Source: an uncultured virus (IMG/VR IMGVR_UViG_3300042888_001173) (Duplodnaviria; Heunggongvirae; Uroviricota; Caudoviricetes). From it: a stretch of 64,000 nucleotides of DNA. Numbering within the stretch: the first letter of the stretch is position 1; each line of letters opens with the position of its first letter. The position numbers and the translations under genes are program-made. Location of the stretch: the IMG/VR virus record IMGVR_UViG_3300042888_001173; one strand, 5' to 3'. Of the stretch, positions 1 to 64,000 are shown piece by piece. The notes beneath the pieces were generated by a model. It searched no databases. It worked only from the letters and a program-made list of their open reading frames with translations, and was not told where the DNA came from.

Positions 1-17
1 GGTTGTAGATTTGCCAT
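1..17 (-). CDS. 5' start of a gene running off the window (MANLQ...)
   Basis: AAGGAG Shine-Dalgarno followed by ATG GCA AAT CTA CAA; truncated by the window edge. Confidence 0.6.
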
Positions 18-104
18 CTCTAGTCTCCTTTGTAAGGTAGCAAGTTTGACGACATGCAGAGTTTATAAAGCGGGATGAATGACGTAGAAAGTCCGCTAAG
101 TTTT

Positions 105-133
105 AGTATACAGTCTATTTAACTGTTTTGCAA
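105..133 (-). promoter_or_regulatory. sigma70-like promoter
   Basis: TTGCAA-17bp-TATACT. Confidence 0.55.
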
Positions 134-754
134 CTGATTCTTAAAATTATCTATGCTAAGAAACCCAACATTAGATTTTTTCCATTCTGGTGGCATCAGC
201 CATTTGTCATGATTCACAATATTATATTCTATAGTAGGAAACAATTTGAATACTTTGGCTGCTTGCCAAATCCAATAGCTAGGATCAACTGAGTGTGATC
301 CTCCGGAAGAATAATTTTTTGTGTTTTTATAAAGATTGTTTACTAACGTATCGTTACCGTATAAATCAAAACCCAATAGATAAACTTTTTTAATGTCTGG
401 CAACTGAGAAGCAACCAGTAATGCATAAGTTCCACTACCCCAATTTCTTGGTTGATCAATTCTATTGTGTTCTTGATTGGGAATATCAGGTAATAGAATT
501 ATATTTTTGTGCTTTTGCACCTTGCGAAACCATTGATATGCGTGTTCTCGAACATATATAAATGTTGAAGCTGTGTTTGGATTTTCTACTGCTTCTCTTA
601 CCATACGTTCATCACAGCAAATAAGGTGATTGACCACAGCGTCTCGATGTATGGCGTTACAGCCTACCAATAATATATTACCTAATAAATTTTGTATATT
701 AATAGAACCACGACTTTCGCCATTGCCCATTACCAGTACAGAATTAGGTATCAT
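119..754 (-). CDS. hypothetical protein, possible glycosyltransferase-related Rossmann-like fold
   Basis: 211 aa; VMGNGESR, GCNA and LLGFDLY motifs. Confidence 0.5.
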   Translation of the reverse strand: MIPNSVLVMGNGESRGSINIQNLLGNILLVGCNAIHRDAVVNHLICCDERMVREAVENPNTASTFIYVREHAYQWFRKVQKHKNIILLPDIPNQEHNRIDQPRNWGSGTYALLVASQLPDIKKVYLLGFDLYGNDTLVNNLYKNTKNYSSGGSHSVDPSYWIWQAAKVFKLFPTIEYNIVNHDKWLMPPEWKKSNVGFLSIDNFKNQLQNS

Positions 755-1629
755 CTATCTCTTTCTTTGATTTCTCCGAATGGTAACCAAGTTCCTGGCA
801 CACCGGATTTTGCACAGACCCAACCTATATACTTTTTAATTTCTGGTTCTGAATTCCAAACTATGTCACCTCGAGTGTATGCACCATAGTCCGGGGGTGT
901 GCTTGCATATGACTGCATATGTCCGTTAAATCTTACTGATCCGTTTACGTGTAAATCGACCGCTGGATCGGGATTCTTGACTCCAATACTTAATTTTCCA
1001 TGAATTGACACTTGAATAGGGGGTTGTTCAGTGTTGCCTAGTTGTATATTTCCATTAGGTGATACGCTTATTCTAGTTGTATTATCGGTGATAATGTCAA
1101 AAGGAGTACTGGCATGTGTTCCTACCATTCCTCGTGTTTGATCTTTAGTTCCAAGCATAACCTCAATGCCGTCTTCTGCTACAGATAATCCTGCATTTGG
1201 AGTGTCCGTACCTAGTCCCAGTCTATTATTTTCTTTATTGTAATAGATGTATTGATCGATTACTATTGATCCGTCTACGATCAATCCTCGAAGTCTTCCT
1301 AGTTCACGTAGATTGCTCTTTGTTACAGATGTGCCTAGTTCCGTAGAAGAAAGAATAGGCACTCCGCCAATGATCAATGTGCGATCTTTGAATAGTTCAA
1401 TGTGCTCAGATGAGAAAAATCTATCCGGCTTTTCATTGTACACAAATTGTTTTACATTACCTTCACCGAACCAAAGGATGCCCTTGCCGTTATTTGTGCT
1501 ACCGTCTTTGGCACGAAATTCTACAAATTGTGTAATTTCCTGAGCAACAGGTCGATGTGCCTGTTCCAACAGTGCTTTAAAAGCATCGTTGAATTCAGTA
1601 AGAGTTTGATCGATATTGGTATTATTCAT
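751..1629 (-). CDS. putative virion/tail-fibre-associated protein
   Basis: Repeats of the LGLGTDTP/IGVKNPDP-LHVNG type, C-terminal GDIVWN...GWVC..SG.PGTW; TAAATA just upstream. Confidence 0.55.
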   Translation of the reverse strand: MNNTNIDQTLTEFNDAFKALLEQAHRPVAQEITQFVEFRAKDGSTNNGKGILWFGEGNVKQFVYNEKPDRFFSSEHIELFKDRTLIIGGVPILSSTELGTSVTKSNLRELGRLRGLIVDGSIVIDQYIYYNKENNRLGLGTDTPNAGLSVAEDGIEVMLGTKDQTRGMVGTHASTPFDIITDNTTRISVSPNGNIQLGNTEQPPIQVSIHGKLSIGVKNPDPAVDLHVNGSVRFNGHMQSYASTPPDYGAYTRGDIVWNSEPEIKKYIGWVCAKSGVPGTWLPFGEIKERDR

Positions 1630-1659
1630 ATCAGTATTTATCAAACTCTCACTGAAATA

Positions 1660-2832
1660 TTATGCAATCTTTAACAGCATAATATCTTCGTTGATTCGAC
1701 CGTTCATCTTGGTATCTACTGCATTAATCTCTTCAAGAAACTTGCGAAGAACCACTTTGCCAGCCTCTTTAAAGGCCTTGATTTGTTCTGCAGGCTTACG
1801 CAAAGTTTTTTGCACACTTTTTATTTCGTTGAAGCCTGTAATAGTGGTGCCTTTGATACCAAGTTCCTGGAACTCAGCAGCCACATACTTGCCAAGTTTG
1901 CGTGTTTTACTGTTAAAAATCCATAATTCCTGAGCACCAATAATGTCTGCTGGATTAATACTAACCAGTTTGAGAGGCTCGTCGCTCTTCTTGTACTTGA
2001 GTTTGGCAATGATCTTGTCTTTGCTGACAACCTTTTTAGCACGGGGCTTCTTGTTAACCTTGGCCTCTTGCATTAGCATATTGCAGGCACTTTCAATTTC
2101 TTGTAAAAATGCAATAAAGGATTTAATCTGTTTCTTGCTACGGTGACTGTAGCCTTCTTTCAACTGCTCGTCAGCTTTGCCACTGGCGAGCTCAAGTAGC
2201 TCTGTAAGGTCACGAGCATAAAAGTCACGAATGATCCGAGCGTGAGCTGCCTTGGCCTGTTTTGCCTTGAGCAAGTTCAGCATTTTAAATGCCTTTGGAT
2301 CAAATGTTTCGGGATCAGTTTGAAACGCTTCGATGGCTGCTTCAATTTCCTCAGTCATTCCCAAAGACACTTCACGAAGCCGTTCTTGGATGCTAGGAAC
2401 ATATACATCTTTTTTAACCTCAATGCCGCTATCGCTGTCATCAACATCGTCCCGTCCCTGCTCAATAACTTCGTTGATACGAGCCCGCAACCAAACGGCA
2501 GTGTCTCTACCTTCATTGAACTCGTCACGAACACTAGGCATACCTTTGAGTAGACAGGCTGCAACTGCACCCATTGTCATGCCGCAACGATTGTCTTTGG
2601 TTTTCTTAAATGCAGAAATATCTTCTTTGGTACAGCCCTGACGACCCATCCAATCTATCACTTTGGGTTTGAGTTCCTTGGCAGAACTTTCTAAACGATA
2701 CCAGGCCATGGCAGAATGAAACTGGCGTAAGAATTGATTGGTATCCCAGGTTTCGTGTCCTTCCCATTTTGGGCTAAAGTCACGACCCTTCTTTGCACGA
2801 ACTTCTGCCAAATGTTTTGCGTTAGTAGCCAT
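1660..2832 (-). CDS. hypothetical phage protein
   Basis: 390-aa ORF with GGAG SD and upstream promoter. Confidence 0.75.
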   Translation of the reverse strand: MATNAKHLAEVRAKKGRDFSPKWEGHETWDTNQFLRQFHSAMAWYRLESSAKELKPKVIDWMGRQGCTKEDISAFKKTKDNRCGMTMGAVAACLLKGMPSVRDEFNEGRDTAVWLRARINEVIEQGRDDVDDSDSGIEVKKDVYVPSIQERLREVSLGMTEEIEAAIEAFQTDPETFDPKAFKMLNLLKAKQAKAAHARIIRDFYARDLTELLELASGKADEQLKEGYSHRSKKQIKSFIAFLQEIESACNMLMQEAKVNKKPRAKKVVSKDKIIAKLKYKKSDEPLKLVSINPADIIGAQELWIFNSKTRKLGKYVAAEFQELGIKGTTITGFNEIKSVQKTLRKPAEQIKAFKEAGKVVLRKFLEEINAVDTKMNGRINEDIMLLKIA

Positions 2833-2862
2833 TTTCACTCCAGTGTGTTAAACAATACTTAT

Positions 2863-2891
2863 AGTATAACACCATTTATCAAGATTGTCAA
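2863..2891 (-). promoter_or_regulatory. sigma70-like promoter
   Basis: TTGACA-17bp-TATACT. Confidence 0.75.
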
Positions 2892-3082
2892 CTGTGTTCA
2901 AATCTTTTGACCTTTTCTAACTCGCCATCTTCGTTTTCCAAATACACAATGCTGGCAATATAGCCCAAATTTAATTGAGTCTGAGCAATTTCAAAAGCCT
3001 GCTTACGGCTGTTGGTTGTTTCAATCAACTCTTCTTGGCCGGCATCGTCCTCGGCCCATACTTCATAAAGTTCCCAGTTCAT
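2888..3082 (-). CDS. small acidic hypothetical protein
   Basis: 64-aa ORF, AGGAG upstream. Confidence 0.65.
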   Translation of the reverse strand: MNWELYEVWAEDDAGQEELIETTNSRKQAFEIAQTQLNLGYIASIVYLENEDGELEKVKRFEHS

Positions 3083-3105
3083 TTTGGACTATTGTCTCCT
3101 TTTGG

Positions 3106-3678
3106 TTAGTCGTCCATTCTATCGTCTTGGACTACCCAGCCCAGACGAAATAGATCCTCACGGATCTCATCAGTGACTATGCCTTCGCTAACATAGCCTT
3201 CACCTTCTTTATAGGCCAGTTGTTGTTGCTCAGTGAGCACAGCAAACTCGCTTGCAATTAGAGTTCTAGTATCTCTAATACCGCTACAATACCAATCAAT
3301 GTAATCGCCTTTCTCCTGCATATCGGCAACGATACCACCAGCATATCTCCACGAACACGACCAGCGTTGATTTTTTAGAATAGGTAAAACATCCATTTTG
3401 ATAAACTGCATATTGCACATTGAGGCATAGAGATTCTGAGCATACACATTACTTTCACGAACCTTGGCCAGTATCCAATCAGTGGATCGAAGATCATATT
3501 CCATATTGTCTTTACGCCAATTGGGATCCTCTTCTTTGATCAGTTTATCAAAATTATGTTCTTCGTACATTCTAATATATGCTTTGCTAGGCTCTTTGCC
3601 CTCTTCCTTACAGCGTTCGATATACTTTTCTTTTTGAAAAGTATTACGGGAGGGGCTTCTTGAAATTTTTAACATCAT
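3106..3678 (-). CDS. hypothetical protein
   Basis: 190-aa ORF in a tightly packed operon. Confidence 0.7.
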   Translation of the reverse strand: MMLKISRSPSRNTFQKEKYIERCKEEGKEPSKAYIRMYEEHNFDKLIKEEDPNWRKDNMEYDLRSTDWILAKVRESNVYAQNLYASMCNMQFIKMDVLPILKNQRWSCSWRYAGGIVADMQEKGDYIDWYCSGIRDTRTLIASEFAVLTEQQQLAYKEGEGYVSEGIVTDEIREDLFRLGWVVQDDRMDD

Positions 3679-3985
3679 ATACAGCTTGTTTTAGTGTTTC
3701 ACTATAATTAAGAGCACTTTGTTCTGACAAATGTATGTTAGTTTCGAAGTCTACATGGCCGTTGATTAACAATGTCCAAATGTGTTGCCAACGATTCATT
3801 GACCAAAAGTTAGTTCTTGTTTTAGTATAAATGGTTACAGTTACGCCGGTATCTTCTGCCTCTATATCAACGGTATGTGTACAATCATCGTTGCCGCATT
3901 CGCAGACAACCTTGTACATTTTAGATGTACCCCACTCATTAACTTTTAAAATACTCCTAGCTGGAGCTTCGGCTGTTAGGTCCAT
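3644..3985 (-). CDS. hypothetical protein (CxCxxxxC motif)
   Basis: 113-aa ORF. Confidence 0.65.
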   Translation of the reverse strand: MDLTAEAPARSILKVNEWGTSKMYKVVCECGNDDCTHTVDIEAEDTGVTVTIYTKTRTNFWSMNRWQHIWTLLINGHVDFETNIHLSEQSALNYSETLKQAVYDVKNFKKPLP

Positions 3986-4812
3986 AAACTATCTCTAGCC
4001 TTGATTAATCGGATCATCATGACTTCATCTTCTTTTTCATATGCGGCTTCAATTTTCTGAAGTAGCTTGTGTGATTTATCGCTTAGTTTTTTAAGTTCAG
4101 GAGTACTCTTACCACCAAACAATTTGCCACCATTGAGAATTCTAGCCTGTTCGCAGTAGTCACTCCAGCCACTGGCATCATATGGATCAGGACGAGCACG
4201 ATAGGTCACAGTCCACCAGGTGTAGAGTTCTTTGATTTCTTTGGCACGTTCTGCTTGTCCGGTGGGCTTGCCGTATTCTGGATCGTCTGGTTGGCACCAG
4301 TCAGTGTTGGTCAGTGTCATTGCCCAGTCTAAGTGATCGAGACCAGCCTGTGGGCAACGCCACACACGCCAACGGAACCAACCACTGGCCCAGAAGGGAG
4401 GATCATACTTGGCACGAGCTTCTTTGTCGCCCCAGGCAATATGACTCCAAGCTGATTCTATCTCAACAAAATCAACCAACTCATTGAATAAGCAAGGCAA
4501 AAAGCGGTTCCCCACGTCCTGCCACTGGCCAGGCTTAATATCCCGGGGATGAGCGGTAAGGCTATGAGTGCGACTAACCCAACGGTTGTTAATGTAGTAC
4601 TTGATATCATAAAGAGTCCTTACAGGCCAAGTGACAAAATCTTGGATGTGTCCAAGTGCTTCTTCTGCTAACCAATAGCGGAAGTTGTGCTTCATCTGAG
4701 CGGCTGTGGTCCAGTCATCCCATTCATCGGATGTACCCGCGGCCAGTTTTTTAGTACCGCGAAGCCAATCAGCGAACGGTGAGCAAGACCAATAGTTTGT
4801 GTGTTGTGCCAT
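3976..4812 (-). CDS. Trp-rich hypothetical protein
   Basis: 278-aa ORF directly after a promoter. Confidence 0.75.
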   Translation of the reverse strand: MAQHTNYWSCSPFADWLRGTKKLAAGTSDEWDDWTTAAQMKHNFRYWLAEEALGHIQDFVTWPVRTLYDIKYYINNRWVSRTHSLTAHPRDIKPGQWQDVGNRFLPCLFNELVDFVEIESAWSHIAWGDKEARAKYDPPFWASGWFRWRVWRCPQAGLDHLDWAMTLTNTDWCQPDDPEYGKPTGQAERAKEIKELYTWWTVTYRARPDPYDASGWSDYCEQARILNGGKLFGGKSTPELKKLSDKSHKLLQKIEAAYEKEDEVMMIRLIKARDSLWT

Positions 4813-4821
4813 AATAAAGTA

Positions 4822-4850
4822 ATTATACAGTCTTTCTAGAAACCTGTCAA
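4822..4850 (-). promoter_or_regulatory. sigma70 consensus promoter
   Basis: TTGACA-17bp-TATAAT. Confidence 0.85.
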
Positions 4851-5506
4851 TAAGATTCTTTTTTGAACAATTCTAAATCTTCCGGAGTATTGATTTCAGC
4901 AGCGATTCCTGCGTCGATGATACCAATAGTGTAACCATTTTGTATCCAACGTAATTGTTCCAGACTTTCAATGTTTTCTTCGGGATAGACAGTCAGTGTT
5001 TGGTATTTTTTAAGAGCATCCATTCTGTAAGCGTAGATACCGTAATGCCAATCACCGTATTTTAAAGGAGCACGACAGAACCAGTGTGCTTCGGTGCCCG
5101 ACGAAATCACTTTAACAGTGTTAGGATCGTGTCGTTGACCATCTGCCATGGGATGTTTTAATGTGGCAACATCGTAGATATTGAGCAGCAATGGCAATTT
5201 CTTTACATCTTCTACAGGCACTGTTACCATGTCACCCTGCACATTGATTATGGCATCATAATGAGGCATTTGATCTATGGCTTTGGCAATACGAGCTGTA
5301 CCGTTTTCAGAATCATATACCAGTAGAGCATTTGATACTTCAGCGGCAATGTCTTTGCTGTCCGTTGCAACATATACATCGAGCCCCGTGGATAAGCATT
5401 GTTCGTAGACTCTACGAATAAGAGTTTGTCCACCGACATCACATAGCATTTTATTTGGAAAGCGAGTGCTTGCAAGTCTCGCGGGTATCACAATTGCGGT
5501 TTTCAT
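4847..5506 (-). CDS. kdsB: 3-deoxy-manno-octulosonate cytidylyltransferase (CMP-Kdo synthetase)
   Basis: IVIPARLASTRFPNKML, NVQGD, HYGIYAY, ESLEQLRW, INTPEDL motifs. Confidence 0.9.
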   Translation of the reverse strand: MKTAIVIPARLASTRFPNKMLCDVGGQTLIRRVYEQCLSTGLDVYVATDSKDIAAEVSNALLVYDSENGTARIAKAIDQMPHYDAIINVQGDMVTVPVEDVKKLPLLLNIYDVATLKHPMADGQRHDPNTVKVISSGTEAHWFCRAPLKYGDWHYGIYAYRMDALKKYQTLTVYPEENIESLEQLRWIQNGYTIGIIDAGIAAEINTPEDLELFKKESY

Positions 5507-5890
5507 TTAGATTTTTCTTTGATATCCTGCCAGATTAAGCATAATACTGTATTGTTCGTATGCTTTTTGCACAGCCGTGTTTGACTGCCGATACCAACTT
5601 TCCTCACGTTCTTTTTCCATAAGCATAGAAAACATATCAGCATCACTGTAGCCGTGTTTATGGTTGCCAAAAAATCTCTGTTCCATTTCTACTAGAGCTC
5701 GAAAGCGGCTTTCAGGTATTTGAACTGTATAGACTTTTTCAGTTTCAAATTCTACAAAATCCTTATTGATAATATCTGCTCGCATAGGATCTGTAAAATA
5801 TTTGGGAGGGTGGTATCTAGCCCTCCGTTTTTGATCATCTACGATTTGTATTTCGTAGTTTTTGCAAAACTGATCAATTTTTTCTTTCAT
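5507..5890 (-). CDS. hypothetical protein
   Basis: 127-aa ORF coupled to thyX and kdsB. Confidence 0.7.
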   Translation of the reverse strand: MKEKIDQFCKNYEIQIVDDQKRRARYHPPKYFTDPMRADIINKDFVEFETEKVYTVQIPESRFRALVEMEQRFFGNHKHGYSDADMFSMLMEKEREESWYRQSNTAVQKAYEQYSIMLNLAGYQRKI

Positions 5891-6552
5891 TGCACTAGGC
5901 TTTCACTCATTGGGAATATGGCAGCAATGGCCTTAGCACAGGCTACAGCAACTAGTTGATGCTCTTTTTGTGTACCGTTTGCACTACGCAATTCAATAAA
6001 GTGAATCCAGCTACGTAGAGTGCCGTTCATATACAATCTGCTTTCAATTAGGCCTTCGGGTAACACAGCACGAGCCTGTTCCTTGGCTATGCCATTCTTG
6101 ATAGCCCACTCGTATTCTCGTTGTGCGGCATAGATGACTCGTTGTTGAGCTCTAAACCATTCATTTTGTAACTGTTGATCTTCCACTTCGACTGAGTTCT
6201 GTCTGTTTTTGGAGTCTTGTAGTCTGGCTTCTCTTGTAACGAAATTGAGATCTCGAGTTGGGTCAGCATAGCGTTGAGAAAATTCTTGGAAACTAAAACT
6301 TCTGTGTCTAAGGATCTGTCGGGCAATGTCTCTGGTTGTGGTAATTTCAACGCAGGCGGAGACCATTTCAAGTGGGCTCCAGTGGGCGTGTTTAACAAGA
6401 TATCGTATGAGTTTTTCGGATGTGTCTGTGTTGAGCTGATTGGAGGGATTGCTGACACGGGCGCAATACGCAATGAGTTCCTGCGCATCTGTGAGGCCCA
6501 GATCTCTAAATTCCTCTGTTGGTTGACTATAGGATAAAAGTTTAACATTCAT
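5887..6552 (-). CDS. thyX: FAD-dependent thymidylate synthase
   Basis: RHRSFSFQEFSQRY signature, HWSPLE, ARAVLP. Confidence 0.97.
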   Translation of the reverse strand: MNVKLLSYSQPTEEFRDLGLTDAQELIAYCARVSNPSNQLNTDTSEKLIRYLVKHAHWSPLEMVSACVEITTTRDIARQILRHRSFSFQEFSQRYADPTRDLNFVTREARLQDSKNRQNSVEVEDQQLQNEWFRAQQRVIYAAQREYEWAIKNGIAKEQARAVLPEGLIESRLYMNGTLRSWIHFIELRSANGTQKEHQLVAVACAKAIAAIFPMSESLVQ

Positions 6553-6556
6553 GTAT

Positions 6557-7057
6557 TTAATCTTCTTTAGGTGGTTCCTGACAGAGTTTCTCCATCAGCT
6601 TGTAATGATCGTAGGCTTTTTTAAGTGCGGCAAACTGTTCTAGTTTCTTAGGGTCAGGCACAAGTATGGCCAAGCGTTCTTCCATCTTGTTCATGAACTC
6701 TTTGAGACTTTTGCCATCTACTTTGATATCAGTGCCAGCGGCCATATCAATACCGTCACTGCTGATATTCACACTTGATGATGTATTATAACCACTAGTA
6801 CCTGTGATATAATAGTTATTACTGCTGGCACTTCCAATGGTATATCCATTATTAGCAATAGTTGTGCTCGGTAAAGTAATAGTATTTGAACTGTACATAC
6901 TATTCATAGTGCTAGTATCTATTGTGATGGTATCGACGCCGCCACTATAACTGATGTTACCATAGTCGGGAGGAACGGCGCCGTAACCTAGATCTAATGT
7001 ACCAATATCCTGTGCAATAATGCCTACATCAGGATCGTCAAGATCTTGTTTGCTCAC
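6557..7057 (-). CDS. hypothetical protein, Ser/Thr-rich middle region
   Basis: 166-aa ORF. Confidence 0.65.
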   Translation of the reverse strand: MSKQDLDDPDVGIIAQDIGTLDLGYGAVPPDYGNISYSGGVDTITIDTSTMNSMYSSNTITLPSTTIANNGYTIGSASSNNYYITGTSGYNTSSSVNISSDGIDMAAGTDIKVDGKSLKEFMNKMEERLAILVPDPKKLEQFAALKKAYDHYKLMEKLCQEPPKED

Positions 7058-7059
7058 GA

Positions 7060-7251
7060 TTAGGCCTTGGCTTCTTTACGAGTGTTTTTTTCTTCTGTGA
7101 TTTCGTTGCGACGAGTTTTAACACCCTTGGCAACTTCTTGAAGTGCTTTACGAGCACGAGTACCTGCGGCACCGTTGCCTGCTGTGAATTTTGCGTCCTC
7201 AGCTAAGAATGCTTCGAAGTCTGCTTTTAATTGTTCTACTGTTGTTGACAT
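7060..7251 (-). CDS. histone H1-like Hc1 family protein
   Basis: KF..GNGAAGTRARKAL signature. Confidence 0.8.
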   Translation of the reverse strand: MSTTVEQLKADFEAFLAEDAKFTAGNGAAGTRARKALQEVAKGVKTRRNEITEEKNTRKEAKA

Positions 7252-7294
7252 AATTGTTTCCTTAAAGTTATGTTCTAATACTTATTATCGTATA

Positions 7295-7405
7295 TGGTAT
7301 GGTCGGTAGGTTTCGAACCTACAAGGGCTACGTCTATGACTACGCCCCGTCCCCTTACCAAGCTATGGGCCTGGCGGGAGGTCTGCCTATTCCACTCACG
7401 ACCAC
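7295..7405 (-). ncRNA. atypical 111-nt tRNA-like RNA with enlarged anticodon arm
   Basis: Acceptor GTGGTCG/CGACCAT+ACCA, Leu-like D loop, T arm GTAGG-TTCGAAA-CCTAC, no 7-nt anticodon loop. Confidence 0.75.
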
Positions 7406-7411
7406 AATATT

Positions 7412-7439
7412 AGTATACAGGAAATAATACTAGAGTCAA
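7412..7439 (-). promoter_or_regulatory. sigma70-like promoter for the tRNA-like RNA
   Basis: TTGACT-16bp-TATACT, 6 nt before the first G of the RNA. Confidence 0.6.
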
Positions 7440-7453
7440 GTCTTTTTTGTCAA

Positions 7454-8863
7454 TTATGTGAACAATTGGTAACTTACAGTCCAAAATAAATTAAGACCAG
7501 ATGTAATCGATGTACTAGTAATTGGTCTTAGTCTAATCGTACCAGATGCACTGTCGTAGTCTGCAGTAATCGAACCAATGATACTGAAGTTGATCGCTGC
7601 CGCTGTAGCCTGAGCATTTACAATAGTGACTGTGGTTGTGTCATTGACCAACAACACCTCACTAATATAGACATTGGTAGACTGATGGACTTTGAATGTT
7701 GCCCGACAACCTTTGTAGATTGTGGAGTTATAAGAAATGGTTGTATATGTCTCTGCTGTATTTGTAACCAATTGAGTATAGGTACCGTTTTGTACTCCCT
7801 CTACTACTCGAGCAACTCCCTGTGTCTGTAATGTGGTACTGACATAGTCTCTGTTAGCGTTGTTTTGTACAATACTGTCACCGACTGTTAGTGTGCCGTC
7901 AACAGTTAGATTACTGCTAAAGGTAGATGCTTGAGAAACTGTGATGCTGCTAGAATCTGTAGTTGATATAGTACTACCTATAATTCTAAGAGATTCAATG
8001 TCAACTGAGCCAGTTCCGTTTGCAGATAATATCAAAGTAGCATTAGTGTTTATAGTAGAAAGTCCATCTTGACTCAGTCTAACATCACCTAATGTAATAG
8101 TATTATTGTCAACAACATTTATGGTTGTACCCGAAAGCGCACCAAGTTGATTGATTTTCCATATACCGTCTGATGTTAATGCTGCTTTTTCCGACAATAC
8201 TCCTGCTGTACTACGAGTATCAAACGTAAGTTCGCCTGGAACAATTCCCAATGACACAGCTCCCGAAACTCTAGCAGTTATACCACCAATTGACACTCTA
8301 TTGGTACCGTCGTGACCTATGAAATTTAAATCAGCAATATCGTCGCCGTTGGCAACAGCGGTGGGTGCAATATCTGTTCCCCGAGTTCTTAAAAAATTAA
8401 AATTTACTGCATCAACAGTTGAGTGGTGTTGCGCATATGTTAATCCATTTCCAAACGTACCAGAATACGAATTTTTAGTAATATACACGTCACCTGAAGT
8501 TCTTAAAGAACCAACCAGAGCCCCTCCGGTGCCGTCAACTAGCAAGGTAGAATCATCTGCAAATACACTACCTGTTAAATCGCCATCAAACGGACCAGTA
8601 GCTGCCACAGTAACAGTAGCATCTATTCGACCAGCTGCGTCATTATAAGCAAATGTGATTCCGGAATGCGATCCTGTAGTAAACAATGATGCTGCGGCAT
8701 CAGCCGCATCTTCTAAAGAAATACCAGTAGTAGTGACACCGCCAGCAGTTGTACCATTACCCACAAACAATTGTCCGGTAGTAGTATCATGAATCAGCTC
8801 GCCGGTCAATGGTGTGATTGCAAGTCGTTGTGCAGTGGTCCCTCTGCGTATTTGTAATGGCAT
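7454..8863 (-). CDS. tail-fibre-like protein
   Basis: N-terminal MPLQIRRGT...GEL..DTTT..LFVGNG.T.GG motif typical of phage fibres; Thr/Ser/Gly-rich. Confidence 0.75.
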   Translation of the reverse strand: MPLQIRRGTTAQRLAITPLTGELIHDTTTGQLFVGNGTTAGGVTTTGISLEDAADAAASLFTTGSHSGITFAYNDAAGRIDATVTVAATGPFDGDLTGSVFADDSTLLVDGTGGALVGSLRTSGDVYITKNSYSGTFGNGLTYAQHHSTVDAVNFNFLRTRGTDIAPTAVANGDDIADLNFIGHDGTNRVSIGGITARVSGAVSLGIVPGELTFDTRSTAGVLSEKAALTSDGIWKINQLGALSGTTINVVDNNTITLGDVRLSQDGLSTINTNATLILSANGTGSVDIESLRIIGSTISTTDSSSITVSQASTFSSNLTVDGTLTVGDSIVQNNANRDYVSTTLQTQGVARVVEGVQNGTYTQLVTNTAETYTTISYNSTIYKGCRATFKVHQSTNVYISEVLLVNDTTTVTIVNAQATAAAINFSIIGSITADYDSASGTIRLRPITSTSITSGLNLFWTVSYQLFT

Positions 8864-9037
8864 TTTAAACTCCTGAATATCTTAACTTGTATTTATTCGC
8901 ATTATGATAACTTGGAGTGTTAAATTCTACTGTGAGTTATGATAGCAAACACGAATTTATACCCAAAAACAAAGTATTATGCTAGTTTAATAGACAACTA
9001 ATTTTTAAGCACCTACAGTTGATGGTTAAATATAGGC

Positions 9038-9490
9038 ATGAAACCAGTATTCCTAAACAGTGAGACAGACAAACTAGGCAATGAAATAAACGTTTTCAGG
9101 ACCGATCAACTTGGCAAGAGCCCCATTTATACATTCTTTCTGCGACAAATGGCAGAACTAATCGATAAAGGATTTGGAACATCTATTACCACATGGGATG
9201 ATAAAACCTGCGGAGCTGTTTATGCAGAACAAGATGGCAAGATTTTGGGTCATATTGTATATGATACAGTTAGGCCCAATCATCTTTGGATCACTCTTAG
9301 TGCTGTTGACGAAACTTGCAGAGGCAGAGGTATCTATACAATACTTCACAAGCACTTTGAGCAAATTGCAAAAGAAAAAGGTTGTCAATACATTTCAAGT
9401 TATGTACACGTTAAAAATCTTGTTCGACAGAAATCTGCTGAAAAGGTAGGAATGAAGCCTTTCTTCTACTTGATGATTAAAGAAATTTAA
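9038..9490 (+). CDS. GNAT-family acetyltransferase
   Basis: AVDETCRGRGIY acetyl-CoA motif A; N...K.G motif B. Confidence 0.8.
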   Translation: MKPVFLNSETDKLGNEINVFRTDQLGKSPIYTFFLRQMAELIDKGFGTSITTWDDKTCGAVYAEQDGKILGHIVYDTVRPNHLWITLSAVDETCRGRGIYTILHKHFEQIAKEKGCQYISSYVHVKNLVRQKSAEKVGMKPFFYLMIKEI

Positions 9491-9507
9491 AAATTCTGGC
9501 ATTTAAC

Positions 9508-10095
9508 ATGAAATATATTATAGTCGATGCTGCGACCCGTGTAATACTTACGTATGTGGAAGATACTAGATTATCTACAAGTTTAAAGTCTTCTTTATTT
9601 GATGTAGACATTATAGCACTTTATCCACACTATGACTTTTACAAAAATATTACCGACAAAAATATTGAAGATAATTGCCTGTGCATTTCTAAACAAGGCA
9701 TAGAGTTAAAGTTAGATACCGAAGTTCCTGAGTACATAAAACTTAAAAAATTGTTAGCATTAAAAAAACGAAAAATTGTTAAAGTACTATTCTTTGTTAC
9801 TGCAAAATCACTATCAACTTGTAATTTTTTCTTTAATCCAGCCGTAGCCTACTTAATAAATGATATGTTAGAATCAAAAAACGAAAAATTATTAGATGAC
9901 TATGTAAGCGGTAGAGGCTTAACAAAAGAAGAAGCATTGAAAGAATTAAAAATTAAATCTGACTCGTTTAATCATATATTAATAAAATTACAATCTACCA
10001 TTGATTATTTTATGGAAGTGATTATTTTGGAAAATGATATTAGTAAATTAGATATTATAGAAAACAAAATTATTAGTAGGATGGCTGTTGTATGA
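9508..10095 (+). CDS. hypothetical protein
   Basis: 195-aa AT-rich ORF. Confidence 0.65.
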   Translation: MKYIIVDAATRVILTYVEDTRLSTSLKSSLFDVDIIALYPHYDFYKNITDKNIEDNCLCISKQGIELKLDTEVPEYIKLKKLLALKKRKIVKVLFFVTAKSLSTCNFFFNPAVAYLINDMLESKNEKLLDDYVSGRGLTKEEALKELKIKSDSFNHILIKLQSTIDYFMEVIILENDISKLDIIENKIISRMAVV

Positions 10096-11210
10096 CACAA
10101 TCGTTGATAGCATATCAAGCTGATATTCTTAATGCTCAATTAATTGCTGATCCCAAATTTAAAGAATGGTTAGACTTTTATAGCATTATTCAGGATCGTT
10201 GTATAGGCATCAATGATAGAACCAATACATTTAGATTTCCTATACGAACATACGTTCCTGATAAATTTAGGCTACCAGAATTTAAAAATTCAAGTATTAC
10301 ATATGAAGAATGTGTAATAGAACGTGCTGCACAAATATTAAAACAACAAGAAGATCTCGATATTCCAATACAAATTATGTATAGTGGAGGAATTGATTCG
10401 AGTGTGATTGTATCCTCGTTTATCAAACTTCTAGGAGTAGAACAAGCCTCAAAAAGAATTACTATAAAAATGAATCAAAACAGTGTCGATGAAAATCCAG
10501 AAATGTGGTATAAATTTATAAGACCACATTTCAAAGTTGAAAATAGTGATTTTTCTTATAGTGATAAGGACATAGGTAATTGGATTTACGTTATCGGCGA
10601 ACTAAATGATCAATTATTTGGTGCAGATATTCAACAAAGTTATGAACTGTGGGGTGGTCCCGGTTCATTAAACAAGACAATTAATTTTGATACAATGGTA
10701 AAGTTTTTTATGGACTCTAAAAAAATATCATCAAGATCAGCAAAAATGTGGACATCATTGTTTATTGAAAATCTAAAAACGTGCCCGAATCATAATAATC
10801 AAGTTTGGGATCTGTTTTGGTGGTATAATTTTACATGGAAATGGATATATGTTTATTATCGATTATTTTTGTTTAGCAACGTAACAAACAATATTAATAC
10901 TGCTTGGTTAGATGATCGATATTTTCCATTTTTTGATACCACAAATTTTCAATTATGGAGTATGAACAATCAAGAGTCTAAACATCTAGGATCATGGAAT
11001 ACATATAAGATTTCTGCAAAAAAGTTTGTGTGTAGCGTATTAGGGTCTAATGAATATTTGCAAAAAGTAAAAAGACCAAGTTTAAAAAATATATTATATC
11101 TACGTCCAAGATTTAACGCAATCACTGCTGATCAAAGTGTAACACAATCTATAGATCTTAGTGATGTATTTGATGATACAAATCACATTACAAATTTTAA
11201 ACATGAATAG
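10092..11210 (+). CDS. PP-loop ATPase (asparagine synthase-like adenylating domain)
   Basis: YSGGIDS and GELNDQLFG motifs. Confidence 0.7.
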   Translation: MTQSLIAYQADILNAQLIADPKFKEWLDFYSIIQDRCIGINDRTNTFRFPIRTYVPDKFRLPEFKNSSITYEECVIERAAQILKQQEDLDIPIQIMYSGGIDSSVIVSSFIKLLGVEQASKRITIKMNQNSVDENPEMWYKFIRPHFKVENSDFSYSDKDIGNWIYVIGELNDQLFGADIQQSYELWGGPGSLNKTINFDTMVKFFMDSKKISSRSAKMWTSLFIENLKTCPNHNNQVWDLFWWYNFTWKWIYVYYRLFLFSNVTNNINTAWLDDRYFPFFDTTNFQLWSMNNQESKHLGSWNTYKISAKKFVCSVLGSNEYLQKVKRPSLKNILYLRPRFNAITADQSVTQSIDLSDVFDDTNHITNFKHE

Positions 11211-12081
11211 AATTTATACATTTGATAAAAATACAAAAAAGTTCACATACCAAATAGATAATTTTGATAAAGTAACTACAGATACGTTCTTTGATGCAGT
11301 TGATAAAACTGTAAAAGATATCAAACAAGAGATGACAGGTTTAGGACTTGATAAAATTGGTCTGTGCCTTTCTGGAATTGACAGTGAATTAATTGCACAT
11401 TACATACACCTAAACGACATTCCGGTAGAATATTTTTTCTTTCATATTAACGGAATTAATGATTCTACAAAAATAATAGTTGAGGATATTGCTAAGAAAT
11501 ATGGTGTTAAATTAAACATTTATGAATTTTCCATTGATGATATTCTAAAATCAATAATACATGAAAATTTTAAAATTACTGAAGTATGTTGGCCCACGTA
11601 CTCTACAGTCCCATATATTTTAAAATTAATTCCAAGTGATTTTTATATAATTGTAGGAGAGGGTGATCTAGAAAAAGATAGTGTAAACAAATACCTAACT
11701 ATCTTTAATAGAAAAATTACCAATTACGATTCTAGTGTGTTTTACATACCTATGCATCTAACTGAAATAGCTTATCAGCAATCTTTAAATTTTTATAAAA
11801 AATCTGGCGAAATGAATTTTTATAGCAGGATTTTTGATTCGTGGTATCATATTTTAAACAGCAATAAGTTGAGAACTAATGGTAAGTTTTTTTATGATCC
11901 TAAGAGTATATTGCTGGCAGATTTAGTAAAGATGAATTTTGTATCTCCTCTTAAAACTTTAAATTTTGAAAATATGAAATTAGCAGATACCATAATAACT
12001 CTATTAAAAAATAAGGGGTCCGCGAATTGGGACCCCTATATAGGAGATGTTGTATTAGTTCCTAAAAACTTAATATATTAA
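11203..12081 (+). CDS. divergent PP-loop ATPase-like protein
   Basis: LCLSGIDSE, IIVGEGD. Confidence 0.55.
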   Translation: MNRIYTFDKNTKKFTYQIDNFDKVTTDTFFDAVDKTVKDIKQEMTGLGLDKIGLCLSGIDSELIAHYIHLNDIPVEYFFFHINGINDSTKIIVEDIAKKYGVKLNIYEFSIDDILKSIIHENFKITEVCWPTYSTVPYILKLIPSDFYIIVGEGDLEKDSVNKYLTIFNRKITNYDSSVFYIPMHLTEIAYQQSLNFYKKSGEMNFYSRIFDSWYHILNSNKLRTNGKFFYDPKSILLADLVKMNFVSPLKTLNFENMKLADTIITLLKNKGSANWDPYIGDVVLVPKNLIY

Positions 12082-12383
12082 ATATCTTCAAAAATTTTAG
12101 GACCTATAGTAATACCAACAGAAGAGTAGTATTCGTTTCTTAAATCCCAGTACGGGACAAGGTCCGGGTCAACATCGTATTCGTCAAAAGCCGCACGATC
12201 AACCCAAACTCCTTCATAAAACATTTTCAATCCATCTTCGCTATATGTGATATTATACGAAATGTGTTTACTTGAATCAATATAAGTTTGTAATTTGGTC
12301 TTAAATTCGACGGCTGGTAAGACATCCCCGTGCCAAGGAATATCTGCAGAAGGTCTTGTATATTCTCTTTTAATTTTAATCAT
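12078..12383 (-). CDS. hypothetical protein
   Basis: 101-aa ORF with GGAG SD. Confidence 0.65.
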   Translation of the reverse strand: MIKIKREYTRPSADIPWHGDVLPAVEFKTKLQTYIDSSKHISYNITYSEDGLKMFYEGVWVDRAAFDEYDVDPDLVPYWDLRNEYYSSVGITIGPKIFEDI

Positions 12384-12395
12384 TGTTATCTCCAA

Positions 12396-13028
12396 TTATT
12401 GATTATTTATATATGTTCTAGTTTTCATAGGGTTAGCTTCATCTTTTGGACCGTCTTCACTATCTGGATGAAAAACAGCTAAACTCATAAAAGAGTCTGT
12501 TGTAAAAAATCTATGTCTAGCGTGTCTGTCTAAAATAAATCGATCACCTTTGGATAATTCAACTACTTCTTTGTCAATTTCAGCAAATCCCCTACCTTCT
12601 AATATTACGCCTATTCGAATACTAGGATGTGTGTGAAATGTTTGCTTTATATCGTTAGGAAAAAACAAATAATTTATACAGGGATCTCCGTTACGCAACG
12701 GATTAATAATATTGGTATTTGAGCAACCATCTATATAACTTAATTGACCCTGAATAGTAGGATCAAATGTTACCAATTGTTGCTCTTGAAATTTGTATCC
12801 GGGAGTTTCAATAATCAATGCACTCCCATCTAATACAATATTTTCATTTACGCAGGCGCCAAATTTTCCGTTAATTTGATAAGATGCCGATACCATCTTA
12901 CAATTATTTCCAATAATAAATGTTGAATGATTTTTTAATTCAGATGTGTAATGAGTATCTATTACTTTTATTTTTAAAATAGTCCTATCATAAATTGTTA
13001 ACTCGTCTGTTATTTTTTGAAATTTCAT
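12396..13028 (-). CDS. cupin-domain protein
   Basis: QTFHTHPSIRIG...HRF cupin metal motif. Confidence 0.7.
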   Translation of the reverse strand: MKFQKITDELTIYDRTILKIKVIDTHYTSELKNHSTFIIGNNCKMVSASYQINGKFGACVNENIVLDGSALIIETPGYKFQEQQLVTFDPTIQGQLSYIDGCSNTNIINPLRNGDPCINYLFFPNDIKQTFHTHPSIRIGVILEGRGFAEIDKEVVELSKGDRFILDRHARHRFFTTDSFMSLAVFHPDSEDGPKDEANPMKTRTYINNQ

Positions 13029-13169
13029 CGTGACTGCCTCTGTAGTATAGGTAGTATTTACATATCAAAGACACATGTTTAAAAATTTCTTACTATAGGA
13101 GAATTAATACAAGTTGATTCATAAATTTCGTTATTACAAGTTTTATCCGCTACTTTGTAAAACCCACAG

Positions 13170-14090
13170 TTACTTATTAATTGGGCCTTTAATTTCATTA
13201 TAAAGTTGAGTTATAGTTCTATCTATTTGTTGCCTGTAGGGCAAACCATTGTACTTATTTTTCAATACAAGTTGAACTTCAGCAACTAGATCATCAATTT
13301 TTTCAAATCCTGTCTGTTTCTTGCGTTCGATAATATCGGGATACATTTCTCGAAAGCCTAGTATTTTTGTAGAATTGATGCCTAATCGTCCACGGTATTC
13401 GTCGTTTACTAATTTTTTAAACCAGGTTAACGTAGTATACCCTAAAACCAATCCAGGTGACCACTTAAACCATTGATAAATTGCAGGACGATTATGTAGA
13501 ATGTTGTATTTGTCACATCCTAAATCGTGTTCAAAATCTTGCATCAACCAAGTACCCTTTTTACTATAGTCATCATCTGTACGATACCATCTTACATCAC
13601 TATGCCCTACAATAATTAACCCATCGGCACAGTCTGTAAATTTAAGATGGGGTAGCATTCTAGGTCTATCTATTTGTGCATCTTCTGATACTTTTACTGC
13701 ATCGTTTTCATAAAACTTTTTTAAGTTAAAGTCTACTATTGTATAATCAATATTAAGAATAGAACATACGGTAACGGCATAACTTACATCATAAATGTTT
13801 AGATCATTTTCGTACCTAACAACATAAACCTTAGGGTTTGAGCCAATTGCTAGGTAGGAACGTAGTATTATTTCGCTATCTACTCCACCACTAAAAAATA
13901 TGCAAGGTCTTAATCCTGGATAATGATCTATAGTGCTTTTGGCTGCTTCGATTAATTCTTCTTTGAACGATAATAATGGTCTATCCATTTTAGTGTAAAT
14001 GGTTTTAAGCTCTTTATTTTCAATTTGTCTCCCAAATAAAGCATCATTGCCGTATTTCCATTGATACCAATTATTTTCACTTGTATACAT
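13170..14090 (-). CDS. PP-loop ATPase-like protein
   Basis: FFSGGVDSE. Confidence 0.65.
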   Translation of the reverse strand: MYTSENNWYQWKYGNDALFGRQIENKELKTIYTKMDRPLLSFKEELIEAAKSTIDHYPGLRPCIFFSGGVDSEIILRSYLAIGSNPKVYVVRYENDLNIYDVSYAVTVCSILNIDYTIVDFNLKKFYENDAVKVSEDAQIDRPRMLPHLKFTDCADGLIIVGHSDVRWYRTDDDYSKKGTWLMQDFEHDLGCDKYNILHNRPAIYQWFKWSPGLVLGYTTLTWFKKLVNDEYRGRLGINSTKILGFREMYPDIIERKKQTGFEKIDDLVAEVQLVLKNKYNGLPYRQQIDRTITQLYNEIKGPINK

Positions 14091-14508
14091 TTTTGTGAGT
14101 TCCGAATATTATGTCCCATATTGGCATGAATAGCCCATAATTAGAATTATTCCGATGATGAATCAAATGCCATTTACCACTAGTAAGAATAGGTAAATTA
14201 AAATTTGAATTATGTTCTATTGATTCTTGTATAAATGCAGCCCATATATAATAGAACACACTAATCCACCATTGACCAGTTACTAAACTAAACAACAATG
14301 TAGGAATAACTTCAGTGAGCCATAAGTCTAACGTGCTAGTCCAATCATCATTAAATAATACTAAATTAGACCAATGCCACGTTGTAGTATGGTTTAATAC
14401 AAATCTATGGTGATGCATATGTATAGTACGTACTACAGGCAGTTTGTGCCCTATTCTATGAATCCAATATAGAATTAACGTCCATAGAAAGAAATACAGA
14501 AGAAACAT
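14077..14508 (-). CDS. sterol desaturase / fatty acid hydroxylase family protein
   Basis: HRIGH, HMHHH, HLIHH His boxes, NYG..WD.IFGT. Confidence 0.85.
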   Translation of the reverse strand: MFLLYFFLWTLILYWIHRIGHKLPVVRTIHMHHHRFVLNHTTTWHWSNLVLFNDDWTSTLDLWLTEVIPTLLFSLVTGQWWISVFYYIWAAFIQESIEHNSNFNLPILTSGKWHLIHHRNNSNYGLFMPIWDIIFGTHKNVYK

Positions 14509-15282
14509 TTAAATCTTTATCAATTTAATAATTAGACCTGATATGTCAACTTCCCACCACTTTGTACCAAAGTATGAATTCTTAGGATATCTGTGATGAT
14601 TGTTGTGCCAACTTTCTCCCCAACTGGGAATTGACCATAACCAATTATTTGTGCTTTGATCTGATAGATTATAAGTTCGATAACCGCCAAACCAGTTTGG
14701 CATATGCCCTACATAGTTAACTACATTACTCATAAGTCCAGTAATCACTGCTGGCATCCAATGTGCAAATACCATTAACCAGAAGCCGCCGGCAACAAAA
14801 AGTACAGCACTATAAGCTATAAGAATGGCAAAATAATAACGGTGTAAGAACTGTTGAAATTTATCAGTAACTAGATCACGCATACGCCATTTAGTATCCG
14901 CACTGATTTGATTAACATAATCTAGTGTAAAAATTTTAACGCCTTTGTGTAAAGGACTGTGTGGGTCTTCTGGTTTGTCGCTCTTTAAGTGATGGTTGAT
15001 ATGAATAGCAACCCAGGCTAATGGACTGCCGGTGCCCGCAAAACAGCCTACAACTGAAAGTATTTTAGTTAACCATGGATATGTTTTGTAACTGTTATGC
15101 GTTAACCGTCTATGATATGTTATTACGATTCCTAAACACCCGTAAACAAAGTAACCTAGTAAAACTAACAACAATTCAATTGCACTCATGCCGTAGATAT
15201 ATACGCCTAGTATAGATCCTAGCAAAGATATGATTAAAAATAGTTGGGCACCCAACGTACTGCTTGAAAAATAGTTCTTCAT
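14509..15282 (-). CDS. delta-9-type fatty acid desaturase
   Basis: HRRLTH, HINHH, DPHSP, GESWHNNHH. Confidence 0.92.
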   Translation of the reverse strand: MKNYFSSSTLGAQLFLIISLLGSILGVYIYGMSAIELLLVLLGYFVYGCLGIVITYHRRLTHNSYKTYPWLTKILSVVGCFAGTGSPLAWVAIHINHHLKSDKPEDPHSPLHKGVKIFTLDYVNQISADTKWRMRDLVTDKFQQFLHRYYFAILIAYSAVLFVAGGFWLMVFAHWMPAVITGLMSNVVNYVGHMPNWFGGYRTYNLSDQSTNNWLWSIPSWGESWHNNHHRYPKNSYFGTKWWEVDISGLIIKLIKI

Positions 15283-15286
15283 GCAA

Positions 15287-15868
15287 CTATTTATCAGGTA
15301 AATTGTGGCCTTTAAGTTTTCTAGATTTTATAACAATATTATCTGGTTTCAATTCCTGTCCCATTAATCTCCAGTACAATTCAAATTCTGGTTTGGTATT
15401 TGCTGGAACAACAGCCAGTGTAGTCAAGTCATACTTTCCTTGAATTGCATATGAATTTTTCTTCCATTGTCTTTCGTATACCCGTTCTAGTCTTTCTGCT
15501 ATACTGTAAAAGTATTGATGATACCCTCGCCCTTCTGCTATGTCAAATGCCGCTTTAAACAACATTCCAAATTCGGGCCGGTTAAAATTAAAATAAGACG
15601 TATAAACAGAACTAAAAAAATTTGAGATTACCCAAAATTTTCCTCGCATCTTACTTTCGTAAAACCCTACAGTTATCCAACTAATTAATTTACCATCTTC
15701 AAAATAACCAATTCCTACAGAATTGTTAGATTTAGATTCTTCTCGAAGAGCTTGATAACGTTCGGGGGATATTGGAGTAGTACCGCTTATTTTTTTACGA
15801 GAAAAAATAATTTGTTTACAAAATTCTTCGTACTCTTGATTGCCAGTAATTTCACGAACTTCTGTCAT
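15287..15868 (-). CDS. hypothetical protein, possibly GNAT fold
   Basis: 193-aa ORF between two desaturases. Confidence 0.55.
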   Translation of the reverse strand: MTEVREITGNQEYEEFCKQIIFSRKKISGTTPISPERYQALREESKSNNSVGIGYFEDGKLISWITVGFYESKMRGKFWVISNFFSSVYTSYFNFNRPEFGMLFKAAFDIAEGRGYHQYFYSIAERLERVYERQWKKNSYAIQGKYDLTTLAVVPANTKPEFELYWRLMGQELKPDNIVIKSRKLKGHNLPDK

Positions 15869-15872
15869 AGTG

Positions 15873-16625
15873 TTATTGTTTTATAAAATTTATTAATACT
15901 CCAATTGGATCGTATTCATATTTTAATACTTTTGTCGAAGTTTTTTGGGCGTTGGCATGGTGATTATTATGCCAAGCATCGCCTAGTATAAACGGCCAAA
16001 GATACAAATTGTTAGTGCTACGATCTGTTGTTTCAAAATTTCGATAACCCTTCATATGTGCAAAATAATTAAACATAGTTTGAGTCACACTGACTACAAA
16101 TACAGGAATAGCCCACATATAAAATATCAAATTAAAATCAATTATAGACAACAATACTAGGAAACTTAGTATTAGCAAAAGATAATACTTGTCAATTTTT
16201 ATGTGTGCGGTAGTTAATAATTCTTTTACAATAAAGTGATTGATTTTTGTATTTTCTTGTATAGGTTTAAATCCTATAAACTTAAAAGTATCGTAATGCG
16301 GACTGTGAGGATCTTTTTCGGTGTCAGAAGTTGCGTGATGAATACGGTGTATATACACCCAACCTAGGGGACTTCCGCGGCCTGATAGCACAGCAAACAC
16401 AGTAAAGAACCATTTGATCACTGAGTTTAGTTTAAAACTTTTGTGGCTGTAATATCTGTGCAGCATCATGCTGATTCCCAACACACTATACCCGTAGAAC
16501 ATCAATACGGATAGCAATATGTATTGCCAAGAAACATCTGCAACGAATGGACACACTATAATAAGTGCGATTGACAAGAGTTGGATTATACGCAATGTAT
16601 TCGGGGAAGACGAAAATAGTTTCAC
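15873..16625 (-). CDS. delta-9-type fatty acid desaturase (second copy)
   Basis: HRYYSH, HRIHH, DPHSP, GDAWHNNHH. Confidence 0.92.
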   Translation of the reverse strand: MKLFSSSPNTLRIIQLLSIALIIVCPFVADVSWQYILLSVLMFYGYSVLGISMMLHRYYSHKSFKLNSVIKWFFTVFAVLSGRGSPLGWVYIHRIHHATSDTEKDPHSPHYDTFKFIGFKPIQENTKINHFIVKELLTTAHIKIDKYYLLLILSFLVLLSIIDFNLIFYMWAIPVFVVSVTQTMFNYFAHMKGYRNFETTDRSTNNLYLWPFILGDAWHNNHHANAQKTSTKVLKYEYDPIGVLINFIKQ

Positions 16626-16668
16626 TCAGTATTTATTATGTAACTCATGACGCCTGATTAAATAACAT

Positions 16669-17289
16669 ATGAACAATATTATATTGCTACCGATTGATCT
16701 GCCTAAGCTGGAATTAAACAGAGACAAGACATTAGAATACTTTGATGCTAGAAAAGAAAGACATCAAGATTGGAATTGGGTTAACTTTAAAAAAACAAAT
16801 CAGCCAATTGATCCGGAACTATTGAAACTTTTTCCAGATCTGGATGAAAAACTACGAGCAATTCCGTTGTTAGATTATGATAACGGTGGACATTTTGATT
16901 TTAGAGAGCAATTTGTCAATAATAAACCGCACCAAGATCCCATTGCCAAGTCCCTAGCGCCCTCCAATCTAGGACCTACTGCTTACAAAAATCTAGTAAT
17001 GCGTGACATGTTAGAGACATTTTATGTATTACCAAACTCTACAAATCCCGATATTGTTCAGTATGATGCAAGATCTAGAGAAAAATTAAATCCAGTATTT
17101 CCTATACTTCCCGATACCACTGATTGGTTTATTCTAAATAATCATCTAGGATATCACGGATCGTTTTTAGCCCCAAAAGAGTATAGAAAAATCACAATGT
17201 TTATTGCAGGCAAACTAGATTCTACAAAACATCTAGAACTTCTAAATAGAAGCATCGAAAAATATAAAGATTACATCATTTATAATTAA
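16669..17289 (+). CDS. putative Fe(II)/2OG-type oxygenase (paralogue family A)
   Basis: PHQD...YHG...RK; N-terminal ILLPIDLP, C-terminal H..LL.RS..KYKDYII. Confidence 0.55.
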   Translation: MNNIILLPIDLPKLELNRDKTLEYFDARKERHQDWNWVNFKKTNQPIDPELLKLFPDLDEKLRAIPLLDYDNGGHFDFREQFVNNKPHQDPIAKSLAPSNLGPTAYKNLVMRDMLETFYVLPNSTNPDIVQYDARSREKLNPVFPILPDTTDWFILNNHLGYHGSFLAPKEYRKITMFIAGKLDSTKHLELLNRSIEKYKDYIIYN

Positions 17290-17302
17290 GTATCAAGGTA
17301 AA

Positions 17303-17905
17303 ATGAGAGTTTCAACATATAACAATTTGTCCGCTATTGAAAAAACAAACTTTTATTTTTTTCTTGAGTCGACACACTTAGAATTAAAATCTGCTAATAT
17401 TAATATGTGGCACAAGGATTGGAAAAATGAAAAACATACATTGCCTTTTATCTTAAATAAAACAGATAGATTTAATGATAACAGTGGTGCATACCATATA
17501 GTATTTGACGGAGAAACTATAGTTGCTTGCGGGGGTGTATATATTAGTAATTTTTCTCAAGATGTTGCATTTGTGGGTGTAAGGACATGGGTTAATAAAA
17601 TTTATCGTCATCAAAGCATTCTTAGGGAATATCTATTTCCTATACAAAAAATCTGGTGCCAAGAAAAAAACATAAAAATTATAGCATTAACATTTAATGA
17701 TTATAACAAAAATCTTATACAGGTCTTCCAAAAACGACGATTAGGTGAGACTAAAGAAAGGATTACTACTCGACAACCCCGTCATCTTTTTTACAACAAT
17801 TTAATTGAAGTAGAATTCCCTGTAATGATACAATATACTAAGCAATGGGTAATATATGAAAAATTGGATTCTACGTTTAATTTTGATTGGAGCACTGTGA
17901 AATGA
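17303..17905 (+). CDS. GNAT-like hypothetical protein
   Basis: IVACGG...RTWVNKIYR...LTFNDYN. Confidence 0.5.
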   Translation: MRVSTYNNLSAIEKTNFYFFLESTHLELKSANINMWHKDWKNEKHTLPFILNKTDRFNDNSGAYHIVFDGETIVACGGVYISNFSQDVAFVGVRTWVNKIYRHQSILREYLFPIQKIWCQEKNIKIIALTFNDYNKNLIQVFQKRRLGETKERITTRQPRHLFYNNLIEVEFPVMIQYTKQWVIYEKLDSTFNFDWSTVK

Positions 17906-18507
17906 TTCCTGTATCAATACCATTAATTTTTCCTAAGGTTGTACCCAATGACTGGGAAATATGGAATAAAGTATGGGAGAAAAATAAAAAATTTGTTCCG
18001 AAGTCATTGCAGACAAAAAACTTAGCACAAGCCTATTGGGTGGGATTTGATATCTATGTTAAACCAGGTATAGACTCAAATGATATTATGCCGTACACAT
18101 GTAAGAATGTAAACTGTCCTGAACTATTTCCATCATTGTTTGATCACTTAGATAAACTTCCTATTGAAGTACATGTAGTTCGGATGTTGCAAAGTTTCAC
18201 TAAGGTCTACGCTCATCAAGACTTTGCCTCAATTTCAGGATACAATTCAATAAGAAGTTTATTAACTGATAACAATCCAAAACAAACTTGGTGGTATGAA
18301 GATAGTAATACGAACAAGCACTATCTAAAATTACCGGAAGATACTAACACTTGGTGGTATGATGATGCAAAAGTAAAACACGGCACTGATTTTAATCCTC
18401 GATATAACAAACAACTAATTATGTATCAAGGACCTATAAAAGAATCTTTAAAATCTGTGTTAACAGATAGTATACAAAAATATTCAGATTACGTCATCTA
18501 TGTTTAA
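17902..18507 (+). CDS. putative Fe(II)/2OG-type oxygenase (family A)
   Basis: AHQD...KHG...K; C-terminal SIQKYSDYVI. Confidence 0.55.
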   Translation: MIPVSIPLIFPKVVPNDWEIWNKVWEKNKKFVPKSLQTKNLAQAYWVGFDIYVKPGIDSNDIMPYTCKNVNCPELFPSLFDHLDKLPIEVHVVRMLQSFTKVYAHQDFASISGYNSIRSLLTDNNPKQTWWYEDSNTNKHYLKLPEDTNTWWYDDAKVKHGTDFNPRYNKQLIMYQGPIKESLKSVLTDSIQKYSDYVIYV

Positions 18508-18544
18508 TAAAAATATAGGTAGCAATATTCTCTAAACAGCTTCT

Positions 18545-19081
18545 TTATCTACTTATTATATAAGGTGAAAGTTTTTCTAATATATTAGTTTTCACAAGTG
18601 ATCGTATACTTAAACACCAACGTCCGCTGTCAGTGCTGTAATTATGAACTGAATGTGGTATGTCTGTTCTTACCAGGCATAATCCTTTAATTTCAGTTTC
18701 TTCTATAATCTCAACTTGATCTGAAGTATAGAAAAAATAAGGAGTATTAGCAGTAGTCAATACCCTTTTAGGTGTACTTCCTTTTTTAATTGAGTACCAT
18801 TTCATAATAGAATTAGAACTCCCCCATGCATAATTAATAGCCCAACCGCCTGCATGATTATCTATATGAATATACGTTAAACCAGCAGGAGGACCGTAAA
18901 ATAAATTAATAAAGAGTGGGATATCTAGCGTAGATAAGAAATCAATAATCTCGGGTGATAGTATATCCTCTTTATTGAGAATCTTATGAGTTAACCAACC
19001 TGTACCTGAAACGTAATTTTCTTGTTTAAAATTTTCAACAATGATGTTCTTGTTAAAATCAATTAGGTAGTAGTTGTCCAT
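18545..19081 (-). CDS. putative Fe(II)/2OG-type oxygenase (family B)
   Basis: IHID...IPHSVHN...RWCLSIR. Confidence 0.6.
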   Translation of the reverse strand: MDNYYLIDFNKNIIVENFKQENYVSGTGWLTHKILNKEDILSPEIIDFLSTLDIPLFINLFYGPPAGLTYIHIDNHAGGWAINYAWGSSNSIMKWYSIKKGSTPKRVLTTANTPYFFYTSDQVEIIEETEIKGLCLVRTDIPHSVHNYSTDSGRWCLSIRSLVKTNILEKLSPYIISR

Positions 19082-19182
19082 TATAAAAATATTTATATAA
19101 AGCACCGGGTAGTATAGGATCTTGATCCTATACTTTTATCTAATAATTGATCAAAAAATAGTATAGCATCCTAATGTTAGTG

Positions 19183-19450
19183 CTATTCTAAACCTTTAAT
19201 GAGTGGATGAAACTCGCCGCCTATCAACATGTCTAATGGATGTTTCTTTCCAAAAAAATCATTAGTAACCCATGCATCTTCTTCTTCGATGTAATCGAAC
19301 CAAGGACTAAATCCTAGAACAACGTGTATACGTTGAAAGTTTTTTTCTTTACAGGAAATACTCGATGAGGTAGGTTTGTGTCCCAGCTATAGACATTTCC
19401 ATATTCTAAAAATTCAGGTTCTGAATTTTCCATTTGAAACAAACAATCTG
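19183..19450 (-). pseudogene. 5'-truncated, frameshifted oxygenase-like gene remnant
   Basis: YSWDTNLPHRVF continues in another frame as QRIHVVLGFSPWFDY...KGLE*. Confidence 0.65.
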
Positions 19451-19546
19451 TATTAGAGGATAGTAAACAAAAATATTCAGATTACGTCATTTACGTTTAA
19501 CAAGAAAAAAGGTAATCTTATATAATAATTATTTATTGGTAGATAA

Positions 19547-20254
19547 TTAAATTTCTGGACTCCAATAAATTGCTGAATCTTTATAATGTTCGGCAGAAGA
19601 TACAATTAAGTTTTGAAGATGTTGAGGAATTTCAGACGTGGTTTTGCCAGTGCTTACTATTACAGCAAGTCTTTTTGAACTGGGTATATTTTTATTCACA
19701 GCATGGATTGCTCTCACGTTATTGATATAAAATACTTGTTGCGGATTTGGAATATTAGCCGCATATTGTACATCTTGAATAAATTCCCAAGGTCCAAGAG
19801 GATCAATTGCTGATAGTAATTCTGAATGTGAATTGTGTGGAAGTTTTGTTGGTTTAATCAACAGAGAGTTTTCTAACTCTGTGTTTTCTAAATACATACG
19901 TAGTCCCCATTTATCAGGATCACGGTGCCAAAATCCTAATCCACGATGATTGTCTTTTACTGGTAGTAAAACAACAGAGTCGATTTCTGAAGTTGCTAAG
20001 TTGTATGCATCTCCAAAAAAAGAAGCTAATTGTGGAAATTCTTTATCAAAATTAAAACGCCATACTCTATCGTATTTTGCATATATGATAGTCCACGGAT
20101 ATATATCACCTGTTATATGTTTACTTGAATCTGGTCGAGATTGAATTGTTTGAGTAACATAAAATTTATGTACCCACGATAACAACTTTGTATAATCATA
20201 AGTTGGAAAATCTAGCGACACTAACGGTGTATATAAAATATCAATTGGCCTCAT
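19547..20254 (-). CDS. putative Fe(II)/2OG-type oxygenase (family A)
   Basis: WHRD...IHA...R; C-terminal LIVSSAEHYKDSAI. Confidence 0.55.
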   Translation of the reverse strand: MRPIDILYTPLVSLDFPTYDYTKLLSWVHKFYVTQTIQSRPDSSKHITGDIYPWTIIYAKYDRVWRFNFDKEFPQLASFFGDAYNLATSEIDSVVLLPVKDNHRGLGFWHRDPDKWGLRMYLENTELENSLLIKPTKLPHNSHSELLSAIDPLGPWEFIQDVQYAANIPNPQQVFYINNVRAIHAVNKNIPSSKRLAVIVSTGKTTSEIPQHLQNLIVSSAEHYKDSAIYWSPEI

Positions 20255-20325
20255 GACTATATTTAACAGTTATATATTATATAAAAATCTATATAGTGTG
20301 TTGAAAAACATGCTCAGGAAACCAA

Positions 20326-20913
20326 TTACATTGTGGGTCCGTTGCCACTCTTAAATCCAACGGTACCACCTTCTGCTTCAATACGTTTGATAACATCTTC
20401 AAACAAGATAGGAGCGAAATCCGGAGTTTGTTCTACACATACACAATGATAGCGAGTATCAATTACAGGAATTCCATACTTACCTGCAGGTTCCATCATT
20501 ACACGATTGGCGTGTAAGTGACCGTGAATGTTAGTACCAAAGCGGCCTAATGACTCTGGGTGCAACGGAATATGACTTAAAATAAGTCCGTTCATCACGT
20601 GGTAGGCACGTAATTCTCTAAAGTGTTCGCGATAGTCCTCGTCTCTAAAGATATCGTGGTTACCGCGTATTAACACTTTGTCACCGTTTAACCGATGTAA
20701 GATTTTCAAGGCCTTGCGGTTAATAACAACATCACCTAAATGGTAGACTTTGTCAGTGGGTTTTACACGTTCGTTCCAAGCCTTGACCATAGCTTCGTCC
20801 ATTTCTTCGGGACTATCCCATGGACGTAATTTTGTAACACCATCGTTACGGGTAAAGCGGCATACACCTGTGTGTCCAAAGTGCGTGTCGCTTACTAAGA
20901 ATACACTAGGCAT
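20326..20913 (-). CDS. calcineurin-like metallophosphoesterase
   Basis: SDTHFGH, HLGD, GNHD, HGHLH. Confidence 0.9.
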   Translation of the reverse strand: MPSVFLVSDTHFGHTGVCRFTRNDGVTKLRPWDSPEEMDEAMVKAWNERVKPTDKVYHLGDVVINRKALKILHRLNGDKVLIRGNHDIFRDEDYREHFRELRAYHVMNGLILSHIPLHPESLGRFGTNIHGHLHANRVMMEPAGKYGIPVIDTRYHCVCVEQTPDFAPILFEDVIKRIEAEGGTVGFKSGNGPTM

Positions 20914-20928
20914 ATTCGCCTCCTTTCT

Positions 20929-21102
20929 TTAATAAGTTTCTTTTACAATATCAAACTCTTCTTTAGGCCACTTGGCTTTAAATTCTTCCGACTTAACGTA
21001 ATCGTTGTATGCCTTAGCATCAAAGAATACTTTTTGGAATACTGTTGTAAATCCACCTTTTGGGTTTATAGTCAAATAAACCGATTTTGCCTTACCTGCC
21101 AT
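20929..21102 (-). CDS. small hypothetical protein (57 aa, MAGKAKSVYLT...)
   Basis: Read manually; fills the gap in the operon. Confidence 0.6.
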   Translation of the reverse strand: MAGKAKSVYLTINPKGGFTTVFQKVFFDAKAYNDYVKSEEFKAKWPKEEFDIVKETY

Positions 21103-21112
21103 TTTTTGCCTT

Positions 21113-21430
21113 TCAAGCTGTTAACCAATTGTCACTGTCTCTATATTCTATAGATTCGTTGCCGTCGTACTCTGTTACTTTAAACTGGGCTCCTACAGGA
21201 ACCCACTCTACCTGTAATGAGTCCATACCTCCGGCATATATTTCTGGATACTTTAACTCTACATATACCTTGAGTTCATCCCAGCGTTCTGTTTCCACAT
21301 ATTTTACTATAGTTGGATCAAAAACAATTTCTGGATATTCTGTGTTCCACGTATACCATCCTGCTCCAAATCCGGGAGAATACACTACACCTACTTTTCC
21401 GTTTTCTTGCAATTTATTCATGTTTAACAT
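21113..21430 (-). CDS. hypothetical protein
   Basis: YSPGFGAGWYTWN...EYDG.E. Confidence 0.7.
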   Translation of the reverse strand: MLNMNKLQENGKVGVVYSPGFGAGWYTWNTEYPEIVFDPTIVKYVETERWDELKVYVELKYPEIYAGGMDSLQVEWVPVGAQFKVTEYDGNESIEYRDSDNWLTA

Positions 21431-21630
21431 TCTAAATCAATGTGACGACCTTTGTCTAAATCTAAACGAAGATTTCTGCTCACTCGTTCTGCTATGATTT
21501 GATCAAGTCTGCGTTCTTCGATTTTTTTGGCGTAATCTTGCTCTCGTTGTTTTTCCAAACGAGTCTGATCTAAACGATACTGTTCTAGATTATACTTGAT
21601 AACGCTTTGTTCTGCTCTTGAAATACTCAT
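21424..21630 (-). CDS. hypothetical protein
   Basis: 68-aa ORF. Confidence 0.6.
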   Translation of the reverse strand: MSISRAEQSVIKYNLEQYRLDQTRLEKQREQDYAKKIEERRLDQIIAERVSRNLRLDLDKGRHIDLEC

Positions 21631-22094
21631 AGTTCATTCCTAAAAGTACGCCAATCATCTAAGTTTGGCTTTTCGTCTGGATCATATGTCCATCCTAACG
21701 CTTTCATCATGCGGTGCTTGACTAACAAATTTGGAGCACGGAATCTCTCAGTGTCATCAAACCCCATTGCTACACCAACCTCACAGACCGCACCCGATCG
21801 GCAAATGCCAGCATAGCAATGAACAACCACATTCATGCGATTTTCTAGTGCGTGTTGCAGTAGTCGAACAAGCTCTGCGGCCTGCTCATGACTACAACGC
21901 ATGGCTTCATCTAGAGCAAAGTCCTTTTCTTCAATGTCCAAAAACTCAAAGTCATGACGCTCTTTGAATTCATGCTTGGCTTCTGGACGCCAGCTTGCGG
22001 GATCAGTAATGCTGATCAACATACTATTCTCCCCGGCCGCATGATGGAATCCTGTTGGGATGTCAGCGGCTGCTACATTTTCAATCCACGGCAT
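21627..22094 (-). CDS. Cys-based protein tyrosine/dual-specificity phosphatase-like protein
   Basis: VHCYAGICRS (HCxxGxxRS). Confidence 0.85.
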   Translation of the reverse strand: MPWIENVAAADIPTGFHHAAGENSMLISITDPASWRPEAKHEFKERHDFEFLDIEEKDFALDEAMRCSHEQAAELVRLLQHALENRMNVVVHCYAGICRSGAVCEVGVAMGFDDTERFRAPNLLVKHRMMKALGWTYDPDEKPNLDDWRTFRNEL

Positions 22095-22106
22095 ATCTGC
22101 CTCCTA

Positions 22107-22367
22107 TCAAAATTCAGATCTAATAATCAATCGTTCTGCAATTTCTCTTGCAAACTGAGCTGCTTGTTTGTTAATGTCTTCCTTGCAGCCACGCACACGA
22201 TGAATCATCATCCATGTCTCAGCCTGTTTTTCCATCATGCTAGCAAAATCAGACCATGTAAAGTTTGGACCACGATACTTTGAATTACAGAACATTGCAA
22301 ATTGTCCTGCTACATTTGCGTAGCATATATTGGCAACTTCCAAGATCTTTTTATCACTAATGCTCAT
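22107..22367 (-). CDS. hypothetical protein
   Basis: 86-aa ORF. Confidence 0.55.
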   Translation of the reverse strand: MSISDKKILEVANICYANVAGQFAMFCNSKYRGPNFTWSDFASMMEKQAETWMMIHRVRGCKEDINKQAAQFAREIAERLIIRSEF

Positions 22368-22410
22368 TTTTTTGTACCCGTTCTTTCTCTATACGGCATA
22401 ATGCCTTTTG

Positions 22411-22629
22411 TTACAATCTATAAGAAACACGACCTTTTGACAGATCGTAAGGGCTAACTTCTATCTTGACACGATCACCAAGAATGATACGAATCTTGTG
22501 TTGCTTGAGTTTACCGCTGGTATAACACAGCATCAAGTTGGGCATGTTTTCAATTTTTACTTTATACATACTGCCCGGCAGAACTTCTTCTACAACACCT
22601 GTTAATTCGATTATATCTTCTTTAGCCAT
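22411..22629 (-). CDS. infA: translation initiation factor IF-1
   Basis: MAKEDIIE..G.V.E.LP...SGK....IRI..GD.V..E.SPYDLSKGR..YR. Confidence 0.97.
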   Translation of the reverse strand: MAKEDIIELTGVVEEVLPGSMYKVKIENMPNLMLCYTSGKLKQHKIRIILGDRVKIEVSPYDLSKGRVSYRL

Positions 22630-22636
22630 CTAGTTT

Positions 22637-22861
22637 TTATCTTTCCTTTTTAACACGGCCGATACGGCTCGATTTATTCCAATCGTATTTAACGCCATCT
22701 GGGCACTTTCCGTCTTTGATGCTGTCTACACCAAACACCCCTACGATTTCAAATTCGCCACCTTGAATGGTAACAAACACATTTAATTCTTTGGCAAATG
22801 TCAAGGCCAAATCCAAATTGGCAAACTCTGTTGAGCTTTGTTTTTCTATTACTTTGTACAT
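22637..22861 (-). CDS. hypothetical protein, probably leaderless mRNA
   Basis: ATG lies 6 nt after TATAAT. Confidence 0.65.
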   Translation of the reverse strand: MYKVIEKQSSTEFANLDLALTFAKELNVFVTIQGGEFEIVGVFGVDSIKDGKCPDGVKYDWNKSSRIGRVKKER

Positions 22862-22867
22862 ACGACT

Positions 22868-22896
22868 ATTATACTGTCTTTCCTTTAAGTTGTCAA
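22868..22896 (-). promoter_or_regulatory. sigma70 consensus promoter
   Basis: TTGACA-17bp-TATAAT. Confidence 0.85.
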
Positions 22897-22897
22897 G

Positions 22898-22971
22898 TGG
22901 TGCTCTAGCCAAGAATTGAACTTGAAATTCAGTCTTACCAAGACTGTGTAATACCATTTTACTACAAGAGC
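22898..22971 (-). tRNA. tRNA-Thr(GGT)
   Basis: Cloverleaf, CAGTC-TTGGTAA-GACTG, CCA. Confidence 0.9.
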
Positions 22972-22972
22972 G

Positions 22973-23047
22973 TGGTCCGGCCTACAGGAATCGAACCCAT
23001 ATTCACGGTGTAGAAGACCGCTGTATTATCCATTATACTAAGGCCGG
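22973..23047 (-). tRNA. tRNA-Arg(TCT)
   Basis: GCGGT-CTTCTAC-ACCGT, CCA. Confidence 0.93.
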
Positions 23048-23053
23048 ATAAAG

Positions 23054-23094
23054 AAAAACCCTGCCCTAAGTACTATGTCTTAGAGGGCAGGGCC
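23054..23094 (-). terminator. intrinsic terminator
   Basis: CCCTGCCCTCTAAG...CTTAGGGCAGGG followed by TTTTT. Confidence 0.75.
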
Positions 23095-23150
23095 GTGTTG
23101 TTGATGACAGACTATTTGGCTCATTATACTCCGCCTGTCAGGGAGAGTTG

Positions 23151-23585
23151 TTATTTTACATCGTACTCGTAGTTTACGGTGTCTAAATTTTCTCTAAAAA
23201 CTCCGGCGCCATTTTTGGTATGAAACTTCTTGGCCATATCGGTCTTTGGACTCAGAGTGACAAAGCGTTCTATGCTGGGAAATTGCTTTTGTATTTCTGC
23301 TACAGTTGCTCTCAGCAATTCTACACCAGCCCCCGGGGCGTAACTCCAAATGGTGTAGAAAATTGCTGCGGTTGGCACTTCCGTATCTTTGATCAAATCA
23401 TCGACATCTTCCGGTATGAAATCGTGTAAACTCACACATACCATAGCTCGAGGAATGTCATCAACTAGAGCACTCACAAACTTGTTCTTTCCTACCCTAA
23501 ACTCCTTAGGCAACTCAGGGCGAACAGGATCATCCTTTATGTAATCTAGGAGTGGGTCAGTGAGATTGGTGATAAAGGATAACAT
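23151..23585 (-). CDS. GNAT-fold protein resembling the malonyl-CoA decarboxylase catalytic domain
   Basis: AAIFYTIWSY..G.G..L....FVTLSP. Confidence 0.55.
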   Translation of the reverse strand: MLSFITNLTDPLLDYIKDDPVRPELPKEFRVGKNKFVSALVDDIPRAMVCVSLHDFIPEDVDDLIKDTEVPTAAIFYTIWSYAPGAGVELLRATVAEIQKQFPSIERFVTLSPKTDMAKKFHTKNGAGVFRENLDTVNYEYDVK

Positions 23586-23647
23586 TTTTTTCTTTCAGTT
23601 TATATGCGTACTTATGTCTTTTAGACAAAAAGACTGTTACAGTTTTA

Positions 23648-24226
23648 TTACGGTAGATATTCTACGTCCACTGCTAGGATAAATCTATAATCATTGCTTT
23701 GGACCACGCCCGGTCGATGCCATTGATTACTGGGATACAACAACCAACTGTAATCAGTAGGGCGAACAAAGAACTTTCCTTCGCCTTGGGGTCCATTTGG
23801 CGCCATTTCAGTTCCGCAATAATCACGGTCTTTTACATCCTCGGGAATATGCAGATAAAATATACCACTCAGCATCTTGGCATTTGGATTTGTAGGATGC
23901 CAATGATCGTGCCATAGCTTTTCACGATCTTCTACACCTTCTAGATTGGTCATAAATGCCCAGGCCATCATGTTATTGACTTTTACTTCTCGCCCAAGAT
24001 ACATAAACACACTGAACAAGAAACTCATACGGTACTTTAACCATACAGCTTCGGGTCTTGCAAATATGTTTTCTTGGGTTTGATACTTTGGACTATTTTT
24101 AAAATAGTTCCCATCGGCGACAATATTCTTTATAATGCCTATGGCAGTTGTATTATCTTCTTTACCGATCGTAGAACTAAAGTCAAATTTTCTAAAGGTA
24201 TCGTTTCTGTCAATAACTGTGTGCAT
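23648..24226 (-). CDS. 2OG-Fe(II) oxygenase-like protein
   Basis: WHDH...SGIFYL...WHRP...RF. Confidence 0.7.
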   Translation of the reverse strand: MHTVIDRNDTFRKFDFSSTIGKEDNTTAIGIIKNIVADGNYFKNSPKYQTQENIFARPEAVWLKYRMSFLFSVFMYLGREVKVNNMMAWAFMTNLEGVEDREKLWHDHWHPTNPNAKMLSGIFYLHIPEDVKDRDYCGTEMAPNGPQGEGKFFVRPTDYSWLLYPSNQWHRPGVVQSNDYRFILAVDVEYLP

Positions 24227-24230
24227 AATT

Positions 24231-24304
24231 TGGAGCGGGGTAACAGAATCGAACTGTCCGCATCAGATTGGAAATCTGAGGTATTACCACTATACGAACC
24301 CCGC
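24231..24304 (-). tRNA. tRNA-Gly(TCC)
   Basis: TCAGA-TTTCCAA-TCTGA, U73 discriminator, CCA. Confidence 0.93.
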
Positions 24305-24318
24305 ATTGTTATTTCTAT

Positions 24319-24504
24319 TTATTCGTCGTCTTCTGGAGGATTGGCCAAAGGTGAAGTTGAAGGCTTTTTCTTAGACCACATTGAATATGATTCTCCTTCG
24401 ACCCTACCACTTTGATTTGGTTTTAGTTGTTGAACTACACCACCTTTGGCTAGAAACTCAGCCATCGCTGCTTCTGTTGCCGCTTGATTTTCTGCTTTTG
24501 TCAT
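24319..24504 (-). CDS. small hypothetical protein
   Basis: 61 aa, EFLAKGG.V motif. Confidence 0.65.
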   Translation of the reverse strand: MTKAENQAATEAAMAEFLAKGGVVQQLKPNQSGRVEGESYSMWSKKKPSTSPLANPPEDDE

Positions 24505-24539
24505 TGTTGCCTTTTATAAAAAATTTGGTAGAAAACTGA

Positions 24540-25136
24540 CTAAATTATTAATTCAGTATTGAAACTAATAATTATTCGTTCGTCCGACTTATTCAACTCA
24601 GTGTCTGAACCATGTGGTAACCAGCTGGGAAATACTATTAATTTCCCAACAGTGGGTTCGAAACTCATTTTATTGTATGTATATGTTGTAAGATGTTTTT
24701 TAGGTAGATATTCTAAAAAAGGATTAACATTATTAAAAATAATTTTACTACTATTATTATCTACTTGCAAATACAATACGCCCGATATTAAACTAGAATA
24801 ATGAGTATGGGTTAATAATGCACTATCTTTATATTGAAAACTAGCCCAAGAATTACCTAGTTTACCACAGTTGTAACCAGATGTTTTTTCATATTCTAAC
24901 ACAATATCAGATAATGATGATAACATATTAGCACATGATTTTACATGTTGTTGAATGTCTTCTAATAATCTATTAGAAATATTAAATGTAGTAAACGATT
25001 TCCCAGTCATTGCCGGATAAGGTTTTTTAGGTAATCCTCGTATGTAAGTGACAATATCATTGCACTGAGTTACAGTCAAAAACTCTGAAACTTCAAAAAG
25101 TGAAATTGGAAATAGATTACATTTTGTTATTTTCAT
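24540..25136 (-). CDS. 2OG-Fe(II) oxygenase-like protein (TIGR02466-like)
   Basis: LFP, THTH..S.ISGVLY, FPSWLPH, ERIIISFN. Confidence 0.8.
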   Translation of the reverse strand: MKITKCNLFPISLFEVSEFLTVTQCNDIVTYIRGLPKKPYPAMTGKSFTTFNISNRLLEDIQQHVKSCANMLSSLSDIVLEYEKTSGYNCGKLGNSWASFQYKDSALLTHTHYSSLISGVLYLQVDNNSSKIIFNNVNPFLEYLPKKHLTTYTYNKMSFEPTVGKLIVFPSWLPHGSDTELNKSDERIIISFNTELII

Positions 25137-25149
25137 AAATTTAAAAAAT

Positions 25150-25226
25150 TGGTCGGAGTACAAGGATTCGAACCTTGGACCCCCTGGTCCCAAACCAGGT
25201 GCGCTACCAGACTGCGCCACACTCCG
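25150..25226 (-). tRNA. tRNA-Pro(TGG)
   Basis: CCTGG-TTTGGGA-CCAGG, CCA. Confidence 0.95.
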
Positions 25227-25228
25227 AA

Positions 25229-25378
25229 TTAATTGGGAATCATATGAGGAACATAGGGCACTGCTCTAGGACCGTATCTCTGTTGCAGAAGCTTCATTGC
25301 TTCCTGTGCTGTTTCTGCACCAACACGATCCTTGAATTCTTTGCCGTTGACTCTGATTGTTGCTTCAAATAATTTCAT
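25229..25378 (-). CDS. small hypothetical protein (49 aa, MKLFEATIRV...)
   Basis: ORF lying between two tRNAs. Confidence 0.55.
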   Translation of the reverse strand: MKLFEATIRVNGKEFKDRVGAETAQEAMKLLQQRYGPRAVPYVPHMIPN

Positions 25379-25383
25379 AATAT

Positions 25384-25459
25384 TGGTTGCAGGAGTCGGA
25401 GTCGAACCGACGATCTGAAGCTTATGAGACTTCCGAGATACCACCTTCTCCATCCTGCG
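25384..25459 (-). tRNA. tRNA-Met(CAT), initiator-like
   Basis: C1:A72 mismatch; anticodon arm GAAGT-CTCATAA-GCTTC. Confidence 0.9.
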
Positions 25460-25462
25460 ATA

Positions 25463-25575
25463 ACTTTATTAAAACAAACTAAGGCATATTAAAAGTTATA
25501 GCTATGCTAAAGAGCTCCGGGGAAGCCAAACCTAATCAAGTATTTCTACAAGATTCTAATTTGTTCTAATAAAGT
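25463..25575 (-). ncRNA. long-stem/variable-loop cassette A
   Basis: 20-bp stem ACTTTATTAGAACAAATTAG / TTAGTTTGTTTTAATAAAGT with G-U pairs on the minus strand. Confidence 0.6.
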
Positions 25576-25779
25576 GTCCGGCTACTTACACCACATAAGC
25601 CCCGAACTGAGCGGTTACTCTGTCCATAACATTTATTCTTCTGGAAAGGTGCTAAACCTCACCCAATGCGTTCTAGTATCCCTTAACTCAGAGAACTAAT
25701 GGTCATAGCATTGAATACCCGGCGCTCTCTATGGTGACTGCCCCACCCCCGTTTATTACGTGTACGGGATCACGGGTTT

Positions 25780-26352
25780 TTAAACTAAACCTTCTGATTG
25801 CAATGTTGCCACTACTTCTTCACTGAGTGGAATCTCTGTTTTGATATTTAACTCAAGTACTTCATCGTTGAGTTTCTGCTTTTGTTTCTTGAGATTTTTA
25901 ATCTCTGTACTAATCACATCTAGCTGTTCGTGACCGATGACATTAGTAGACACTGTGTCACTAAATCCATAGATACGGCTACGGCTACTTTCGCTCTTGT
26001 CGTTGCGAATCTTGTCCAACTTACCGTTGATCACGGCAAGATTAGTTACAGGATCTACTACAAGACCTTCAAGTTGAGCAACACGTTTGTCCACAAAGGC
26101 AGCAGTGGCCAATTTCAAATCAATGCCGCTTTGTGCGTTGGCACTGCCCACAAGACCACGAATGTTATACAAGGCCAACAGCAGGCGTTGTCTCCGACTG
26201 TCGTTGTTAAACAGCGTATCGTTGGCATTCTTTAGTTCTACTGCTACATCTTGAAATTCATTGAGATCAATCGATGTTGTGATTTTAATGCCCTTGATAG
26301 CATCATTGATGCTGTTTTGTAGGGCGCTGGCTTTTCTAAGTGAAATATTCAT
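25780..26352 (-). CDS. coiled-coil hypothetical protein
   Basis: 190 aa from MNISLRKA. Confidence 0.7.
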   Translation of the reverse strand: MNISLRKASALQNSINDAIKGIKITTSIDLNEFQDVAVELKNANDTLFNNDSRRQRLLLALYNIRGLVGSANAQSGIDLKLATAAFVDKRVAQLEGLVVDPVTNLAVINGKLDKIRNDKSESSRSRIYGFSDTVSTNVIGHEQLDVISTEIKNLKKQKQKLNDEVLELNIKTEIPLSEEVVATLQSEGLV

Positions 26353-26581
26353 CTCGTTGTCCTTTACGTTTTTTTGGTAATTTATTAATATAATCTTTAT
26401 AGGTATACTTGCCTTCTTCAATCTCTCGAAGTGCTGTAGAAATAAATGTTTTGCCTGGTTCAGCGACTTTGGGCATTGAACCGTTTTTTAACTCTCGGGC
26501 TCGCTGACTGGCAACTAGTACCAAGTCAAACCTATTGCCTATCTGTTCTACTGCTAATTCTGATGTTAATCTTGATGTCAT
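26336..26581 (-). CDS. rpoZ: RNA polymerase omega subunit
   Basis: AVEQIGNRFDLVLVASQRAREL...ALREIEEG. Confidence 0.92.
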   Translation of the reverse strand: MTSRLTSELAVEQIGNRFDLVLVASQRARELKNGSMPKVAEPGKTFISTALREIEEGKYTYKDYINKLPKKRKGQRDEYFT

Positions 26582-26599
26582 ATTTTCCTCAGGTTAAAA

Positions 26600-26826
26600 A
26601 ACGGTTCAGTGAAAGGTCAAGTAAAAGACTGGACAATGTGCAAATAACAATGCTCAATATACAATCCACAGGGGTCACTATATTTCCGGTAATCAATAAA
26701 CAAATATCTTTTGGGGCCGGAACACAATGACACGGATACTTTTTCAGAGTATTTGGAGTTAAGTTCCATTTGGCATGAAGCCAAACAGTAGTGTCTTCTC
26801 TCATCTACCTTTCACTTTGCCGGTTG
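26600..26826 (-). ncRNA. candidate structured RNA upstream of rpoZ
   Basis: Closing stem AGTGAAAGGT/ACCTTTCACT with internal hairpins; own promoter. Confidence 0.55.
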
Positions 26827-26848
26827 TGTATTGCTACACAACAAAACT

Positions 26849-26877
26849 ATTATAGCACTATACAAGATGTTTGTCAA
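26849..26877 (-). promoter_or_regulatory. sigma70 consensus promoter
   Basis: TTGACA-17bp-TATAAT. Confidence 0.85.
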
Positions 26878-26893
26878 CATCTTTTGACTATAT

Positions 26894-26967
26894 TGGTGCC
26901 CCTACACAGAATCGAACTGCAAACTGCGGATTACAAAACCGCCGTTATACCATTTAACTATAAGGGC
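26894..26967 (-). tRNA. tRNA-Thr(TGT)
   Basis: Loop TTTGTAA, CCA. Confidence 0.9.
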
Positions 26968-26973
26968 AATGCT

Positions 26974-27049
26974 TGGTGGAGGATAACGGATTCGAACCGT
27001 TTGCTCCTGGTTGCAAACCAGGTGTGTTAGCCAAGTATACCAATCCCCC
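26974..27049 (-). tRNA. tRNA-Ala(TGC)
   Basis: CCTGG-TTTGCAA-CCAGG, G3:U70, CCA. Confidence 0.93.
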
Positions 27050-27055
27050 AATATT

Positions 27056-27346
27056 TCACTTACCTTCGTTGAGTTTATACTCTTGAAGTTTTTCTTTAAA
27101 TGCTTCTTCGGTTAGTCCGTGCCAACCGATGCACTTGCCGGTTGGCGAACGACCGCAACCGCAAGATCCGATTTTACTTTCATCTTCTTTTACTCGTACT
27201 TGCATAGTATCAATCCTGTTAAATTCTTCATCTTCTCGAACTGCATCTTGCACTTCTTGAGGACTCTTGCGAAAAATTGTATCCCATCTATTGTCAAACT
27301 CACGCTGGCTGACACTAAAGGGTCTTGCTTTAGATCCCTTGCTCAT
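27056..27346 (-). CDS. small protein with CDGSH-like Fe-S motif
   Basis: CGCGRSPTGKCIGWH. Confidence 0.65.
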   Translation of the reverse strand: MSKGSKARPFSVSQREFDNRWDTIFRKSPQEVQDAVREDEEFNRIDTMQVRVKEDESKIGSCGCGRSPTGKCIGWHGLTEEAFKEKLQEYKLNEGK

Positions 27347-27347
27347 A

Positions 27348-27560
27348 TCAACTTCCTGAAGATACGGTCCCAGATGCATGGGTGGTAAAATTACCATTGC
27401 CCGGTTTGCGTGTTTCACGCTTGGGTTGAACAGCGGCACATAGCTCTGCATCAATCATGGCACGTTTCCACTCACCTCGCTTGTGAGGATCTAGAACTCT
27501 ACTCATTGCTAGACTTGCTTTAGTCAAAGATGACATCTTGTAATTTGGACCTGGTTTCAT
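27348..27560 (-). CDS. hypothetical protein
   Basis: 70 aa, AAGGA SD. Confidence 0.65.
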   Translation of the reverse strand: MKPGPNYKMSSLTKASLAMSRVLDPHKRGEWKRAMIDAELCAAVQPKRETRKPGNGNFTTHASGTVSSGS

Positions 27561-27581
27561 TATGTTTCCTTTATTAAAATC

Positions 27582-27785
27582 TGGTTGCTCTGACGTCCCC
27601 CGGCGGTAATTATAGTACAGAAAGATATGACGCTATCATACCTCTCACTCGTACCTTCCACCCGCTTCCCGACAGGGACCGTTCTCGCATTGCTAGCGGC
27701 CTTTGGGTTTAAAGACTACCACCCGTAGTTGTCACACTACTTCTCATCGTGCGGGTCACACTATCCGAAGACACTCGGAACGTTC
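27582..27785 (-). ncRNA. candidate ~200-nt structured RNA ending in ACCA
   Basis: GC-rich non-coding block with several hairpins directly 3' of tRNA-Ser. Confidence 0.5.
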
Positions 27786-27873
27786 TGGCGGAGCATGTAG
27801 GAATCGAACCTACTCACCACTTGCGCAGTGACAGATTAGCAATCTGTTGCCTTAACCGGTCGGCCAATGCTCC
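27786..27873 (-). tRNA. tRNA-Ser(GCT)
   Basis: ACAGA-TTGCTAA-TCTGT, long variable arm, GCCA end. Confidence 0.95.
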
Positions 27874-27874
27874 A

Positions 27875-28015
27875 TTATCTTGTTGCTTTACGTAGTAATT
27901 TATACCAGTAATATCTCACACCACGCCAAGTCGGCGTAAAATTCCAATTGACAGCAAACCCCACTTTGTTAGGAATATTTCGGTATGCCTGGTCTATAAT
28001 TTCTTTGGGTATCAT
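27875..28015 (-). CDS. small hypothetical protein (46 aa, MIPKEIIDQAY...)
   Basis: Read manually, between tRNAs. Confidence 0.45.
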   Translation of the reverse strand: MIPKEIIDQAYRNIPNKVGFAVNWNFTPTWRGVRYYWYKLLRKATR

Positions 28016-28034
28016 ACAGTCTTCTTTCTACTAG

Positions 28035-28109
28035 TGGTACCTGGTCACGGTTTCGAACCGCGGACCCTCTCGGTGTAAACGAGACGCTCTACCCCTGAGC
28101 TAACCAGGC
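28035..28109 (-). tRNA. tRNA-Val(TAC)
   Basis: TCTCG-TTTACAC-CGAGA, CCA. Confidence 0.95.
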
Positions 28110-28119
28110 AAAATTCTTT

Positions 28120-28206
28120 ACCATATTGAAACACACTAACTACCACGGTATGTACTAAAGTTCAATGAACCGTTACAACCCTATCTTTAATATGTTTCAA
28201 TATGGT
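28120..28206 (-). ncRNA. long-stem/variable-loop cassette B
   Basis: ACCATATTGAAACATATTAA / TTAGTGTGTTTCAATATGGT; begins with the ACCA of tRNA-Leu. Confidence 0.65.
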
Positions 28207-28286
28207 GCGCAAGGAGAGACTCGAACTCTCAATCCTTTCGGCAATGGCTTCTAAGACCATCGTGTATACCATTCCACCACTTGCGC
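28203..28286 (-). tRNA. tRNA-Leu(TAG)
   Basis: ATGGT-CTTAGAA-GCCAT, variable arm, CCA. Confidence 0.95.
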
Positions 28287-28339
28287 AAAATCTTACTTTA
28301 AATTTTTAATGAACATTACTAATTGCTTAGTATGTAACT

Positions 28340-28368
28340 ATTATATAGTCATTACGTTATCTTGTCAA
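28340..28368 (-). promoter_or_regulatory. sigma70 consensus promoter
   Basis: TTGACA-17bp-TATAAT. Confidence 0.85.
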
Positions 28369-28389
28369 CAGTTATTTTAAAATATTTTT

Positions 28390-28411
28390 TGGTGCCGTCC
28401 TTAGGATTGAA
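28390..28411 (-). pseudogene. tRNA 3'-end remnant fused to the end of a CDS
   Basis: TTCAATCCTAAGGACGGCACCA (T loop, acceptor strand, CCA). Confidence 0.55.
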
Positions 28412-28964
28412 TTTCATTTGTTATTAGATCCTCAAGTTTTGGATTACCATTAAATCTAATGCATACTGTTATTCTAGGATTATTAAAATCTACATTCACA
28501 ATATTATGTGGGATTGAACTGTTTACTAATGTCCATTCATTCTTGCCTTCTAGTTCTGTAGCAAGACATACATCATCTTCTTTAAAATAATAAGCATCTG
28601 CTACTTTAGGAATAACATTTGATTTTGTATTATAAAAACACATCCTTGTCCCTTCAAACCCCACGAGAGGTAAGTTGAAGCTTGCATATCTCAATGTTGA
28701 TTTACCATCAGCATGAATGGCCTGGGAATACGTGTGTTTAAATATTGAAAAATATTCAATCGGTGGAAATTTTAGTTTACTAACTAGCAACGAACTAAGT
28801 TTTAATATTTCTAAATCTTTATAAAAATCTTTTTTAAAATACATCATATATAAAGGACTAGACAATTGTTCAAAAATTTTATATTTTGGTATGAATTCTT
28901 TCAAAAAATAGTTAGTCCAATATACATTATCTATTTCTGGAAAGTGTTTATAAAAGTTTTGCAT
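28401..28964 (-). CDS. putative Fe(II)/2OG-type oxygenase (family B)
   Basis: IHAD...IPHNIVN...RITVCIRF; AT-rich. Confidence 0.6.
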   Translation of the reverse strand: MQNFYKHFPEIDNVYWTNYFLKEFIPKYKIFEQLSSPLYMMYFKKDFYKDLEILKLSSLLVSKLKFPPIEYFSIFKHTYSQAIHADGKSTLRYASFNLPLVGFEGTRMCFYNTKSNVIPKVADAYYFKEDDVCLATELEGKNEWTLVNSSIPHNIVNVDFNNPRITVCIRFNGNPKLEDLITNEIQS

Positions 28965-29009
28965 GTTGGTATTTATTAATTATGTAGAGTTCTAAGAGTC
29001 CAACTTAGT

Positions 29010-29084
29010 TGGTGCAACCTCTAGGAATCGAACTCCTATTCGCACTTTGGAAGAGAGCTGTATTCTCTATTATACAAAGGCGGC
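29010..29084 (-). pseudogene. degenerate/chimeric tRNA
   Basis: 3' 24 nt match tRNA-Phe (1 mismatch); acceptor, T and anticodon stems mispaired. Confidence 0.7.
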
Positions 29085-29088
29085 AATG

Positions 29089-29652
29089 TTATGCAATAAT
29101 TGCTAAATTTTTATAACGTTTGAGACTTTTTTCTATCAGCGTCTGATGCCTTGCTGTATCAATAAATCCTCTAATATAGATAATCTTTCTGCCCGGATCA
29201 TCCTTGAGCATGTGTAGCCCTGCTGTGGTATTTAAAAGATAACAACAAGGCACAGATGGCAATTCTGCTAACTTAAACGTGCCTCCACTTTTAACATAAA
29301 GTACATCAGTGGACCCTTCTAGGACTAGACGATACCCTGCAGGTTCGTTATCTAAAATATTAGTGTATTCTCCTTCTTCAAATTTCATATTTGGATATAC
29401 ATCGTAATGAGGTGACACAGCTTGTCTTTGCTCTTTATAATATACATTTGTTACTTTGCTTATAGGCAACTGATCTAGTACAGATTTTAAAGTATCATCA
29501 ACTGTTTCAGTAATTCTAGAAGTATCCCAATACTGTTGATACTCTGCAGTTTTTATGTAGGTTAGGTTGTTGATGACGTTAATTGTAGACTGTATTTTTG
29601 ATGTATCAATCTTTGGAATTTCAATATCAATTGGAAGGAATAATATGTTCAT
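29089..29652 (-). CDS. putative Fe(II)/2OG-type oxygenase (family A)
   Basis: MNILFLPIDIEIP, PHYD...LH...RK, C-terminal H..LIEKSLKRYK. Confidence 0.55.
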   Translation of the reverse strand: MNILFLPIDIEIPKIDTSKIQSTINVINNLTYIKTAEYQQYWDTSRITETVDDTLKSVLDQLPISKVTNVYYKEQRQAVSPHYDVYPNMKFEEGEYTNILDNEPAGYRLVLEGSTDVLYVKSGGTFKLAELPSVPCCYLLNTTAGLHMLKDDPGRKIIYIRGFIDTARHQTLIEKSLKRYKNLAIIA

Positions 29653-29690
29653 ATAATATTTATTAAATTCCACCATTCTCGCATTTGTCT

Positions 29691-29766
29691 TGGTGCAACC
29701 TCCAGGAATCGAACCTGGTTCAACGGTTCTTCAAACCGCCGCTATGACCACATCAGCTAAAGTTGC
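29691..29766 (-). tRNA. tRNA-Phe(GAA)
   Basis: GCGGT-TTGAAGA-ACCGT, CCA. Confidence 0.92.
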
Positions 29767-29767
29767 A

Positions 29768-30172
29768 TTAATCCTTTATAGTAGTATCAACTACATCAAC
29801 ACTGACACTTTCGGAATAGTATCCATTGCTGGAACCATACCACCGAACAGTTACAAATCCCTTGCGTGTAGCAAACTTGTAAAATGTCCATGTGTAAGAC
29901 TCGTCTCCTGTAGCTTCACCTTCATAGTCAGAAACTTCTTCAGCTTCAACTAGTGGTGCTCCCACAAGGTCATCGAGGTCACCACATATGTCTTCTATGT
30001 AAACACTTTCGCAACAATCTTGGTGATGTTGGAATCTTACATAGTTTGTCTTGGACAGATACAGTGTCAATACTGAGTCGTCTGCTTCTGCCTTGTACAA
30101 TGATCGTCCTAGTAATTCTTCGAACTTACGAACAGATCCCTTTAATGTGTTTAATATTTTTACTTGTTCCAT
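29768..30172 (-). CDS. hypothetical phage protein
   Basis: HHQDCCESV, WTFYK, RWYGSSNGYYSE. Confidence 0.75.
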   Translation of the reverse strand: MEQVKILNTLKGSVRKFEELLGRSLYKAEADDSVLTLYLSKTNYVRFQHHQDCCESVYIEDICGDLDDLVGAPLVEAEEVSDYEGEATGDESYTWTFYKFATRKGFVTVRWYGSSNGYYSESVSVDVVDTTIKD

Positions 30173-30188
30173 GATATTTCTACTTTGT

Positions 30189-30262
30189 TGGGTTGAACCG
30201 GGGAATCGAACCCTCTCTAACTGTTTCACAGACAGTTGTGCAGCCACTACACTAGGAACAAC
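30189..30262 (-). tRNA. tRNA-His(GTG)
   Basis: ACTGT-CTGTGAA-ACAGT, G-1:C73; two U-U mismatches in the acceptor stem. Confidence 0.85.
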
Positions 30263-30268
30263 ATTGAT

Positions 30269-30436
30269 CTATGTTTTAATCTTCTCCAATGCATCTTTAC
30301 GCATTAGAAATTTTCTATCTTGAATGGTCTTGCTGACCAACAGGTACTCAATGCCGTCAATTACTTGTACAGCCTTGGGATCATTACAGACCACTCGCTC
30401 ATTGTTGAATCTATTTTTAAATGTAATTGTTTTCAT
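30269..30436 (-). CDS. small hypothetical protein (55 aa, MKTITFKNRF...)
   Basis: Read manually; AAGGA SD. Confidence 0.6.
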   Translation of the reverse strand: MKTITFKNRFNNERVVCNDPKAVQVIDGIEYLLVSKTIQDRKFLMRKDALEKIKT

Positions 30437-30452
30437 AGCATTTTCCTTTATA

Positions 30453-30529
30453 TGGCCGGACCGGAGAGATTCGAACTCCCAACCTCAAGTTTCGAAGACT
30501 TGCTTTCTATCCAATTGAATTACGGTCCG
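30453..30529 (-). tRNA. tRNA-Arg(TCG)
   Basis: CAAGT-CTTCGAA-ACTTG, CCA. Confidence 0.92.
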
Positions 30530-30536
30530 ATAAATT

Positions 30537-30610
30537 TGGCAGAGGGTAAAGGAATCGAACCTTTAATAGCGGAATCAAAATCCGCGGTTATACCATTTAA
30601 CTAACCCCCA
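30537..30610 (-). tRNA. tRNA-Gln(TTG)
   Basis: GCGGA-TTTTGAT-TCCGC, GCCA end. Confidence 0.92.
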
Positions 30611-30618
30611 ACAGAAAC

Positions 30619-30694
30619 TGGTCTCCCTACTAGGATTCGAACCTAGACCACACGGCCCCAAACCGCGGATGCAACCAGATAACACTTTAGAGAG
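30619..30694 (-). tRNA. tRNA-Pro(TGG), second divergent copy
   Basis: CGCGG-TTTGGGG-CCGTG, CCA. Confidence 0.9.
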
Positions 30695-30701
30695 ATAATT
30701 G

Positions 30702-30903
30702 AATTTGTAAGTAGTAGAGCCACTTTAATCTCTACCATTCACCCGATTGCACTGGTCCGGACGGGAGGTGGTACATCACTTGGAATACTTGACATAGGTG
30801 CTCCGCTGCTTTTACGGGACTCGAACCCGCCCTACTTTTGCACTAGGTTGACCTTCGAAGAATCTTCCTAGCGAGTCTTTCTCTTGCTGACACTTACAAA
30901 ACT
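30702..30903 (-). ncRNA. candidate ~200-nt structured RNA with internal T-loop
   Basis: Closing stem TTTGTAAGTG/TACTTACAAA, internal CGGG-TTCGAGT-CCCG. Confidence 0.6.
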
Positions 30904-30978
30904 TGGTGGTAACGGCTGGATTCGAACCAGCACCTTGCTCCGTATGAAGGAGGTGCACGACCATTATGCTACGTTACC
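30904..30978 (-). tRNA. tRNA with CAT anticodon (elongator Met or lysidine Ile2)
   Basis: Loop TTCATAC, paired G1:C72, CCA. Confidence 0.88.
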
Positions 30979-31063
30979 ATATAAAAACACACTCAAGTCC
31001 GCGGCTCGGAAGGCACTATACCCGCGATGATCTATGATCAGGCCTAATGTGTTTTTATATGGT
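30976..31063 (-). ncRNA. long-stem/variable-loop cassette C
   Basis: ACCATATAAAAACACATT / AGTGTGTTTTTATATGGT. Confidence 0.65.
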
Positions 31064-31168
31064 GTCGCTACCCTCTAGCGGTCAGGCCTACTCTTGCGAC
31101 TTCTCATCCTCCGGTCACGACATTGTGTATGACTAGTACACCTGTTTCGATCACATCTTCTGATACTA

Positions 31169-31253
31169 ACCATAGAAAAACACACTAGTCGGAAACGACT
31201 TAGAGACCTACTCGCCCACAGTCACGAAGGCTTCTAATGTGTTTGTCTATGGT
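31169..31253 (-). ncRNA. long-stem/variable-loop cassette D
   Basis: ACCATAGACAAACACATTAG / CTAGTGTGTTTTTCTATGGT; begins with the ACCA of tRNA-Lys. Confidence 0.65.
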
Positions 31254-31325
31254 AGGAGCACCGGGACTCGAACCCGGAACTGGCAGATTAAAAGTCTGCT
31301 GTGATAACCATTTCACTATACTCCC
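31250..31325 (-). tRNA. tRNA-Lys(TTT)
   Basis: GCAGA-CTTTTAA-TCTGC, CCA. Confidence 0.95.
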
Positions 31326-31328
31326 ATA

Positions 31329-31403
31329 TGGTCCACGCTCTGAGAATCGAACTCAGTTAGTCCGGTTAAGAGCCGGGTACTTCGCCACTAAAGTTTAGCG
31401 TGG
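31329..31403 (-). tRNA. tRNA-Lys(CTT)
   Basis: Loop CTCTTAA, CCA. Confidence 0.88.
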
Positions 31404-31506
31404 ATGGATCGTAAATATTTTCTTTTACGTGCCATCCAGGACCATACGGGGGTCTAGGATGACACTAGAGTTTACCTCGTTTCATGTCATTCTCCATTTT
31501 AAAAAT

Positions 31507-31580
31507 TGGTTCCCAGAGCAAGAATCGAACTTGCGAAGACCGGTTATCAGCCGATTATTATACCATTTAATTATCCGGGA
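31507..31580 (-). tRNA. tRNA-Ile(GAT)
   Basis: ATCGG-CTGATAA-CCGGT, CCA. Confidence 0.92.
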
Positions 31581-31584
31581 AAAT

Positions 31585-31674
31585 TGGCGGAAGTAGTAGG
31601 ATTCGAACCCACGGACCCTTTCGAGCCTTCAGTTTTCAAGACTGCTGCCTTAAGCCATGCTCAGCCATACTTCC
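31585..31674 (-). tRNA. tRNA-Ser(TGA)
   Basis: Loop CTTGAAA, long variable arm, GCCA end. Confidence 0.95.
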
Positions 31675-31742
31675 ATATTAGGTGCAGGGCTTCCACCTAC
31701 TCCCACATCGCTTTAAAGTCTGCGTGTCCAAGACTGGTTGAT

Positions 31743-31819
31743 TGGTACCCCTGGGCAGATTCGAACCGCCATCCAGCAGATTTTAAGTCTACCCGCACTA
31801 CCAATTAGCGTACAGGGGT
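31743..31819 (-). tRNA. tRNA with TAA anticodon (Leu), short variable loop
   Basis: GTAGA-CTTAAAA-TCTGC, 77 nt, CCA. Confidence 0.85.
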
Positions 31820-31823
31820 ATAT

Positions 31824-31901
31824 TGGAATAGGGAGTGGGATTCGAACCCACGGGTTTACAGTTTTGCAGACTGTTGCATTGGGCCTCTCTGCCATCCCTA
31901 T
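31824..31901 (-). tRNA. tRNA-Cys(GCA)
   Basis: ACAGT-CTGCAAA-ACTGT, U73, CCA. Confidence 0.93.
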
Positions 31902-31907
31902 ATGGTG

Positions 31908-31999
31908 TGGTACCAGCGGAGGGAATCAAACCCTCTCAAGAACGCTAATCTGGCGCTAAAAGTCTTATAAGGACTCTCTGACTGTCAAGTCTCGCTGGC
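31908..31999 (-). tRNA. atypical tRNA with TAT anticodon (Ile), long variable arm
   Basis: GCCAGCG/CGCTGGT+ACCA, GAGTC-CTTATAA-GACTT, 4-nt D loop. Confidence 0.7.
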
Positions 32000-32002
32000 A
32001 TA

Positions 32003-32076
32003 TGGAGCGGGATAGGAGAATCGAACTCCTGACTAAACCTTGGCAAGGTTTCGTTTGACCATTAAACTAATCCCGC
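32003..32076 (-). tRNA. tRNA-Gly(GCC)
   Basis: AAACC-TTGCCAA-GGTTT, TCCA end. Confidence 0.95.
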
Positions 32077-32083
32077 GGTATAT

Positions 32084-32158
32084 TGGTACACGATACGAGA
32101 ATCGAACTCGTCTTTCCGCCTTGAAAGGGCAGCGTCCTAACCGATAGACGAATCGTGC
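32084..32158 (-). tRNA. tRNA-Glu(TTC)
   Basis: CTGCC-CTTTCAA-GGCGG, CCA. Confidence 0.93.
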
Positions 32159-32166
32159 AAATTGTT

Positions 32167-32240
32167 TGGCGTACCTCCAGGGACTCGAACCCCGACGAAC
32201 AGTTTTGGAGACTGTGATGCTGCCATTACATTAGAGATAC
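32167..32240 (-). tRNA. tRNA-Trp(CCA)
   Basis: ACAGT-CTCCAAA-ACTGT, GCCA end. Confidence 0.93.
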
Positions 32241-32246
32241 ATTGTC

Positions 32247-32322
32247 TGGCTCCCCGAGTACGGATCGAACGTACGACATCTTCGTTAACAGCGAAGCGCA
32301 ACTACCTCTGTGCTATCGGGGA
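32247..32322 (-). tRNA. tRNA-Asn(GTT)
   Basis: CTTCG-CTGTTAA-CGAAG, GCCA end. Confidence 0.93.
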
Positions 32323-32328
32323 ATAAAC

Positions 32329-32404
32329 TGGCGCCTCGTAGGGGAGTCGAACCCCTGTATTCCGCTAGACAGGCGGATATAATAGACCGTTATATGAACG
32401 AGGC
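32329..32404 (-). tRNA. tRNA-Asp(GTC)
   Basis: TCCGC-CTGTCTA-GCGGA, GCCA end. Confidence 0.92.
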
Positions 32405-32410
32405 AAAACT

Positions 32411-32499
32411 TGGTGGAAGTGGTAGGATTCGAACCTACAATGTTTCTTATGTGGCGGATTTACAGTCCGTTGCCTTCAACCAATTCAGCGCACACTTCC
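32411..32499 (-). tRNA. tRNA-Tyr(GTA)
   Basis: Loop CTGTAAA, variable arm, CCA. Confidence 0.93.
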
Positions 32500-32507
32500 A
32501 TAAATTG

Positions 32508-32622
32508 TAAACACACTCTCCGCTATGCTTTTAGACAGCGTCAAGAGCTGAATGAAGAATGTGTGTATTAAAACATTCTAAACTACTTAGTCTGACTGTT
32601 CGTAAAGAATGCTTTAATACGC
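32508..32622 (-). ncRNA. two adjacent long-stem/variable-loop cassettes (F1 32508-32567, F2 32563-32622)
   Basis: ACACATTCT/AGAGTGTGT and GTATTAAAGCATTCT/AGAATGTTTTAATAC stems. Confidence 0.55.
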
Positions 32623-32726
32623 TAGGGTTTTTTATCTCACAAAAGAGACTTCATCGCCTAGGCCGCCCGTTTACAACTGTTTATCGTGTGTTGCGAGGAC
32701 CTCGTTTCCCCTACCACGTTGCAGTA

Positions 32727-32879
32727 CTAGCGGGCATTTGGCCTACTTTCCTGCTTGTTTATAGCTCGATGATACTGTGCCACACGTTTCACCTTATTAT
32801 GGATCAGTTTCAAAAACTGATCCTTAGTAAGAGTGTGCGTCACTGTCCATTCTGCTTCTTTAATCTTTTTCTCTGTCAT
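32727..32879 (-). CDS. small basic protein (50 aa, MTEKKIKEAEW...), first ORF after the attenuator
   Basis: AAGGAACA-ATG; read manually. Confidence 0.55.
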   Translation of the reverse strand: MTEKKIKEAEWTVTHTLTKDQFLKLIHNKVKRVAQYHRAINKQESRPNAR

Positions 32880-32892
32880 TGTTCCTTAAAAC

Positions 32893-32925
32893 AAAAAACC
32901 CCAGGAGTTTTAATTCCCAGGGTCC
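32893..32925 (-). terminator. intrinsic terminator of the putative attenuator
   Basis: GACCCTGGGA-loop-TCCTGGGGTT followed by TTTTGTTT. Confidence 0.8.
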
Positions 32926-32951
32926 TTGAAGTTTGCGGTGTATGTTTTACT

Positions 32952-33095
32952 TTACACTACGTCCTCCCGGACCCTTGAAATCTCTGGTGTACGATCATAT
33001 GATAAACTTCCACCATTAATCGATAACCAAGAGCAGGCTATTACACCTACCTGTTTGGGCATCGTATTAAACTGATGTCTGTTAAATGATTTCAT
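32952..33095 (-). CDS. putative leader peptide (47 aa) of the tRNA operon
   Basis: MKSFNRHQFNTMPKQVGVIACSWLSINGGSLSYDRTPEISRVREDVV*, between promoter and terminator; AAGGA upstream. Confidence 0.65.
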   Translation of the reverse strand: MKSFNRHQFNTMPKQVGVIACSWLSINGGSLSYDRTPEISRVREDVV

Positions 33096-33143
33096 TTGCT
33101 TTCTTTTTCCTTTTATAAACAGCACCTTGCTGTCTATGTTTTA

Positions 33144-33172
33144 ATTATACAGTTATTTAGTTCTCTTGTCAA
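33144..33172 (-). promoter_or_regulatory. sigma70 consensus promoter heading the main tRNA array
   Basis: TTGACA-17bp-TATAAT. Confidence 0.88.
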
Positions 33173-33296
33173 CCTCTATTTGCCGTTTTGGCAAAATAAA
33201 TTTTGACGCCTTCCTAACCAACTGTATGTATTGTAATGTCTTTTTATTTATATGTCAACAAAAATATGATCTGATTATGTGGCTTTTTTACCACAT

Positions 33297-33551
33297 TCAC
33301 TCAAATGTTGTTTCACCCGTGATCAAAATGTGTTTGCCGATTTCAAACAGACCCACACTTCCAGGGAGATCCATTGCTGCCACGTGTATCTGGACTTCTC
33401 CGCCGTCGTCGATTGAGCAGGCCACAAATTCTTTTATGCTATCGCTTTCTATTTCCGCTTTGATGAATTCAATCACTGCTAACATGGCTTTCTTTTGTTC
33501 TTGCTGTTGAATATCTTCTTTGCGTTTGCTGTTGATGCTGATGACTTCCAT
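33297..33551 (-). CDS. hypothetical protein
   Basis: 84 aa from MEVISIN, AGGA SD. Confidence 0.65.
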   Translation of the reverse strand: MEVISINSKRKEDIQQQEQKKAMLAVIEFIKAEIESDSIKEFVACSIDDGGEVQIHVAAMDLPGSVGLFEIGKHILITGETTFE

Positions 33552-33558
33552 GTGTGTC

Positions 33559-34152
33559 CTATAGTAATTGATCTGCGATACCAAAATCTAGTGCTTCTTG
33601 AACAGTCATATAAACGTCTGAAGCCGGTAACAATTTTGATTTTATCTTTGATGGTGTTAGATCCGTGGCCTGTTGCAGTATATTGATCATCTTTTGATTC
33701 AAGAATTCGTTTTCCTTCATTTCAGCCTTGAGGTCGTGAAACTTAATATCAGCGGCACTCCCAGAAAACTGATGACACATAATTCCTGTGTTGGCAGCTA
33801 GGTATCGTTCTCCTTTGGCGCCCGCAGCAAAAATCAAAAAGGCAGCACTCATTATACTGCCAACACCAATAGTTCTCACACTGTGTTTACTGCTCTGCAT
33901 GATGTCTATAAGAGCAAATGCTTGATATAGATCTCCCCCTGTGGAATTTACATAAAGGGTGAGTATTTTTTCCTTGACTTCGAGATTTTCATAAACAATC
34001 CATTTGATGCATTCCTCCACATTTTCAGCAGTGATTTCACCACCGAGATAGTGGATGGAATTGTCTAATAATTTTACGCCAATTCTATCACTAGCATTGA
34101 ACTCATCAATTTTCTTCAAGATCTGCTCCTTGGGATTACTATTACTTATCAC
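33559..34152 (-). CDS. clpP: ClpP-like protease subunit
   Basis: LYVNSTGG, GSIMSAA (Ser), IMCHQ (His), D.YMT..EA..FGI.D. Confidence 0.85.
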   Translation of the reverse strand: MISNSNPKEQILKKIDEFNASDRIGVKLLDNSIHYLGGEITAENVEECIKWIVYENLEVKEKILTLYVNSTGGDLYQAFALIDIMQSSKHSVRTIGVGSIMSAAFLIFAAGAKGERYLAANTGIMCHQFSGSAADIKFHDLKAEMKENEFLNQKMINILQQATDLTPSKIKSKLLPASDVYMTVQEALDFGIADQLL

Positions 34153-34178
34153 TGTGATAATTATAGCATAAGTTTATT

Positions 34179-34367
34179 CTAAAGCATATCTCGAAACATC
34201 TGATTTTTGCCCGCTTCGCCTAATTCCTGTGTAAAAATGGTGTTTACGTGCTGTAACATAGCACAGGCCATCATGAGTAGATCCTGCCGATCATCACACA
34301 TGAGTATTTGTTTTTCAATTGGCAACATCAATTCTGCCATTCTAGTCTGCATTTCGCTTCTATCCAT
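34179..34367 (-). CDS. hypothetical protein
   Basis: 62-aa ORF in operon. Confidence 0.6.
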   Translation of the reverse strand: MDRSEMQTRMAELMLPIEKQILMCDDRQDLLMMACAMLQHVNTIFTQELGEAGKNQMFRDML

Positions 34368-34818
34368 GGCGTTCCTTGGTCAACTCGCATATTAGCTGAA
34401 ACTGCTCGTAGGCTTTACGAACACCGTCGTGTTTCATCAATTTGTCTGCTTCATCCTGCATGGCTTTAATGCCAGCTTCTGCATGATCTCTAGAACTGCC
34501 GTAAGTTAGTGAGCATAGTTCATCACCAAACTCTTTGGCTAACTTTTCCCAGGCTTTTTTCTGCCCTAGAGTAATCGGAGTTCGTTGAGGTCGCATTTCG
34601 CTGGCTTTGCTAATTGCTCGACATATGGCATCTTCAGCAACTCTACCCGCGGCAATCATAGCCGCATAGTTAGGATCAATATTAAACCTACGACTACTGC
34701 CTCCGGGATAAGACATAACCAGGTGGTTACCTTTTGGAAAGCTGTCCAAAAAGTCGTTGTCATATTCTGCAACAGGCACATACCGTCGCCCAACTTTTTC
34801 ATAGTAAATTTTCTTCAT
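34360..34818 (-). CDS. hypothetical protein
   Basis: 152 aa from MKKIYYEK. Confidence 0.7.
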   Translation of the reverse strand: MKKIYYEKVGRRYVPVAEYDNDFLDSFPKGNHLVMSYPGGSSRRFNIDPNYAAMIAAGRVAEDAICRAISKASEMRPQRTPITLGQKKAWEKLAKEFGDELCSLTYGSSRDHAEAGIKAMQDEADKLMKHDGVRKAYEQFQLICELTKERHG

Positions 34819-35086
34819 AGGTTTCCCACGCTTTCTTTTCGTAGTTCCAATGTCTATTATCGTAGAAGTTAAAATGCACACAGTACCCAAACAGGCCAGC
34901 TTCAAAATCAAGGCCGGCGTGGTCTTGCCGTACAGTCCAACTAAAACTGAACGACACTAGAACACTTTCCCTAGTAACTTCTAGTTCAATGACCTTGTTC
35001 GTAAACGGAGTTGTGTAACTACGGCACCACAGATTATCAAAACGAGCACACCACGAGTTGCGGATGGTAAAGTTAAATGAGATCAA
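34799..35086 (-). CDS. hypothetical protein
   Basis: 95 aa, DHAG...YD.RHW. Confidence 0.65.
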   Translation of the reverse strand: MISFNFTIRNSWCARFDNLWCRSYTTPFTNKVIELEVTRESVLVSFSFSWTVRQDHAGLDFEAGLFGYCVHFNFYDNRHWNYEKKAWETYEENLL

Positions 35087-35508
35087 CTATATTCCTTATC
35101 TAGCTTAACGTTAGTCAATCCTGAAATTACCTGGAAGTTATCCCAGGCCATTTTAGCGGCTGGATTTGTTTCCAATTCACTGCTAGGTAATACTGCTTCC
35201 AACCAAATTTCCGGACGCCGGCGAGGATGAGCACCAAATTGGCGAGGTTGGTGCATCTTACCATCTGAGTAGAGCATAATACTCACACTACGGAATTTGT
35301 CTTCATCCTCTTTACTTTGAGAATCGTAATTGCCCCATTCGGGATTACTCATGCCGCCGTGACAATAACCTGACCAAATTCCACTCCACTGTTCATCATC
35401 TCGTGGATCAAAATCTGTACGAGTGATCAATACCAGTACATCGTCAATGTCAACACGGCCCTCAACAATGTCCAAAACACAACGGCTATAGCTAAGTCCA
35501 ATTTTCAT
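35083..35508 (-). CDS. hypothetical protein
   Basis: 141 aa. Confidence 0.7.
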   Translation of the reverse strand: MKIGLSYSRCVLDIVEGRVDIDDVLVLITRTDFDPRDDEQWSGIWSGYCHGGMSNPEWGNYDSQSKEDEDKFRSVSIMLYSDGKMHQPRQFGAHPRRRPEIWLEAVLPSSELETNPAAKMAWDNFQVISGLTNVKLDKEYS

Positions 35509-35789
35509 TTGTTTGAGTCCAAGTAAAATTCTGCCGACGCCAACATAGCTTCGGCCTGTTCTTGAGTTTTTGGCAACACTATTCTAGTGCCACGCTGGAT
35601 ATCATTCGCTTCATCTAACAGAGGAGAAATGTCATTGTCAAATATCTGTGCCATGGCATTCCATAAAAGCACACGTTCAATGGCAGTCATACCTGACGCA
35701 ATAGAGTCATCGTTGGGATCCTTGTCTAATCCAAAATCGTGTCGCCAGGTATAACACATCGAATTGATAATTTCTTCTCTAGTTTTCAT
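35505..35789 (-). CDS. hypothetical protein
   Basis: 94 aa. Confidence 0.65.
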   Translation of the reverse strand: MKTREEIINSMCYTWRHDFGLDKDPNDDSIASGMTAIERVLLWNAMAQIFDNDISPLLDEANDIQRGTRIVLPKTQEQAEAMLASAEFYLDSNK

Positions 35790-35790
35790 T

Positions 35791-36012
35791 TTATTCTTTG
35801 ATCTGACAGATATAATCCTGCTGATATTTTAGTTTGTTGTCAACGGCGAATCTAATACTTTCTTGCAGCTCAACACTGAGATCAATTCCTCGCGGAGTCA
35901 TCTTGGTTTGGTAAATCCCACGGATTGCATTTTGACAACTTTGAAGATTAGAGTATGTGCCTAAATGTGCCGGTGTTTGATTTAATCCTAAGAACAGCAG
36001 AATATATATCAT
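35791..36012 (-). CDS. hypothetical protein
   Basis: 73 aa after a promoter. Confidence 0.6.
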   Translation of the reverse strand: MIYILLFLGLNQTPAHLGTYSNLQSCQNAIRGIYQTKMTPRGIDLSVELQESIRFAVDNKLKYQQDYICQIKE

Positions 36013-36041
36013 TTTATTTTCCTGTATGTAAGTGTACGTCT

Positions 36042-36070
36042 AGTATAACACAAATCTTGATTAAAGTCAA
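36042..36070 (-). promoter_or_regulatory. sigma70-like promoter
   Basis: TTGACT-17bp-TATACT. Confidence 0.7.
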
Positions 36071-36342
36071 CTGCTTTTGTATTTGAGTTTAAACATTAGC
36101 GCATCCCTCTCGTCGCCAAAATAGTAACAGGCTAATTCATCCCAATGAAGGCTCACATCACTGACGTCCGATACTTCCATCCAAACAAAACTCGTGCAAT
36201 GAGTCCTTGCCCATTTTTTAATTTTCCAAAATGGTTCGCCTTGGCCGCCTGCATCGACATCTGTAATAATTACCTGATGGCATTTATCAAGGATTTCTTG
36301 AGGCGGTGCTAATTTTTTATACTCTTCATCCCAAATATACAC
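36067..36342 (-). CDS. small paralogue-family protein
   Basis: C-terminal YYFGDERDALMFKLKY. Confidence 0.65.
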   Translation of the reverse strand: MYIWDEEYKKLAPPQEILDKCHQVIITDVDAGGQGEPFWKIKKWARTHCTSFVWMEVSDVSDVSLHWDELACYYFGDERDALMFKLKYKSS

Positions 36343-36343
36343 G

Positions 36344-36592
36344 TCAACTCCATTTCATTGCAAACATCATGGCATCTTCTGGATTTTGAAAATACCAAGC
36401 ACGACCGTTCGATTCCTGCATATCTCTAAATTTATTTTGGCAATGTTCCAAACACCAAGTCAGCATATCGTTGTATAGATCGTCAGTGTATGGTAGGCGA
36501 ACAACGTGATAGTCCTTGAGCACGGACATAAGTCCTTCTGTAGGTTTTGGAAAACTTTTTTTAGTCTTGGTTGACATCATGGCCACTGTCAT
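36344..36592 (-). CDS. small paralogue-family protein
   Basis: WC..HC...WYFQNPEDAMMFAMKW. Confidence 0.7.
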   Translation of the reverse strand: MTVAMMSTKTKKSFPKPTEGLMSVLKDYHVVRLPYTDDLYNDMLTWCLEHCQNKFRDMQESNGRAWYFQNPEDAMMFAMKWS

Positions 36593-36939
36593 TAGCTTTG
36601 CCTCAGTAGATATTCTGTGAGTCTAGGCCCCGATAGTTTGGCGCGGACTTGAAACTTGTATCCATATTGTAGTTGATCTGGAATTCTATACCAACAAGGA
36701 GTTTCTATAGCATTTAACATAATCCATTGTCCTTGTTCGCTTTGTTGCCATTCCCATAATGGTTGGGCTGCATATAAGTCCGGATCATCAACATCGCCCA
36801 TCATGAATTCGTGTACTACTATTTCTCTTACTTCCTCTACTTGATCGCCTATTTGCATATATTTGTATGTATTCCGTGTTGGAGGCTTACCAAAAAAACC
36901 TTGACTGGGTTCAAATTGATAATCTTTAGTTTTTGTCAT
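36592..36939 (-). CDS. hypothetical protein
   Basis: 115 aa, GDVDDPDLYAA. Confidence 0.7.
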   Translation of the reverse strand: MTKTKDYQFEPSQGFFGKPPTRNTYKYMQIGDQVEEVREIVVHEFMMGDVDDPDLYAAQPLWEWQQSEQGQWIMLNAIETPCWYRIPDQLQYGYKFQVRAKLSGPRLTEYLLRQS

Positions 36940-37187
36940 TTTAATTTATTGCCTTCTGCTGAGCCCCAACGAAGCATAAACATAGTGGCATCATAGTCAT
37001 CTTCAAATTGAAAATACAGTGTGTGATAGCTTTCGCAACGCCAAAGGCTTTTACAGTTATCTTCACACCAAGATTTCATCAGCGGTAGATTTTCATAACC
37101 TACCTTGTCAAAATTGATCCTATAGGGAAACACAGCTCTCACTCTTGTTGCTAGAACTTCTCTAATAGAAGGCAGTGTTGTATTCAT
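36936..37187 (-). CDS. small paralogue-family protein
   Basis: WC..NC...FQFEDDYDATMFMLRW. Confidence 0.7.
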   Translation of the reverse strand: MNTTLPSIREVLATRVRAVFPYRINFDKVGYENLPLMKSWCEDNCKSLWRCESYHTLYFQFEDDYDATMFMLRWGSAEGNKLK

Positions 37188-37999
37188 AGAGGAAATGCAA
37201 ATTCAATAGTTTGGTACACAGGGGGTGCTTGTGGAATTGGTTCTTTGCTGATCAGTTCGTTGGCCAGTTGACTGCGTTCTTTTACATTGGGCTGTCCTAG
37301 CACAATCACAGCATACAATCTATCTTCTTTTCTAACCAACATTGCCACACACCTACCTGCAGGATTTGTAAATCCTGTTTTAGAAATAATAATATTATCA
37401 AATTCAAATAATGTAGGATTGGTATTTCTTAGATTTATCTTGACAGTCTTTTTACCTTTTGGTAACTTTAATGTGGTTGTTCGTTCATTGGATATAGCTT
37501 GAATGATGTCATGGTCTTTAATTCTAAATAAAAAAGCAACAAGATTATCTATAGTGCTGACATTACCAGGCAGCAGGCCACTGGCATCTACAATTCGAGT
37601 TCTGGTAAGCCCTGTTCCCATCACCCATTGATTTGTGTCAGATATGAATACATCAAACCCGCCTGGATATGAGTGTGCAAGAGTTTCGGCGGCTAGATTG
37701 TCTGAACTGATTAACATGGCCTTCATTAGATCGATTCTAGGAACCATAGCACCTCGAGGGAATCTACCTTTGGACTTGCCGGTAACTTTGACTTTCTCGT
37801 CTAGATCAAGGCCCTGCCTTAGGATAGTTGTTGCTGTAAACAGTTTTGTAATAGAAGCAATGCTACGAACATCACTCCTATTATAAACCATTTGATATTC
37901 CGTGAGATCATAATCGTAGAGTCCCCAGGCTCCGTGACTTGGTTGTGAATAACTTATAGTTGAAATGCATACACAAAATAACAAAAATAATTTTTTCAT
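37184..37999 (-). CDS. D-alanyl-D-alanine peptidase, S11 family (PBP7-like)
   Basis: Signal peptide; SITK, SDN and KTG motifs. Confidence 0.92.
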   Translation of the reverse strand: MKKLFLLFCVCISTISYSQPSHGAWGLYDYDLTEYQMVYNRSDVRSIASITKLFTATTILRQGLDLDEKVKVTGKSKGRFPRGAMVPRIDLMKAMLISSDNLAAETLAHSYPGGFDVFISDTNQWVMGTGLTRTRIVDASGLLPGNVSTIDNLVAFLFRIKDHDIIQAISNERTTTLKLPKGKKTVKINLRNTNPTLFEFDNIIISKTGFTNPAGRCVAMLVRKEDRLYAVIVLGQPNVKERSQLANELISKEPIPQAPPVYQTIEFAFPL

Positions 38000-38002
38000 A
38001 AT

Positions 38003-38317
38003 TCAATCTTGGCCGTTACCATATTTTAACAAAAACATTGTGCGTTTTTGTTCGTCGTAGAAATCCAAACGAACAGTATGTACATTCTTTTTGCCTTCGA
38101 ACCAGCCGCTTGGTTCCATATAAAACCATTCATCTTTGTCTTGTGGACGTCTTACATAATCAGGGTCTTTGACATACTCTCTATGATCACGCACAGTAAA
38201 GCCCAGCACGTCTTTCATCTTTGTTCGTGAAAGATAGACACTGGGCTTTTCTCGTTGCTTGATGCGTTCGAGAACACTGCCCCATTGATCGGGACTCATA
38301 ACCACAGGCTTGCTCAT
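38003..38317 (-). CDS. hypothetical protein
   Basis: C-terminal LDFYDEQKRTMFLLKY. Confidence 0.7.
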   Translation of the reverse strand: MSKPVVMSPDQWGSVLERIKQREKPSVYLSRTKMKDVLGFTVRDHREYVKDPDYVRRPQDKDEWFYMEPSGWFEGKKNVHTVRLDFYDEQKRTMFLLKYGNGQD

Positions 38318-39171
38318 TATACTTCCAATACTATGTTAGGATTCCAACCACTGTTTTCACTGTAGCCATCGTTTTCGTAACCACGTGGGTTGCAAACAAC
38401 ACGAGTCTCTCCAATCATATAATCAAATGGCTGATGCATGTGCCCGTGTGTCCACAATTTAATCTGCGGGTGATCCATAATGAACTCACTTAGGTCACTG
38501 GCATATCCACCGTTCATAAGTGTTTGACTAGCGTATTGTTCACTGACACTTTTAAAACTAGGTGCGTGGTGCCCGACTACCACGCACTTCTTATCTTTAT
38601 GTTCTTGAACAATCAGTTTGATGTAACTCAGCGTCTTATCGTGACGTATGGCAACATCCAACGGACTCATAGCTGCATACTCACGTTTGTCATTTCGCAC
38701 AATTCGGAAATCGTTCATCATGTCTTTGATGGCATGCATTGTAAGTGGATCACGACCATTCATATCTGTCCACAATGTTCCACCCACAAACACAACATCG
38801 TCGATAATTTTCATATCCTGTTCTAACAAGTAGATGTTAGGATACTTGGCAACTTCTTCACGCATATAATCAATAGCCGCATAAAATTTGCCGTGATAGA
38901 ATTCGTGATTGCCCATAATGTAAATTACATGGGGGAACTGAAAACTACAACGCTTGAAAAAATCACGGAAGCGAGCAACACGTTGCATTTTACGGCTAAG
39001 ATCGGCAAATGCGCCACTGCTATACGGATTGAAATCAGCGGCAATGTGGTCATGTAGATCCTGTGCAATCATAATATCGCCACCGAGAATCAAAACATCG
39101 TAATCTTGATCATTTTGGATATTGATATCACTGAATTCTAAATGCAGATCCGATACCAGTTTAATTTTCAT
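38317..39171 (-). CDS. metallophosphoesterase
   Basis: SDLHLEF, GD, GNHE, HHAP, HGHMH. Confidence 0.9.
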   Translation of the reverse strand: MKIKLVSDLHLEFSDINIQNDQDYDVLILGGDIMIAQDLHDHIAADFNPYSSGAFADLSRKMQRVARFRDFFKRCSFQFPHVIYIMGNHEFYHGKFYAAIDYMREEVAKYPNIYLLEQDMKIIDDVVFVGGTLWTDMNGRDPLTMHAIKDMMNDFRIVRNDKREYAAMSPLDVAIRHDKTLSYIKLIVQEHKDKKCVVVGHHAPSFKSVSEQYASQTLMNGGYASDLSEFIMDHPQIKLWTHGHMHQPFDYMIGETRVVCNPRGYENDGYSENSGWNPNIVLEV

Positions 39172-39196
39172 AGAATGTTCCAGGTAATGTATGTAT

Positions 39197-39225
39197 ATTA
39201 TACAGTCAGTTTTAATTTCTGTCAA
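39197..39225 (-). promoter_or_regulatory. sigma70 consensus promoter
   Basis: TTGACA-17bp-TATAAT. Confidence 0.85.
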
Positions 39226-39236
39226 CCTGATTAAAT

Positions 39237-39458
39237 ATGTATATAAATTATACCGGGAGCGAATCGGTGAAGTACTACGACTACGATTGGGATGTCAACC
39301 CAGAATCTATCATTCTGGACAAAGAACTAAACATTGATAAATTGGGCTGGAAAGCGGGTGACTGCTTTGTTGTTCAAAATATTGACGGCCGAGCCATGCT
39401 GAGAAAGCTGGACCCCCTGGAGAAATTCATAAAAGAAGGGGAACAAGAACATGGGTGA
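39237..39458 (+). CDS. hypothetical protein
   Basis: 73 aa; start uncertain. Confidence 0.55.
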   Translation: MYINYTGSESVKYYDYDWDVNPESIILDKELNIDKLGWKAGDCFVVQNIDGRAMLRKLDPLEKFIKEGEQEHG

Positions 39459-39729
39459 TTTTTTTAAACTAGTGGCCGAACTTGGGTTTCCTATAGCAGG
39501 TGCCATGGCGGCTGGCTACTTTGTTTTCCTAACACTAAAATTTATCCTTGCTGGAGTTACTAGCAGTGTAAATGGAATGGGGGGAATTATCAAAGGCCTA
39601 GACAGTCGTGTTGACACCATGACCAATCAACTACAGCGTATTGATGTTAAAGTAAGTCATGCATTAGGTCTACAACCTGACTACGATCGTATCAGTAGAG
39701 CAGAACAAGCAGATCAAAGGAAAGATTAA
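39451..39729 (+). CDS. small single-TM coiled-coil membrane protein
   Basis: ELGFPIAGAMAAGYFVF. Confidence 0.7.
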   Translation: MGDFFKLVAELGFPIAGAMAAGYFVFLTLKFILAGVTSSVNGMGGIIKGLDSRVDTMTNQLQRIDVKVSHALGLQPDYDRISRAEQADQRKD

Positions 39730-39857
39730 CATGATCGACTGTCAAGAGATAGCATTACTACATGCAGTAGCCGTTAACATAGACAAAGACGCCCAACCCG
39801 AATTATGGAAAGAATTAAACGATCGTTTGATCCTAGCAATTTTAAGGAACAATTAAA

Positions 39858-40208
39858 ATGGATCCAGTAGAACTAGTAAACAAATATGGTTTTCCTATTG
39901 TGGCCGCAGGTGGCATGGGATACTTCATCTATTACGTGTGGACCTGGGTTACCACAGAAATCAAACCCGTTATAGGACAAGCCAATGGAACTCTTATCGC
40001 TCTTATTGATCGTATTCGTATGCTTGATAACGATCTTATCAGGTTGAATCAGAAAGTAGAAACTGTCATGGAACTACGTGGCAAGACCATTGAGTACGAA
40101 CGTATCAAGGCCGAACACGAAATCAACAAAGTTTCAGAAGAAGAAGGGCCGCCAATCGGCAAGCGTAAGGCTACAAAAGAAGAAATTAAAGGCGCTGCCG
40201 GCGACTGA
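39858..40208 (+). CDS. small single-TM coiled-coil membrane protein (paralogue)
   Basis: KYGFPIVAAGGMGYFIY. Confidence 0.7.
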   Translation: MDPVELVNKYGFPIVAAGGMGYFIYYVWTWVTTEIKPVIGQANGTLIALIDRIRMLDNDLIRLNQKVETVMELRGKTIEYERIKAEHEINKVSEEEGPPIGKRKATKEEIKGAAGD

Positions 40209-42269
40209 TTACTTCGAGGTAGCTTTGTAGGTACCGTCCCAATCTTTTGGTAAATCTCTAGAGCGCATATCAGCTATACGCTCAATCCACAGTTCATAGT
40301 AGTGATCCATATTGCCGTCAAATTCACCAGTGAGTGTCTTGCATAATTCTATAGCGTCATCCCACTTTTGCTGCTTATAATAGGTCAACATACCGTTATG
40401 CATATCACGGGCAGTGTTCCATTTAACTGCTACAGTTTCATCAGGCATGTAGAATACAGTAAAAATATTAACACCAATGGTCTTGCCCTTGACTGCAATA
40501 CAGTCTAAAGGAATAGTAAAGTACTGATCGTTAACACGCTTCTCTGTGCTTTCACTGATAATGATTAGTTGTCCATAGTTCTTGGTTTGACTTTCTAGTC
40601 GTGCTGTTAAACTAACTGAGTCACCTAGTACATCATATCCAAATCGGTCTTTACTACCAATGTTACCGATTAGTGTAGGACCGGTGTTAATACCCAAACC
40701 CATACCTACACGTGGCTTTCCTTCTCGTTCAAGTTCGATGTTAAACAGTTCAACAGCATGAATCATTTCTAGTCCAGTGCGGACAGCAGCGTGAGCATGA
40801 TCAGGATCTTGAAGCTCTTGGATCGGAGCACCATGAACGTGCAGACTAGCATCACCAATGAACTTGATCAAGCATCCATTGTTGCGCAGTATAGGTTCAG
40901 CAATGGCAGTCATATAACGATTCATTGTTTGTGTAAATGCCACAACGTCATCACCATAGGTTTCACCTAGGCCAGTAAAGTTGCGCATGTCACTCATGAT
41001 GATGGTAAGGTCTTTCTTCTCTCCGCCTAGTTTAATAAAGCTAGGATCTTTTTGTAGGCGTTCAACAATTACAGGATTTACATAGCTGCCAAACTGTTTC
41101 TTAATCTGTGACTTTTGCAAGTACTCGCTTAAAAATTTGACACTATAAGCGTGAATGTATACCAGACTACAGCCAACAACAAACCAAGTGGCGTCCAATA
41201 GGATTCTGGAGTTTTCATATAGATAAGATATAGCGAAATGACTGCCGCCGAGAAAGACAACAACAGGAATAAAAGCATAGGTCCACCTTGATAAAAATAG
41301 TACTAGTAATCCAGCGGCCAGCAAGGCAATGATCTCAGCTTGGTCAGCCCAACCTGGACGCTGTATGTTGCTCTGCGTCATCATAGTGCCAATGACTGCA
41401 CCTTGTAGGTATTGTGGCCATACTTCACCTTTGGCTGTACTAACAGGGTTTACCAGACCAGCAGCACTGAGTCCAACAATAACAATACCGCCGTCAAATG
41501 ATTCAGGCAACTGCATGTAACTGTATTCTCTAGGCGTTGCTGACCAATCAATCCAAACACGACCTTCGTTGTCCGTTGGTACTTTGCCAAACTTAGGAAC
41601 ACGCACAGCTTCTACACCCATGTCACCAATCTTGACTTGGAACTTGGGATCCTTGGCAGCCACACGCAGTGTCTCTAATGCTAGACTAGGATGTAGTTTT
41701 TCTTGACTTAGTATGACCATGGGCATACGACGAACAACACCGTCTATCTCTGGAAATGTATTAACAATACCAACACCTGCTGCTAGACTTTCTTGCGGCT
41801 CCACATTACTAATCAATCCTGGATACTCAACAACTAGTCCCTTAGGATCCATGCCTATTACTTGTGCAGGTGTTCTATGAGTAATATTCTTTTGACGTTC
41901 ACTTCCTAGTGCTGGTAATACCACAGGATACTTCTTAAGTGTTTCACCTAGTACGGCATCCTTGCCAAAACGATCTTTCTCTGGCATTAGCACGTTAAAC
42001 ACAACCAGTCCGGCATCACGTCTATAAATCTCTTTAATGATATCAGCATACATGTCTCTAGGGAAAGGAAACTGTCCTAGCTTGTCTAGAGTTGCTTCAT
42101 CAATGTTGACTGTATAAACAGGAACATCGTTGGCAGGTTGACTAGTTACTAATGTGTCAAAATAACGTAGTCTTACGCTTTCAATAAAACTAGGATCTAC
42201 AAGACGGATGCCTAATACTAATGCTAGAGTGACCAATGCGGTCCAAGGGTTTAATAGTAGCTTTTTCAT
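40209..42269 (-). CDS. CHASE2-domain class III adenylate/guanylate cyclase
   Basis: VNIDEATL...FPFPR, DGVVRR (CHASE2), three TMs, SDMRNFT, KFIGDA, GDSV..ARLE. Confidence 0.92.
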   Translation of the reverse strand: MKKLLLNPWTALVTLALVLGIRLVDPSFIESVRLRYFDTLVTSQPANDVPVYTVNIDEATLDKLGQFPFPRDMYADIIKEIYRRDAGLVVFNVLMPEKDRFGKDAVLGETLKKYPVVLPALGSERQKNITHRTPAQVIGMDPKGLVVEYPGLISNVEPQESLAAGVGIVNTFPEIDGVVRRMPMVILSQEKLHPSLALETLRVAAKDPKFQVKIGDMGVEAVRVPKFGKVPTDNEGRVWIDWSATPREYSYMQLPESFDGGIVIVGLSAAGLVNPVSTAKGEVWPQYLQGAVIGTMMTQSNIQRPGWADQAEIIALLAAGLLVLFLSRWTYAFIPVVVFLGGSHFAISYLYENSRILLDATWFVVGCSLVYIHAYSVKFLSEYLQKSQIKKQFGSYVNPVIVERLQKDPSFIKLGGEKKDLTIIMSDMRNFTGLGETYGDDVVAFTQTMNRYMTAIAEPILRNNGCLIKFIGDASLHVHGAPIQELQDPDHAHAAVRTGLEMIHAVELFNIELEREGKPRVGMGLGINTGPTLIGNIGSKDRFGYDVLGDSVSLTARLESQTKNYGQLIIISESTEKRVNDQYFTIPLDCIAVKGKTIGVNIFTVFYMPDETVAVKWNTARDMHNGMLTYYKQQKWDDAIELCKTLTGEFDGNMDHYYELWIERIADMRSRDLPKDWDGTYKATSK

Positions 42270-42291
42270 AGTAATATTTATCGCTAAATAC

Positions 42292-42392
42292 CTTGGGGAG
42301 TAACTAGCCAACAGGTGTTGGTTTTATAGGTCGTCAACACGGTATACATATACCCGGTCTATAGACAAAGCGGTGAGACCATAACTTTAAGG
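42292..42392 (+). promoter_or_regulatory. yybP-ykoY (Mn2+) riboswitch
   Basis: GGGGAGTA...GTCGTCAACACG...GTGAGACC directly 5' of a TerC-family gene. Confidence 0.8.
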
Positions 42393-42397
42393 AAGAT

Positions 42398-43057
42398 ATG
42401 GAACTCTTTACGATCCAGGCCCTTTGGGCATTTCTCGCTATCATTTTGATAGACATTGTATTAGCCGGTGATAACGCTCTTGTTATCGGAATGGCCGCTA
42501 ACAAATTACCAGAACATCTACGCAAACGAGCAATTCTTTGGGGAACATTTGGTGCTATTGCTATCCGCTTTATTTCTGTAGCCGCACTGACCTACCTATT
42601 AATGATTCCAGGGCTACGCTTAATAGGCGGTGCTGCGCTATTGTGGATTGGCTGGAAGTTGGTTTTTGATGAAGGTGATCACGACATTGAAGCCAAAGAC
42701 ACATTCTGGGGTGCCATTAGTACTATTGTAGTCGCTGACGCAGTTATGGGCATAGACAATGCACTTGGTATTGCCGCGGCCGCAAATGGAAATTTTGTGT
42801 TAGTCATTGCTGGCCTGTTGATCAGTGTACCTATTATATTATTCGGTGCTGGATTAGTCAGCAAGATACTTGAGAAGTATCCCAACAGTGTGTTCGTAGG
42901 CAGCTTTGTATTATTTGCTGTGGCATTTCAAATGGCTATCAAAGAACCTCTATTGCAAGATTGGCTAGAACCTTTAGCCGGTTGGGTTAAGACTGTGCTA
43001 CCTTGGTGTGCTTCGATGGTAATAACAGCAGTGCAGTATAAGAAAGCTAGAATGTAA
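42398..43057 (+). CDS. TerC/YjbE-family membrane protein
   Basis: IDIVLAGDNALVI, ADAVMGIDN. Confidence 0.92.
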   Translation: MELFTIQALWAFLAIILIDIVLAGDNALVIGMAANKLPEHLRKRAILWGTFGAIAIRFISVAALTYLLMIPGLRLIGGAALLWIGWKLVFDEGDHDIEAKDTFWGAISTIVVADAVMGIDNALGIAAAANGNFVLVIAGLLISVPIILFGAGLVSKILEKYPNSVFVGSFVLFAVAFQMAIKEPLLQDWLEPLAGWVKTVLPWCASMVITAVQYKKARM

Positions 43058-43080
43058 AAAAGCCCCGGAAGGGGCTTTTT
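43056..43080. terminator. bidirectional terminator
   Basis: AAAAAAGCCCCGGAAGGGGCTTTTT between convergent genes. Confidence 0.88.
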
Positions 43081-43085
43081 ATTGA

Positions 43086-43571
43086 TTACGATCTTACTAA
43101 CATAGCAAAACTAAAGGCAAACGCAGGTATTGCTAATGCTGAAAAACTTATAAAAATTAGTGCTCTATCTATTAAATCTGATTTGGCCTTTATCCTAGCG
43201 TTTGCTAAGTCTGCTTCTAGTTTAGCACGTTCTTTATACATACGTACACGCTCAGCCATCATTTGTTCCCAAACATCACTATTACCACTATATATCAACA
43301 GTTCTTTGAGTTGTTTTTCTGCGTCTCGCAAGGCTTTACTCTGCATGGCAATTTCTATTGACATGGCTCTGATCTGTCCGTCTGTGAGAATCTTTTTGCT
43401 GGTTTGTGCGGCTGCATTAGCACTGTGAATTTTATCGCTGTTTTCAAAGAACTTGGCAAACTGTCCGTAAAGGCTGTTGACATCCTTGCCTAAGGCAATG
43501 GCCTTTTTAATATAACCAACTGATTGTTGTGCGGCTGTAAAAGCAATGCCAAGGGTAATAGGATCAATCAT
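43086..43571 (-). CDS. hypothetical protein with C-terminal TM
   Basis: 161 aa, MIDPIT start. Confidence 0.7.
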   Translation of the reverse strand: MIDPITLGIAFTAAQQSVGYIKKAIALGKDVNSLYGQFAKFFENSDKIHSANAAAQTSKKILTDGQIRAMSIEIAMQSKALRDAEKQLKELLIYSGNSDVWEQMMAERVRMYKERAKLEADLANARIKAKSDLIDRALIFISFSALAIPAFAFSFAMLVRS

Positions 43572-43726
43572 GTTTTCTTAGGATCCTTATCTTTGGGTGG
43601 CGGCTTAGTCCATTCTAAGCATACAACTCGACGATTATAAACATCCCCGGTCCAAGTCCATTTTACACAACGAGGCTCCTGGGCTAGCATGCCTGCCAAC
43701 ATCAATGAGCCTATGGCGTTGAACAT
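43568..43726 (-). CDS. small secreted-type protein (52 aa, C..WTWTGD...C)
   Basis: Read manually; coupled to neighbours. Confidence 0.5.
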   Translation of the reverse strand: MFNAIGSLMLAGMLAQEPRCVKWTWTGDVYNRRVVCLEWTKPPPKDKDPKKT

Positions 43727-43727
43727 A

Positions 43728-45611
43728 CTATGGTCCCGTGCCTTGTGTTACTGAAACACTACATCCAGATAATGTAGCACACTGTTGTGTAATATTAATG
43801 TTTTGTGCTGTGGTGCCTTGTTGTATTAGATTAACTGTGCTAGAGCCACCAGCATTGGTCAAGTTGATAGTGGCTTTGTGACTGCCTGCGTCCTTTTGAC
43901 TGGCAGTAACATTGTGCCCGTTGCCTGTTAGGCTTAGATCAAAGTAACTGCCTGATCCTTGTTGTGTAACATCAAATACATTAGTATTACCGTTGACAAC
44001 GCCAAAGAATGTTTTCTCACCGTTGCCCATTTGCTTCAGTGTTCCTTGATTGCTATTACCAGTGACATCAACATAGGCAAAGTGCCCACTTGCAGTTCCG
44101 CCGTCATTGCTTTGTTTTAGACTCAACGTGTTTGTGCTGCCGTTGATATTTAGACCCATATAGTGTCCACCACTCTCTTGTCCGTCTTGTAAGCCAGTTG
44201 TAGGATTACGTGCTTGCCATAAGGTAATGTTATTTGTGTTGCCTGTGACGCTGAATTCAAACAAGTTCTTACCCAGGGTATCACCTTGTTTGATGTTTAA
44301 GGTATTGTTGTCACCGTCTATGACAGCGTAGTCAGTGCCACCTAGGCCTGAGATCTTATTATAGTTGCCTGTTTGTTCAATGGTTATTGCATTACCGCTA
44401 CTGCCAATCTTTTGATCAAGATATAAACTGTTGCCCAATGTAATGTTACTAACACGACTCTTAGCAGAATTCTTCTGCGCTGTTTGATTTACAGTTATGT
44501 CGCTAGTAGAAGGCCAAGTAGGAGCACAGTCGGCGCAAACGCTGCCTGCTTGACCTGGATTAGCAGGAGTTCCGCCTGAACCAGTATCAGTACTAGTAAC
44601 GCCATCATTTAAATCATAGTAGTAGGTAACTTCAGCAATTTGCATACTGTCGCAGTTTAACCCACAGAATTCCCCTGCTTTAGTTGTTGGAAACAATATG
44701 AAGTAGTAGATATAGGCAGTAGTATTGCCTGTCGCTATTTCGGGACTAGTCCAAAATCTCGACTCGCTTAAACTTAAACTATCTTGTTTAATCAGTGTCC
44801 AGTTGGCACCGTTATTACTACCATACAGTTTATAGCTAGTAGGATCACGGCCACTAAAATCATTAGCAGTTGTAATAGTAAATTTCTGAACCACTCGACC
44901 TTGACTTAGTTTGACAGTTACACCTGCATTCTTTTTGTCAAAATTTAGATATTTGGTATTAACATTGCCGTCAAAGGCCTGTGTTGCACCTTCTCCAAAC
45001 GGACTGTTATTGCTAGTGGGAAATATAGTGCTGATAACCACAGGTGTGCTATTAGTTCTAATCAATTTCCAGTCAGCCGGGGCACTACTCGGTGTAGTTG
45101 TAGCAGTTTGTCCTGCGGTCAACGGTACAGTAGAATAGTTAGCGTTGGCATAAGTGTTGGCCTGTGCTACTGTGGGGTTAAGTGTGCCAGTCCATGAAAC
45201 ACCGTTAGTGTTATTCATACCACTTGATCCACTGAATAACTGTCCTGTGTTATTGTCACTGCCCACAAAGAAGAAATAGTCAGGACCCATGTTGACAATC
45301 TTACCGGTGCCAATAGTACCTGCTAGTGTGCCATTGCTATTGTAAACTTTACCTTCGTAAGGGTAACTACCATTACCAGTTGCTGCAAATTGAACATATT
45401 GTCCTGCTTGCCAACTCCAGGTTCCGTTAAACCAAGGAATCTTATACATAGTACCCGGTTGTTTACTGTAGATTTGGCAGGTAGTAGTATTGAGACAGGC
45501 ATTGACATTCCACTGACTGTCGGCAATTTGGCTTTGTCCAAACTTGATATCAGTTAGGTCAGCAAATGCATTAGAGCATACGAACAGTAAAGCTAATAAT
45601 ATCTTTTTCAT
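43728..45611 (-). CDS. secreted protein with discoidin/F5-8C-like domain and curlin-like repeats
   Basis: Signal peptide; AFDGN..TKYLNF...TAND..RDP....LYGSN; Q-x-G-x-x-N repeats. Confidence 0.7.
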   Translation of the reverse strand: MKKILLALLFVCSNAFADLTDIKFGQSQIADSQWNVNACLNTTTCQIYSKQPGTMYKIPWFNGTWSWQAGQYVQFAATGNGSYPYEGKVYNSNGTLAGTIGTGKIVNMGPDYFFFVGSDNNTGQLFSGSSGMNNTNGVSWTGTLNPTVAQANTYANANYSTVPLTAGQTATTTPSSAPADWKLIRTNSTPVVISTIFPTSNNSPFGEGATQAFDGNVNTKYLNFDKKNAGVTVKLSQGRVVQKFTITTANDFSGRDPTSYKLYGSNNGANWTLIKQDSLSLSESRFWTSPEIATGNTTAYIYYFILFPTTKAGEFCGLNCDSMQIAEVTYYYDLNDGVTSTDTGSGGTPANPGQAGSVCADCAPTWPSTSDITVNQTAQKNSAKSRVSNITLGNSLYLDQKIGSSGNAITIEQTGNYNKISGLGGTDYAVIDGDNNTLNIKQGDTLGKNLFEFSVTGNTNNITLWQARNPTTGLQDGQESGGHYMGLNINGSTNTLSLKQSNDGGTASGHFAYVDVTGNSNQGTLKQMGNGEKTFFGVVNGNTNVFDVTQQGSGSYFDLSLTGNGHNVTASQKDAGSHKATINLTNAGGSSTVNLIQQGTTAQNINITQQCATLSGCSVSVTQGTGP

Positions 45612-46786
45612 CTAAAGTTCTGATTGATAACAATCTGTCCCACGGCTTTACCACTGCTGAAGTTCCAACTGTTGGTCTGCATGTCCTGTGTAACAATCAC
45701 CTGCACTTTGGTATCTAAAGGCATAACAACATTAGCATAGTTGCGACTGTTAGGGCTTAGGCTTTCAAACATCCAACCTATTTGTTGTGTTTCGCTTTTA
45801 TCTTTAAACAATTTCTTAACGTAGGGATTTTCAGTTTCGCTTACTGCGGCCACTTCAGTGACTAAGGCATCTTTGTTAGCGGCAGTATCTAATCCTACCT
45901 TAGTAGCAGTGTCTAAATTCTCATCGCCTTCATTGGCACTACGTCCTTGCTTATAAGACTTGTTGCTTCCACCTTTTTCACCTTTACTAGCCACTTGTTG
46001 TTTTTCGCCATCTTTAGCATCATCTTTGTCATCTTTGTCTTTGTCGTCTTTTTTGCCGTCTTTCTTCGCATCGCCTGTCTTTTCAGCAGCAGCACGAGCA
46101 GCAGCGATCACGCTGACTCCAGTAGTAGTTCTTGGAGGATTAACCATTAGGTTGTTGCCAATGGCCATGCCGTTGAGAGCAACAATAACAGCAGGACTAG
46201 GAATACCATTTAATGTTTCAACTAAGGTAGCTTGATAAGGACGATTAAGTTTAACTATGCCTGCCGGTGTCTCTACATCAATAGCGCCACTGCCGCAGGT
46301 AAGTCCTTTTAAGTTTACGTTTTGTTCTATTTCACAGGTTGGCATCAACATGATCATACTAGCGCCTGTTTCACTAACAGCCATGACAAAGTCTGTGCCA
46401 CGAACAGCAATGGCCGCAGTAGGTGTGTTGATTTTTACATTCTTGGGGTCTTTGGCAATACTGCCTGATACATAGCGCACAGTACCTGCGGCAGCTTTAA
46501 GTCCTAGTTTTCCGGCACCGCTTTTAGGATCATATACAAAATCGTCAATAATAAGGCTACTCGACTCAGTAACAGTAACGTTCGTATCGTCTTTAAAAAC
46601 GATCTTGACTTTTCCATTCTTAGTTTCAATCTTGTCATTGGTTTTGATTTCTGTGCCTTTGACAATTTGAATTGTATCTTTACCACGCTTGATAATAGCA
46701 GTACCGGACGATTCAGTAACCGATCCGATATCTGCCCATGCCGACACGGCTGTGATCAAGCCTATGATAAGAGCAGCAACTCTCAT
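45608..46786 (-). CDS. FecR-domain protein
   Basis: Signal peptide; D.IET..G...I.F.D.T...TPTAAIAVRGTDF. Confidence 0.85.
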   Translation of the reverse strand: MRVAALIIGLITAVSAWADIGSVTESSGTAIIKRGKDTIQIVKGTEIKTNDKIETKNGKVKIVFKDDTNVTVTESSSLIIDDFVYDPKSGAGKLGLKAAAGTVRYVSGSIAKDPKNVKINTPTAAIAVRGTDFVMAVSETGASMIMLMPTCEIEQNVNLKGLTCGSGAIDVETPAGIVKLNRPYQATLVETLNGIPSPAVIVALNGMAIGNNLMVNPPRTTTGVSVIAAARAAAEKTGDAKKDGKKDDKDKDDKDDAKDGEKQQVASKGEKGGSNKSYKQGRSANEGDENLDTATKVGLDTAANKDALVTEVAAVSETENPYVKKLFKDKSETQQIGWMFESLSPNSRNYANVVMPLDTKVQVIVTQDMQTNSWNFSSGKAVGQIVINQNFR

Positions 46787-46795
46787 TGCCGTTCC

Positions 46796-47584
46796 TTAGT
46801 TCTTCTGTGTTATATTGAATATACCGCTGTTGGATATACTTTTGATATTAACCACGTTGTCAATAGTTCCAGTTTGGCTGATAGTAAACTTGTTGCTGTT
46901 ACCAGCCAAGTCAACCCAAACACTACTACCAGCTGCACCAGTTGAACGCTGACTGATGTTAAACTCGTTAGTATCACCTACCACTTTGATTGTGTCAGTG
47001 TGCTTGCCACCAATAGCATCAATGAAGAACTTGTTGGTGTTGCCCGTTACATCAATAGCAGCTTTCAAGTCGTCGCCTGTGCCACGATATTGAATTTCAT
47101 TGCTGTTGCCTGTGAACTTCATGTTTAGGTCAGCTGCTTTACATCCCGTTAGTGCTGTAGTTCCATCGCTGGCATTGCCATAACCGCAGGCCACGTCAGC
47201 TTTGTTAGTGTTACCCAACTGCTGAATAGTCACGGTTGCGCCAACACCTGTGCCTGTGGTGTCGTTCTTTACTTCTAGGTTGATTTCGTTGCTGGCACCA
47301 ACTTGGTTAGTAACAATCTTCTGATCAATGCCACGTAGGTATACTGGACGAGCAGCTGATCCTGCTTTGTTACCTGATCCATTTTGTGTCATATTGACAT
47401 TAGGATTGTCACCGCTTTGATCGATAAAGATGCGGTTAGTTGTGGCAATGGCTAGTGAGGCTGTTGCGTTAGGGCTAACAGTTACCATTGTTGGGATTGT
47501 GGCTGCACTTGGTGCAGTTACAGCAGTCTGGGCCATTACTGGAAATGCTGCTGCTAATAATATTGTTATAATTGTTTGTTTCAT
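46796..47584 (-). CDS. curlin-like beta-solenoid repeat protein
   Basis: Signal peptide; repeated Q.G..N / G..N. Confidence 0.7.
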   Translation of the reverse strand: MKQTIITILLAAAFPVMAQTAVTAPSAATIPTMVTVSPNATASLAIATTNRIFIDQSGDNPNVNMTQNGSGNKAGSAARPVYLRGIDQKIVTNQVGASNEINLEVKNDTTGTGVGATVTIQQLGNTNKADVACGYGNASDGTTALTGCKAADLNMKFTGNSNEIQYRGTGDDLKAAIDVTGNTNKFFIDAIGGKHTDTIKVVGDTNEFNISQRSTGAAGSSVWVDLAGNSNKFTISQTGTIDNVVNIKSISNSGIFNITQKN

Positions 47585-47612
47585 TTTTTGCTCCTAACCT
47601 TGTGGGTTATTT

Positions 47613-48551
47613 TTACTTCCAGAACTGGATTCGTGTCCAGATACTCTTCTCTTTGCTTCCTTCAACACTTTTTCCGCTATCGGACTGCTGTGGTGAGGAT
47701 GCAGTTTTGGCTGCGTCTTTGGTCTTGGTTTGTGCTTGAACCAACTCATTGGACTTCTCCTTGAATTGCCACAGGCCACCACGCTCTCCCTTTTTAATCA
47801 ACTCAATAACCGCTGTTTCGATTGCTGAACGTAGGGCATAGTTACCTGGCTCGTTAAATGTTTGGCTTGAATCAAATTCAAATGCCTGTGTTGCTTGGTT
47901 GAAAAACTTCAACGCAGTGGCACCGTCGGCGGTGCTGAGCAAGTTCTTTTCCACTGTAACAGTGGTTAGTACTTCTCCAGTTTGAACACTGACCAAACGT
48001 AGGCTGATCACAACCACGTCTTGAGTATAGGCGGTAGATGTTCCAATACCTAACCAACGAGCACCTGTGCCGCCTGTTAGTGTATTGCTGTTATAATCAA
48101 TAATGCCACCTTCTAGAATAACACCAGCCATTTGCAATGGTGGTAACGGTTTGGCATTAGCGCCTTCGTAGATCTCACGTGTCTGTTTGATCATCTGACG
48201 CTCTTTTAACAAGTTGTCCAAGCCAACACGCTCAACAACTGTGAACCATTGACGATTACCAACTTCTTGTAAACTCTTCATTAGGTATGCTTCAGCACCC
48301 TGGGTGACTGCTGTTGAAAACAAGCTGAGTGTTGAACTTGGCTTTCGCTGTCCTGTTAGGTCTTTGAAACCATACACTGCCACTGTCACTGCCGGACCTG
48401 CTGGTGCAGGAACATTGGCAAAACTCTTGTTGATTGTGTCTGTAACTGTAGCTTCTTCTTTGATTTGTGTACTGCCCCATGGACGTACGGTTGAACATCC
48501 AGCTAGGGCTACTACGGCTAATGTGATTAAGGATAATTTAATTGCTTTCAT
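47613..48551 (-). CDS. csgG: curli secretion channel CsgG-family lipoprotein
   Basis: Lipobox LAGC; F.DLTGQ.KP, STAVTQG, WF.VVER.GLDNLL.ER. Confidence 0.93.
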   Translation of the reverse strand: MKAIKLSLITLAVVALAGCSTVRPWGSTQIKEEATVTDTINKSFANVPAPAGPAVTVAVYGFKDLTGQRKPSSTLSLFSTAVTQGAEAYLMKSLQEVGNRQWFTVVERVGLDNLLKERQMIKQTREIYEGANAKPLPPLQMAGVILEGGIIDYNSNTLTGGTGARWLGIGTSTAYTQDVVVISLRLVSVQTGEVLTTVTVEKNLLSTADGATALKFFNQATQAFEFDSSQTFNEPGNYALRSAIETAVIELIKKGERGGLWQFKEKSNELVQAQTKTKDAAKTASSPQQSDSGKSVEGSKEKSIWTRIQFWK

Positions 48552-48560
48552 ATTTTCTCC

Positions 48561-49043
48561 TTAAAAACTAAAACTAGCAATTGGAACTATAACTCGAGTA
48601 ACAGTACCTTTGGCATCTACTACTGTCAGTGTAACTTTGTCGTTGGCCTTGGCCCAGGTAACTGTATTACCATCTAGAGCAAAGTTACCTGTTGTTGGAT
48701 TCACGCAACCTGGAATCGCCGTGCCATCTGCGGCAGCGCATTTGTTTGTGAATAGGTTGTTGCTTAACTGTGTTGCAAGTTGAGCATATACTTGACTTTG
48801 AAATAGACTCATGAATCTATTCAACGGGGTGTTTAGCAGTTCAGCCTCAGCTTTGGCAATGGCTGCTTTTTTGTCTGCTTCGATAGCATCACGTCGTGAC
48901 TTTTCAATGCTGTCAATGGTCAACACATGACTGCTAAATCCAATGCCACTAAAGGCTGGATTTTTAAATTGTTGTACTAACTCTGCTTGTGCAGTCGTGG
49001 ATAATGCCAGCATCATCCCTAGTGTCACTAAGGTTTTCTTCAT
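48561..49043 (-). CDS. csgF: curli assembly CsgF-like protein
   Basis: Mature N-terminus ELVQQFKNPAFSG, adjacent to csgG. Confidence 0.8.
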   Translation of the reverse strand: MKKTLVTLGMMLALSTTAQAELVQQFKNPAFSGIGFSSHVLTIDSIEKSRRDAIEADKKAAIAKAEAELLNTPLNRFMSLFQSQVYAQLATQLSNNLFTNKCAAADGTAIPGCVNPTTGNFALDGNTVTWAKANDKVTLTVVDAKGTVTRVIVPIASFSF

Positions 49044-49106
49044 CGGTTCGCTCCCGGGTTTGTAATGTATTTACCGGGAGTTGTGCTAGAATAAACTATG
49101 AGTTAT

Positions 49107-49475
49107 CTAAAGACAGATGACAGCCGCAATGGCCAAGTAAGATGCTTGATGCGCTAGTTGATCTAGGCCGAATTGATTCCAAAATAAGGGTTTAGTATTG
49201 TCTTTGCAACCGTATTTTACCTTGGTGTAATCTATTACATAATGATATACGCCTTCAATAACTGCTACAGATATCATTGTAACAGCACTGATTGGATGAA
49301 AGAAACTAAAAATCAACAATAATACTAATGTTCCCCAGACATGATCTAGCGTATGACTTATGCCAACAGGATCTAGCCACACACCTTTTTTAACGGTCTG
49401 CATATAGGTCTGTATCTTAAAATCAGCATACCAGTGCTTGATTTGAAACAGTAGTAAAAGTGCAAGAATTTCCAT
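49107..49475 (-). CDS. DUF3307-like membrane protein
   Basis: KH..ADF..Q, HY.IDY.K, GLDQLAH. Confidence 0.75.
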   Translation of the reverse strand: MEILALLLLFQIKHWYADFKIQTYMQTVKKGVWLDPVGISHTLDHVWGTLVLLLIFSFFHPISAVTMISVAVIEGVYHYVIDYTKVKYGCKDNTKPLFWNQFGLDQLAHQASYLAIAAVICL

Positions 49476-49498
49476 GTTAGCTATTTATATAGCTGAAT

Positions 49499-50179
49499 TT
49501 ATTTCAATTCAGGAAAAAGACAGTCCTGGATAAACATTTGGACATCTTCCTCGCTTAAACCTAAACTGACCATTACTTTAGGAGTATGTGGGTTTTGCTT
49601 TTGGTTTTGAGCATAGTAATTCTGCTGATCTTTGGTGCTTTCTGCAGTATTATTAGTTTCTCCCACACATTCTGTGTAGTGATTAACTAGTATATGTGCT
49701 AGACTTGCAATCTGTGCTAATTCGCTTTCGTCGCTGACATTGCCCGCAGCAATCATATGCGGACTAAAAATACGCTCTGCCCATTCGGGAAGTTTACGTG
49801 GTTTATTCCAGTCGTATCGGCCAACTTCTTCAGCAAAGTATTCAATCATAGGATGATCAAAATCACCTGTAGGACTATAATCAATAAAGCAACCTGTGAT
49901 CTTATTCTTACCTGCTATTACGTCAAAGCCAAAAATAGGAGCAGGGTTGTGTGTATGTGGAAACACACAGCAGTGCATCATCCATAACCCTTTACTTTCT
50001 CGAGCATCTACAACATCAATGTGAGCACGACGATAACGATCGCTAGTCCAGATGCGATTAACCCAACCTGGCTGATTAAATCTTTCCATCCCAGATTCAT
50101 TAACCTCTTGACCCGTGCGGCTGAAGTTATCTTCCAATAGATGTTGGATCTCAACTAACTTTTCCCAAACTTGACTCAT
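49499..50179 (-). CDS. ferredoxin-dependent bilin reductase (PcyA/PcyX-like)
   Basis: RRAHID, HCC.FP, PIFGFD, D.SP, LPEWA..IFS, Q..N..T; next to heme oxygenase. Confidence 0.85.
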   Translation of the reverse strand: MSQVWEKLVEIQHLLEDNFSRTGQEVNESGMERFNQPGWVNRIWTSDRYRRAHIDVVDARESKGLWMMHCCVFPHTHNPAPIFGFDVIAGKNKITGCFIDYSPTGDFDHPMIEYFAEEVGRYDWNKPRKLPEWAERIFSPHMIAAGNVSDESELAQIASLAHILVNHYTECVGETNNTAESTKDQQNYYAQNQKQNPHTPKVMVSLGLSEEDVQMFIQDCLFPELK

Positions 50180-50724
50180 CAGTGCCTTTCATTGTTTAGA
50201 GCCTTCATTATCTTGATAGCCCATTCAAAGGCTATTCGAGCTTCGGGTCCTAGGTCATCAGTGAGTTCAGCACGGATGGCTGCTTTTAAATTATGTGCAT
50301 CGTCAAAGTCATAGAATCTTCCTTGACCCGGCGCTTTCTTTTTAATAATTTGTCCGCCAAACAAGTCTCCCATATGACGACAATACATATGAGCTTTTAT
50401 CAAATGTTTTCTTTCAGGATTCATATTGAGTTCTAAAAGATATTGATAGTACTCAATGGTAACCGGCAACCAAAACAAGTTGTGATGTGGACCAACTAGT
50501 TCTATACAATCTTGATAGATCTTGTGTGTTCGTTCAATATCTTTTAGATTGGTCAACATTCCTTGACTTTTACAGGCAGTTTCGATACCGTTATAGACCA
50601 GCACCATTTGCCAAAGATAATTAGCATATTCTTCTGCGGTAAAAGACCCGCTGACCAATTTCGTTGCGAAGATTGTTTTTTCTGCTTCTTCGTGCAGATC
50701 GTGTGTGATTTCTCGTAGACTCAT
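50179..50724 (-). CDS. heme oxygenase
   Basis: LRE.T..LH..AE, H.Y.R.MGDL.GGQ. Confidence 0.92.
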   Translation of the reverse strand: MSLREITHDLHEEAEKTIFATKLVSGSFTAEEYANYLWQMVLVYNGIETACKSQGMLTNLKDIERTHKIYQDCIELVGPHHNLFWLPVTIEYYQYLLELNMNPERKHLIKAHMYCRHMGDLFGGQIIKKKAPGQGRFYDFDDAHNLKAAIRAELTDDLGPEARIAFEWAIKIMKALNNERH

Positions 50725-50735
50725 AATATGTATAT

Positions 50736-51005
50736 TTAATTCTTTAATTTGAACTTCAAAAGAAAAATCAGGAGGTCTTTCTCCTGATCTAATTTAACAG
50801 TATATATCTGTTCATTTTGCCTTTGAAAATGCCATCTTTGGCCTAATGGGCCAAACAAACTTTCTAGATATGCTATCAAGGTTCTTTTTCCTTTTTTCCC
50901 AGAAGTTTGATTGCCGCTTCTACAATCAAAAAGAGTTAGCCAATATTGAAATCTCTTTGTGCCAAGATCAGTGTATTTTATAACTCTGATATCTTCTTGA
51001 TTCAT
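50736..51005 (-). CDS. hypothetical protein
   Basis: 89 aa, C-terminal EKDLLIFLLKF. Confidence 0.55.
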   Translation of the reverse strand: MNQEDIRVIKYTDLGTKRFQYWLTLFDCRSGNQTSGKKGKRTLIAYLESLFGPLGQRWHFQRQNEQIYTVKLDQEKDLLIFLLKFKLKN

Positions 51006-51304
51006 GCATCTGGTTCAATGGTTACCACTAAAGGAAATCCATTTTGTCTTGCAGCCTGAGTAGAATCGATGCCTTTTTGTTCGGCGATTTCGTGTGTATA
51101 GATTCCTGCTACCGCACTACCCGTGTTGTGTATTTCCAAGGTAATGTCTTTGGCTCGATCCTGTGCGTGTTTGAATATTTCAGTTAACACTTCGATGACA
51201 AATTCCATAGGAGTTTTATCATCGTTCAGCAATACAACTTTCCATAGCTTTGGTGGCTGTAAGGAAACTGTTATTTTTTCATCAATTTTTAAATCAGTGG
51301 ACAT
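51002..51304 (-). CDS. clpS: Clp protease adaptor ClpS
   Basis: VVLLNDDKTPMEFV, IH..G.A..G.Y..EIAE.K, FPL. Confidence 0.95.
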   Translation of the reverse strand: MSTDLKIDEKITVSLQPPKLWKVVLLNDDKTPMEFVIEVLTEIFKHAQDRAKDITLEIHNTGSAVAGIYTHEIAEQKGIDSTQAARQNGFPLVVTIEPDA

Positions 51305-51320
51305 ATTTTTATTTGCTCCA

Positions 51321-51347
51321 AATTAGGGGAGTAAGTCTCCCCTAATT
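51321..51347 (-). terminator. hairpin terminator
   Basis: AATTAGGGGAG-TAAGT-CTCCCCTAATT. Confidence 0.6.
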
Positions 51348-51349
51348 AA

Positions 51350-51787
51350 TTACTTAATTTCCACAATATCAATGATACGTGGTTTTTCGGATTCCGGAAC
51401 GTTACGGAAAAGTTGAATTCTCAACATACCGTTTCTAATCTCGGCTACCTTAACTTCCATGTGCTCTGCTAAAGTAAAAGTTTTTTCAAAGTCTCGTGTA
51501 GCAAGTCCACGATGAAGGTACATGGCATCTCCTAAAGACATTTCTTTAGATTCGCCAAATACGCTCAATTGATTGCGCTCGACTTCTACTCGAATTTCTT
51601 CCTTCTCAAATCCAGTAATTGCAATTTGAATTTCGTATTGGTCTTCATTCCATTTGAGGATATTAAATGGAGGATAGTTGGTAGACACTTGGTTGGCAAA
51701 TCTGCGTTCCATTTGGTCAAACATTGTGTCAAATCCCACAAGTGCTCTGCTCAGTGTGTCTAATCTCGATAGTTGATTGTTGTTCAT
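51350..51787 (-). CDS. small heat shock protein (IbpA-like Hsp20)
   Basis: GFD, YPPFNI, YLHRGLA.R.F...F.LAE, NGML.I. Confidence 0.95.
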   Translation of the reverse strand: MNNNQLSRLDTLSRALVGFDTMFDQMERRFANQVSTNYPPFNILKWNEDQYEIQIAITGFEKEEIRVEVERNQLSVFGESKEMSLGDAMYLHRGLATRDFEKTFTLAEHMEVKVAEIRNGMLRIQLFRNVPESEKPRIIDIVEIK

Positions 51788-51846
51788 AATAGTCTCCTTA
51801 TAAAGTAAGAACAATGGGGGCCTCGAAAGTACCCCCTATTTGACAA

Positions 51847-53748
51847 TTAGCTAAACTTAGTTTCAGTAAACGTAGCGTCTACCACATTGTCATCTGCTTT
51901 GGCTTCTGGTTGAGGCGCCTGAGCTGCCTGTTCCTTGGCCTGCTTTTTATCCAATAATGTTTTCATTGCCGGATAAACCTTGTTGAGTTCTTCAGTGATC
52001 TTTTCAGGGTCTGTGCCTTTGGTAGCTTCTTCTACTGCTTTGATCACTGTTTCTAACTCAGTGATTTCTGTTTCAGAAAGTTCTGAACGGAACTCTTCTA
52101 GATCTTTACGTACTTCGTGCATCTGTGCTTCAGCACCATTACGTGTTTCAATCAGTGTACGTGCTTTCTTATCTGCTTCTGCATTGACTTCAGCATCTTG
52201 AACCATACGCTCGATTTCTTCTTTGCTCAATCCACTATCTGATTTAATAGTGATTTTGTTTTCTTTGCCGGTGTTTTTGTCTTTGGCGCTGACGTGCATG
52301 ATACCGTTGGCGTCAATGTCAAAACTCACTTCAATCTGAGGTTGTCCTCTGCGTCCTGGTGCAATACCTTCTAGGTTAAACTCGCCTAGTAACTTGTTAT
52401 GTTGTACGAGTTCGCGTTCACCTTGAAACGCTTTGATGGTCACAGCAGGCTGGTTGTCTTCTGCTGTAGAGAATGTTTGACTAGCTTTAGTTGGGATAGT
52501 TGTATTCTTTTGCACCAGCTTGGTCATAATGCCACCCATGGTCTCAATGCCTAGACTCAACGGTGTAACATCCAACAACAAAACGTCATTGCGATCACCA
52601 CCTAGAACAGCACCTTGAATGGCGGCGCCTGCGGCCACAGCTTCGTCGGGGTTAACATCTTTACGGGGTGCTTTGCCAAACAGTTGCTCAACAGCTTCTT
52701 GTACTTTAGGCATACGTGTTTGACCACCAACAAGAATAACTTCGTCGATGTCAGTGGCGGTAATGCCTGCATCTTTCATAGCTGTGCGGCAAGGTGCTAG
52801 ACTACGTTCGATTAGATCAGCTACAAGACTTTCTAGTTTTGCACGGGTGATCTTTACCACTAGATGTTTAGGACCACTAGCATCAGCTGTAACGTATGGA
52901 AGATTGACTTCTGTTTGTGCAGAACTCGATAATTCAATCTTGGCTTTTTCAGCAGCATCTTTTAAACGCTGTAGGGCAAGCATATCTTTCTTGAGATCGA
53001 TTCCGGAATCTTTCTTGAATTCATCAACTAGGAATTCCATAATGCGTTGGTCAAAATCTTCACCACCTAGAAAGGTGTCACCATTGGTGCTTAGTACTTC
53101 GATTTGTTTGTCGCCTTCCACGTTCGCGATCTCAATGATCGATACGTCGAAAGTACCGCCACCAAGATCATAAACAGCAATCTTCCTGTCAGCTTTATCA
53201 GACTTATCAACGCCATAACTAAGAGCTGCCGCAGTAGGCTCGTTAATAATACGCAGTACCTCCAAGCCGGCAATCTGTCCAGCATCCTTGGTAGCTTGTC
53301 TTTGGCTGTCGTTAAAGTACGCAGGAACTGTGATAACTGCTTGAGTAACTTCATGACCTAAATAATCCTCCGCTGTCTTTTTCATTTTACGCAGAACTTC
53401 TGCTGAAATCTGCGGAGGAGCAAGACGTTGTTCTCCTGCCTTGACCCAAGCATCACCATTACCGTTTTGGATAATTTCATAAGGCATCAGGTCGATGTCC
53501 TTTTGAACTGCATCCTCAGTGAATTTACGACCAATCAAACGCTTGGCAGCATAGATGGTGTTTTTGGGATTTGTTACTGCCTGGCGTTTTGCGCTGGCAC
53601 CAACTAGAATTTCATTGTTGGTGTAGGCAACCACGCTGGGTGTAGTTCTAGCACCTTCTGAATTCTCAATAACTTTGGGAATTCCATTTTCGACGATAGC
53701 CACGCAAGAATTCGTGGTGCCGAGGTCAATACCGATGATCTTAGACAT
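51847..53748 (-). CDS. dnaK: chaperone DnaK (Hsp70)
   Basis: [25 protein letters not shown], full length 633 aa. Confidence 0.99.
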
Positions 53749-53829
53749 AATATCTCCTTATAAAGTAAGATCTAAATTGTGAGCACTATGCTCTGTAAAT
53801 TGCCCTATTGGTACAATTTACGATTTTAT

Positions 53830-54411
53830 TTATCTTTGATGTGCCAACGGTTGAAAAAGTTCACCGTTGATACTACTAGCAGTTCGTAATTTTTTATAAA
53901 CATTCTGAACACCTACTGCTTGATTCCAAGCATCTTCAAGGGCATGATGTTTTAGTACAGGAGGCCGGTTAGGATTGATTCCAATGTCAAATATAGTGCG
54001 AGTATCGCGTACTTCCCAGAAACTCCAAGGAATAGCTTTGCCTATCTTGCGAAAATAATGTTCTAAAATAATAACATCAAATCCTGCACCATGACTCCAT
54101 ACTCGCTTGCCGCCCCAACAAAACTTATACAGTTGTGTCATTGCTTCTTCGATAGAAATTCTATTTGCAGGATCAAATGCTTCGTCCTGAGCAGCTTGGC
54201 TTTGATTGGACCACCAGTCTAAGGTAGCCTGACTAACCGTAGCACCAATCCGATCACAACTATCAACATCAACACGGACATAAAATTTCTCACATTTTGG
54301 GTCATTAACATCGTCACCAAACGGATCAAATTTAACTGCTCCGATAGTAAGGATAGTTGCGGTGGGGAGTACGTCTAGCGTCTCCAAGTCAATCATAATA
54401 TCTGTGTTCAT
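53830..54411 (-). CDS. DEDDh 3'-5' exonuclease (Rv2179c-like)
   Basis: MIDLETL, FD, RDTRT, HHALEDA. Confidence 0.85.
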   Translation of the reverse strand: MNTDIMIDLETLDVLPTATILTIGAVKFDPFGDDVNDPKCEKFYVRVDVDSCDRIGATVSQATLDWWSNQSQAAQDEAFDPANRISIEEAMTQLYKFCWGGKRVWSHGAGFDVIILEHYFRKIGKAIPWSFWEVRDTRTIFDIGINPNRPPVLKHHALEDAWNQAVGVQNVYKKLRTASSINGELFQPLAHQR

Positions 54412-54417
54412 ACAGCT

Positions 54418-54446
54418 ATTATACTACCTTTCTGACCAATGGTCAA
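54418..54446 (-). promoter_or_regulatory. sigma70-like promoter, leaderless transcript
   Basis: TTGACC-17bp-TATAAT, 6 nt before ATG. Confidence 0.75.
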
Positions 54447-54450
54447 TAGA

Positions 54451-54693
54451 TTAAAACATTTTTTTAGGAAGTTGTTGTTCTCTGAGCTTTTTATTCCAAC
54501 GTGCTTTGGCTGCGCCAGCTTTGCGTTTGCGCTCAGTTGTGGGTTTTTCATAAAATTCACGGGCACGTAGTTCTTCCAAAAGTCCACTGTCGTCTATTTT
54601 CTTTTTGAATCTTCTTAGAGCTTGATTGATATTTTCGTTTTCTTTGACAAAAACGGTATTACCAGTTAGTCTAATTGTATTATTGTTGTTCAT
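54451..54693 (-). CDS. rpsU: ribosomal protein bS21
   Basis: V.ENENI..ALRRFKK...[14 protein letters not shown]. Confidence 0.93.
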
Positions 54694-55066
54694 AAGTTCC
54701 TATTACGGTTTCTAATAATTTGATGCAGTCATCAATACTATATATAGCCTTTGTATTGACCTTAGCTAGGTTTTTTAGTATCCCAAAATAAGATGAATTA
54801 CGTTGTGCAGCCATATAACCAGTTATTAACTGATTTTCGTGTTCCGCATTAAAGATTATATGGTGACTCTTGTGTTTTTTATCAAACAACCAATCTGGAC
54901 TACTGTTGTTCCAGATATAAAGAACCACCATTGGTAAATTATTGATTTTCGACAATGCTGTAGATAATAATTGTGTTTGGTCAGCGGTAAGATTGACCAG
55001 CAACAATCTCACACCATCGTAGGCTACGTCATCGGGATCGGTGACCAAAATCACTTTACTGTTCAT
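54680..55066 (-). CDS. hypothetical protein
   Basis: 128 aa. Confidence 0.65.
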
Positions 55067-56513
55067 CTTTTTTTGCTTTCACACGTTGCCAAAGAGTGGA
55101 CTTAGTCTGTTCTGCATTTTGAACGTATTCTACACTTCCTTGGTTTTCTTGATCTGCTGTGTCCCTTGTTTCTCCAACCAGGTCACTGTCTTTTTTTTTA
55201 GATTCGTCTGCGAGAACACGTTGTTCTTCTATCCATTTGGCAGCTTCGCCAGCAGCATCATCGTGATCAGGCTGCGGCCTTAGATAAGATTGCCAGGGTA
55301 GTTCTTTGATAACATTACGTTCAAAAAGTTTTCTCTGAAGTTTCAAACTGCTGTCAGGATGATCTGCTTTCCAACGGGTCATTGCAGATGCTTCACTTTC
55401 AGATGCTTGCGCCAATTCATCTTCATCAGTGTGCTCTTCTTCTGTCGGTTCCTCAGTTTTATGGACCTGTGGACCCACTCGAAATTCTTCCGGTACTTGA
55501 CTTACCCACGGTTTTAAAAGATAAGGATGTTTTTCAAAAATACCCAATTCTCTGTCTTCGACTGATAGTGTTGGTCCTTGAACCGGGAATGGCCATAATG
55601 GGCTGCCGGCCGGAATAAAAGGTTCTGCTTTTATTTTGACATCTTGCTCTGCGGCTTCTTGATCTAATTGACGAGCACGTTCTTTGCCTTGTTCGAACCA
55701 TTCTTTTACTGCTAACTCGTCGTCTTCTTCTCGAGCAGTTCGGAACCATTGAAAACTGTATTGACTGGCCAACAACAAGATCACTGCCAGAGGATCAAAT
55801 ACCGCAACAATAATAATGATTACCCAGGTGACAGCTTTTTCTAATAGATTGGCATCTGGATTGCTTCCGTAAATAAAAGAAGCTATGTATTTTATTGGTC
55901 CAACCTCGGCCTCCACTTTTCGAACCTCTGCCGCAATAGGTGCTCTCTCACTGTTAAGTGTAGAGATGGTCTTTTGCGATTGAGCAATTTCTTGAGTAAT
56001 ACGGCCGCGATCTTTTTGCTGGGCTTTACGAATTGCGACTGCTTTTTCGGCACCCTTTTCATCTGTTGAGCGACCCATAACTTGGTCCACTGCCTCATCA
56101 AGTTGTTTGAGAACTTTACGATTTGCATCTATATTTTCTTTTTCTGTTTTGATTTTCTCATCATAGACGGCAATCCTACTTTGTACGTCACCGCTTACAA
56201 GACTTTGATCACTATGTGCTTTTGATAGGAATCCAAAGATACCCATTGATGTTATCACCATTAGGATAGCAATGGCCGCAATTAGATACGACCTAATAAA
56301 AATAGGAGCACGGGCCCAATTTATCTTGAGCCATACGGTGGCAATTAATTTGCTGACCTCTAACACAACACCCATTACAATAATAGGTATAACTGCGGCC
56401 GCAAAGATTGAAACAAGGCCAGCCACGCTGTACCAAATTGCCACAGCAGATATAGTTAGTCCGCTTAGAAGAGCCAACCAGGCTATGATTTTATCACTTA
56501 GATTTATTTTCAT
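55056..56513 (-). CDS. membrane protein with coiled coil
   Basis: Three N-terminal TMs, GFLSKAH, EVGPIKYIA, FDPLA. Confidence 0.75.
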   Translation of the reverse strand: MKINLSDKIIAWLALLSGLTISAVAIWYSVAGLVSIFAAAVIPIIVMGVVLEVSKLIATVWLKINWARAPIFIRSYLIAAIAILMVITSMGIFGFLSKAHSDQSLVSGDVQSRIAVYDEKIKTEKENIDANRKVLKQLDEAVDQVMGRSTDEKGAEKAVAIRKAQQKDRGRITQEIAQSQKTISTLNSERAPIAAEVRKVEAEVGPIKYIASFIYGSNPDANLLEKAVTWVIIIIVAVFDPLAVILLLASQYSFQWFRTAREEDDELAVKEWFEQGKERARQLDQEAAEQDVKIKAEPFIPAGSPLWPFPVQGPTLSVEDRELGIFEKHPYLLKPWVSQVPEEFRVGPQVHKTEEPTEEEHTDEDELAQASESEASAMTRWKADHPDSSLKLQRKLFERNVIKELPWQSYLRPQPDHDDAAGEAAKWIEEQRVLADESKKKDSDLVGETRDTADQENQGSVEYVQNAEQTKSTLWQRVKAKKDEQ

Positions 56514-56561
56514 TGAGCTAGTATTTACCGGCCTTTAATAAAGTTAAAAACTATACTAAAT

Positions 56562-56897
56562 TTATTTAAAAAATATCAGCGCCATCATTACTGCTTGGAC
56601 AATAAACCCCAATCCGATAGTAACTACATTGAGCATATCTTTTTGCACCGTGGCTTTAACAAACAACAAGGTCAGGCCGCCCCAACATAACAGCACAAGA
56701 TCCACTGCGGGCATCTTGTCAGTTAGGCCGCTCATTACTGCAAACAGACTAGGAACAGTAGCAGCGTGTAAGACAATAACTGCCAACCAACCAAATGTTT
56801 CTGCTGAAATATGACTGACCTTAGCCGTAGCCCAAGTTTTAAATTCTTGAAGATTTTCAAATTGGGGTAACGGATTAAATTTATTTAGATTAGCCAT
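56562..56897 (-). CDS. small multi-TM membrane protein
   Basis: Three hydrophobic segments, coupled to the hydrolase. Confidence 0.7.
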   Translation of the reverse strand: MANLNKFNPLPQFENLQEFKTWATAKVSHISAETFGWLAVIVLHAATVPSLFAVMSGLTDKMPAVDLVLLCWGGLTLLFVKATVQKDMLNVVTIGLGFIVQAVMMALIFFK

Positions 56898-57444
56898 TTG
56901 TTTTCTTTCCTTTGTAAAAGATATGATTACCGATTGATCCAATTTTTTCTAAAGGCCAACGAGGATTGACATAGTTAGCATGATAATACAATGCTTCTTT
57001 CATTACGTCAAGTCGAAAGCCTTCCAATAACACTTTCTTGGCCACAGCCATACTTTCATTATAAGCTGATTGGTTAACAGGTCTAGCTTTGTGAGCAGTG
57101 TCACAGTACCATGAGAATTGGCAAATGACTCTGTCTATCACTACTGACTTTTGAAAAACAACTGCACAGACATCTTTTGGGAACGAAGGATGAGCCGCCC
57201 TGTTCATAGTGACCTGTGCTACTGCTACTTTGCCTTCAAAGTTTTCGTGGCCTGCTTCGCGATAGATATTCATCGCTAGACATTCTAGTTGTCGTTCTCT
57301 AGTTTTGATTGACACAATATCAGGCGATGATAACATCTGACCCTCACGTAGCTTTGCCATTTTGGTCTGAGTAATACTTTGCACCAACATGGCTACTACA
57401 ACTAAGCCCATAACATAGGCTGTAAATCTAAATAACTTTTCCAT
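56890..57444 (-). CDS. cell wall hydrolase, SleB/Hydrolase_2 family
   Basis: CLAMNIYREA, VAQVTMNR, CQFSW, YYHA.YV.P.W, IGNHIFY; N-terminal TM. Confidence 0.92.
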   Translation of the reverse strand: MEKLFRFTAYVMGLVVVAMLVQSITQTKMAKLREGQMLSSPDIVSIKTRERQLECLAMNIYREAGHENFEGKVAVAQVTMNRAAHPSFPKDVCAVVFQKSVVIDRVICQFSWYCDTAHKARPVNQSAYNESMAVAKKVLLEGFRLDVMKEALYYHANYVNPRWPLEKIGSIGNHIFYKGKKTNG

Positions 57445-57730
57445 AAGTCCTCCTTTGACTTGGTGTTGTAAAACTTCTACAACATTACATAAAGGGAGTT
57501 AACTTCACGAGGCTCTGACAGAACCCTACTTTCGTGTAGTTGTCTCCATTAGCCACCACAACTTGTGGTACCTTTGGCGACCCTTGGCATCCCGAAAATA
57601 CGGGTTTCTCATTGGCCAAGACCCGCGGACATGATTTTGATGGTATCTCTGTCATGTCAACTATCTCAGTTTCTTTGCGAAACGTTTAATATATACCCCA
57701 TAGATTCGAAATCTCCCGAGAAACTGGTGA

Positions 57731-58123
57731 TTATCGACGCATTTTGGAGATATCTTGTGCTTCTTCGTCCGAAAACACAGGCACCGCATTTGACTTGTGC
57801 ATAGTGGCAATGCCTTTGACCTTGGTTCCTGTGTAGACTGGATTAGGTCGCAATACTGCATTGCCACCTGTGTTCACGCTCTTGATGTGAGCAGTACTAC
57901 GGTCTGCCGGAATGGCAAGACTGTAATTTCCCTTGAGTGGTTCTGCAGACAATGCTCGTTTACGCTTCTTGTCTTCAATTTCTACAGCCCATTTCTTCTG
58001 TAGTTCTTTCCAACTTTCGTCCAATTCTCTAGCCTTTCTAGCGTGTTCAGCTGATGCAAACTTTTGCTTGCCTTTGCGTTTACCTGTGGTACTAAGCCAC
58101 GGGCCTTCTAAATGCATTGTCAA
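57731..58123 (-). CDS. basic hypothetical phage protein
   Basis: YTG....GIATMHKSNAVPVF; GGAGG SD. Confidence 0.75.
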   Translation of the reverse strand: MTMHLEGPWLSTTGKRKGKQKFASAEHARKARELDESWKELQKKWAVEIEDKKRKRALSAEPLKGNYSLAIPADRSTAHIKSVNTGGNAVLRPNPVYTGTKVKGIATMHKSNAVPVFSDEEAQDISKMRR

Positions 58124-58156
58124 AAGAAACCTCCAAACTTGTTAAACTATGTTAGT

Positions 58157-58185
58157 AGTATAACATTTAGTTTGGAGGTTGTCAA
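58157..58185 (-). promoter_or_regulatory. sigma70-like promoter
   Basis: TTGACA-17bp-TATACT. Confidence 0.78.
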
Positions 58186-58194
58186 GACCCAATA

Positions 58195-58839
58195 TTACAA
58201 ATCTATAGTTTCGGGATCTACCAATGCCAATTCTTCAAATCCCCAACTCCTTTCCTCGCAAGAATAACATAAATTGCATTTTCCTCTGAGCTGCCGAGAA
58301 CAAGAATGTGTATATGGTATTATAAAGTCAGTTCCTAGTTTGTACAATATATCAGTCATGTGTGGTTTAAGTAGATCCAAAAAAGGTTGCTGATACAATG
58401 GAGTTTGTTTGTAGACAAAACCTAGGCTGCCTTTGAATATTTTAATATCCGGCGATGGCATATTGTTTCCGCTCAGATAAATTTGTCCGTTAAACTGTTT
58501 GCATGTTTCAGCAACAACATTAGAGTCCATTCTTCCCTGGCGAATTGCCTCTTCAGTATTAGGAATATTATTCACGTGCAATATGCCAACTTGAAAATGG
58601 TCTTCAAACTGCTTTAAAATACGAGTTGCATACCTTGTCTCGCCTGTTGGTTTTTCTATAGTGAAAGCAGTCAATGATACTGTTTTTAATCGATCAGTCT
58701 GATATAGTTCTGTTAAAATTAAAGATAACATTGCAGACGAGTCTAAACCGCCCGACATAAAAATTCCAATATTATCTACTTCCGGAATAGTAAAAGTAAA
58801 CTCGCGTTCTAGGTGTTTAGGTCCAATTGTTATTTTCAT
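58195..58839 (-). CDS. QueC-like PP-loop ATPase with Zn-binding Cys cluster
   Basis: MSGGLDS; THSC-x7-CNLCYSC..R. Confidence 0.7.
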   Translation of the reverse strand: MKITIGPKHLEREFTFTIPEVDNIGIFMSGGLDSSAMLSLILTELYQTDRLKTVSLTAFTIEKPTGETRYATRILKQFEDHFQVGILHVNNIPNTEEAIRQGRMDSNVVAETCKQFNGQIYLSGNNMPSPDIKIFKGSLGFVYKQTPLYQQPFLDLLKPHMTDILYKLGTDFIIPYTHSCSRQLRGKCNLCYSCEERSWGFEELALVDPETIDL

Positions 58840-58864
58840 ACTGTGGTTATTTATTAAATACAGA

Positions 58865-59569
58865 ATGACCACTGATCCTAAATTTGCTTTTCCTACTAAA
58901 CCAAACGACTTTTCATCGTCTTTAAATATCGATGTATCAACCGAACATTTAATGTGCGAAATGCAATTAAGTGCAATAGGTTGCTGGGAGCCTTTAGATT
59001 TTTTAATTGATCAGTCAATTTGGGAAGACGACAAGGGTAGGCTTAAAGACCTATGGCGACCGTTCCAGCCAAAAGAAGGAATAACCAACGATAGAGATTC
59101 AATTTTATTGTTTGGGTTGAACGGTGACACTGCAATCAGTCCAACGGGATTGTCGCACGTTCACGCAAAAATAGGTCGTTTTCCAAAAGAAACTGAATTT
59201 ACCTATCCAACTGATGCTGTTCCTCTACTACATTCTTGTCAGGAAATTATGGAATTCTTCTCCCCTATGTGTCGTAGTTTTATCATAAGATTAAATGCCG
59301 GCGGCTTTTACCCAAGACACAGAGATCACTTTTTACTTAATCGTGATACATTTAGGCTTGTTACTTTTTTAGGTAACTCGAGCGATAATTTGGAATGGGA
59401 AGTAGAAGGTAATATTAAAACATTTTTACCAAATACTACCTACTATATCGATACTAGAAAAATGCATAGACTATCGTCGTGGAATCACGGCTCAACTATG
59501 ATAGTATGGAATGTTCGAAAAACATGGGTCAACGTTCTAAAAGTTTTAACACGATTAAAACATAAATGA
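58865..59569 (+). CDS. aspartyl/asparaginyl beta-hydroxylase-like oxygenase
   Basis: RS....L..GG..PRHRD...YYIDT..MH. Confidence 0.65.
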   Translation: MTTDPKFAFPTKPNDFSSSLNIDVSTEHLMCEMQLSAIGCWEPLDFLIDQSIWEDDKGRLKDLWRPFQPKEGITNDRDSILLFGLNGDTAISPTGLSHVHAKIGRFPKETEFTYPTDAVPLLHSCQEIMEFFSPMCRSFIIRLNAGGFYPRHRDHFLLNRDTFRLVTFLGNSSDNLEWEVEGNIKTFLPNTTYYIDTRKMHRLSSWNHGSTMIVWNVRKTWVNVLKVLTRLKHK

Positions 59570-59575
59570 ACAGTA

Positions 59576-60082
59576 TCAGCTGTTCAACACCTTAGCAACT
59601 GAATTCATAACTGCCGCGATTCTACCAATGTCACGCAGTTGCTCTACACTATAGCCTTCTGTTTTTAGTGTTTCATAATGTGCTTTCACACAGAAGTGAC
59701 ACTTGCCCACAATACTAGCTGCCAAAGAGAATGCTTCAAAATTTGCCTTAGTAGTTCCGCCGTGACTAGCAATAGCGTTCATGCGTAACTGTGCTGGCAA
59801 TCCTTTTAGACTAGGATCATCTGCCATTTCAACGTAAGGGTACCATACATTGTTCTGTGCCATAATACTAGCGGCTGTCATTGCAGAGTCAGCATGTACT
59901 GGAGCATCTGCTAACAACACCGCAAGCACCTTGCCGTTGCCAGTTGCGGCCAATGCAGCCACAGCACACCCCATAGCCACATCTGCATCTAGTGTACTAC
60001 GCAAAAGGACAGCGTCCAAGTTTAACTTAGTGTCCTTTGCGTATTCTGGTAATACGCCTTTTACTGATTCAATAAAACTCAT
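59576..60082 (-). CDS. ahpD: alkylhydroperoxidase AhpD
   Basis: PEYAKD.KLNL, MAQNNVWY, CHFCVKAH. Confidence 0.92.
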   Translation of the reverse strand: MSFIESVKGVLPEYAKDTKLNLDAVLLRSTLDADVAMGCAVAALAATGNGKVLAVLLADAPVHADSAMTAASIMAQNNVWYPYVEMADDPSLKGLPAQLRMNAIASHGGTTKANFEAFSLAASIVGKCHFCVKAHYETLKTEGYSVEQLRDIGRIAAVMNSVAKVLNS

Positions 60083-60083
60083 T

Positions 60084-60500
60084 TTATGCTACCTCATCTT
60101 TCTTATCGCTAGGGAATTTTGCACTAGTGTATCGAATAACCAATACGCTGATGGCAATAATAAATGTGGAACCAGCCACTGACAGCATCTCAACAATGTT
60201 GATGGGCTGGTGACTCATGATGTCTACCATGTGCCGGGTCAATGCAGTTATTGCTATGTAAAGTAGAAACCTAACAGGCATATGATTGGTTCTAAAGTAA
60301 ATCCCAACCATGGCCCCAATTTCCAAATAGATAAACATTAGCAACAAGTCGGCAACTCCGGCATGGTGCTTCTGGAACATTTCAAAAAACGTCCAGCCAG
60401 CGGCCCATACCGTTGCGGCGCCTATTCCAAAAAGTGCCAATCGGTGAAAAATATCAACTAAAGTATTTCCAACACGATCAACATTTTTTGTGTTTAACAT
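60084..60500 (-). CDS. PsiE-family membrane protein
   Basis: DLLLMFIYLE, H.PVRF..YIAITAL.R. Confidence 0.88.
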   Translation of the reverse strand: MLNTKNVDRVGNTLVDIFHRLALFGIGAATVWAAGWTFFEMFQKHHAGVADLLLMFIYLEIGAMVGIYFRTNHMPVRFLLYIAITALTRHMVDIMSHQPINIVEMLSVAGSTFIIAISVLVIRYTSAKFPSDKKDEVA

Positions 60501-61039
60501 TATAGAGTCTCTCCGCCCACTGTACGATTACAAGCACAGAGTTCACCTGTTTGTAGCGCATCCAACACACGAAGTGTTTCTTCTGGGCTACGACCAACAT
60601 TTAAGTTATTGACTGTAACATGCTGAATCTCGTTGCTTGGATCAACAATGAATGTGGCACGTAATGCCGCACCAGCTGGAGCATAGAACACACCCAGTTG
60701 TTCAATCAAGCTCAACTCACCACGCTGTGTATCAGCAAACTGGTGATGTGTGATTTTCTTCAAATCAGCGTGTGCAGTCTGCCATGCTACTTTACAGAAC
60801 TCATTATCTGTTGAACCTGTTAGCAGGACTGCATCACGGTCAGCAAAGTCTTGTGTCAACTTGTCGTAGGCCACAATCTCTGTTGGGCAAACAAATGTAA
60901 AGTCTTTTGGATAGTAAACGATTACTTTCCACTTGCCTTCGAAACTATTTTCTGTAATAGTGTAGAACGCATCTTCTGGTTGTCCTGGCTTGACACCTGT
61001 AATTGCGAATGGGGCTAATTTATCTCCAACTGTTTTCAT
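60500..61039 (-). CDS. ahpC: peroxiredoxin AhpC
   Basis: YPKDFTFVCPTEI, GELCAC. Confidence 0.96.
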   Translation of the reverse strand: MKTVGDKLAPFAITGVKPGQPEDAFYTITENSFEGKWKVIVYYPKDFTFVCPTEIVAYDKLTQDFADRDAVLLTGSTDNEFCKVAWQTAHADLKKITHHQFADTQRGELSLIEQLGVFYAPAGAALRATFIVDPSNEIQHVTVNNLNVGRSPEETLRVLDALQTGELCACNRTVGGETL

Positions 61040-61167
61040 GCTTATATCTCCTTGTGTGTGAATGAAACAATAATTATTGTACATTTATTTACGCTATAAA
61101 TCAATGGTTTTCCATTAGTTTTGACTAATATTTTTTAATGGCACTAATAGGAAGAACTAATAATAGA

Positions 61168-61187
61168 AAAGGCTCCGAAGAGCCTTT
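61168..61187 (-). terminator. intrinsic terminator
   Basis: AAAGGCTC-TTCG-GAGCCTTT. Confidence 0.75.
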
Positions 61188-61204
61188 GGTAAATTGTAAA
61201 GTGT

Positions 61205-62101
61205 TTACACTACCGGAGTATACTCAATACCTGTAGTTGCTAGACCAACTAACCCAATAGTAGTTTCAAAAGCTGCCAACTCGCTGGCAGCAACTAAGAC
61301 GTCAGCCTGACTCAACTTGTTGTTGGTCATCCATGCTGTGTAGTCTGTAACCTGTGTCAATGTAGCATCAGTGCCGTAGACATTTTTGTAAACGTGCTTG
61401 ATAAATGTTTCATTGCTAACACCACCTGCATCTGTTTTGTAAACATCTGTGGCTAACAATGCTGTGGCTAATTCCTTGTTGGTCCAACCTGAATCAGCAA
61501 GTCGAATGCCAACACCTGTATAGGCTTTGGTAACATCAGCTGTACCAAGTGCGGCAGCTAACAATGCGTAAACATCACCTGCACGACCTGCGGCATCATA
61601 GGCAACAGCCTTGTCCGTGAACACCACACGCTCGTGGTTGGCAAGATTGAATTCCATGTTGCTGACCAATGTGCTGGCTAACTTTACATTGTCAGCAGTT
61701 TTAGTAACTGTGAACTCTGTGCTCTTGCCACCCATTGCATAAGTGTCAACTCCGGTAGTACCAGTAACGTCAACTGTGATATCCACTGTGCCATCACCTG
61801 CGCGACCTGTACCCACTACACCAAAGGTGGCAATCTTACCTGCGGTGCCAACTGTGGCCACTGTGACGATCAAGTTGTTAGCCACTGCGCCGCCTAATGC
61901 TGTACCAGCAAGGGTGATTGTGTCGCCGGCAAGGTAACCTGTACCTGCACTGGCTGCTAGACTGTCTAGAACAACAGAGTATACTCCGTCTGTTTTAGTA
62001 ACATCAAACGCAGCACCGGTTCCGGTTCCGCCTGTTAGGCCTGTGACATTTTGATAAGTTGCGTTAATTGGTTTGTCTTTGATCGTGATTGTTGTTGTCA
62101 T
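61205..62101 (-). CDS. Thr/Gly-rich protein with C-terminal DUF4214/S-layer-like segment
   Basis: ER..F.D...A.D, Y.....G, SNETFI..VY.NV.G. Confidence 0.6.
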   Translation of the reverse strand: MTTTITIKDKPINATYQNVTGLTGGTGTGAAFDVTKTDGVYSVVLDSLAASAGTGYLAGDTITLAGTALGGAVANNLIVTVATVGTAGKIATFGVVGTGRAGDGTVDITVDVTGTTGVDTYAMGGKSTEFTVTKTADNVKLASTLVSNMEFNLANHERVVFTDKAVAYDAAGRAGDVYALLAAALGTADVTKAYTGVGIRLADSGWTNKELATALLATDVYKTDAGGVSNETFIKHVYKNVYGTDATLTQVTDYTAWMTNNKLSQADVLVAASELAAFETTIGLVGLATTGIEYTPVV

Positions 62102-62228
62102 AATTTTCCTTTTTAATAATATGAGTCATAAACTTAATTAGTGGTTTATACTACCATTATACGCAAAATATCAAACAAAACTTGTGCGTACACGCACAAC
62201 TTCGATGTGATAATTGATTAACTTTACC

Positions 62229-62254
62229 AAAAAACCCGCCGAAGCGGGTTTTTT
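62229..62254. terminator. intrinsic terminator
   Basis: AAAAAACCCGCCGAAGCGGGTTTTTT. Confidence 0.88.
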
Positions 62255-62267
62255 GATTGTATTTAAT

Positions 62268-63851
62268 TTACTCGACAATGAATAAATTGTTAAATCTATC
62301 TTCTGCTTCTTGATCTGTGATATCGTCGATAACCTCTGGCTCTTCTATATGTAGAGCTAGGAATCCTGCCATAGTTATTGTTTCTGCTTCAGCATCTAAT
62401 GAGCTAATCCACTCTTTCATAAACTGTTTTGGTAGACAGAAGTAAAAACGTTTTCTTATTTGCTTTTGTTGCTTGTACCAGGGTTGAGCAGAAACATACT
62501 TTATATAACTAAACACAAATTCGTACGGAAGGGAAATGCCCTCTTCGTTCTCAGTTGCGGTATTCCAATATACCTTAAATTTGTCTGTTAGGTTGTCAGC
62601 CATATTTTTTAAAGGAACAGTCCTACAGCACCCCGGACTACTATTTCTAGTAATGTCATATTCACAATACCCAAAGTAATCAGTACTTCCGCTAGACGGA
62701 TTAGATGTAAAGTAAAAACTAGGTTGCGGATTTGGATTTAGTTCGTATACAAAACTACATTTTTTTAATGCTATATTTCTAAAATAGAATCGTGTTACTT
62801 TACGTTGCTGAATTGGTTTATAATTTTTGTCATCTGCAAAAATTGATAAATCTTTGACTACTGTTTTAACTTCGTTTATATAATCTGCAATTTGTTCTAA
62901 TTTAGACTGTACTTTAACAGGGTCTTTACTGCTAAGAATTTTCAAATGGAATTTTTTATTGTGCGTTAAATCTGTAGCCAATGACGCCGCAGTAACGGGA
63001 TTACTAAAAATCCTAACCAATCTATTCTTAAATTCTGTTTGAGATTCACCAGGCGAACTAATTAGAAAACTTTCTGCAGGAACTGACCCTAAGTAAGTTT
63101 TTTTAAAAATTTGCTGAAATGGGATATCTGGTGATAATAGTTGTAATACTTCATCCACTGGCTCTTCTACTCCATTATGTAGAGTATTGTAGTTAGTAGT
63201 GTCGCCACCAATCTGCATACTAAGTACAATCAGTCCTTGTGCTACATTATCAAACTTGGATGGATCTACGTCGAACACTGCTACAATTTTAAAATACTTT
63301 TTTAAGAAGTTTTTAAATTGTAGATAAAATTTAGAATCGTTAGTAACTAGACTTTTTGGAATAACATAATGGATCCCGCCAGTATAGTTATTGGTAATCA
63401 TAATGTCTGCCGTTTTTATAATAAAGAAAACAGCTTCTTCTCTAATACCAGTAACTTCATACTTGTGTGCTAGTGCTTTTACATATTTTTTATGTGTAGT
63501 TAAACTGTATGCAGGGCTTCTAAAAGGAACATTGCCAATAAAAGATACACTCTTATTTTCAAAAACTAATTCTTTATCAATGTCATAAAAATTAGAATGG
63601 TACAGATCCAAATTAGGAAATCGGTCAACTCCCTTGTCGTACCATTCTTGATCAAGCTCAACTCCCACAATTTTTTTGTCAGGATACATTTCGATCATAG
63701 GTTCAATGAACCCGCAGCCCCCGAAACTAGGTTCAATTACAATATCAGAGTCAACTTTTATATTACCCAGAATTTCTTTAACAAGATCCACGGGTGTAAA
63801 AAATTGTCCTAACTGATATTTTTTTGATTGTATATTTTTTTCTTCTAGCAT
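62268..63851 (-). CDS. N6-adenine DNA methyltransferase-like protein
   Basis: LGQFFTP, IEPSFGGCGF (motif I), IGNVPF (motif IV variant). Confidence 0.8.
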   Translation of the reverse strand: MLEEKNIQSKKYQLGQFFTPVDLVKEILGNIKVDSDIVIEPSFGGCGFIEPMIEMYPDKKIVGVELDQEWYDKGVDRFPNLDLYHSNFYDIDKELVFENKSVSFIGNVPFRSPAYSLTTHKKYVKALAHKYEVTGIREEAVFFIIKTADIMITNNYTGGIHYVIPKSLVTNDSKFYLQFKNFLKKYFKIVAVFDVDPSKFDNVAQGLIVLSMQIGGDTTNYNTLHNGVEEPVDEVLQLLSPDIPFQQIFKKTYLGSVPAESFLISSPGESQTEFKNRLVRIFSNPVTAASLATDLTHNKKFHLKILSSKDPVKVQSKLEQIADYINEVKTVVKDLSIFADDKNYKPIQQRKVTRFYFRNIALKKCSFVYELNPNPQPSFYFTSNPSSGSTDYFGYCEYDITRNSSPGCCRTVPLKNMADNLTDKFKVYWNTATENEEGISLPYEFVFSYIKYVSAQPWYKQQKQIRKRFYFCLPKQFMKEWISSLDAEAETITMAGFLALHIEEPEVIDDITDQEAEDRFNNLFIVE

Positions 63852-63858
63852 TTTATAT

Positions 63859-63999
63859 TTAGTACACCAAGTTTTCGTATTTAGATAAATCGTATTTAGA
63901 TAAATCTGTAAGGAATGGAGTTTCCCATGTGATGTCTAATAAGAACAAATCATGGAATTTTTCCGGTCTACTAATTTGTCCTTCTGTAGTGTGTCCTCG
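63859..63999 (-). CDS. 3' end of a gene entering from beyond the window
   Basis: ...RGHTTEGQISRPEKFHDLFLLDITWETPFLTDLSKYDLSKYENLVY*. Confidence 0.6.
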   Translation of the reverse strand, partial: RGHTTEGQISRPEKFHDLFLLDITWETPFLTDLSKYDLSKYENLVY

Positions 64000-64000
64000 G

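Follow-up and report, generated by a model that had tools for sequence, protein, structure and literature searches.

The tRNA clusters of phages also encode stable RNAs that are not tRNAs, such as species 1 and 2 of T4 and the T5 RNAs. Stems processed by RNase III are known from the early-mRNA sites of T7, and the exchange of modules from the PeSL cassettes of T4-type phages, where short common repeats and promoters accompany the shuffling of protein genes. CRISPR arrays, TIGR arrays and RNA anti-CRISPRs provide examples of a constant scaffold joined to a variable part and of small phage RNAs that arise by processing of a precursor, and attC sites carry an R box, GTTRRRY.

The consensus for Escherichia coli RNase III is WNAGWGNNCWUNNN^NAWGNNCWCUNW (PMC4357697). 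In vivo, the D/D' positions are reported to be A-U or U-A, without the G-C antideterminant, and G-C is preferred between the two cuts (PMC6212723); a role in T4 tRNA maturation is ascribed to RNase III (PMC4810235).

In this work, we analysed a 64,000-nt stretch of DNA (hereafter the window; IMG/VR record IMGVR_UViG_3300042888_001173) from a large lake phage, in which six hairpin cassettes lie between tRNA genes. Our results suggest that phages hold a large and so far unstudied pool of small RNAs, as opposed to CRISPR-like guides; the analysis contributes the consensus register of the stems, the portability of and selection on their cargo, and negative tests for guides.

Hairpins of the tRNA operon

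The operon hosting the hairpins (22898-32499) comprises 29 tRNA genes, all on the minus strand, together with a decayed, tRNA-Arg-like copy around 29010-29084 on the same strand. An Rfam scan of the window matched tRNAs alone, with no YrlA match at E<=10. The six hairpins described in the earlier note, named A to F here and all read on the minus strand, were recovered where that note had placed them, with folding z-scores against dinucleotide shuffles of -4.1, -7.5, -5.2, -4.9, -3.0 and -5.7, respectively; every hairpin was less stable on the plus strand (z -0.8 for A). The 106 stem pairs on the minus strand divided into 93 Watson-Crick, 11 G-U, no A-C and 2 other pairs, and this excess of G-U over A-C on the tRNA strand bears out the proposed selection on the stems at the RNA level. 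The six hairpins are real and act at the RNA level.

Stems measure 20 bp in A to D, 15 in F and 11 in E, where a double-cleavage site of RNase III spans 20-22 bp, or roughly two helical turns. Three had been said to start on ACCA ends, and they do: B (28120-28206) on that of tRNA-Leu(tag), D (31169-31253) on that of tRNA-Lys(ttt), and C (30976-31063) on that of a non-tRNA segment. Predicted cuts fall at 28199/28198 and 28126/28125 in B, releasing a putative RNA of 73 nt (consensus fit p=0.015); at 31056/31055 and 30982/30981 in C (74 nt, p=0.010); and at 31246/31245 and 31175/31174 in D (71 nt, p=0.038). The 3' end of C covers, as had been claimed, the first 3 nt (5' GGU) of tRNA-Met, and the predicted cut would leave a 3-nt leader on this tRNA; in D, a 4-nt trailer would remain on tRNA-Lys. 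The segment between D and C (31064-31168, minus strand) is a conserved non-tRNA RNA with matches in 14 records including the window; since its flanks, the right arm of D and the left arm of C, can form the same type of stem, it would be freed by the same cuts.

Cassette F (32563-32622) has a 26-nt insert, with predicted cuts at 32616/32615 and 32568/32567, a released RNA of 48 nt and a borderline consensus fit (p=0.097). Upstream of tRNA-Tyr, E (32506-32567) keeps the inner half-stem only, and its predicted 5' end (32567, with the register read from sequence) is the base next after the right-hand cut of F. Cassette A (25463-25575), directly upstream of tRNA-Met(cat) at 25384-25459, combines a diverged stem with a 73-nt insert; the family register predicts a released RNA at 25567-25469, with a non-significant fit (p=0.52). 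Divergence of the stem is greatest in A and E, both of which were missed by the family motif detector; insert A recurs in a canonical stem in locus L204, and L011 and L017 carry insert E in a stem of the F type. The six loops matched separate families in BLAST searches against the phage loci collected, in agreement with the view that they are mutually unrelated; A and E have only a short GCAUAGC motif in common.

A cassette family across phage tRNA operons

From 403 fetched loci and the window we compiled 394 distinct cassettes with about 250 insert families, confined to phage tRNA operons; the constant scaffold with a variable insert envisaged in the earlier note is thereby supported. The stem, of about 20 bp, is paired from position -9 to +8, and the core and outer positions are partly imposed by the search patterns, with family members that are not independent. 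Among the 339 cassettes that have an upstream tRNA, 219 start exactly on its NCCA. Inserts range from 20 to 130 nt. Outer pairs are compensatory across the family, one position is U-G on the tRNA strand in 274 of 394 cassettes, and a conserved unpaired position, not G-U, occurs in 223 of 394.

Cultured phages gave no match beyond tRNAs. About a dozen isolate-prophage matches shared one common insert inside a different outer stem, and four GTDB pattern matches corresponded to three short MAG contigs; one of the loci, L155, packs 9 tRNAs into 1.5 kb, and the GTDB matches are therefore probably binned phage DNA. In Rfam scans of the relatives, the matches listed were tRNA, GOLLD, and sub-threshold YrlA or tmRNA scores, and among them none of the roughly 250 insert families appeared. 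GOLLD occurs in the relatives' tRNA clusters, and in L029 a cassette follows its 3' end.

Fit of the stem to the RNase III consensus

The family stem fits the E. coli consensus in both half-sites. The best register, with a 2-nt stagger, is identical in 382 of 394 cassettes, and the mean score over all 394 is 17.5, against 13.5 +/- 1.5 for pair-shuffled stems. In a motif-free test on the window and 12 protein-anchored loci, a score of at least 20 of 32 was reached by 45 of the 82 long stems that lie within tRNA clusters, vs 8 of 70 outside, and the offset chosen was the same in 38 of 45 family-like stems. The D/D' pairs are A-U or U-A in 394/394 cassettes at one position, where the pattern imposes it, and in 372/394 at the other, where it does so partly. 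At two consensus positions most cassettes deviate (G present in 68/394, C in 32/394), the G-C preference between the cuts is not followed, the pairs at -2 and -3 being mainly A-U or U-A, and the consensus is weak enough for AU-rich stems to match it partly. This fit supports the earlier suggestion of release by RNase III, with cleavage predicted from sequence.

Phage-encoded RNase III was found in none of five related virus records, and the nuclease would therefore be the host's. Four RNA runs consisted of assembled contigs, among which no common ends were seen. Such contigs preserve neither ends nor strand nor level; those of relatives span cassette C (X5 record 28) and a portion of B, and gaps in this coverage carry no weight as evidence.

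Selection, structure and portability of the inserts

Inserts are conserved far beyond adjacent silent sites, which are near saturation. Insert C and its counterpart in L056, on the same contig as L006, are separated by 2 differences in 50 nt, and insert F is identical in L013, while neighbouring four-fold sites are identical at 56 of 137 positions (L007) and 26 of 68 (L013), although high identity could reflect recent transfer. Of 216 insert pairs, 50 carry compensatory changes, and these come from 11 of 17 families; the inner hairpin of C covaries. Inserts also retain their sequence on a change of slot: 16 of 17 families have members with different upstream neighbours, and 90 insert families, in 118 cassettes, occupy the Lys(ttt) slot.

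These observations weigh on the possibility, which we consider quite unlikely, that the stems merely punctuate or pace tRNA processing, hiding the CCA until they are cut, with tops that are tolerated filler or decayed tRNA pieces. The location of stems on CCA ends, the RNase III role in T4 tRNA maturation (PMC4810235), the T-arm sequence common to some inserts and tRNAs, and the weak folding of inserts by energy (mean z -0.46 vs -0.27 for reverse complements) would all suit mere pacing. Conservation and covariation where silent sites approach saturation do not, nor does the keeping of sequence across slots; furthermore, 14 of the 28 tRNA spacers in the window measure <=12 nt, all without a stem, tandem tRNAs having no need of one, and near-empty stems are almost absent, with just 2 family-like stems having <=24 nt between cores.

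A T-loop motif was detected in 25 of 246 insert families against 1.0 expected, and in none of the six window inserts; a CsrA-decoy motif was not enriched in the inserts (54 vs 59.7). In a further reading, the working RNA would be the uncut hairpin, as with Y RNAs, its constant stem binding protein and its variable top acting as effector. In favour of this, the T-arm precedes the D-arm in two insert families (L159, L178), in L165 a nearby element with a non-family stem scored 35.6 bits on YrlA (cut-off 69), and the conserved mismatch at the centre may mark the stem for a protein. We judge this reading decidedly improbable: no TROVE/Ro60 match was found in five related records (three of them at least 90% complete), the CCA of the tRNA would stay paired, the consensus fit spans both half-sites, and the window inserts have no T-loop.

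Search for guide and antisense targets

No protospacer or antisense matches above chance were obtained, contrary to the guide or antisense array proposed in the earlier note: one of 246 insert families had an antisense match, against 1.2 for shuffles. The core of C matched metagenomes 68 times, in 50 cassettes and 18 short (13-20 nt) matches. The cellular-genome searches, which like those of plasmids left out insert A, gave 3, 3 and 1 marginal matches in 401 genomes of the order of genome G008, where about 4 were expected, and a loose whole-genome pattern search did no better than its control. The best plasmid-borne matches are from Burkholderiales (AhpD 52%, DnaK 71%), a weak hint to this order as host, and given this weakness the tests on the 401 genomes may have missed the true host. 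The Rep_3-like frame seen in loop B turned out to be a 16-codon stop-to-stop frame only; relatives vary all three hairpin-loop bases between invariant pairing bases, and loop B had no plasmid match at E<=10.

A CRISPR-like array of captured spacers, or a DNA-level mobile element of MITE or attC type, would account for constant arms, a variable insert and many slots, and the short palindromic AT runs found at the ends might be taken for target duplications. This reading is largely refuted and, in our estimation, hardly credible. Besides the chance-level antisense matches, inserts covary internally, are structured, under selection and of widely varying length, and across phages the loops form covarying structured families, an outcome that the earlier note itself had named as contrary to guides. 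The U-G position of the stem lies on the tRNA strand, as does the G-U bias, outer pairs are compensatory, the GTTRRRY box is absent from the six stems, Pfam identified no cas family among 18 nearby ORFs, and no CRISPR-repeat family was matched in Rfam. One insert family is reminiscent of the hairpin in type I-E CRISPR repeats, and it had no repeat match in Rfam either.

Release by RNase III could instead yield base-pairing sRNAs acting on host mRNAs through short single-stranded seeds, which is unlikely. Unpaired stretches are often invariant within families, e.g., a 13-nt run in C, which also served as the pattern to fetch many C members, and short seeds would escape BLAST. Against this, complementarity to one Burkholderiales 16S, to part of a 23S locus and to 2807 phage tRNAs was not in excess, anti-SD motifs were not enriched (10 vs 13), the insert sequences lack a U-tailed terminator at their end, and T-loops and three-way junctions are better suited to protein binding.

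Discussion

Taken together, our results make it probable that the inserts are a swappable, structured RNA cargo excised by RNase III, with protein-binding decoys as their likely nature. Each hairpin would be a standard expression cassette within a long phage tRNA transcript, its stem being a putative site for host RNase III, whose outer half usually consists of the CCA end of the tRNA, or tRNA-like RNA, that precedes it. Two staggered cuts would free this CCA together with a trailer of 4 nt, leave a short leader on the next tRNA, and release the insert as an RNA of 48-99 nt, whose ends pair in a 9-10-bp stem that leaves a 2-nt 3' overhang and which we infer to accumulate stably. The inserts themselves are folded RNAs under selection, and, as the arms are common to all cassettes, arm-to-arm recombination may move them between slots and phages. 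Their job is most likely protein binding, as decoys or aptamers, with host defence or RNA-metabolism proteins among the conceivable targets and about one family in ten appearing to mimic the tRNA elbow. More tentatively, and with somewhat less than even confidence, lake phages may keep a recombining library of hundreds of RNA aptamers, in an RNase III cassette on tRNA CCA ends, each of which would neutralise or hijack a separate host protein, as the RNA counterpart of variable anti-defence protein islands.

If this is true, phage tRNA operons double as platforms expressing many fast-turning small structured RNAs missed by current annotation, which would offer a natural design for aptamer release in bacteria and a handle on the old question of what role the tRNA clusters of phages give to their non-tRNA RNAs. 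Owing to the fixed stem, the insert set can be listed easily and with exact predicted ends, so that every insert is open to synthesis and to screens for protein partners or anti-defence activity.

Comparison with known systems

The cassettes share a constant scaffold with a variable part, and the processing of small phage RNAs out of a precursor, with CRISPR arrays, TIGR arrays and RNA anti-CRISPRs, a group in which a vsgRNA preprint (10.64898/2026.06.01.729453) also falls. They differ from these in inserts that are folded, under selection and anywhere from about 26 to over 100 nt long, with no targets found and no repeat family matched. A few inserts resemble the bacterial Y RNA YrlA (RF02553; PMC4201824) in their long terminal stem and tRNA-elbow module. 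However, Ro60 was not found in five records, no window insert matches, and the scores in relatives (35.6 and 27.4 bits) stand far below the cut-off. In being about 20 bp long, AU-rich and matched to the consensus with a 2-nt stagger, with the enclosed RNA cut out, the stem is akin to RNase III processing stems such as the stalks of rRNA operons, and it has an AGUGUG/CACAC element in common with one rRNA stalk of the G008 order; in contrast to those stems, it is near-invariant, reused many times per operon, takes a tRNA CCA as its outer half and holds hundreds of exchangeable inserts. The T4 species, the T5 RNAs and GOLLD (RF02032) are likewise structured non-coding RNAs co-transcribed with tRNAs, but each is a single conserved family, whereas the cassette stem carries about 250. 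Finally, short common repeats let phages shuffle modules in PeSL cassettes as well, and while these involve promoters and protein genes, the cassettes described here shuffle RNA inserts inside one transcript.

Cassettes in phage tRNA operons

All six hairpins described in an earlier note are present on the minus strand of the window (A, 25463..25575; B, 28120..28206; C, 30976..31063; D, 31169..31253; E, 32506..32567; F, 32563..32622), where they fold far above shuffles; a Rfam search of the window gave no match to them. The selection at the RNA level proposed there agrees with the stem pairs, 93 of 106 being Watson-Crick, 11 G-U, none A-C and 2 other. As also described, three stems lie on ACCA ends, those of tRNA-Leu (B), tRNA-Lys (D) and a non-tRNA RNA (C), and the stem of C runs into the first bases of the next gene, tRNA-Met. 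The hairpins are thus real, RNA-level elements, and are more organised than had been recognised.

Three stem patterns had abundant matches in IMG/VR but matched only 4 stretches in GTDB, on 3 short MAG contigs. Among the matches listed and loci fetched by a protein, 403 loci and the window yielded 611 cassettes on the tRNA strand. The constant scaffold with a variable insert seen in the window extends to this whole family: its 394 distinct cassettes share the consensus ACCAUAU-W-x-AAACACAUU, insert, AGUGUGUUU-x-W-AUAUGGU, and BLAST groups their inserts into 250 clusters, of which 178 have a single member, a rough count since variant stems missed by the detector link some clusters. One stem position is a U-G pair in 274 of the 394, position x is unpaired in 223, and the outer pairs display compensatory changes. 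Where a tRNA lies upstream, 219 of 339 cassettes start exactly on its NCCA; where one lies downstream, 84 of 368 overlap its first three bases. Cassettes occur in records of about 160-170 kb and also of about 350 kb, and 83 of the 110 long cassette loci have a protein in common with the window. Literature searches of open PMC and bioRxiv returned no description of the family. PMC10085705 has no bearing on it. In a viral RNA survey of 10,006 candidates (PMC10690425), the stem words are absent from the six supplement files searched; single inserts may be among the candidates in the other files, which include the two largest.

Genomic context and neighbouring RNAs

The window belongs to a large uncultured phage, whose near-identical and related contigs are found in IMG/VR records of up to 353 kb. 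Its minus strand encodes 29 tRNAs (22898 to 32499). Host-like genes for IF-1, RNA polymerase omega and ClpP lie near the tRNA genes, and AhpD and DnaK have their best plasmid-borne matches in Burkholderiales, a weak hint of the host. Ahead of the operon, 32880-33180 (minus strand) has a sigma-70-like promoter (TTGACA-17-TATAAT), a leader ORF of 47 codons and a strong terminator, an arrangement resembling an attenuator. On the same strand we observed a decayed tRNA-Arg(tct) copy (29010-29084; 76% identity to 22973-23044, under the tRNA cut-off) and a 19-bp inverted repeat (26474-26611) whose span takes in the omega-like gene's start (26581); RNA contigs of relatives cover the stretch homologous to this repeat. 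A low-GC island (9038-20254) contains desaturase-like, acetyltransferase-like and 2OG-oxygenase-like ORFs, named by eye.

Several conserved minus-strand RNAs accompany the cassettes. The RNA at 30695-30900 (about 206 nt, between tRNA-Met and tRNA-Pro) contains a T-loop and is closed by a long stem; it has no Rfam match but BLAST matches in 81 records, some perhaps to the T-loop only. A structured RNA of about 211 nt (27575-27785) follows tRNA-Ser(gct), with matches in 42 records, and in many relatives cassette B directly follows an RNA of this type. Upstream of cassette A lies an RNA of about 210 nt (25576-25785; 61 records) that matched nothing in Rfam or cultured phages, while one of about 123 nt (32623-32745; 51 records) adjoins F upstream, where the tRNA array begins, and one of 68 nt (31675-31742; 14 records) separates tRNA-Leu(taa) from tRNA-Ser(tga). 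Just upstream of the two tRNA-Lys genes, 31404-31505 begins with an ORF of six codons (MKRGKL), preceded by a strong ribosome-binding site, and continues as a conserved structured RNA. It has matches in 100 records and may act as a leader that senses lysine or translation.

The stem as a predicted RNase III site

Judged against the Escherichia coli consensus WNAGWGNNCWUNNN^NAWGNNCWCUNW (given in PMC4357697), the cassette stem has the sequence of an RNase III site. Because circularity was to be limited, a motif-free hairpin finder scoring every register was applied to the window and to 12 of 34 protein-fetched loci (non-redundant, with tRNA clusters). Long stems reached at least 20 of 32 consensus positions in 45 of 82 cases inside tRNA clusters vs 8 of 70 outside, and 38 of 45 family-like stems picked the same register offset. 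In the collected family, one register was picked by 382 of 394 cassettes, with a mean score of 17.5 vs 13.5 +/- 1.5 for pair-shuffled stems, a comparison that carries no p-value because the cassettes are related and partly pattern-selected. Among the window cassettes scored, the fit was p=0.010 for C, 0.015 for B, 0.038 for D, 0.097 for F and 0.52 for A. In the chosen register both D/D' positions are A-U or U-A, a preference reported in vivo (in PMC6212723); the G-C preference between the cuts is absent, two consensus positions are mostly missed, and part of the outer half-site is the tRNA's own C-A.

Cutting as predicted would leave 4 nt as an upstream trailer and 3 nt as a leader of tRNA-Met; the right-hand cut of F, in this same register, would make the 5' end of E. 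A search of five related records found no RNase III gene, therefore the enzyme would be the host's. In four RNA runs, relatives' contigs, which show neither ends nor strand, cover the tRNAs, several RNAs next to them and cassette C; lakes were the main source of RNA runs with small shares of the window. In one related locus (L029, 11936-12577), three to four cassettes are chained with non-tRNA RNAs in between, and alternative arm pairings would free inserts and spacers alike.

Inserts as probable exchangeable cargo

The inserts are selected and would be the cargo of the cassettes. Insert C matches that of another phage at all but 2 of 50 bases, where only 56 of 137 silent sites are identical, and insert F is unchanged in a phage with 26 of 68 identical, although recent transfer could add to this identity. 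Across 17 insert families with at least 4 members, 50 of 216 predicted pairs (11 families) show compensatory change and 19 a break, unpaired stretches are often invariant, and the inner hairpin of C covaries in a 22-sequence alignment; judged by energy alone, the inserts fold weakly (mean z -0.46). Of 246 insert families, 25 contain a T-loop, vs 1.0 expected, and 32 contain CAUAG, vs 14.4 expected.

Inserts also change position. The C insert is found behind tRNA-Lys, -Glu, -Thr, -Val, -Gln or a non-tRNA RNA across phages, that of A is held by a canonical stem in related locus L204, and that of E occupies F's slot in loci L011 and L017. More than one upstream neighbour was found for 16 of the 17 families, and as many as 90 insert families are represented among the 118 cassettes in the tRNA-Lys(ttt) slot.

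That the stems purely punctuate tRNA processing is improbable: half of the tRNA spacers of the window (14 of 28) need no stem. Since, in addition, only 2 family-like stems have 24 nt or fewer between cores (the collection patterns demanded at least 20 nt), the stem seems to be there for its insert.

The earlier proposal of a guide array was rejected, as inserts are folded and selected and protospacer-type matches did not exceed chance in phage loci, plasmids or 401 genomes. In 2.45 Mb of phage loci, antisense matches involved 1 of 246 families vs 1.2 for shuffles, and sense matches were mostly more cassettes or tRNA T-arms. Against plasmids and phages, loops C and D reached only E>=0.8; against 401 genomes from the order of genome G008, marginal matches numbered 3 for C and D, 3 for E and F, and 1 for B, about 4 being expected; insert A was compared with phages and the fetched loci only. 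The 68 metagenome matches to the C core comprised 50 cassettes and 18 of only 13-20 nt. The Rep_3-like frame read in loop B found no support, B having no match among plasmids. Guides or DNA elements are very improbable.

Comparison with known systems

Taken together, these sequence comparisons make RNase III release of a selected, swappable cargo likely. With moderate confidence, we favour released inserts acting as protein-binding decoys over seed-pairing sRNAs; the latter, which would equally be released by RNase III and act through short seeds, are unlikely, as the inserts are no more complementary to rRNA or tRNA than expected. An uncut hairpin serving as a Y-RNA-like tether is improbable. 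Two insert families do place the T-arm before the D-arm, as YrlA does. Elements with this order, with YrlA scores below threshold, were also observed in relatives (L165, 9782-9886; L385, 117-204), and no Ro60 was found in their records where searched. RNase III acts in T4 tRNA maturation (according to PMC4810235). In the cassette stem a known signal is put to a new use; what had not been described is the exchangeable library of RNA cargo.

Follow-up and report, generated by a model that had tools for sequence, protein, structure and literature searches.

The window (the whole stretch of 64,000 nucleotides that was analyzed) is from a large uncultured lake phage; one record, G001, matches the window region at 100% identity. 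There is no more than a hint that the host may be a Polynucleobacter-like betaproteobacterium. On its minus strand, a short open reading frame (the leader) lies between a promoter and an intrinsic terminator, both of standard bacterial type, and is followed by a second small ORF (ORF2), a conserved structured RNA (RNA X), and a block of tRNA genes (Table 1). Gene callers label the leader frame as a hypothetical protein; the 47-amino-acid peptide is MKSFNRHQFNTMPKQVGVIACSWLSINGGSLSYDRTPEISRVREDVV. Its ribosome-binding site is weak, with a purine-rich sequence and no clear GGAGG ahead of the ATG. A preliminary description of this DNA had listed the promoter, the 47-codon ORF, and the terminator, in that order, with a dense tRNA array directly after the terminator. 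We recovered the first three (the promoter matches the consensus at all 12 positions, the ORF is present and encodes 47 amino acids, and the terminator is a hairpin followed by T6GT4), but ORF2 and RNA X intervene before the array, whose first gene, tRNA-Tyr, starts at 32499.

Table 1. Positions of the leader module and of the elements behind it in the window
Feature	Position	Strand	Remarks
Upstream promoter-like site TTGACA-17-TACAAT	33230..33258	minus	11/12 matches; tandem with main promoter
Main promoter TTGACA-17-TATAAT	33144..33172	minus	12/12 matches
5′-terminal hairpin of the transcript, likely a stabilizer	33115..33137	minus	minimum-energy fold and covariation
Leader ORF, 47 codons + TAA, all 20 amino acids	32952..33095	minus	
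Antiterminator hairpin	32919..32975	minus	core AGGGUCC/GGACCCU, middle helix GAGG/CUUC, apical stem GUGUA/UACAC
Intrinsic terminator ACCCUGGGA / UCCUGGGGU then U6GU4	32888..32923	minus	13-pair stem at 32927-32894
Second small ORF (ORF2), 50 amino acids	32727..32879	minus	AAGGA 4 nt 5′ of ATG
RNA X (element X), conserved structured RNA	32558..32722	minus	between leader and first tRNA
First tRNA block, 19 tRNAs (Tyr to Phe), 17 amino acids	29691..32499	minus	

We identified 137 related loci, all in uncultured phages: a first set of 76 loci (57 unique frames) and a second set of 61 loci (49 unique frames), which forms a second subfamily and was recovered with a closer sub-alignment of the broad alignment. 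The 137 loci have a consensus promoter, an open frame, a strong hairpin that takes in the end of the frame with its stop codon, a weaker terminator that has one strand in common with the hairpin, and a downstream tRNA array on the same strand. In the first set, all 76 loci have TTGACx-17-TAxAAT at a distance of 47-67 nt from the ATG, on its upstream side, with a variable spacer sequence; in the second set, the promoter was found in 59 of 61 loci. The ATG is invariant, and the frame (44-53 codons) is open in 76/76 and 61/61 loci, so the retention of the ORF in homologs, which the preliminary description had set as a test, is borne out. The leader frame is open in every one of the 57 unique first-set relatives, and each of the remaining five frames is open in at most five of them (2, 0, 0, 5, and 0). 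The terminator was found in every related locus, in both sets, whose sequence extends downstream. The same-strand tRNA array follows the module in 73 of 76 first-set loci (the remaining three have at most 521 nt of downstream DNA) and in 56 of the 57 second-set loci with at least 700 nt downstream.

GenBank phages yielded no sequence related to the region, to the peptide, or to the switch; tRNA-Tyr alone gave distant matches. A search of positions 20000-36000 against Rfam (cmscan, E ≤ 1) returned only tRNAs and weak chance matches, none of them within 32500-33300, and the same kind of search with six relatives (E ≤ 5) found no Rfam family at the leader or at RNA X. Neither the leader peptide nor ORF2 has a match in Pfam or PHROGs.

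ORF2 is the first element that is read after read-through of the terminator. It has a diverged homolog in L001 and in many other relatives and is missing from others. The motif of RNA X is present in most of the 76 first-set loci, and five of its helices covary, with up to five pair types in the long stem. (The search pattern for RNA X is unspecific, with at least 119 unrelated matches.) On the minus strand from 33144 to 29609, there is no promoter-like site with at least 10 of 12 matches, and the first tRNA block is likely to be the regulated unit. Later parts of the window's tRNA region have perfect promoters of their own (at 28368, 26877, and 22896) and no leader, so the switch would gate only part of the tRNA supply, and perhaps mainly ORF2 and RNA X. 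Of the 59 distinct intervals in relatives that run from the terminator to the first tRNA, 14 have a promoter with at least 10 of 12 matches, just before that tRNA. In the window, only the first 19 tRNAs are behind the switch, which narrows the earlier proposal that the leader gates the tRNA operon.

The leader RNA is strongly structured. The RNA from 33137 to 32880 has a folding energy of −75.3 kcal/mol (ViennaRNA, z = −4.9), and none of 200 shuffled sequences folds as well. In the minimum-energy fold, AGGGUCC-GG-GAGG pairs with CUUC-AA-GGACCCU and the pairing is extended by the inner GUGUA/UACAC stem, which is exactly the pairing between the end of the ORF and the terminator's 5′ arm that had been proposed for the antiterminator. 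The resulting hairpin is three-tiered, with internal loops and a total of about 20 pairs. Its 3′ arm is the 5′ arm of the terminator (GGACCCU is common to both structures), and the leader's stop codon (32954-32952) lies inside its apical stem.

Given the aligned relatives, RNAalifold selects the antiterminator and the 5′ hairpin, with double changes in 15 of the 31 predicted pairs, which is the stem covariation that the preliminary description had asked of homologs. The 5′ hairpin (alignment columns 14-31) has six pairs, three of them with many double changes (for example, CG 25, AU 14, and UA 14). As the MAFFT alignments of the switch region offset some rows by one column, we counted pairs on anchored arms. 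In the antiterminator core, all 350 cells pair across 50 distinct variants. Pair 1 is AU in 34 variants, GC in 12, GU in 4, and AC in none (P = 1.5e-8, Fisher test, ignoring relatedness), and pair 6 is CG in 49 variants and UA in 1. One variant has a GGGUUC/GAACCC double change, and double changes are seen in L065 and L071. The terminator occurs in 13 distinct versions (−11.9 to −14.2 kcal/mol), and the version in L071 carries a double compensatory change. Both sets retain the antiterminator and the terminator with compensatory changes, so homologs do keep the proposed pairing. Together, the common strand, the covariation at pair 1, and the agreement of the second set argue that the two structures are mutually exclusive, as originally suggested.

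The antiterminator is the stabler structure in all 50 variants of the first set (mean energy −24.3 kcal/mol vs. −12.9 kcal/mol for the terminator) and in all 45 of the second (−24.6 vs. −13.3 kcal/mol). As its stability is roughly twice that of the terminator, the terminator should form only if something opens the antiterminator hairpin. Most simply, this would be a ribosome that finishes the frame. In all 50 variants, the first base of the stop codon is 21-28 nt inside the hairpin.

The preliminary description had suggested folding the RNA with and without ribosome footprints. With the ribosome masked, the window RNA is predicted to form the antiterminator for A-site positions from codon 2 to codon 36 (P ≥ 0.85) and the terminator for those from codon 37 to codon 48 (P ≥ 0.95), so the predicted change is at codon 36/37. 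The free RNA, without a ribosome, also folds into the antiterminator (P = 0.996). We found no equivalent of the trp 1:2 hairpin (an anti-antiterminator or pause hairpin) in the fold of the window RNA. Because this element is missing, an absence of translation should give read-through, unlike in trp.

We also folded 58 relatives in a masked equilibrium model, which is cruder: its key-pair index failed for variants with an arm shifted by one base, and it wrongly allowed a ribosome at a late stop codon to sit within the closed stem. In this cruder test, the free RNA folds into the antiterminator in 51 of 58 relatives; by the same crude model, all 20 amino acids lie upstream of the boundary in 24 of 58 transcripts if the ribosome edge is placed at +12 nt and in 48 of 58 if it is placed at +8 nt. 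Our conclusions about the switch rest instead on the masked folding of the single window and on the anchored pair counts and energies. A separate feature of the window's subfamily is that 48 of 57 frames have GTG, ATG, or TTG as their final sense codon, preceded by GGAG/GAGG 6-7 nt upstream. A start-stop parking site was dropped as a general feature, as the last codons in the second subfamily include GCG, AGT, ACG, and others.

The leader peptide contains all 20 amino acids by residue 38 (the last new residue is E38), as had been claimed. The count of 34 distinct codons, including four for serine, four for arginine, and ATA, was reproduced, and the 29 tRNAs in the window do cover all 20 amino acids. 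Most amino acids occur one to three times in the peptide, and its composition has no runs of regulatory codons. By a hand count, 42 of the 47 leader codons can be read by phage anticodons via standard wobble, which says little, as most of the code is within reach of the phage's 27 anticodons in any case. For a single sequence, the caveat that having all 20 amino acids could arise by chance was justified: the chance is modest (1.7-2.6%). In particular, 237 of 13,616 47-amino-acid windows (1.7%) from this phage's ATG-initiated ORFs of at least 100 amino acids contain all 20, as do 2.6% of random codon draws (5.6% of draws have at least 34 distinct codons).

Among the relatives, the composition is retained well above the nulls. 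Of the 57 unique first-set frames, 54 contain all 20 amino acids, as do 45 of 49 second-set frames, 27 of 32 protein clusters, and 34 of 44 distant representatives, whose median pairwise identity is 46%. (For the 44, the tRNA-array context is known only for the subfamily in the second set.) For the 44 representatives, a null based on pooled composition gives a mean of 2.0 and a maximum of 8 (5,000 runs), and shuffling within columns gives a mean of 11.1 and a maximum of 20 (2,000 runs). With tree-aware nulls that use site-specific frequencies, a count of 54 is reached in 1 of 1,000 and in 0 of 2,000 simulations. Furthermore, Cys, His, Tyr, and Phe change positions among the relatives and yet are rarely lost. 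Cys occurs in 21 alignment columns and is missing from 5 of the 44 sequences (15.7 expected); His occurs in 11 columns and is missing from none (12.7 expected); Tyr and Phe are missing from one sequence each (9.2 and 9.4 expected, respectively). Given their peptides, 57 of 57 frames use more distinct codons than expected (mean z = 1.67), in agreement with another test that the preliminary description had set for related leaders; taken by itself, the window's frame does not stand out in codon diversity (z = 0.34). The rule of all 20 is not absolute, as there are Cys-free members (1/57, 4/49, 5/32, and 5/44 in the respective samples).

Contigs from RNA libraries also touch the locus. Contigs from all four of the lake metatranscriptome runs analyzed cover the leader, and contig X15 (record 2, 32845-33071) spans the terminator. 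This evidence is weak: contigs show neither transcript ends nor levels, the conserved leader also draws contigs from relatives, and the libraries may contain DNA. Two other observations, that the leader exceeds the downstream sequence in word depth in 4/4 RNA runs and that contig X18 (record 26) stops within the U tract, were not counted as evidence, and neither were the parts that no contig covers.

We think it somewhat probable that a ribosome-mediated transcription attenuator heads the phage's main tRNA block. The in silico analysis shows the anatomy of the module and how it is conserved, together with the covariation, the constraint on composition, and the synteny with tRNA genes; translation of the frame, the way in which it affects transcription, and what triggers the switch in nature are inferred. 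That the module is some kind of translation-coupled attenuator is likely, and, given such an attenuator, it is very likely that the composition has been selected for sensing of every amino acid.

The proposed mechanism is as follows. Transcription would start from the consensus sigma-70-type promoter, and the RNA would begin with a hairpin that protects its 5′ end, followed by the 47-codon leader frame. About ten codons at the end of the frame, along with its stop codon, lie within the 5′ half of the antiterminator, whose 3′ strand doubles as the 5′ strand of the weaker terminator. Left undisturbed, the RNA would fold into the antiterminator, and RNA polymerase would continue into ORF2, RNA X, and the 19 tRNA genes. 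A ribosome that reaches the end of the leader as the terminator is being transcribed would melt the antiterminator, so that the terminator forms and transcription stops. If instead the ribosome is slowed upstream of about codon 37, or is absent, then the antiterminator would stay and tRNA transcription would rise. As no amino acid is missing from the frame, and as it uses a larger number of distinct codons than would be predicted from its composition, almost any shortage of a charged tRNA should open the switch. Candidate triggers are starvation, decay of the host's tRNA pool (after host shut-off), and tRNA-cleaving defenses such as a host anticodon nuclease. In other words, the phage probably makes more tRNA when ribosomes read slowly, and in this model the switch should act as a demand-driven feedback on tRNA supply. 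The tRNA-surveillance role that the preliminary description had assigned to a stalled ribosome is consistent with the open frame, the covarying switch, the synteny with tRNAs, and the excess of all-20 leaders over the nulls. More tentatively, phages with large tRNA sets might carry a pan-aminoacyl-tRNA sensor, that is, a frame selected to contain all amino acids and a wide range of codons, by which any shortfall raises their own tRNAs and RNA X.

The alternative that fares best keeps the translation-coupled attenuator, which would report only global ribosome loading or movement, and treats the presence of all 20 amino acids as a side effect of some other constraint. The geometry of the switch would indeed work for any stall, or if translation were absent. 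Cys-free members exist, and the first Glu, at codon 38, is on the edge of the predicted sensing zone. Also, for no reason that we can name, parts of the frame are held constant in their nucleotides. We consider this alternative unlikely because the composition is far above nulls that preserve the make-up of the columns and the tree, because rare residues such as Cys and His relocate and yet persist, and because codon diversity exceeds expectation in every unique first-set frame. We know of no other constraint that would require one of each amino acid.

A second possibility, which is compatible with attenuation, is that the product of the locus is the terminated leader RNA of about 250 nt, or its peptide, acting in trans, and that the terminator merely ends the RNA. 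The T4 tRNA cluster includes co-located stable RNAs. The covarying 5′ hairpin and the strong fold (z = −4.9) would suit such an RNA, as would the blocks that are conserved at the nucleotide level, including synonymous sites, and the RNA-library contigs over the leader. There is also a precedent in Sinorhizobium, where an attenuator RNA and its leader peptide are reported to function in trans (PMC6614838; PMC7298713). This seems quite unlikely for the phage element because the free RNA is predicted to prefer the antiterminator (P = 0.996), so that the terminator would be inefficient without a ribosome. A role in trans also leaves unexplained why the frame runs through the 5′ arm in every variant and why all 20 amino acids are retained, and the element matches no Rfam, Pfam, or PHROG family.

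Third, the leader could be an ordinary gene for a small phage protein with its own promoter and terminator, in which case the hairpin would be incidental or a 3′ structure that stabilizes the mRNA. The conserved frame with its invariant ATG, its annotation as a hypothetical protein, and the 48 representatives (at 50% clustering) that a protein search returns at E ≤ 0.001 are what would be expected of such a gene. Nevertheless, we think this very unlikely. The three codon positions are about equally variable (8.17, 8.30, and 9.10), without the excess at third positions that a protein-coding gene should have, and synonymous sites are frozen at invariant amino acids (in one conserved block, GAT, ACA, GAG, and ATT are each present in 57/57 frames). 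The C-terminus of the peptide even shifts reading frame among relatives (SRVRE, CQGSRR, YPGSQE) over the constant nucleotides GGGUCC. A competing hairpin that is twice as stable would defeat a plain terminator, and a small-protein gene would account for neither the strict synteny with tRNA arrays nor the composition constraint. Finally, the long irregular hairpin, with its three tiers and internal loops between a coding unit and stable-RNA genes, might be an RNase III-like processing site (as occur between early genes of T7) that parts the leader mRNA from the tRNA precursor without any switching, but this is the least probable explanation of all, as it does not explain the conserved terminator with its common strand, the stop codon that is always within the hairpin, or the composition.

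If the attenuator reading is correct, it would account for the way in which large phages fit their supply of tRNAs to demand, and it would tie phage tRNA arrays to current work on tRNA-targeting defenses. It would also provide a compact and portable sensor for overall decoding capacity. Our search of the literature found no published description of such a leader ahead of tRNA genes. Known attenuation senses one or a few amino acids and controls enzymes, while here the input appears to be the whole pool of charged tRNAs and the output viral tRNA genes.

The best-known relatives of this mechanism are the leader-peptide attenuators of amino-acid operons, such as trpL, hisL, pheL, and leuL of E. 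coli and the multivalent thrL and ilvL. The phage module shares with trp/his-type attenuators a short frame near the promoter, an intrinsic terminator, and an antiterminator with a common strand; in both, the position of the ribosome would pick the structure, and a ribosome at the stop codon would favor termination. In contrast to those leaders, the phage frame is long (44-53 codons) and has every amino acid rather than stretches in which one or a few regulatory codons are repeated. Its targets are tRNAs and RNA X instead of biosynthetic enzymes, and, without a 1:2 hairpin, absent translation is predicted to cause read-through rather than termination. It is also phage-borne and does not match any Rfam leader family. 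Of the features of trp/his-type attenuators, the frame, the terminator, the exclusive antiterminator, and the placement of the stop codon are present, but judging from the fold and the composition, the runs of regulatory codons and the 1:2 hairpin are not. A theory of leader-peptide transcription attenuation has been published (PMC1183508).

Leaders that respond to other kinds of translation stress are known as well. The leader ORF toiL, before topAI-yjhQ, is reported to respond to antibiotics at particular codons and to act through Rho and translation (PMC12121999), and the vmlR leader is reported to have a stalling-responsive upstream ORF at which antibiotics act at particular codons (PMC9226507). 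The likeness is that a short upstream frame reports varied translation stress and that stalling raises downstream expression; the phage element differs in its intrinsic terminator, in its all-20 composition constraint, and in its tRNA output.

T-box riboswitches offer a third comparison. T-boxes recognize a single, specific uncharged tRNA by direct binding, without a ribosome. There is no T-box match at the phage leader (Rfam cmscan). As in a T-box, the charging of tRNA would be monitored and genes of the translation apparatus would be controlled through the choice between a terminator and an antiterminator, but the phage element would read the whole pool of charged tRNAs through the ribosome.

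The leader upstream of the tRNA array is confirmed. As the preliminary description had it, a perfect TTGACA-17-TATAAT promoter, a 47-codon frame, and an intrinsic terminator lie in that order ahead of the tRNA genes (see the table). The peptide does contain all 20 amino acids, written with 34 distinct codons, and the 29 tRNAs of the window together cover all 20 as well. Only the claimed step from terminator to tRNA array needs amending: the array is downstream but not directly next, because a short frame (ORF2) and a structured RNA (X) intervene before tRNA-Tyr. The RNA from 33137 to 32880 is unusually stable (−75.3 kcal/mol, z = −4.9; none of 200 shuffles was equally good), and its minimum-energy fold is a long hairpin, not the terminator. 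In this antiterminator, AGGGUCC (32975-32969) pairs with GGACCCU (32925-32919), GAGG with CUUC, and GUGUA with UACAC, which are the pairings originally proposed.

Features of the leader module, the tRNA region, and the rest of the window
Feature	Position	Strand	Basis or remark
Further promoter-like site	33258-33230	minus	11/12 matches
Main promoter, TTGACA-17-TATAAT	33172-33144	minus	12/12 matches
Leader frame, 47 codons, product MKSFNRHQFNTMPKQVGVIACSWLSINGGSLSYDRTPEISRVREDVV	33095-32952	minus	translation
DRTPEI block	32977-32994	minus	just upstream of antiterminator
GGAG/GAGG and end of leader frame	32952-32968	minus	
Terminator-like hairpin, then T6GT4	32927-32888	minus	sequence scan
ORF2, 50 aa, good AAGGA site	32879-32727	minus	directly 3' of terminator
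Element X, conserved structured RNA	32722-32558; further hairpin to ~32510	minus	between leader/ORF2 and first tRNA
First tRNA (Tyr)	32499	minus	
First 19 tRNAs	32499-29691	minus	downstream of switch
tRNA-Ile(UAU), 92 nt	31908-31999	minus	ARAGORN; no cmscan tRNA match
Weak tRNA-like match	29013-29084		cmscan; uncalled by ARAGORN
Perfect TTGACA-17-TATAAT sites in tRNA region	28340-28368, 26849-26877, 22868-22896	minus	
Genes unusual for a phage (jointly listed)	5887-6552, 14509-16625, 33559-34152, 40209-42311, 46796-48551, 49499-50179, 51847-53748		

We found nothing similar in GenBank phages. A search with the peptide gave 31 protein clusters and, on contigs of uncultured viruses up to 383 kb long, 76 loci; a profile search gave 48 representatives at 50% clustering, and a second subfamily contributed 61 more loci. 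All 76 loci of the first set retain the promoter hexamers, 47-67 nt upstream of the ATG and with a variable spacer sequence. The leader frame is open in all 76 (the counts for the five alternative frames are 2, 0, 0, 5, and 0 of the 57 unique sequences). A same-strand tRNA array begins 260-1030 nt downstream in 73 of the 76, and the remaining three have at most 521 nt of downstream DNA. The second set has the promoter in 59/61 loci, a terminator-like site in 61/61, and downstream tRNAs in 56/57 loci that have at least 700 nt of downstream sequence. (For part of this subfamily, namely L210-L216, L220, L221, L247-L250, and others, the −10 hexamer ends just 6-10 nt before the chosen ATG, and these loci are either nearly leaderless or have their true start elsewhere.)

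The whole module also occurs on one 6-kb contig (L084) that was binned with a Polynucleobacter MAG. Another related locus, L039, has a tmRNA gene (525-942, plus strand) some 2 kb ahead of the leader, with its best score against the betaproteobacterial model (92 bits). Taken together, these two contigs hint weakly at a freshwater betaproteobacterium as host. The DNA was detected in lake-water sequencing runs. The gene content of the window is itself unusual for a phage: it includes ThyX, two fatty-acid desaturases, a ClpP-like protease adjoining the leader, a CHASE2 adenylate/guanylate cyclase, a curlin-repeat protein with CsgG, a ferredoxin-dependent bilin reductase, and a full Hsp70.

The relatives retain the pairing of the antiterminator. 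Given 58 distinct transcripts, RNAalifold selects a 5' hairpin and the antiterminator, with double changes in 15 of 31 predicted pairs. (As MAFFT displaced some rows by one column, arm pairs were counted on script-anchored arms.) Across 50 distinct versions, 350/350 core cells pair: core pair 1 is AU in 34, GC in 12, GU in 4, and AC in none (Fisher 1.5e-8, relatedness ignored), and core pair 6 is CG in 49 and UA in 1. The inner part has 42 different sequences, every one of which pairs, and chimeric hairpins built from the 5' and 3' halves of different relatives are weaker (−21.2 versus −24.3 kcal/mol). The terminator, which uses the antiterminator's 3' arm, exists in 13 versions (−11.9 to −14.2 kcal/mol; double change in one).

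The antiterminator is more stable than the terminator in 50/50 versions from the first set and 45/45 from the second. The antiterminator is twice as strong and is transcribed first, which would pre-empt the terminator; such an arrangement is sensible only if the antiterminator gets removed. The leader frame always traverses the hairpin's 5' strand, and its stop codon starts 21-28 nt inside the hairpin in 50/50 versions. The peptide's C-terminus shifts reading frame among relatives while the GGGUCC nucleotides are unchanged. When we masked ribosome footprints on the window RNA, the antiterminator was kept with the A site at codons 2-36 and the terminator folded at codons 37-48. Footprint folding, the retained frame, and stem covariation, which had been suggested as checks, all agree with a switch.

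The preliminary description cautioned that the all-20 composition could arise by chance, and a single window proves little: 237 of 13,616 47-aa windows from this phage's longer ORFs (1.7%) contain all 20 amino acids, as do 2.6% of random codon draws, and 5.6% of draws use at least 34 distinct codons. Across relatives, all 20 occur in 54/57 unique frames of the first set (K, V, or C is missing from the rest), 45/49 of the second (the other four lack C), 27/32 protein clusters (the other five lack C), and 34/44 distant representatives, whose median identity is 46% (we had first removed two proteins that were long and repetitive and two whose frame was broken). Against those 34, a null from pooled family composition gave a mean of 2.0 and a maximum of 8 (5,000 runs), and shuffling within columns gave a mean of 11.1 and a maximum of 20 (2,000 runs). 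For the 57 close relatives, a tree-aware simulation with column-specific frequencies and fitted rates reached 54 in 1/1,000 runs on the frame tree and 0/2,000 on the whole-transcript tree. Among the 44 representatives, rare residues shift position but persist: Cys appears in 21 columns and is absent from 5 sequences versus 15.7 expected, and the corresponding absences are 0 versus 12.7 for His, 1 versus 9.2 for Tyr, and 1 versus 9.4 for Phe. Codon diversity, another suggested check, exceeds the peptide-based expectation in 57/57 frames (mean z 1.67, with this phage's codon usage applied to all frames); the window's own value is unremarkable (z 0.34).

Another possibility is that the leader frame is an ordinary protein gene. 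We consider this very unlikely because the three codon positions are equally variable (8.17, 8.30, and 9.10) and because synonymous sites are mostly frozen at invariant residues (GAT, ACA, GAG, and ATT, each 57/57). The frame has no family match in Pfam or PHROG. The block GAUCGYACACCRGAGAUU (GAT CGY ACA CCR GAG ATT, encoding DRTPEI) is near-invariant, including at synonymous sites; it may mark a pause, offer a binding site, or act through the nascent peptide. In the first subfamily, 48/57 frames have GTG, ATG, or TTG as their final sense codon, next to TAA and with GGAG/GAGG 6-7 nt upstream. This resembles a Shine-Dalgarno site plus a start-stop and might hold the terminating ribosome; the arrangement is not retained in the second subfamily, so we do not consider it a general feature.

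The attenuator reading is supported by every comparative test that we ran, and its function is predicted from sequence. We propose that a ribosome completing the leader would open the antiterminator as polymerase makes the terminator, which would stop transcription. If the ribosome were delayed before about codon 37, or absent, then the antiterminator would stay and polymerase would proceed into ORF2, X, and the first 19 tRNAs. Folds of the window RNA contain no counterpart of the 1:2 hairpin of the trp attenuator, which sequesters the antiterminator strand, so the default without translation would be ON. This model predicts constitutive read-through in an ATG mutant. The first Glu is codon 38, on the sensing boundary, and in a crude test all 20 residues were upstream of the boundary in 24/58 transcripts with the ribosome edge at +12 nt and in 48/58 at +8 nt. 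RNA-library contigs from 4/4 lake metatranscriptomes cover the leader, and one contig spans the terminator (such contigs can show neither ends nor levels, and the libraries may contain DNA).

Of everything that follows the switch, RNA X is the most constant, and it would be the gate's most constant target. It spans about 165-210 nt with five covarying helices and is found in most related loci, where it precedes the first tRNA and follows the leader or ORF2. Among its conserved unpaired motifs are two loops (AACGAGG and GCACUUAAAACAU) as well as AAACGGGCGG and GGAUG. The inserts in its long stem differ among relatives, and some of these inserts contain a T-arm-like GGGGUUCGAAUCCCC. X has no Rfam match. 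ORF2, which has no Pfam or PHROG match, has a diverged homologue in many relatives; in others it is missing and X comes immediately after the terminator. As for the tRNAs, later parts of their region have perfect promoters of their own (28368, 26877, and 22896). The one at 28368 is 54 nt before tRNA-Leu(UAG), without a leader frame, and parts of the tRNA set therefore look constitutive. Also, 14 of 59 distinct intervals between terminator and first tRNA (L018, L026, L036, L056, L065, and nine other related loci) have a promoter with at least 10/12 matches, upstream of that tRNA by 8-9 nt or by about 100 nt. With extra promoters before and within the tRNA region, the gate would be only partial. 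(Within the array, the tRNA-Ile(UAU) is perhaps atypical or contains an insert.)

Our literature search turned up no description of this kind of leader ahead of tRNA genes. Short frames that signal translation stress in general have precedents for antibiotics in toiL (PMC12121999) and vmlR (PMC9226507). The trp/his-type geometry that had been ascribed to the leader holds in part: two defining features of leader-peptide attenuators, the runs of regulatory codons and the 1:2 element, are missing here, but the hardware is the same.
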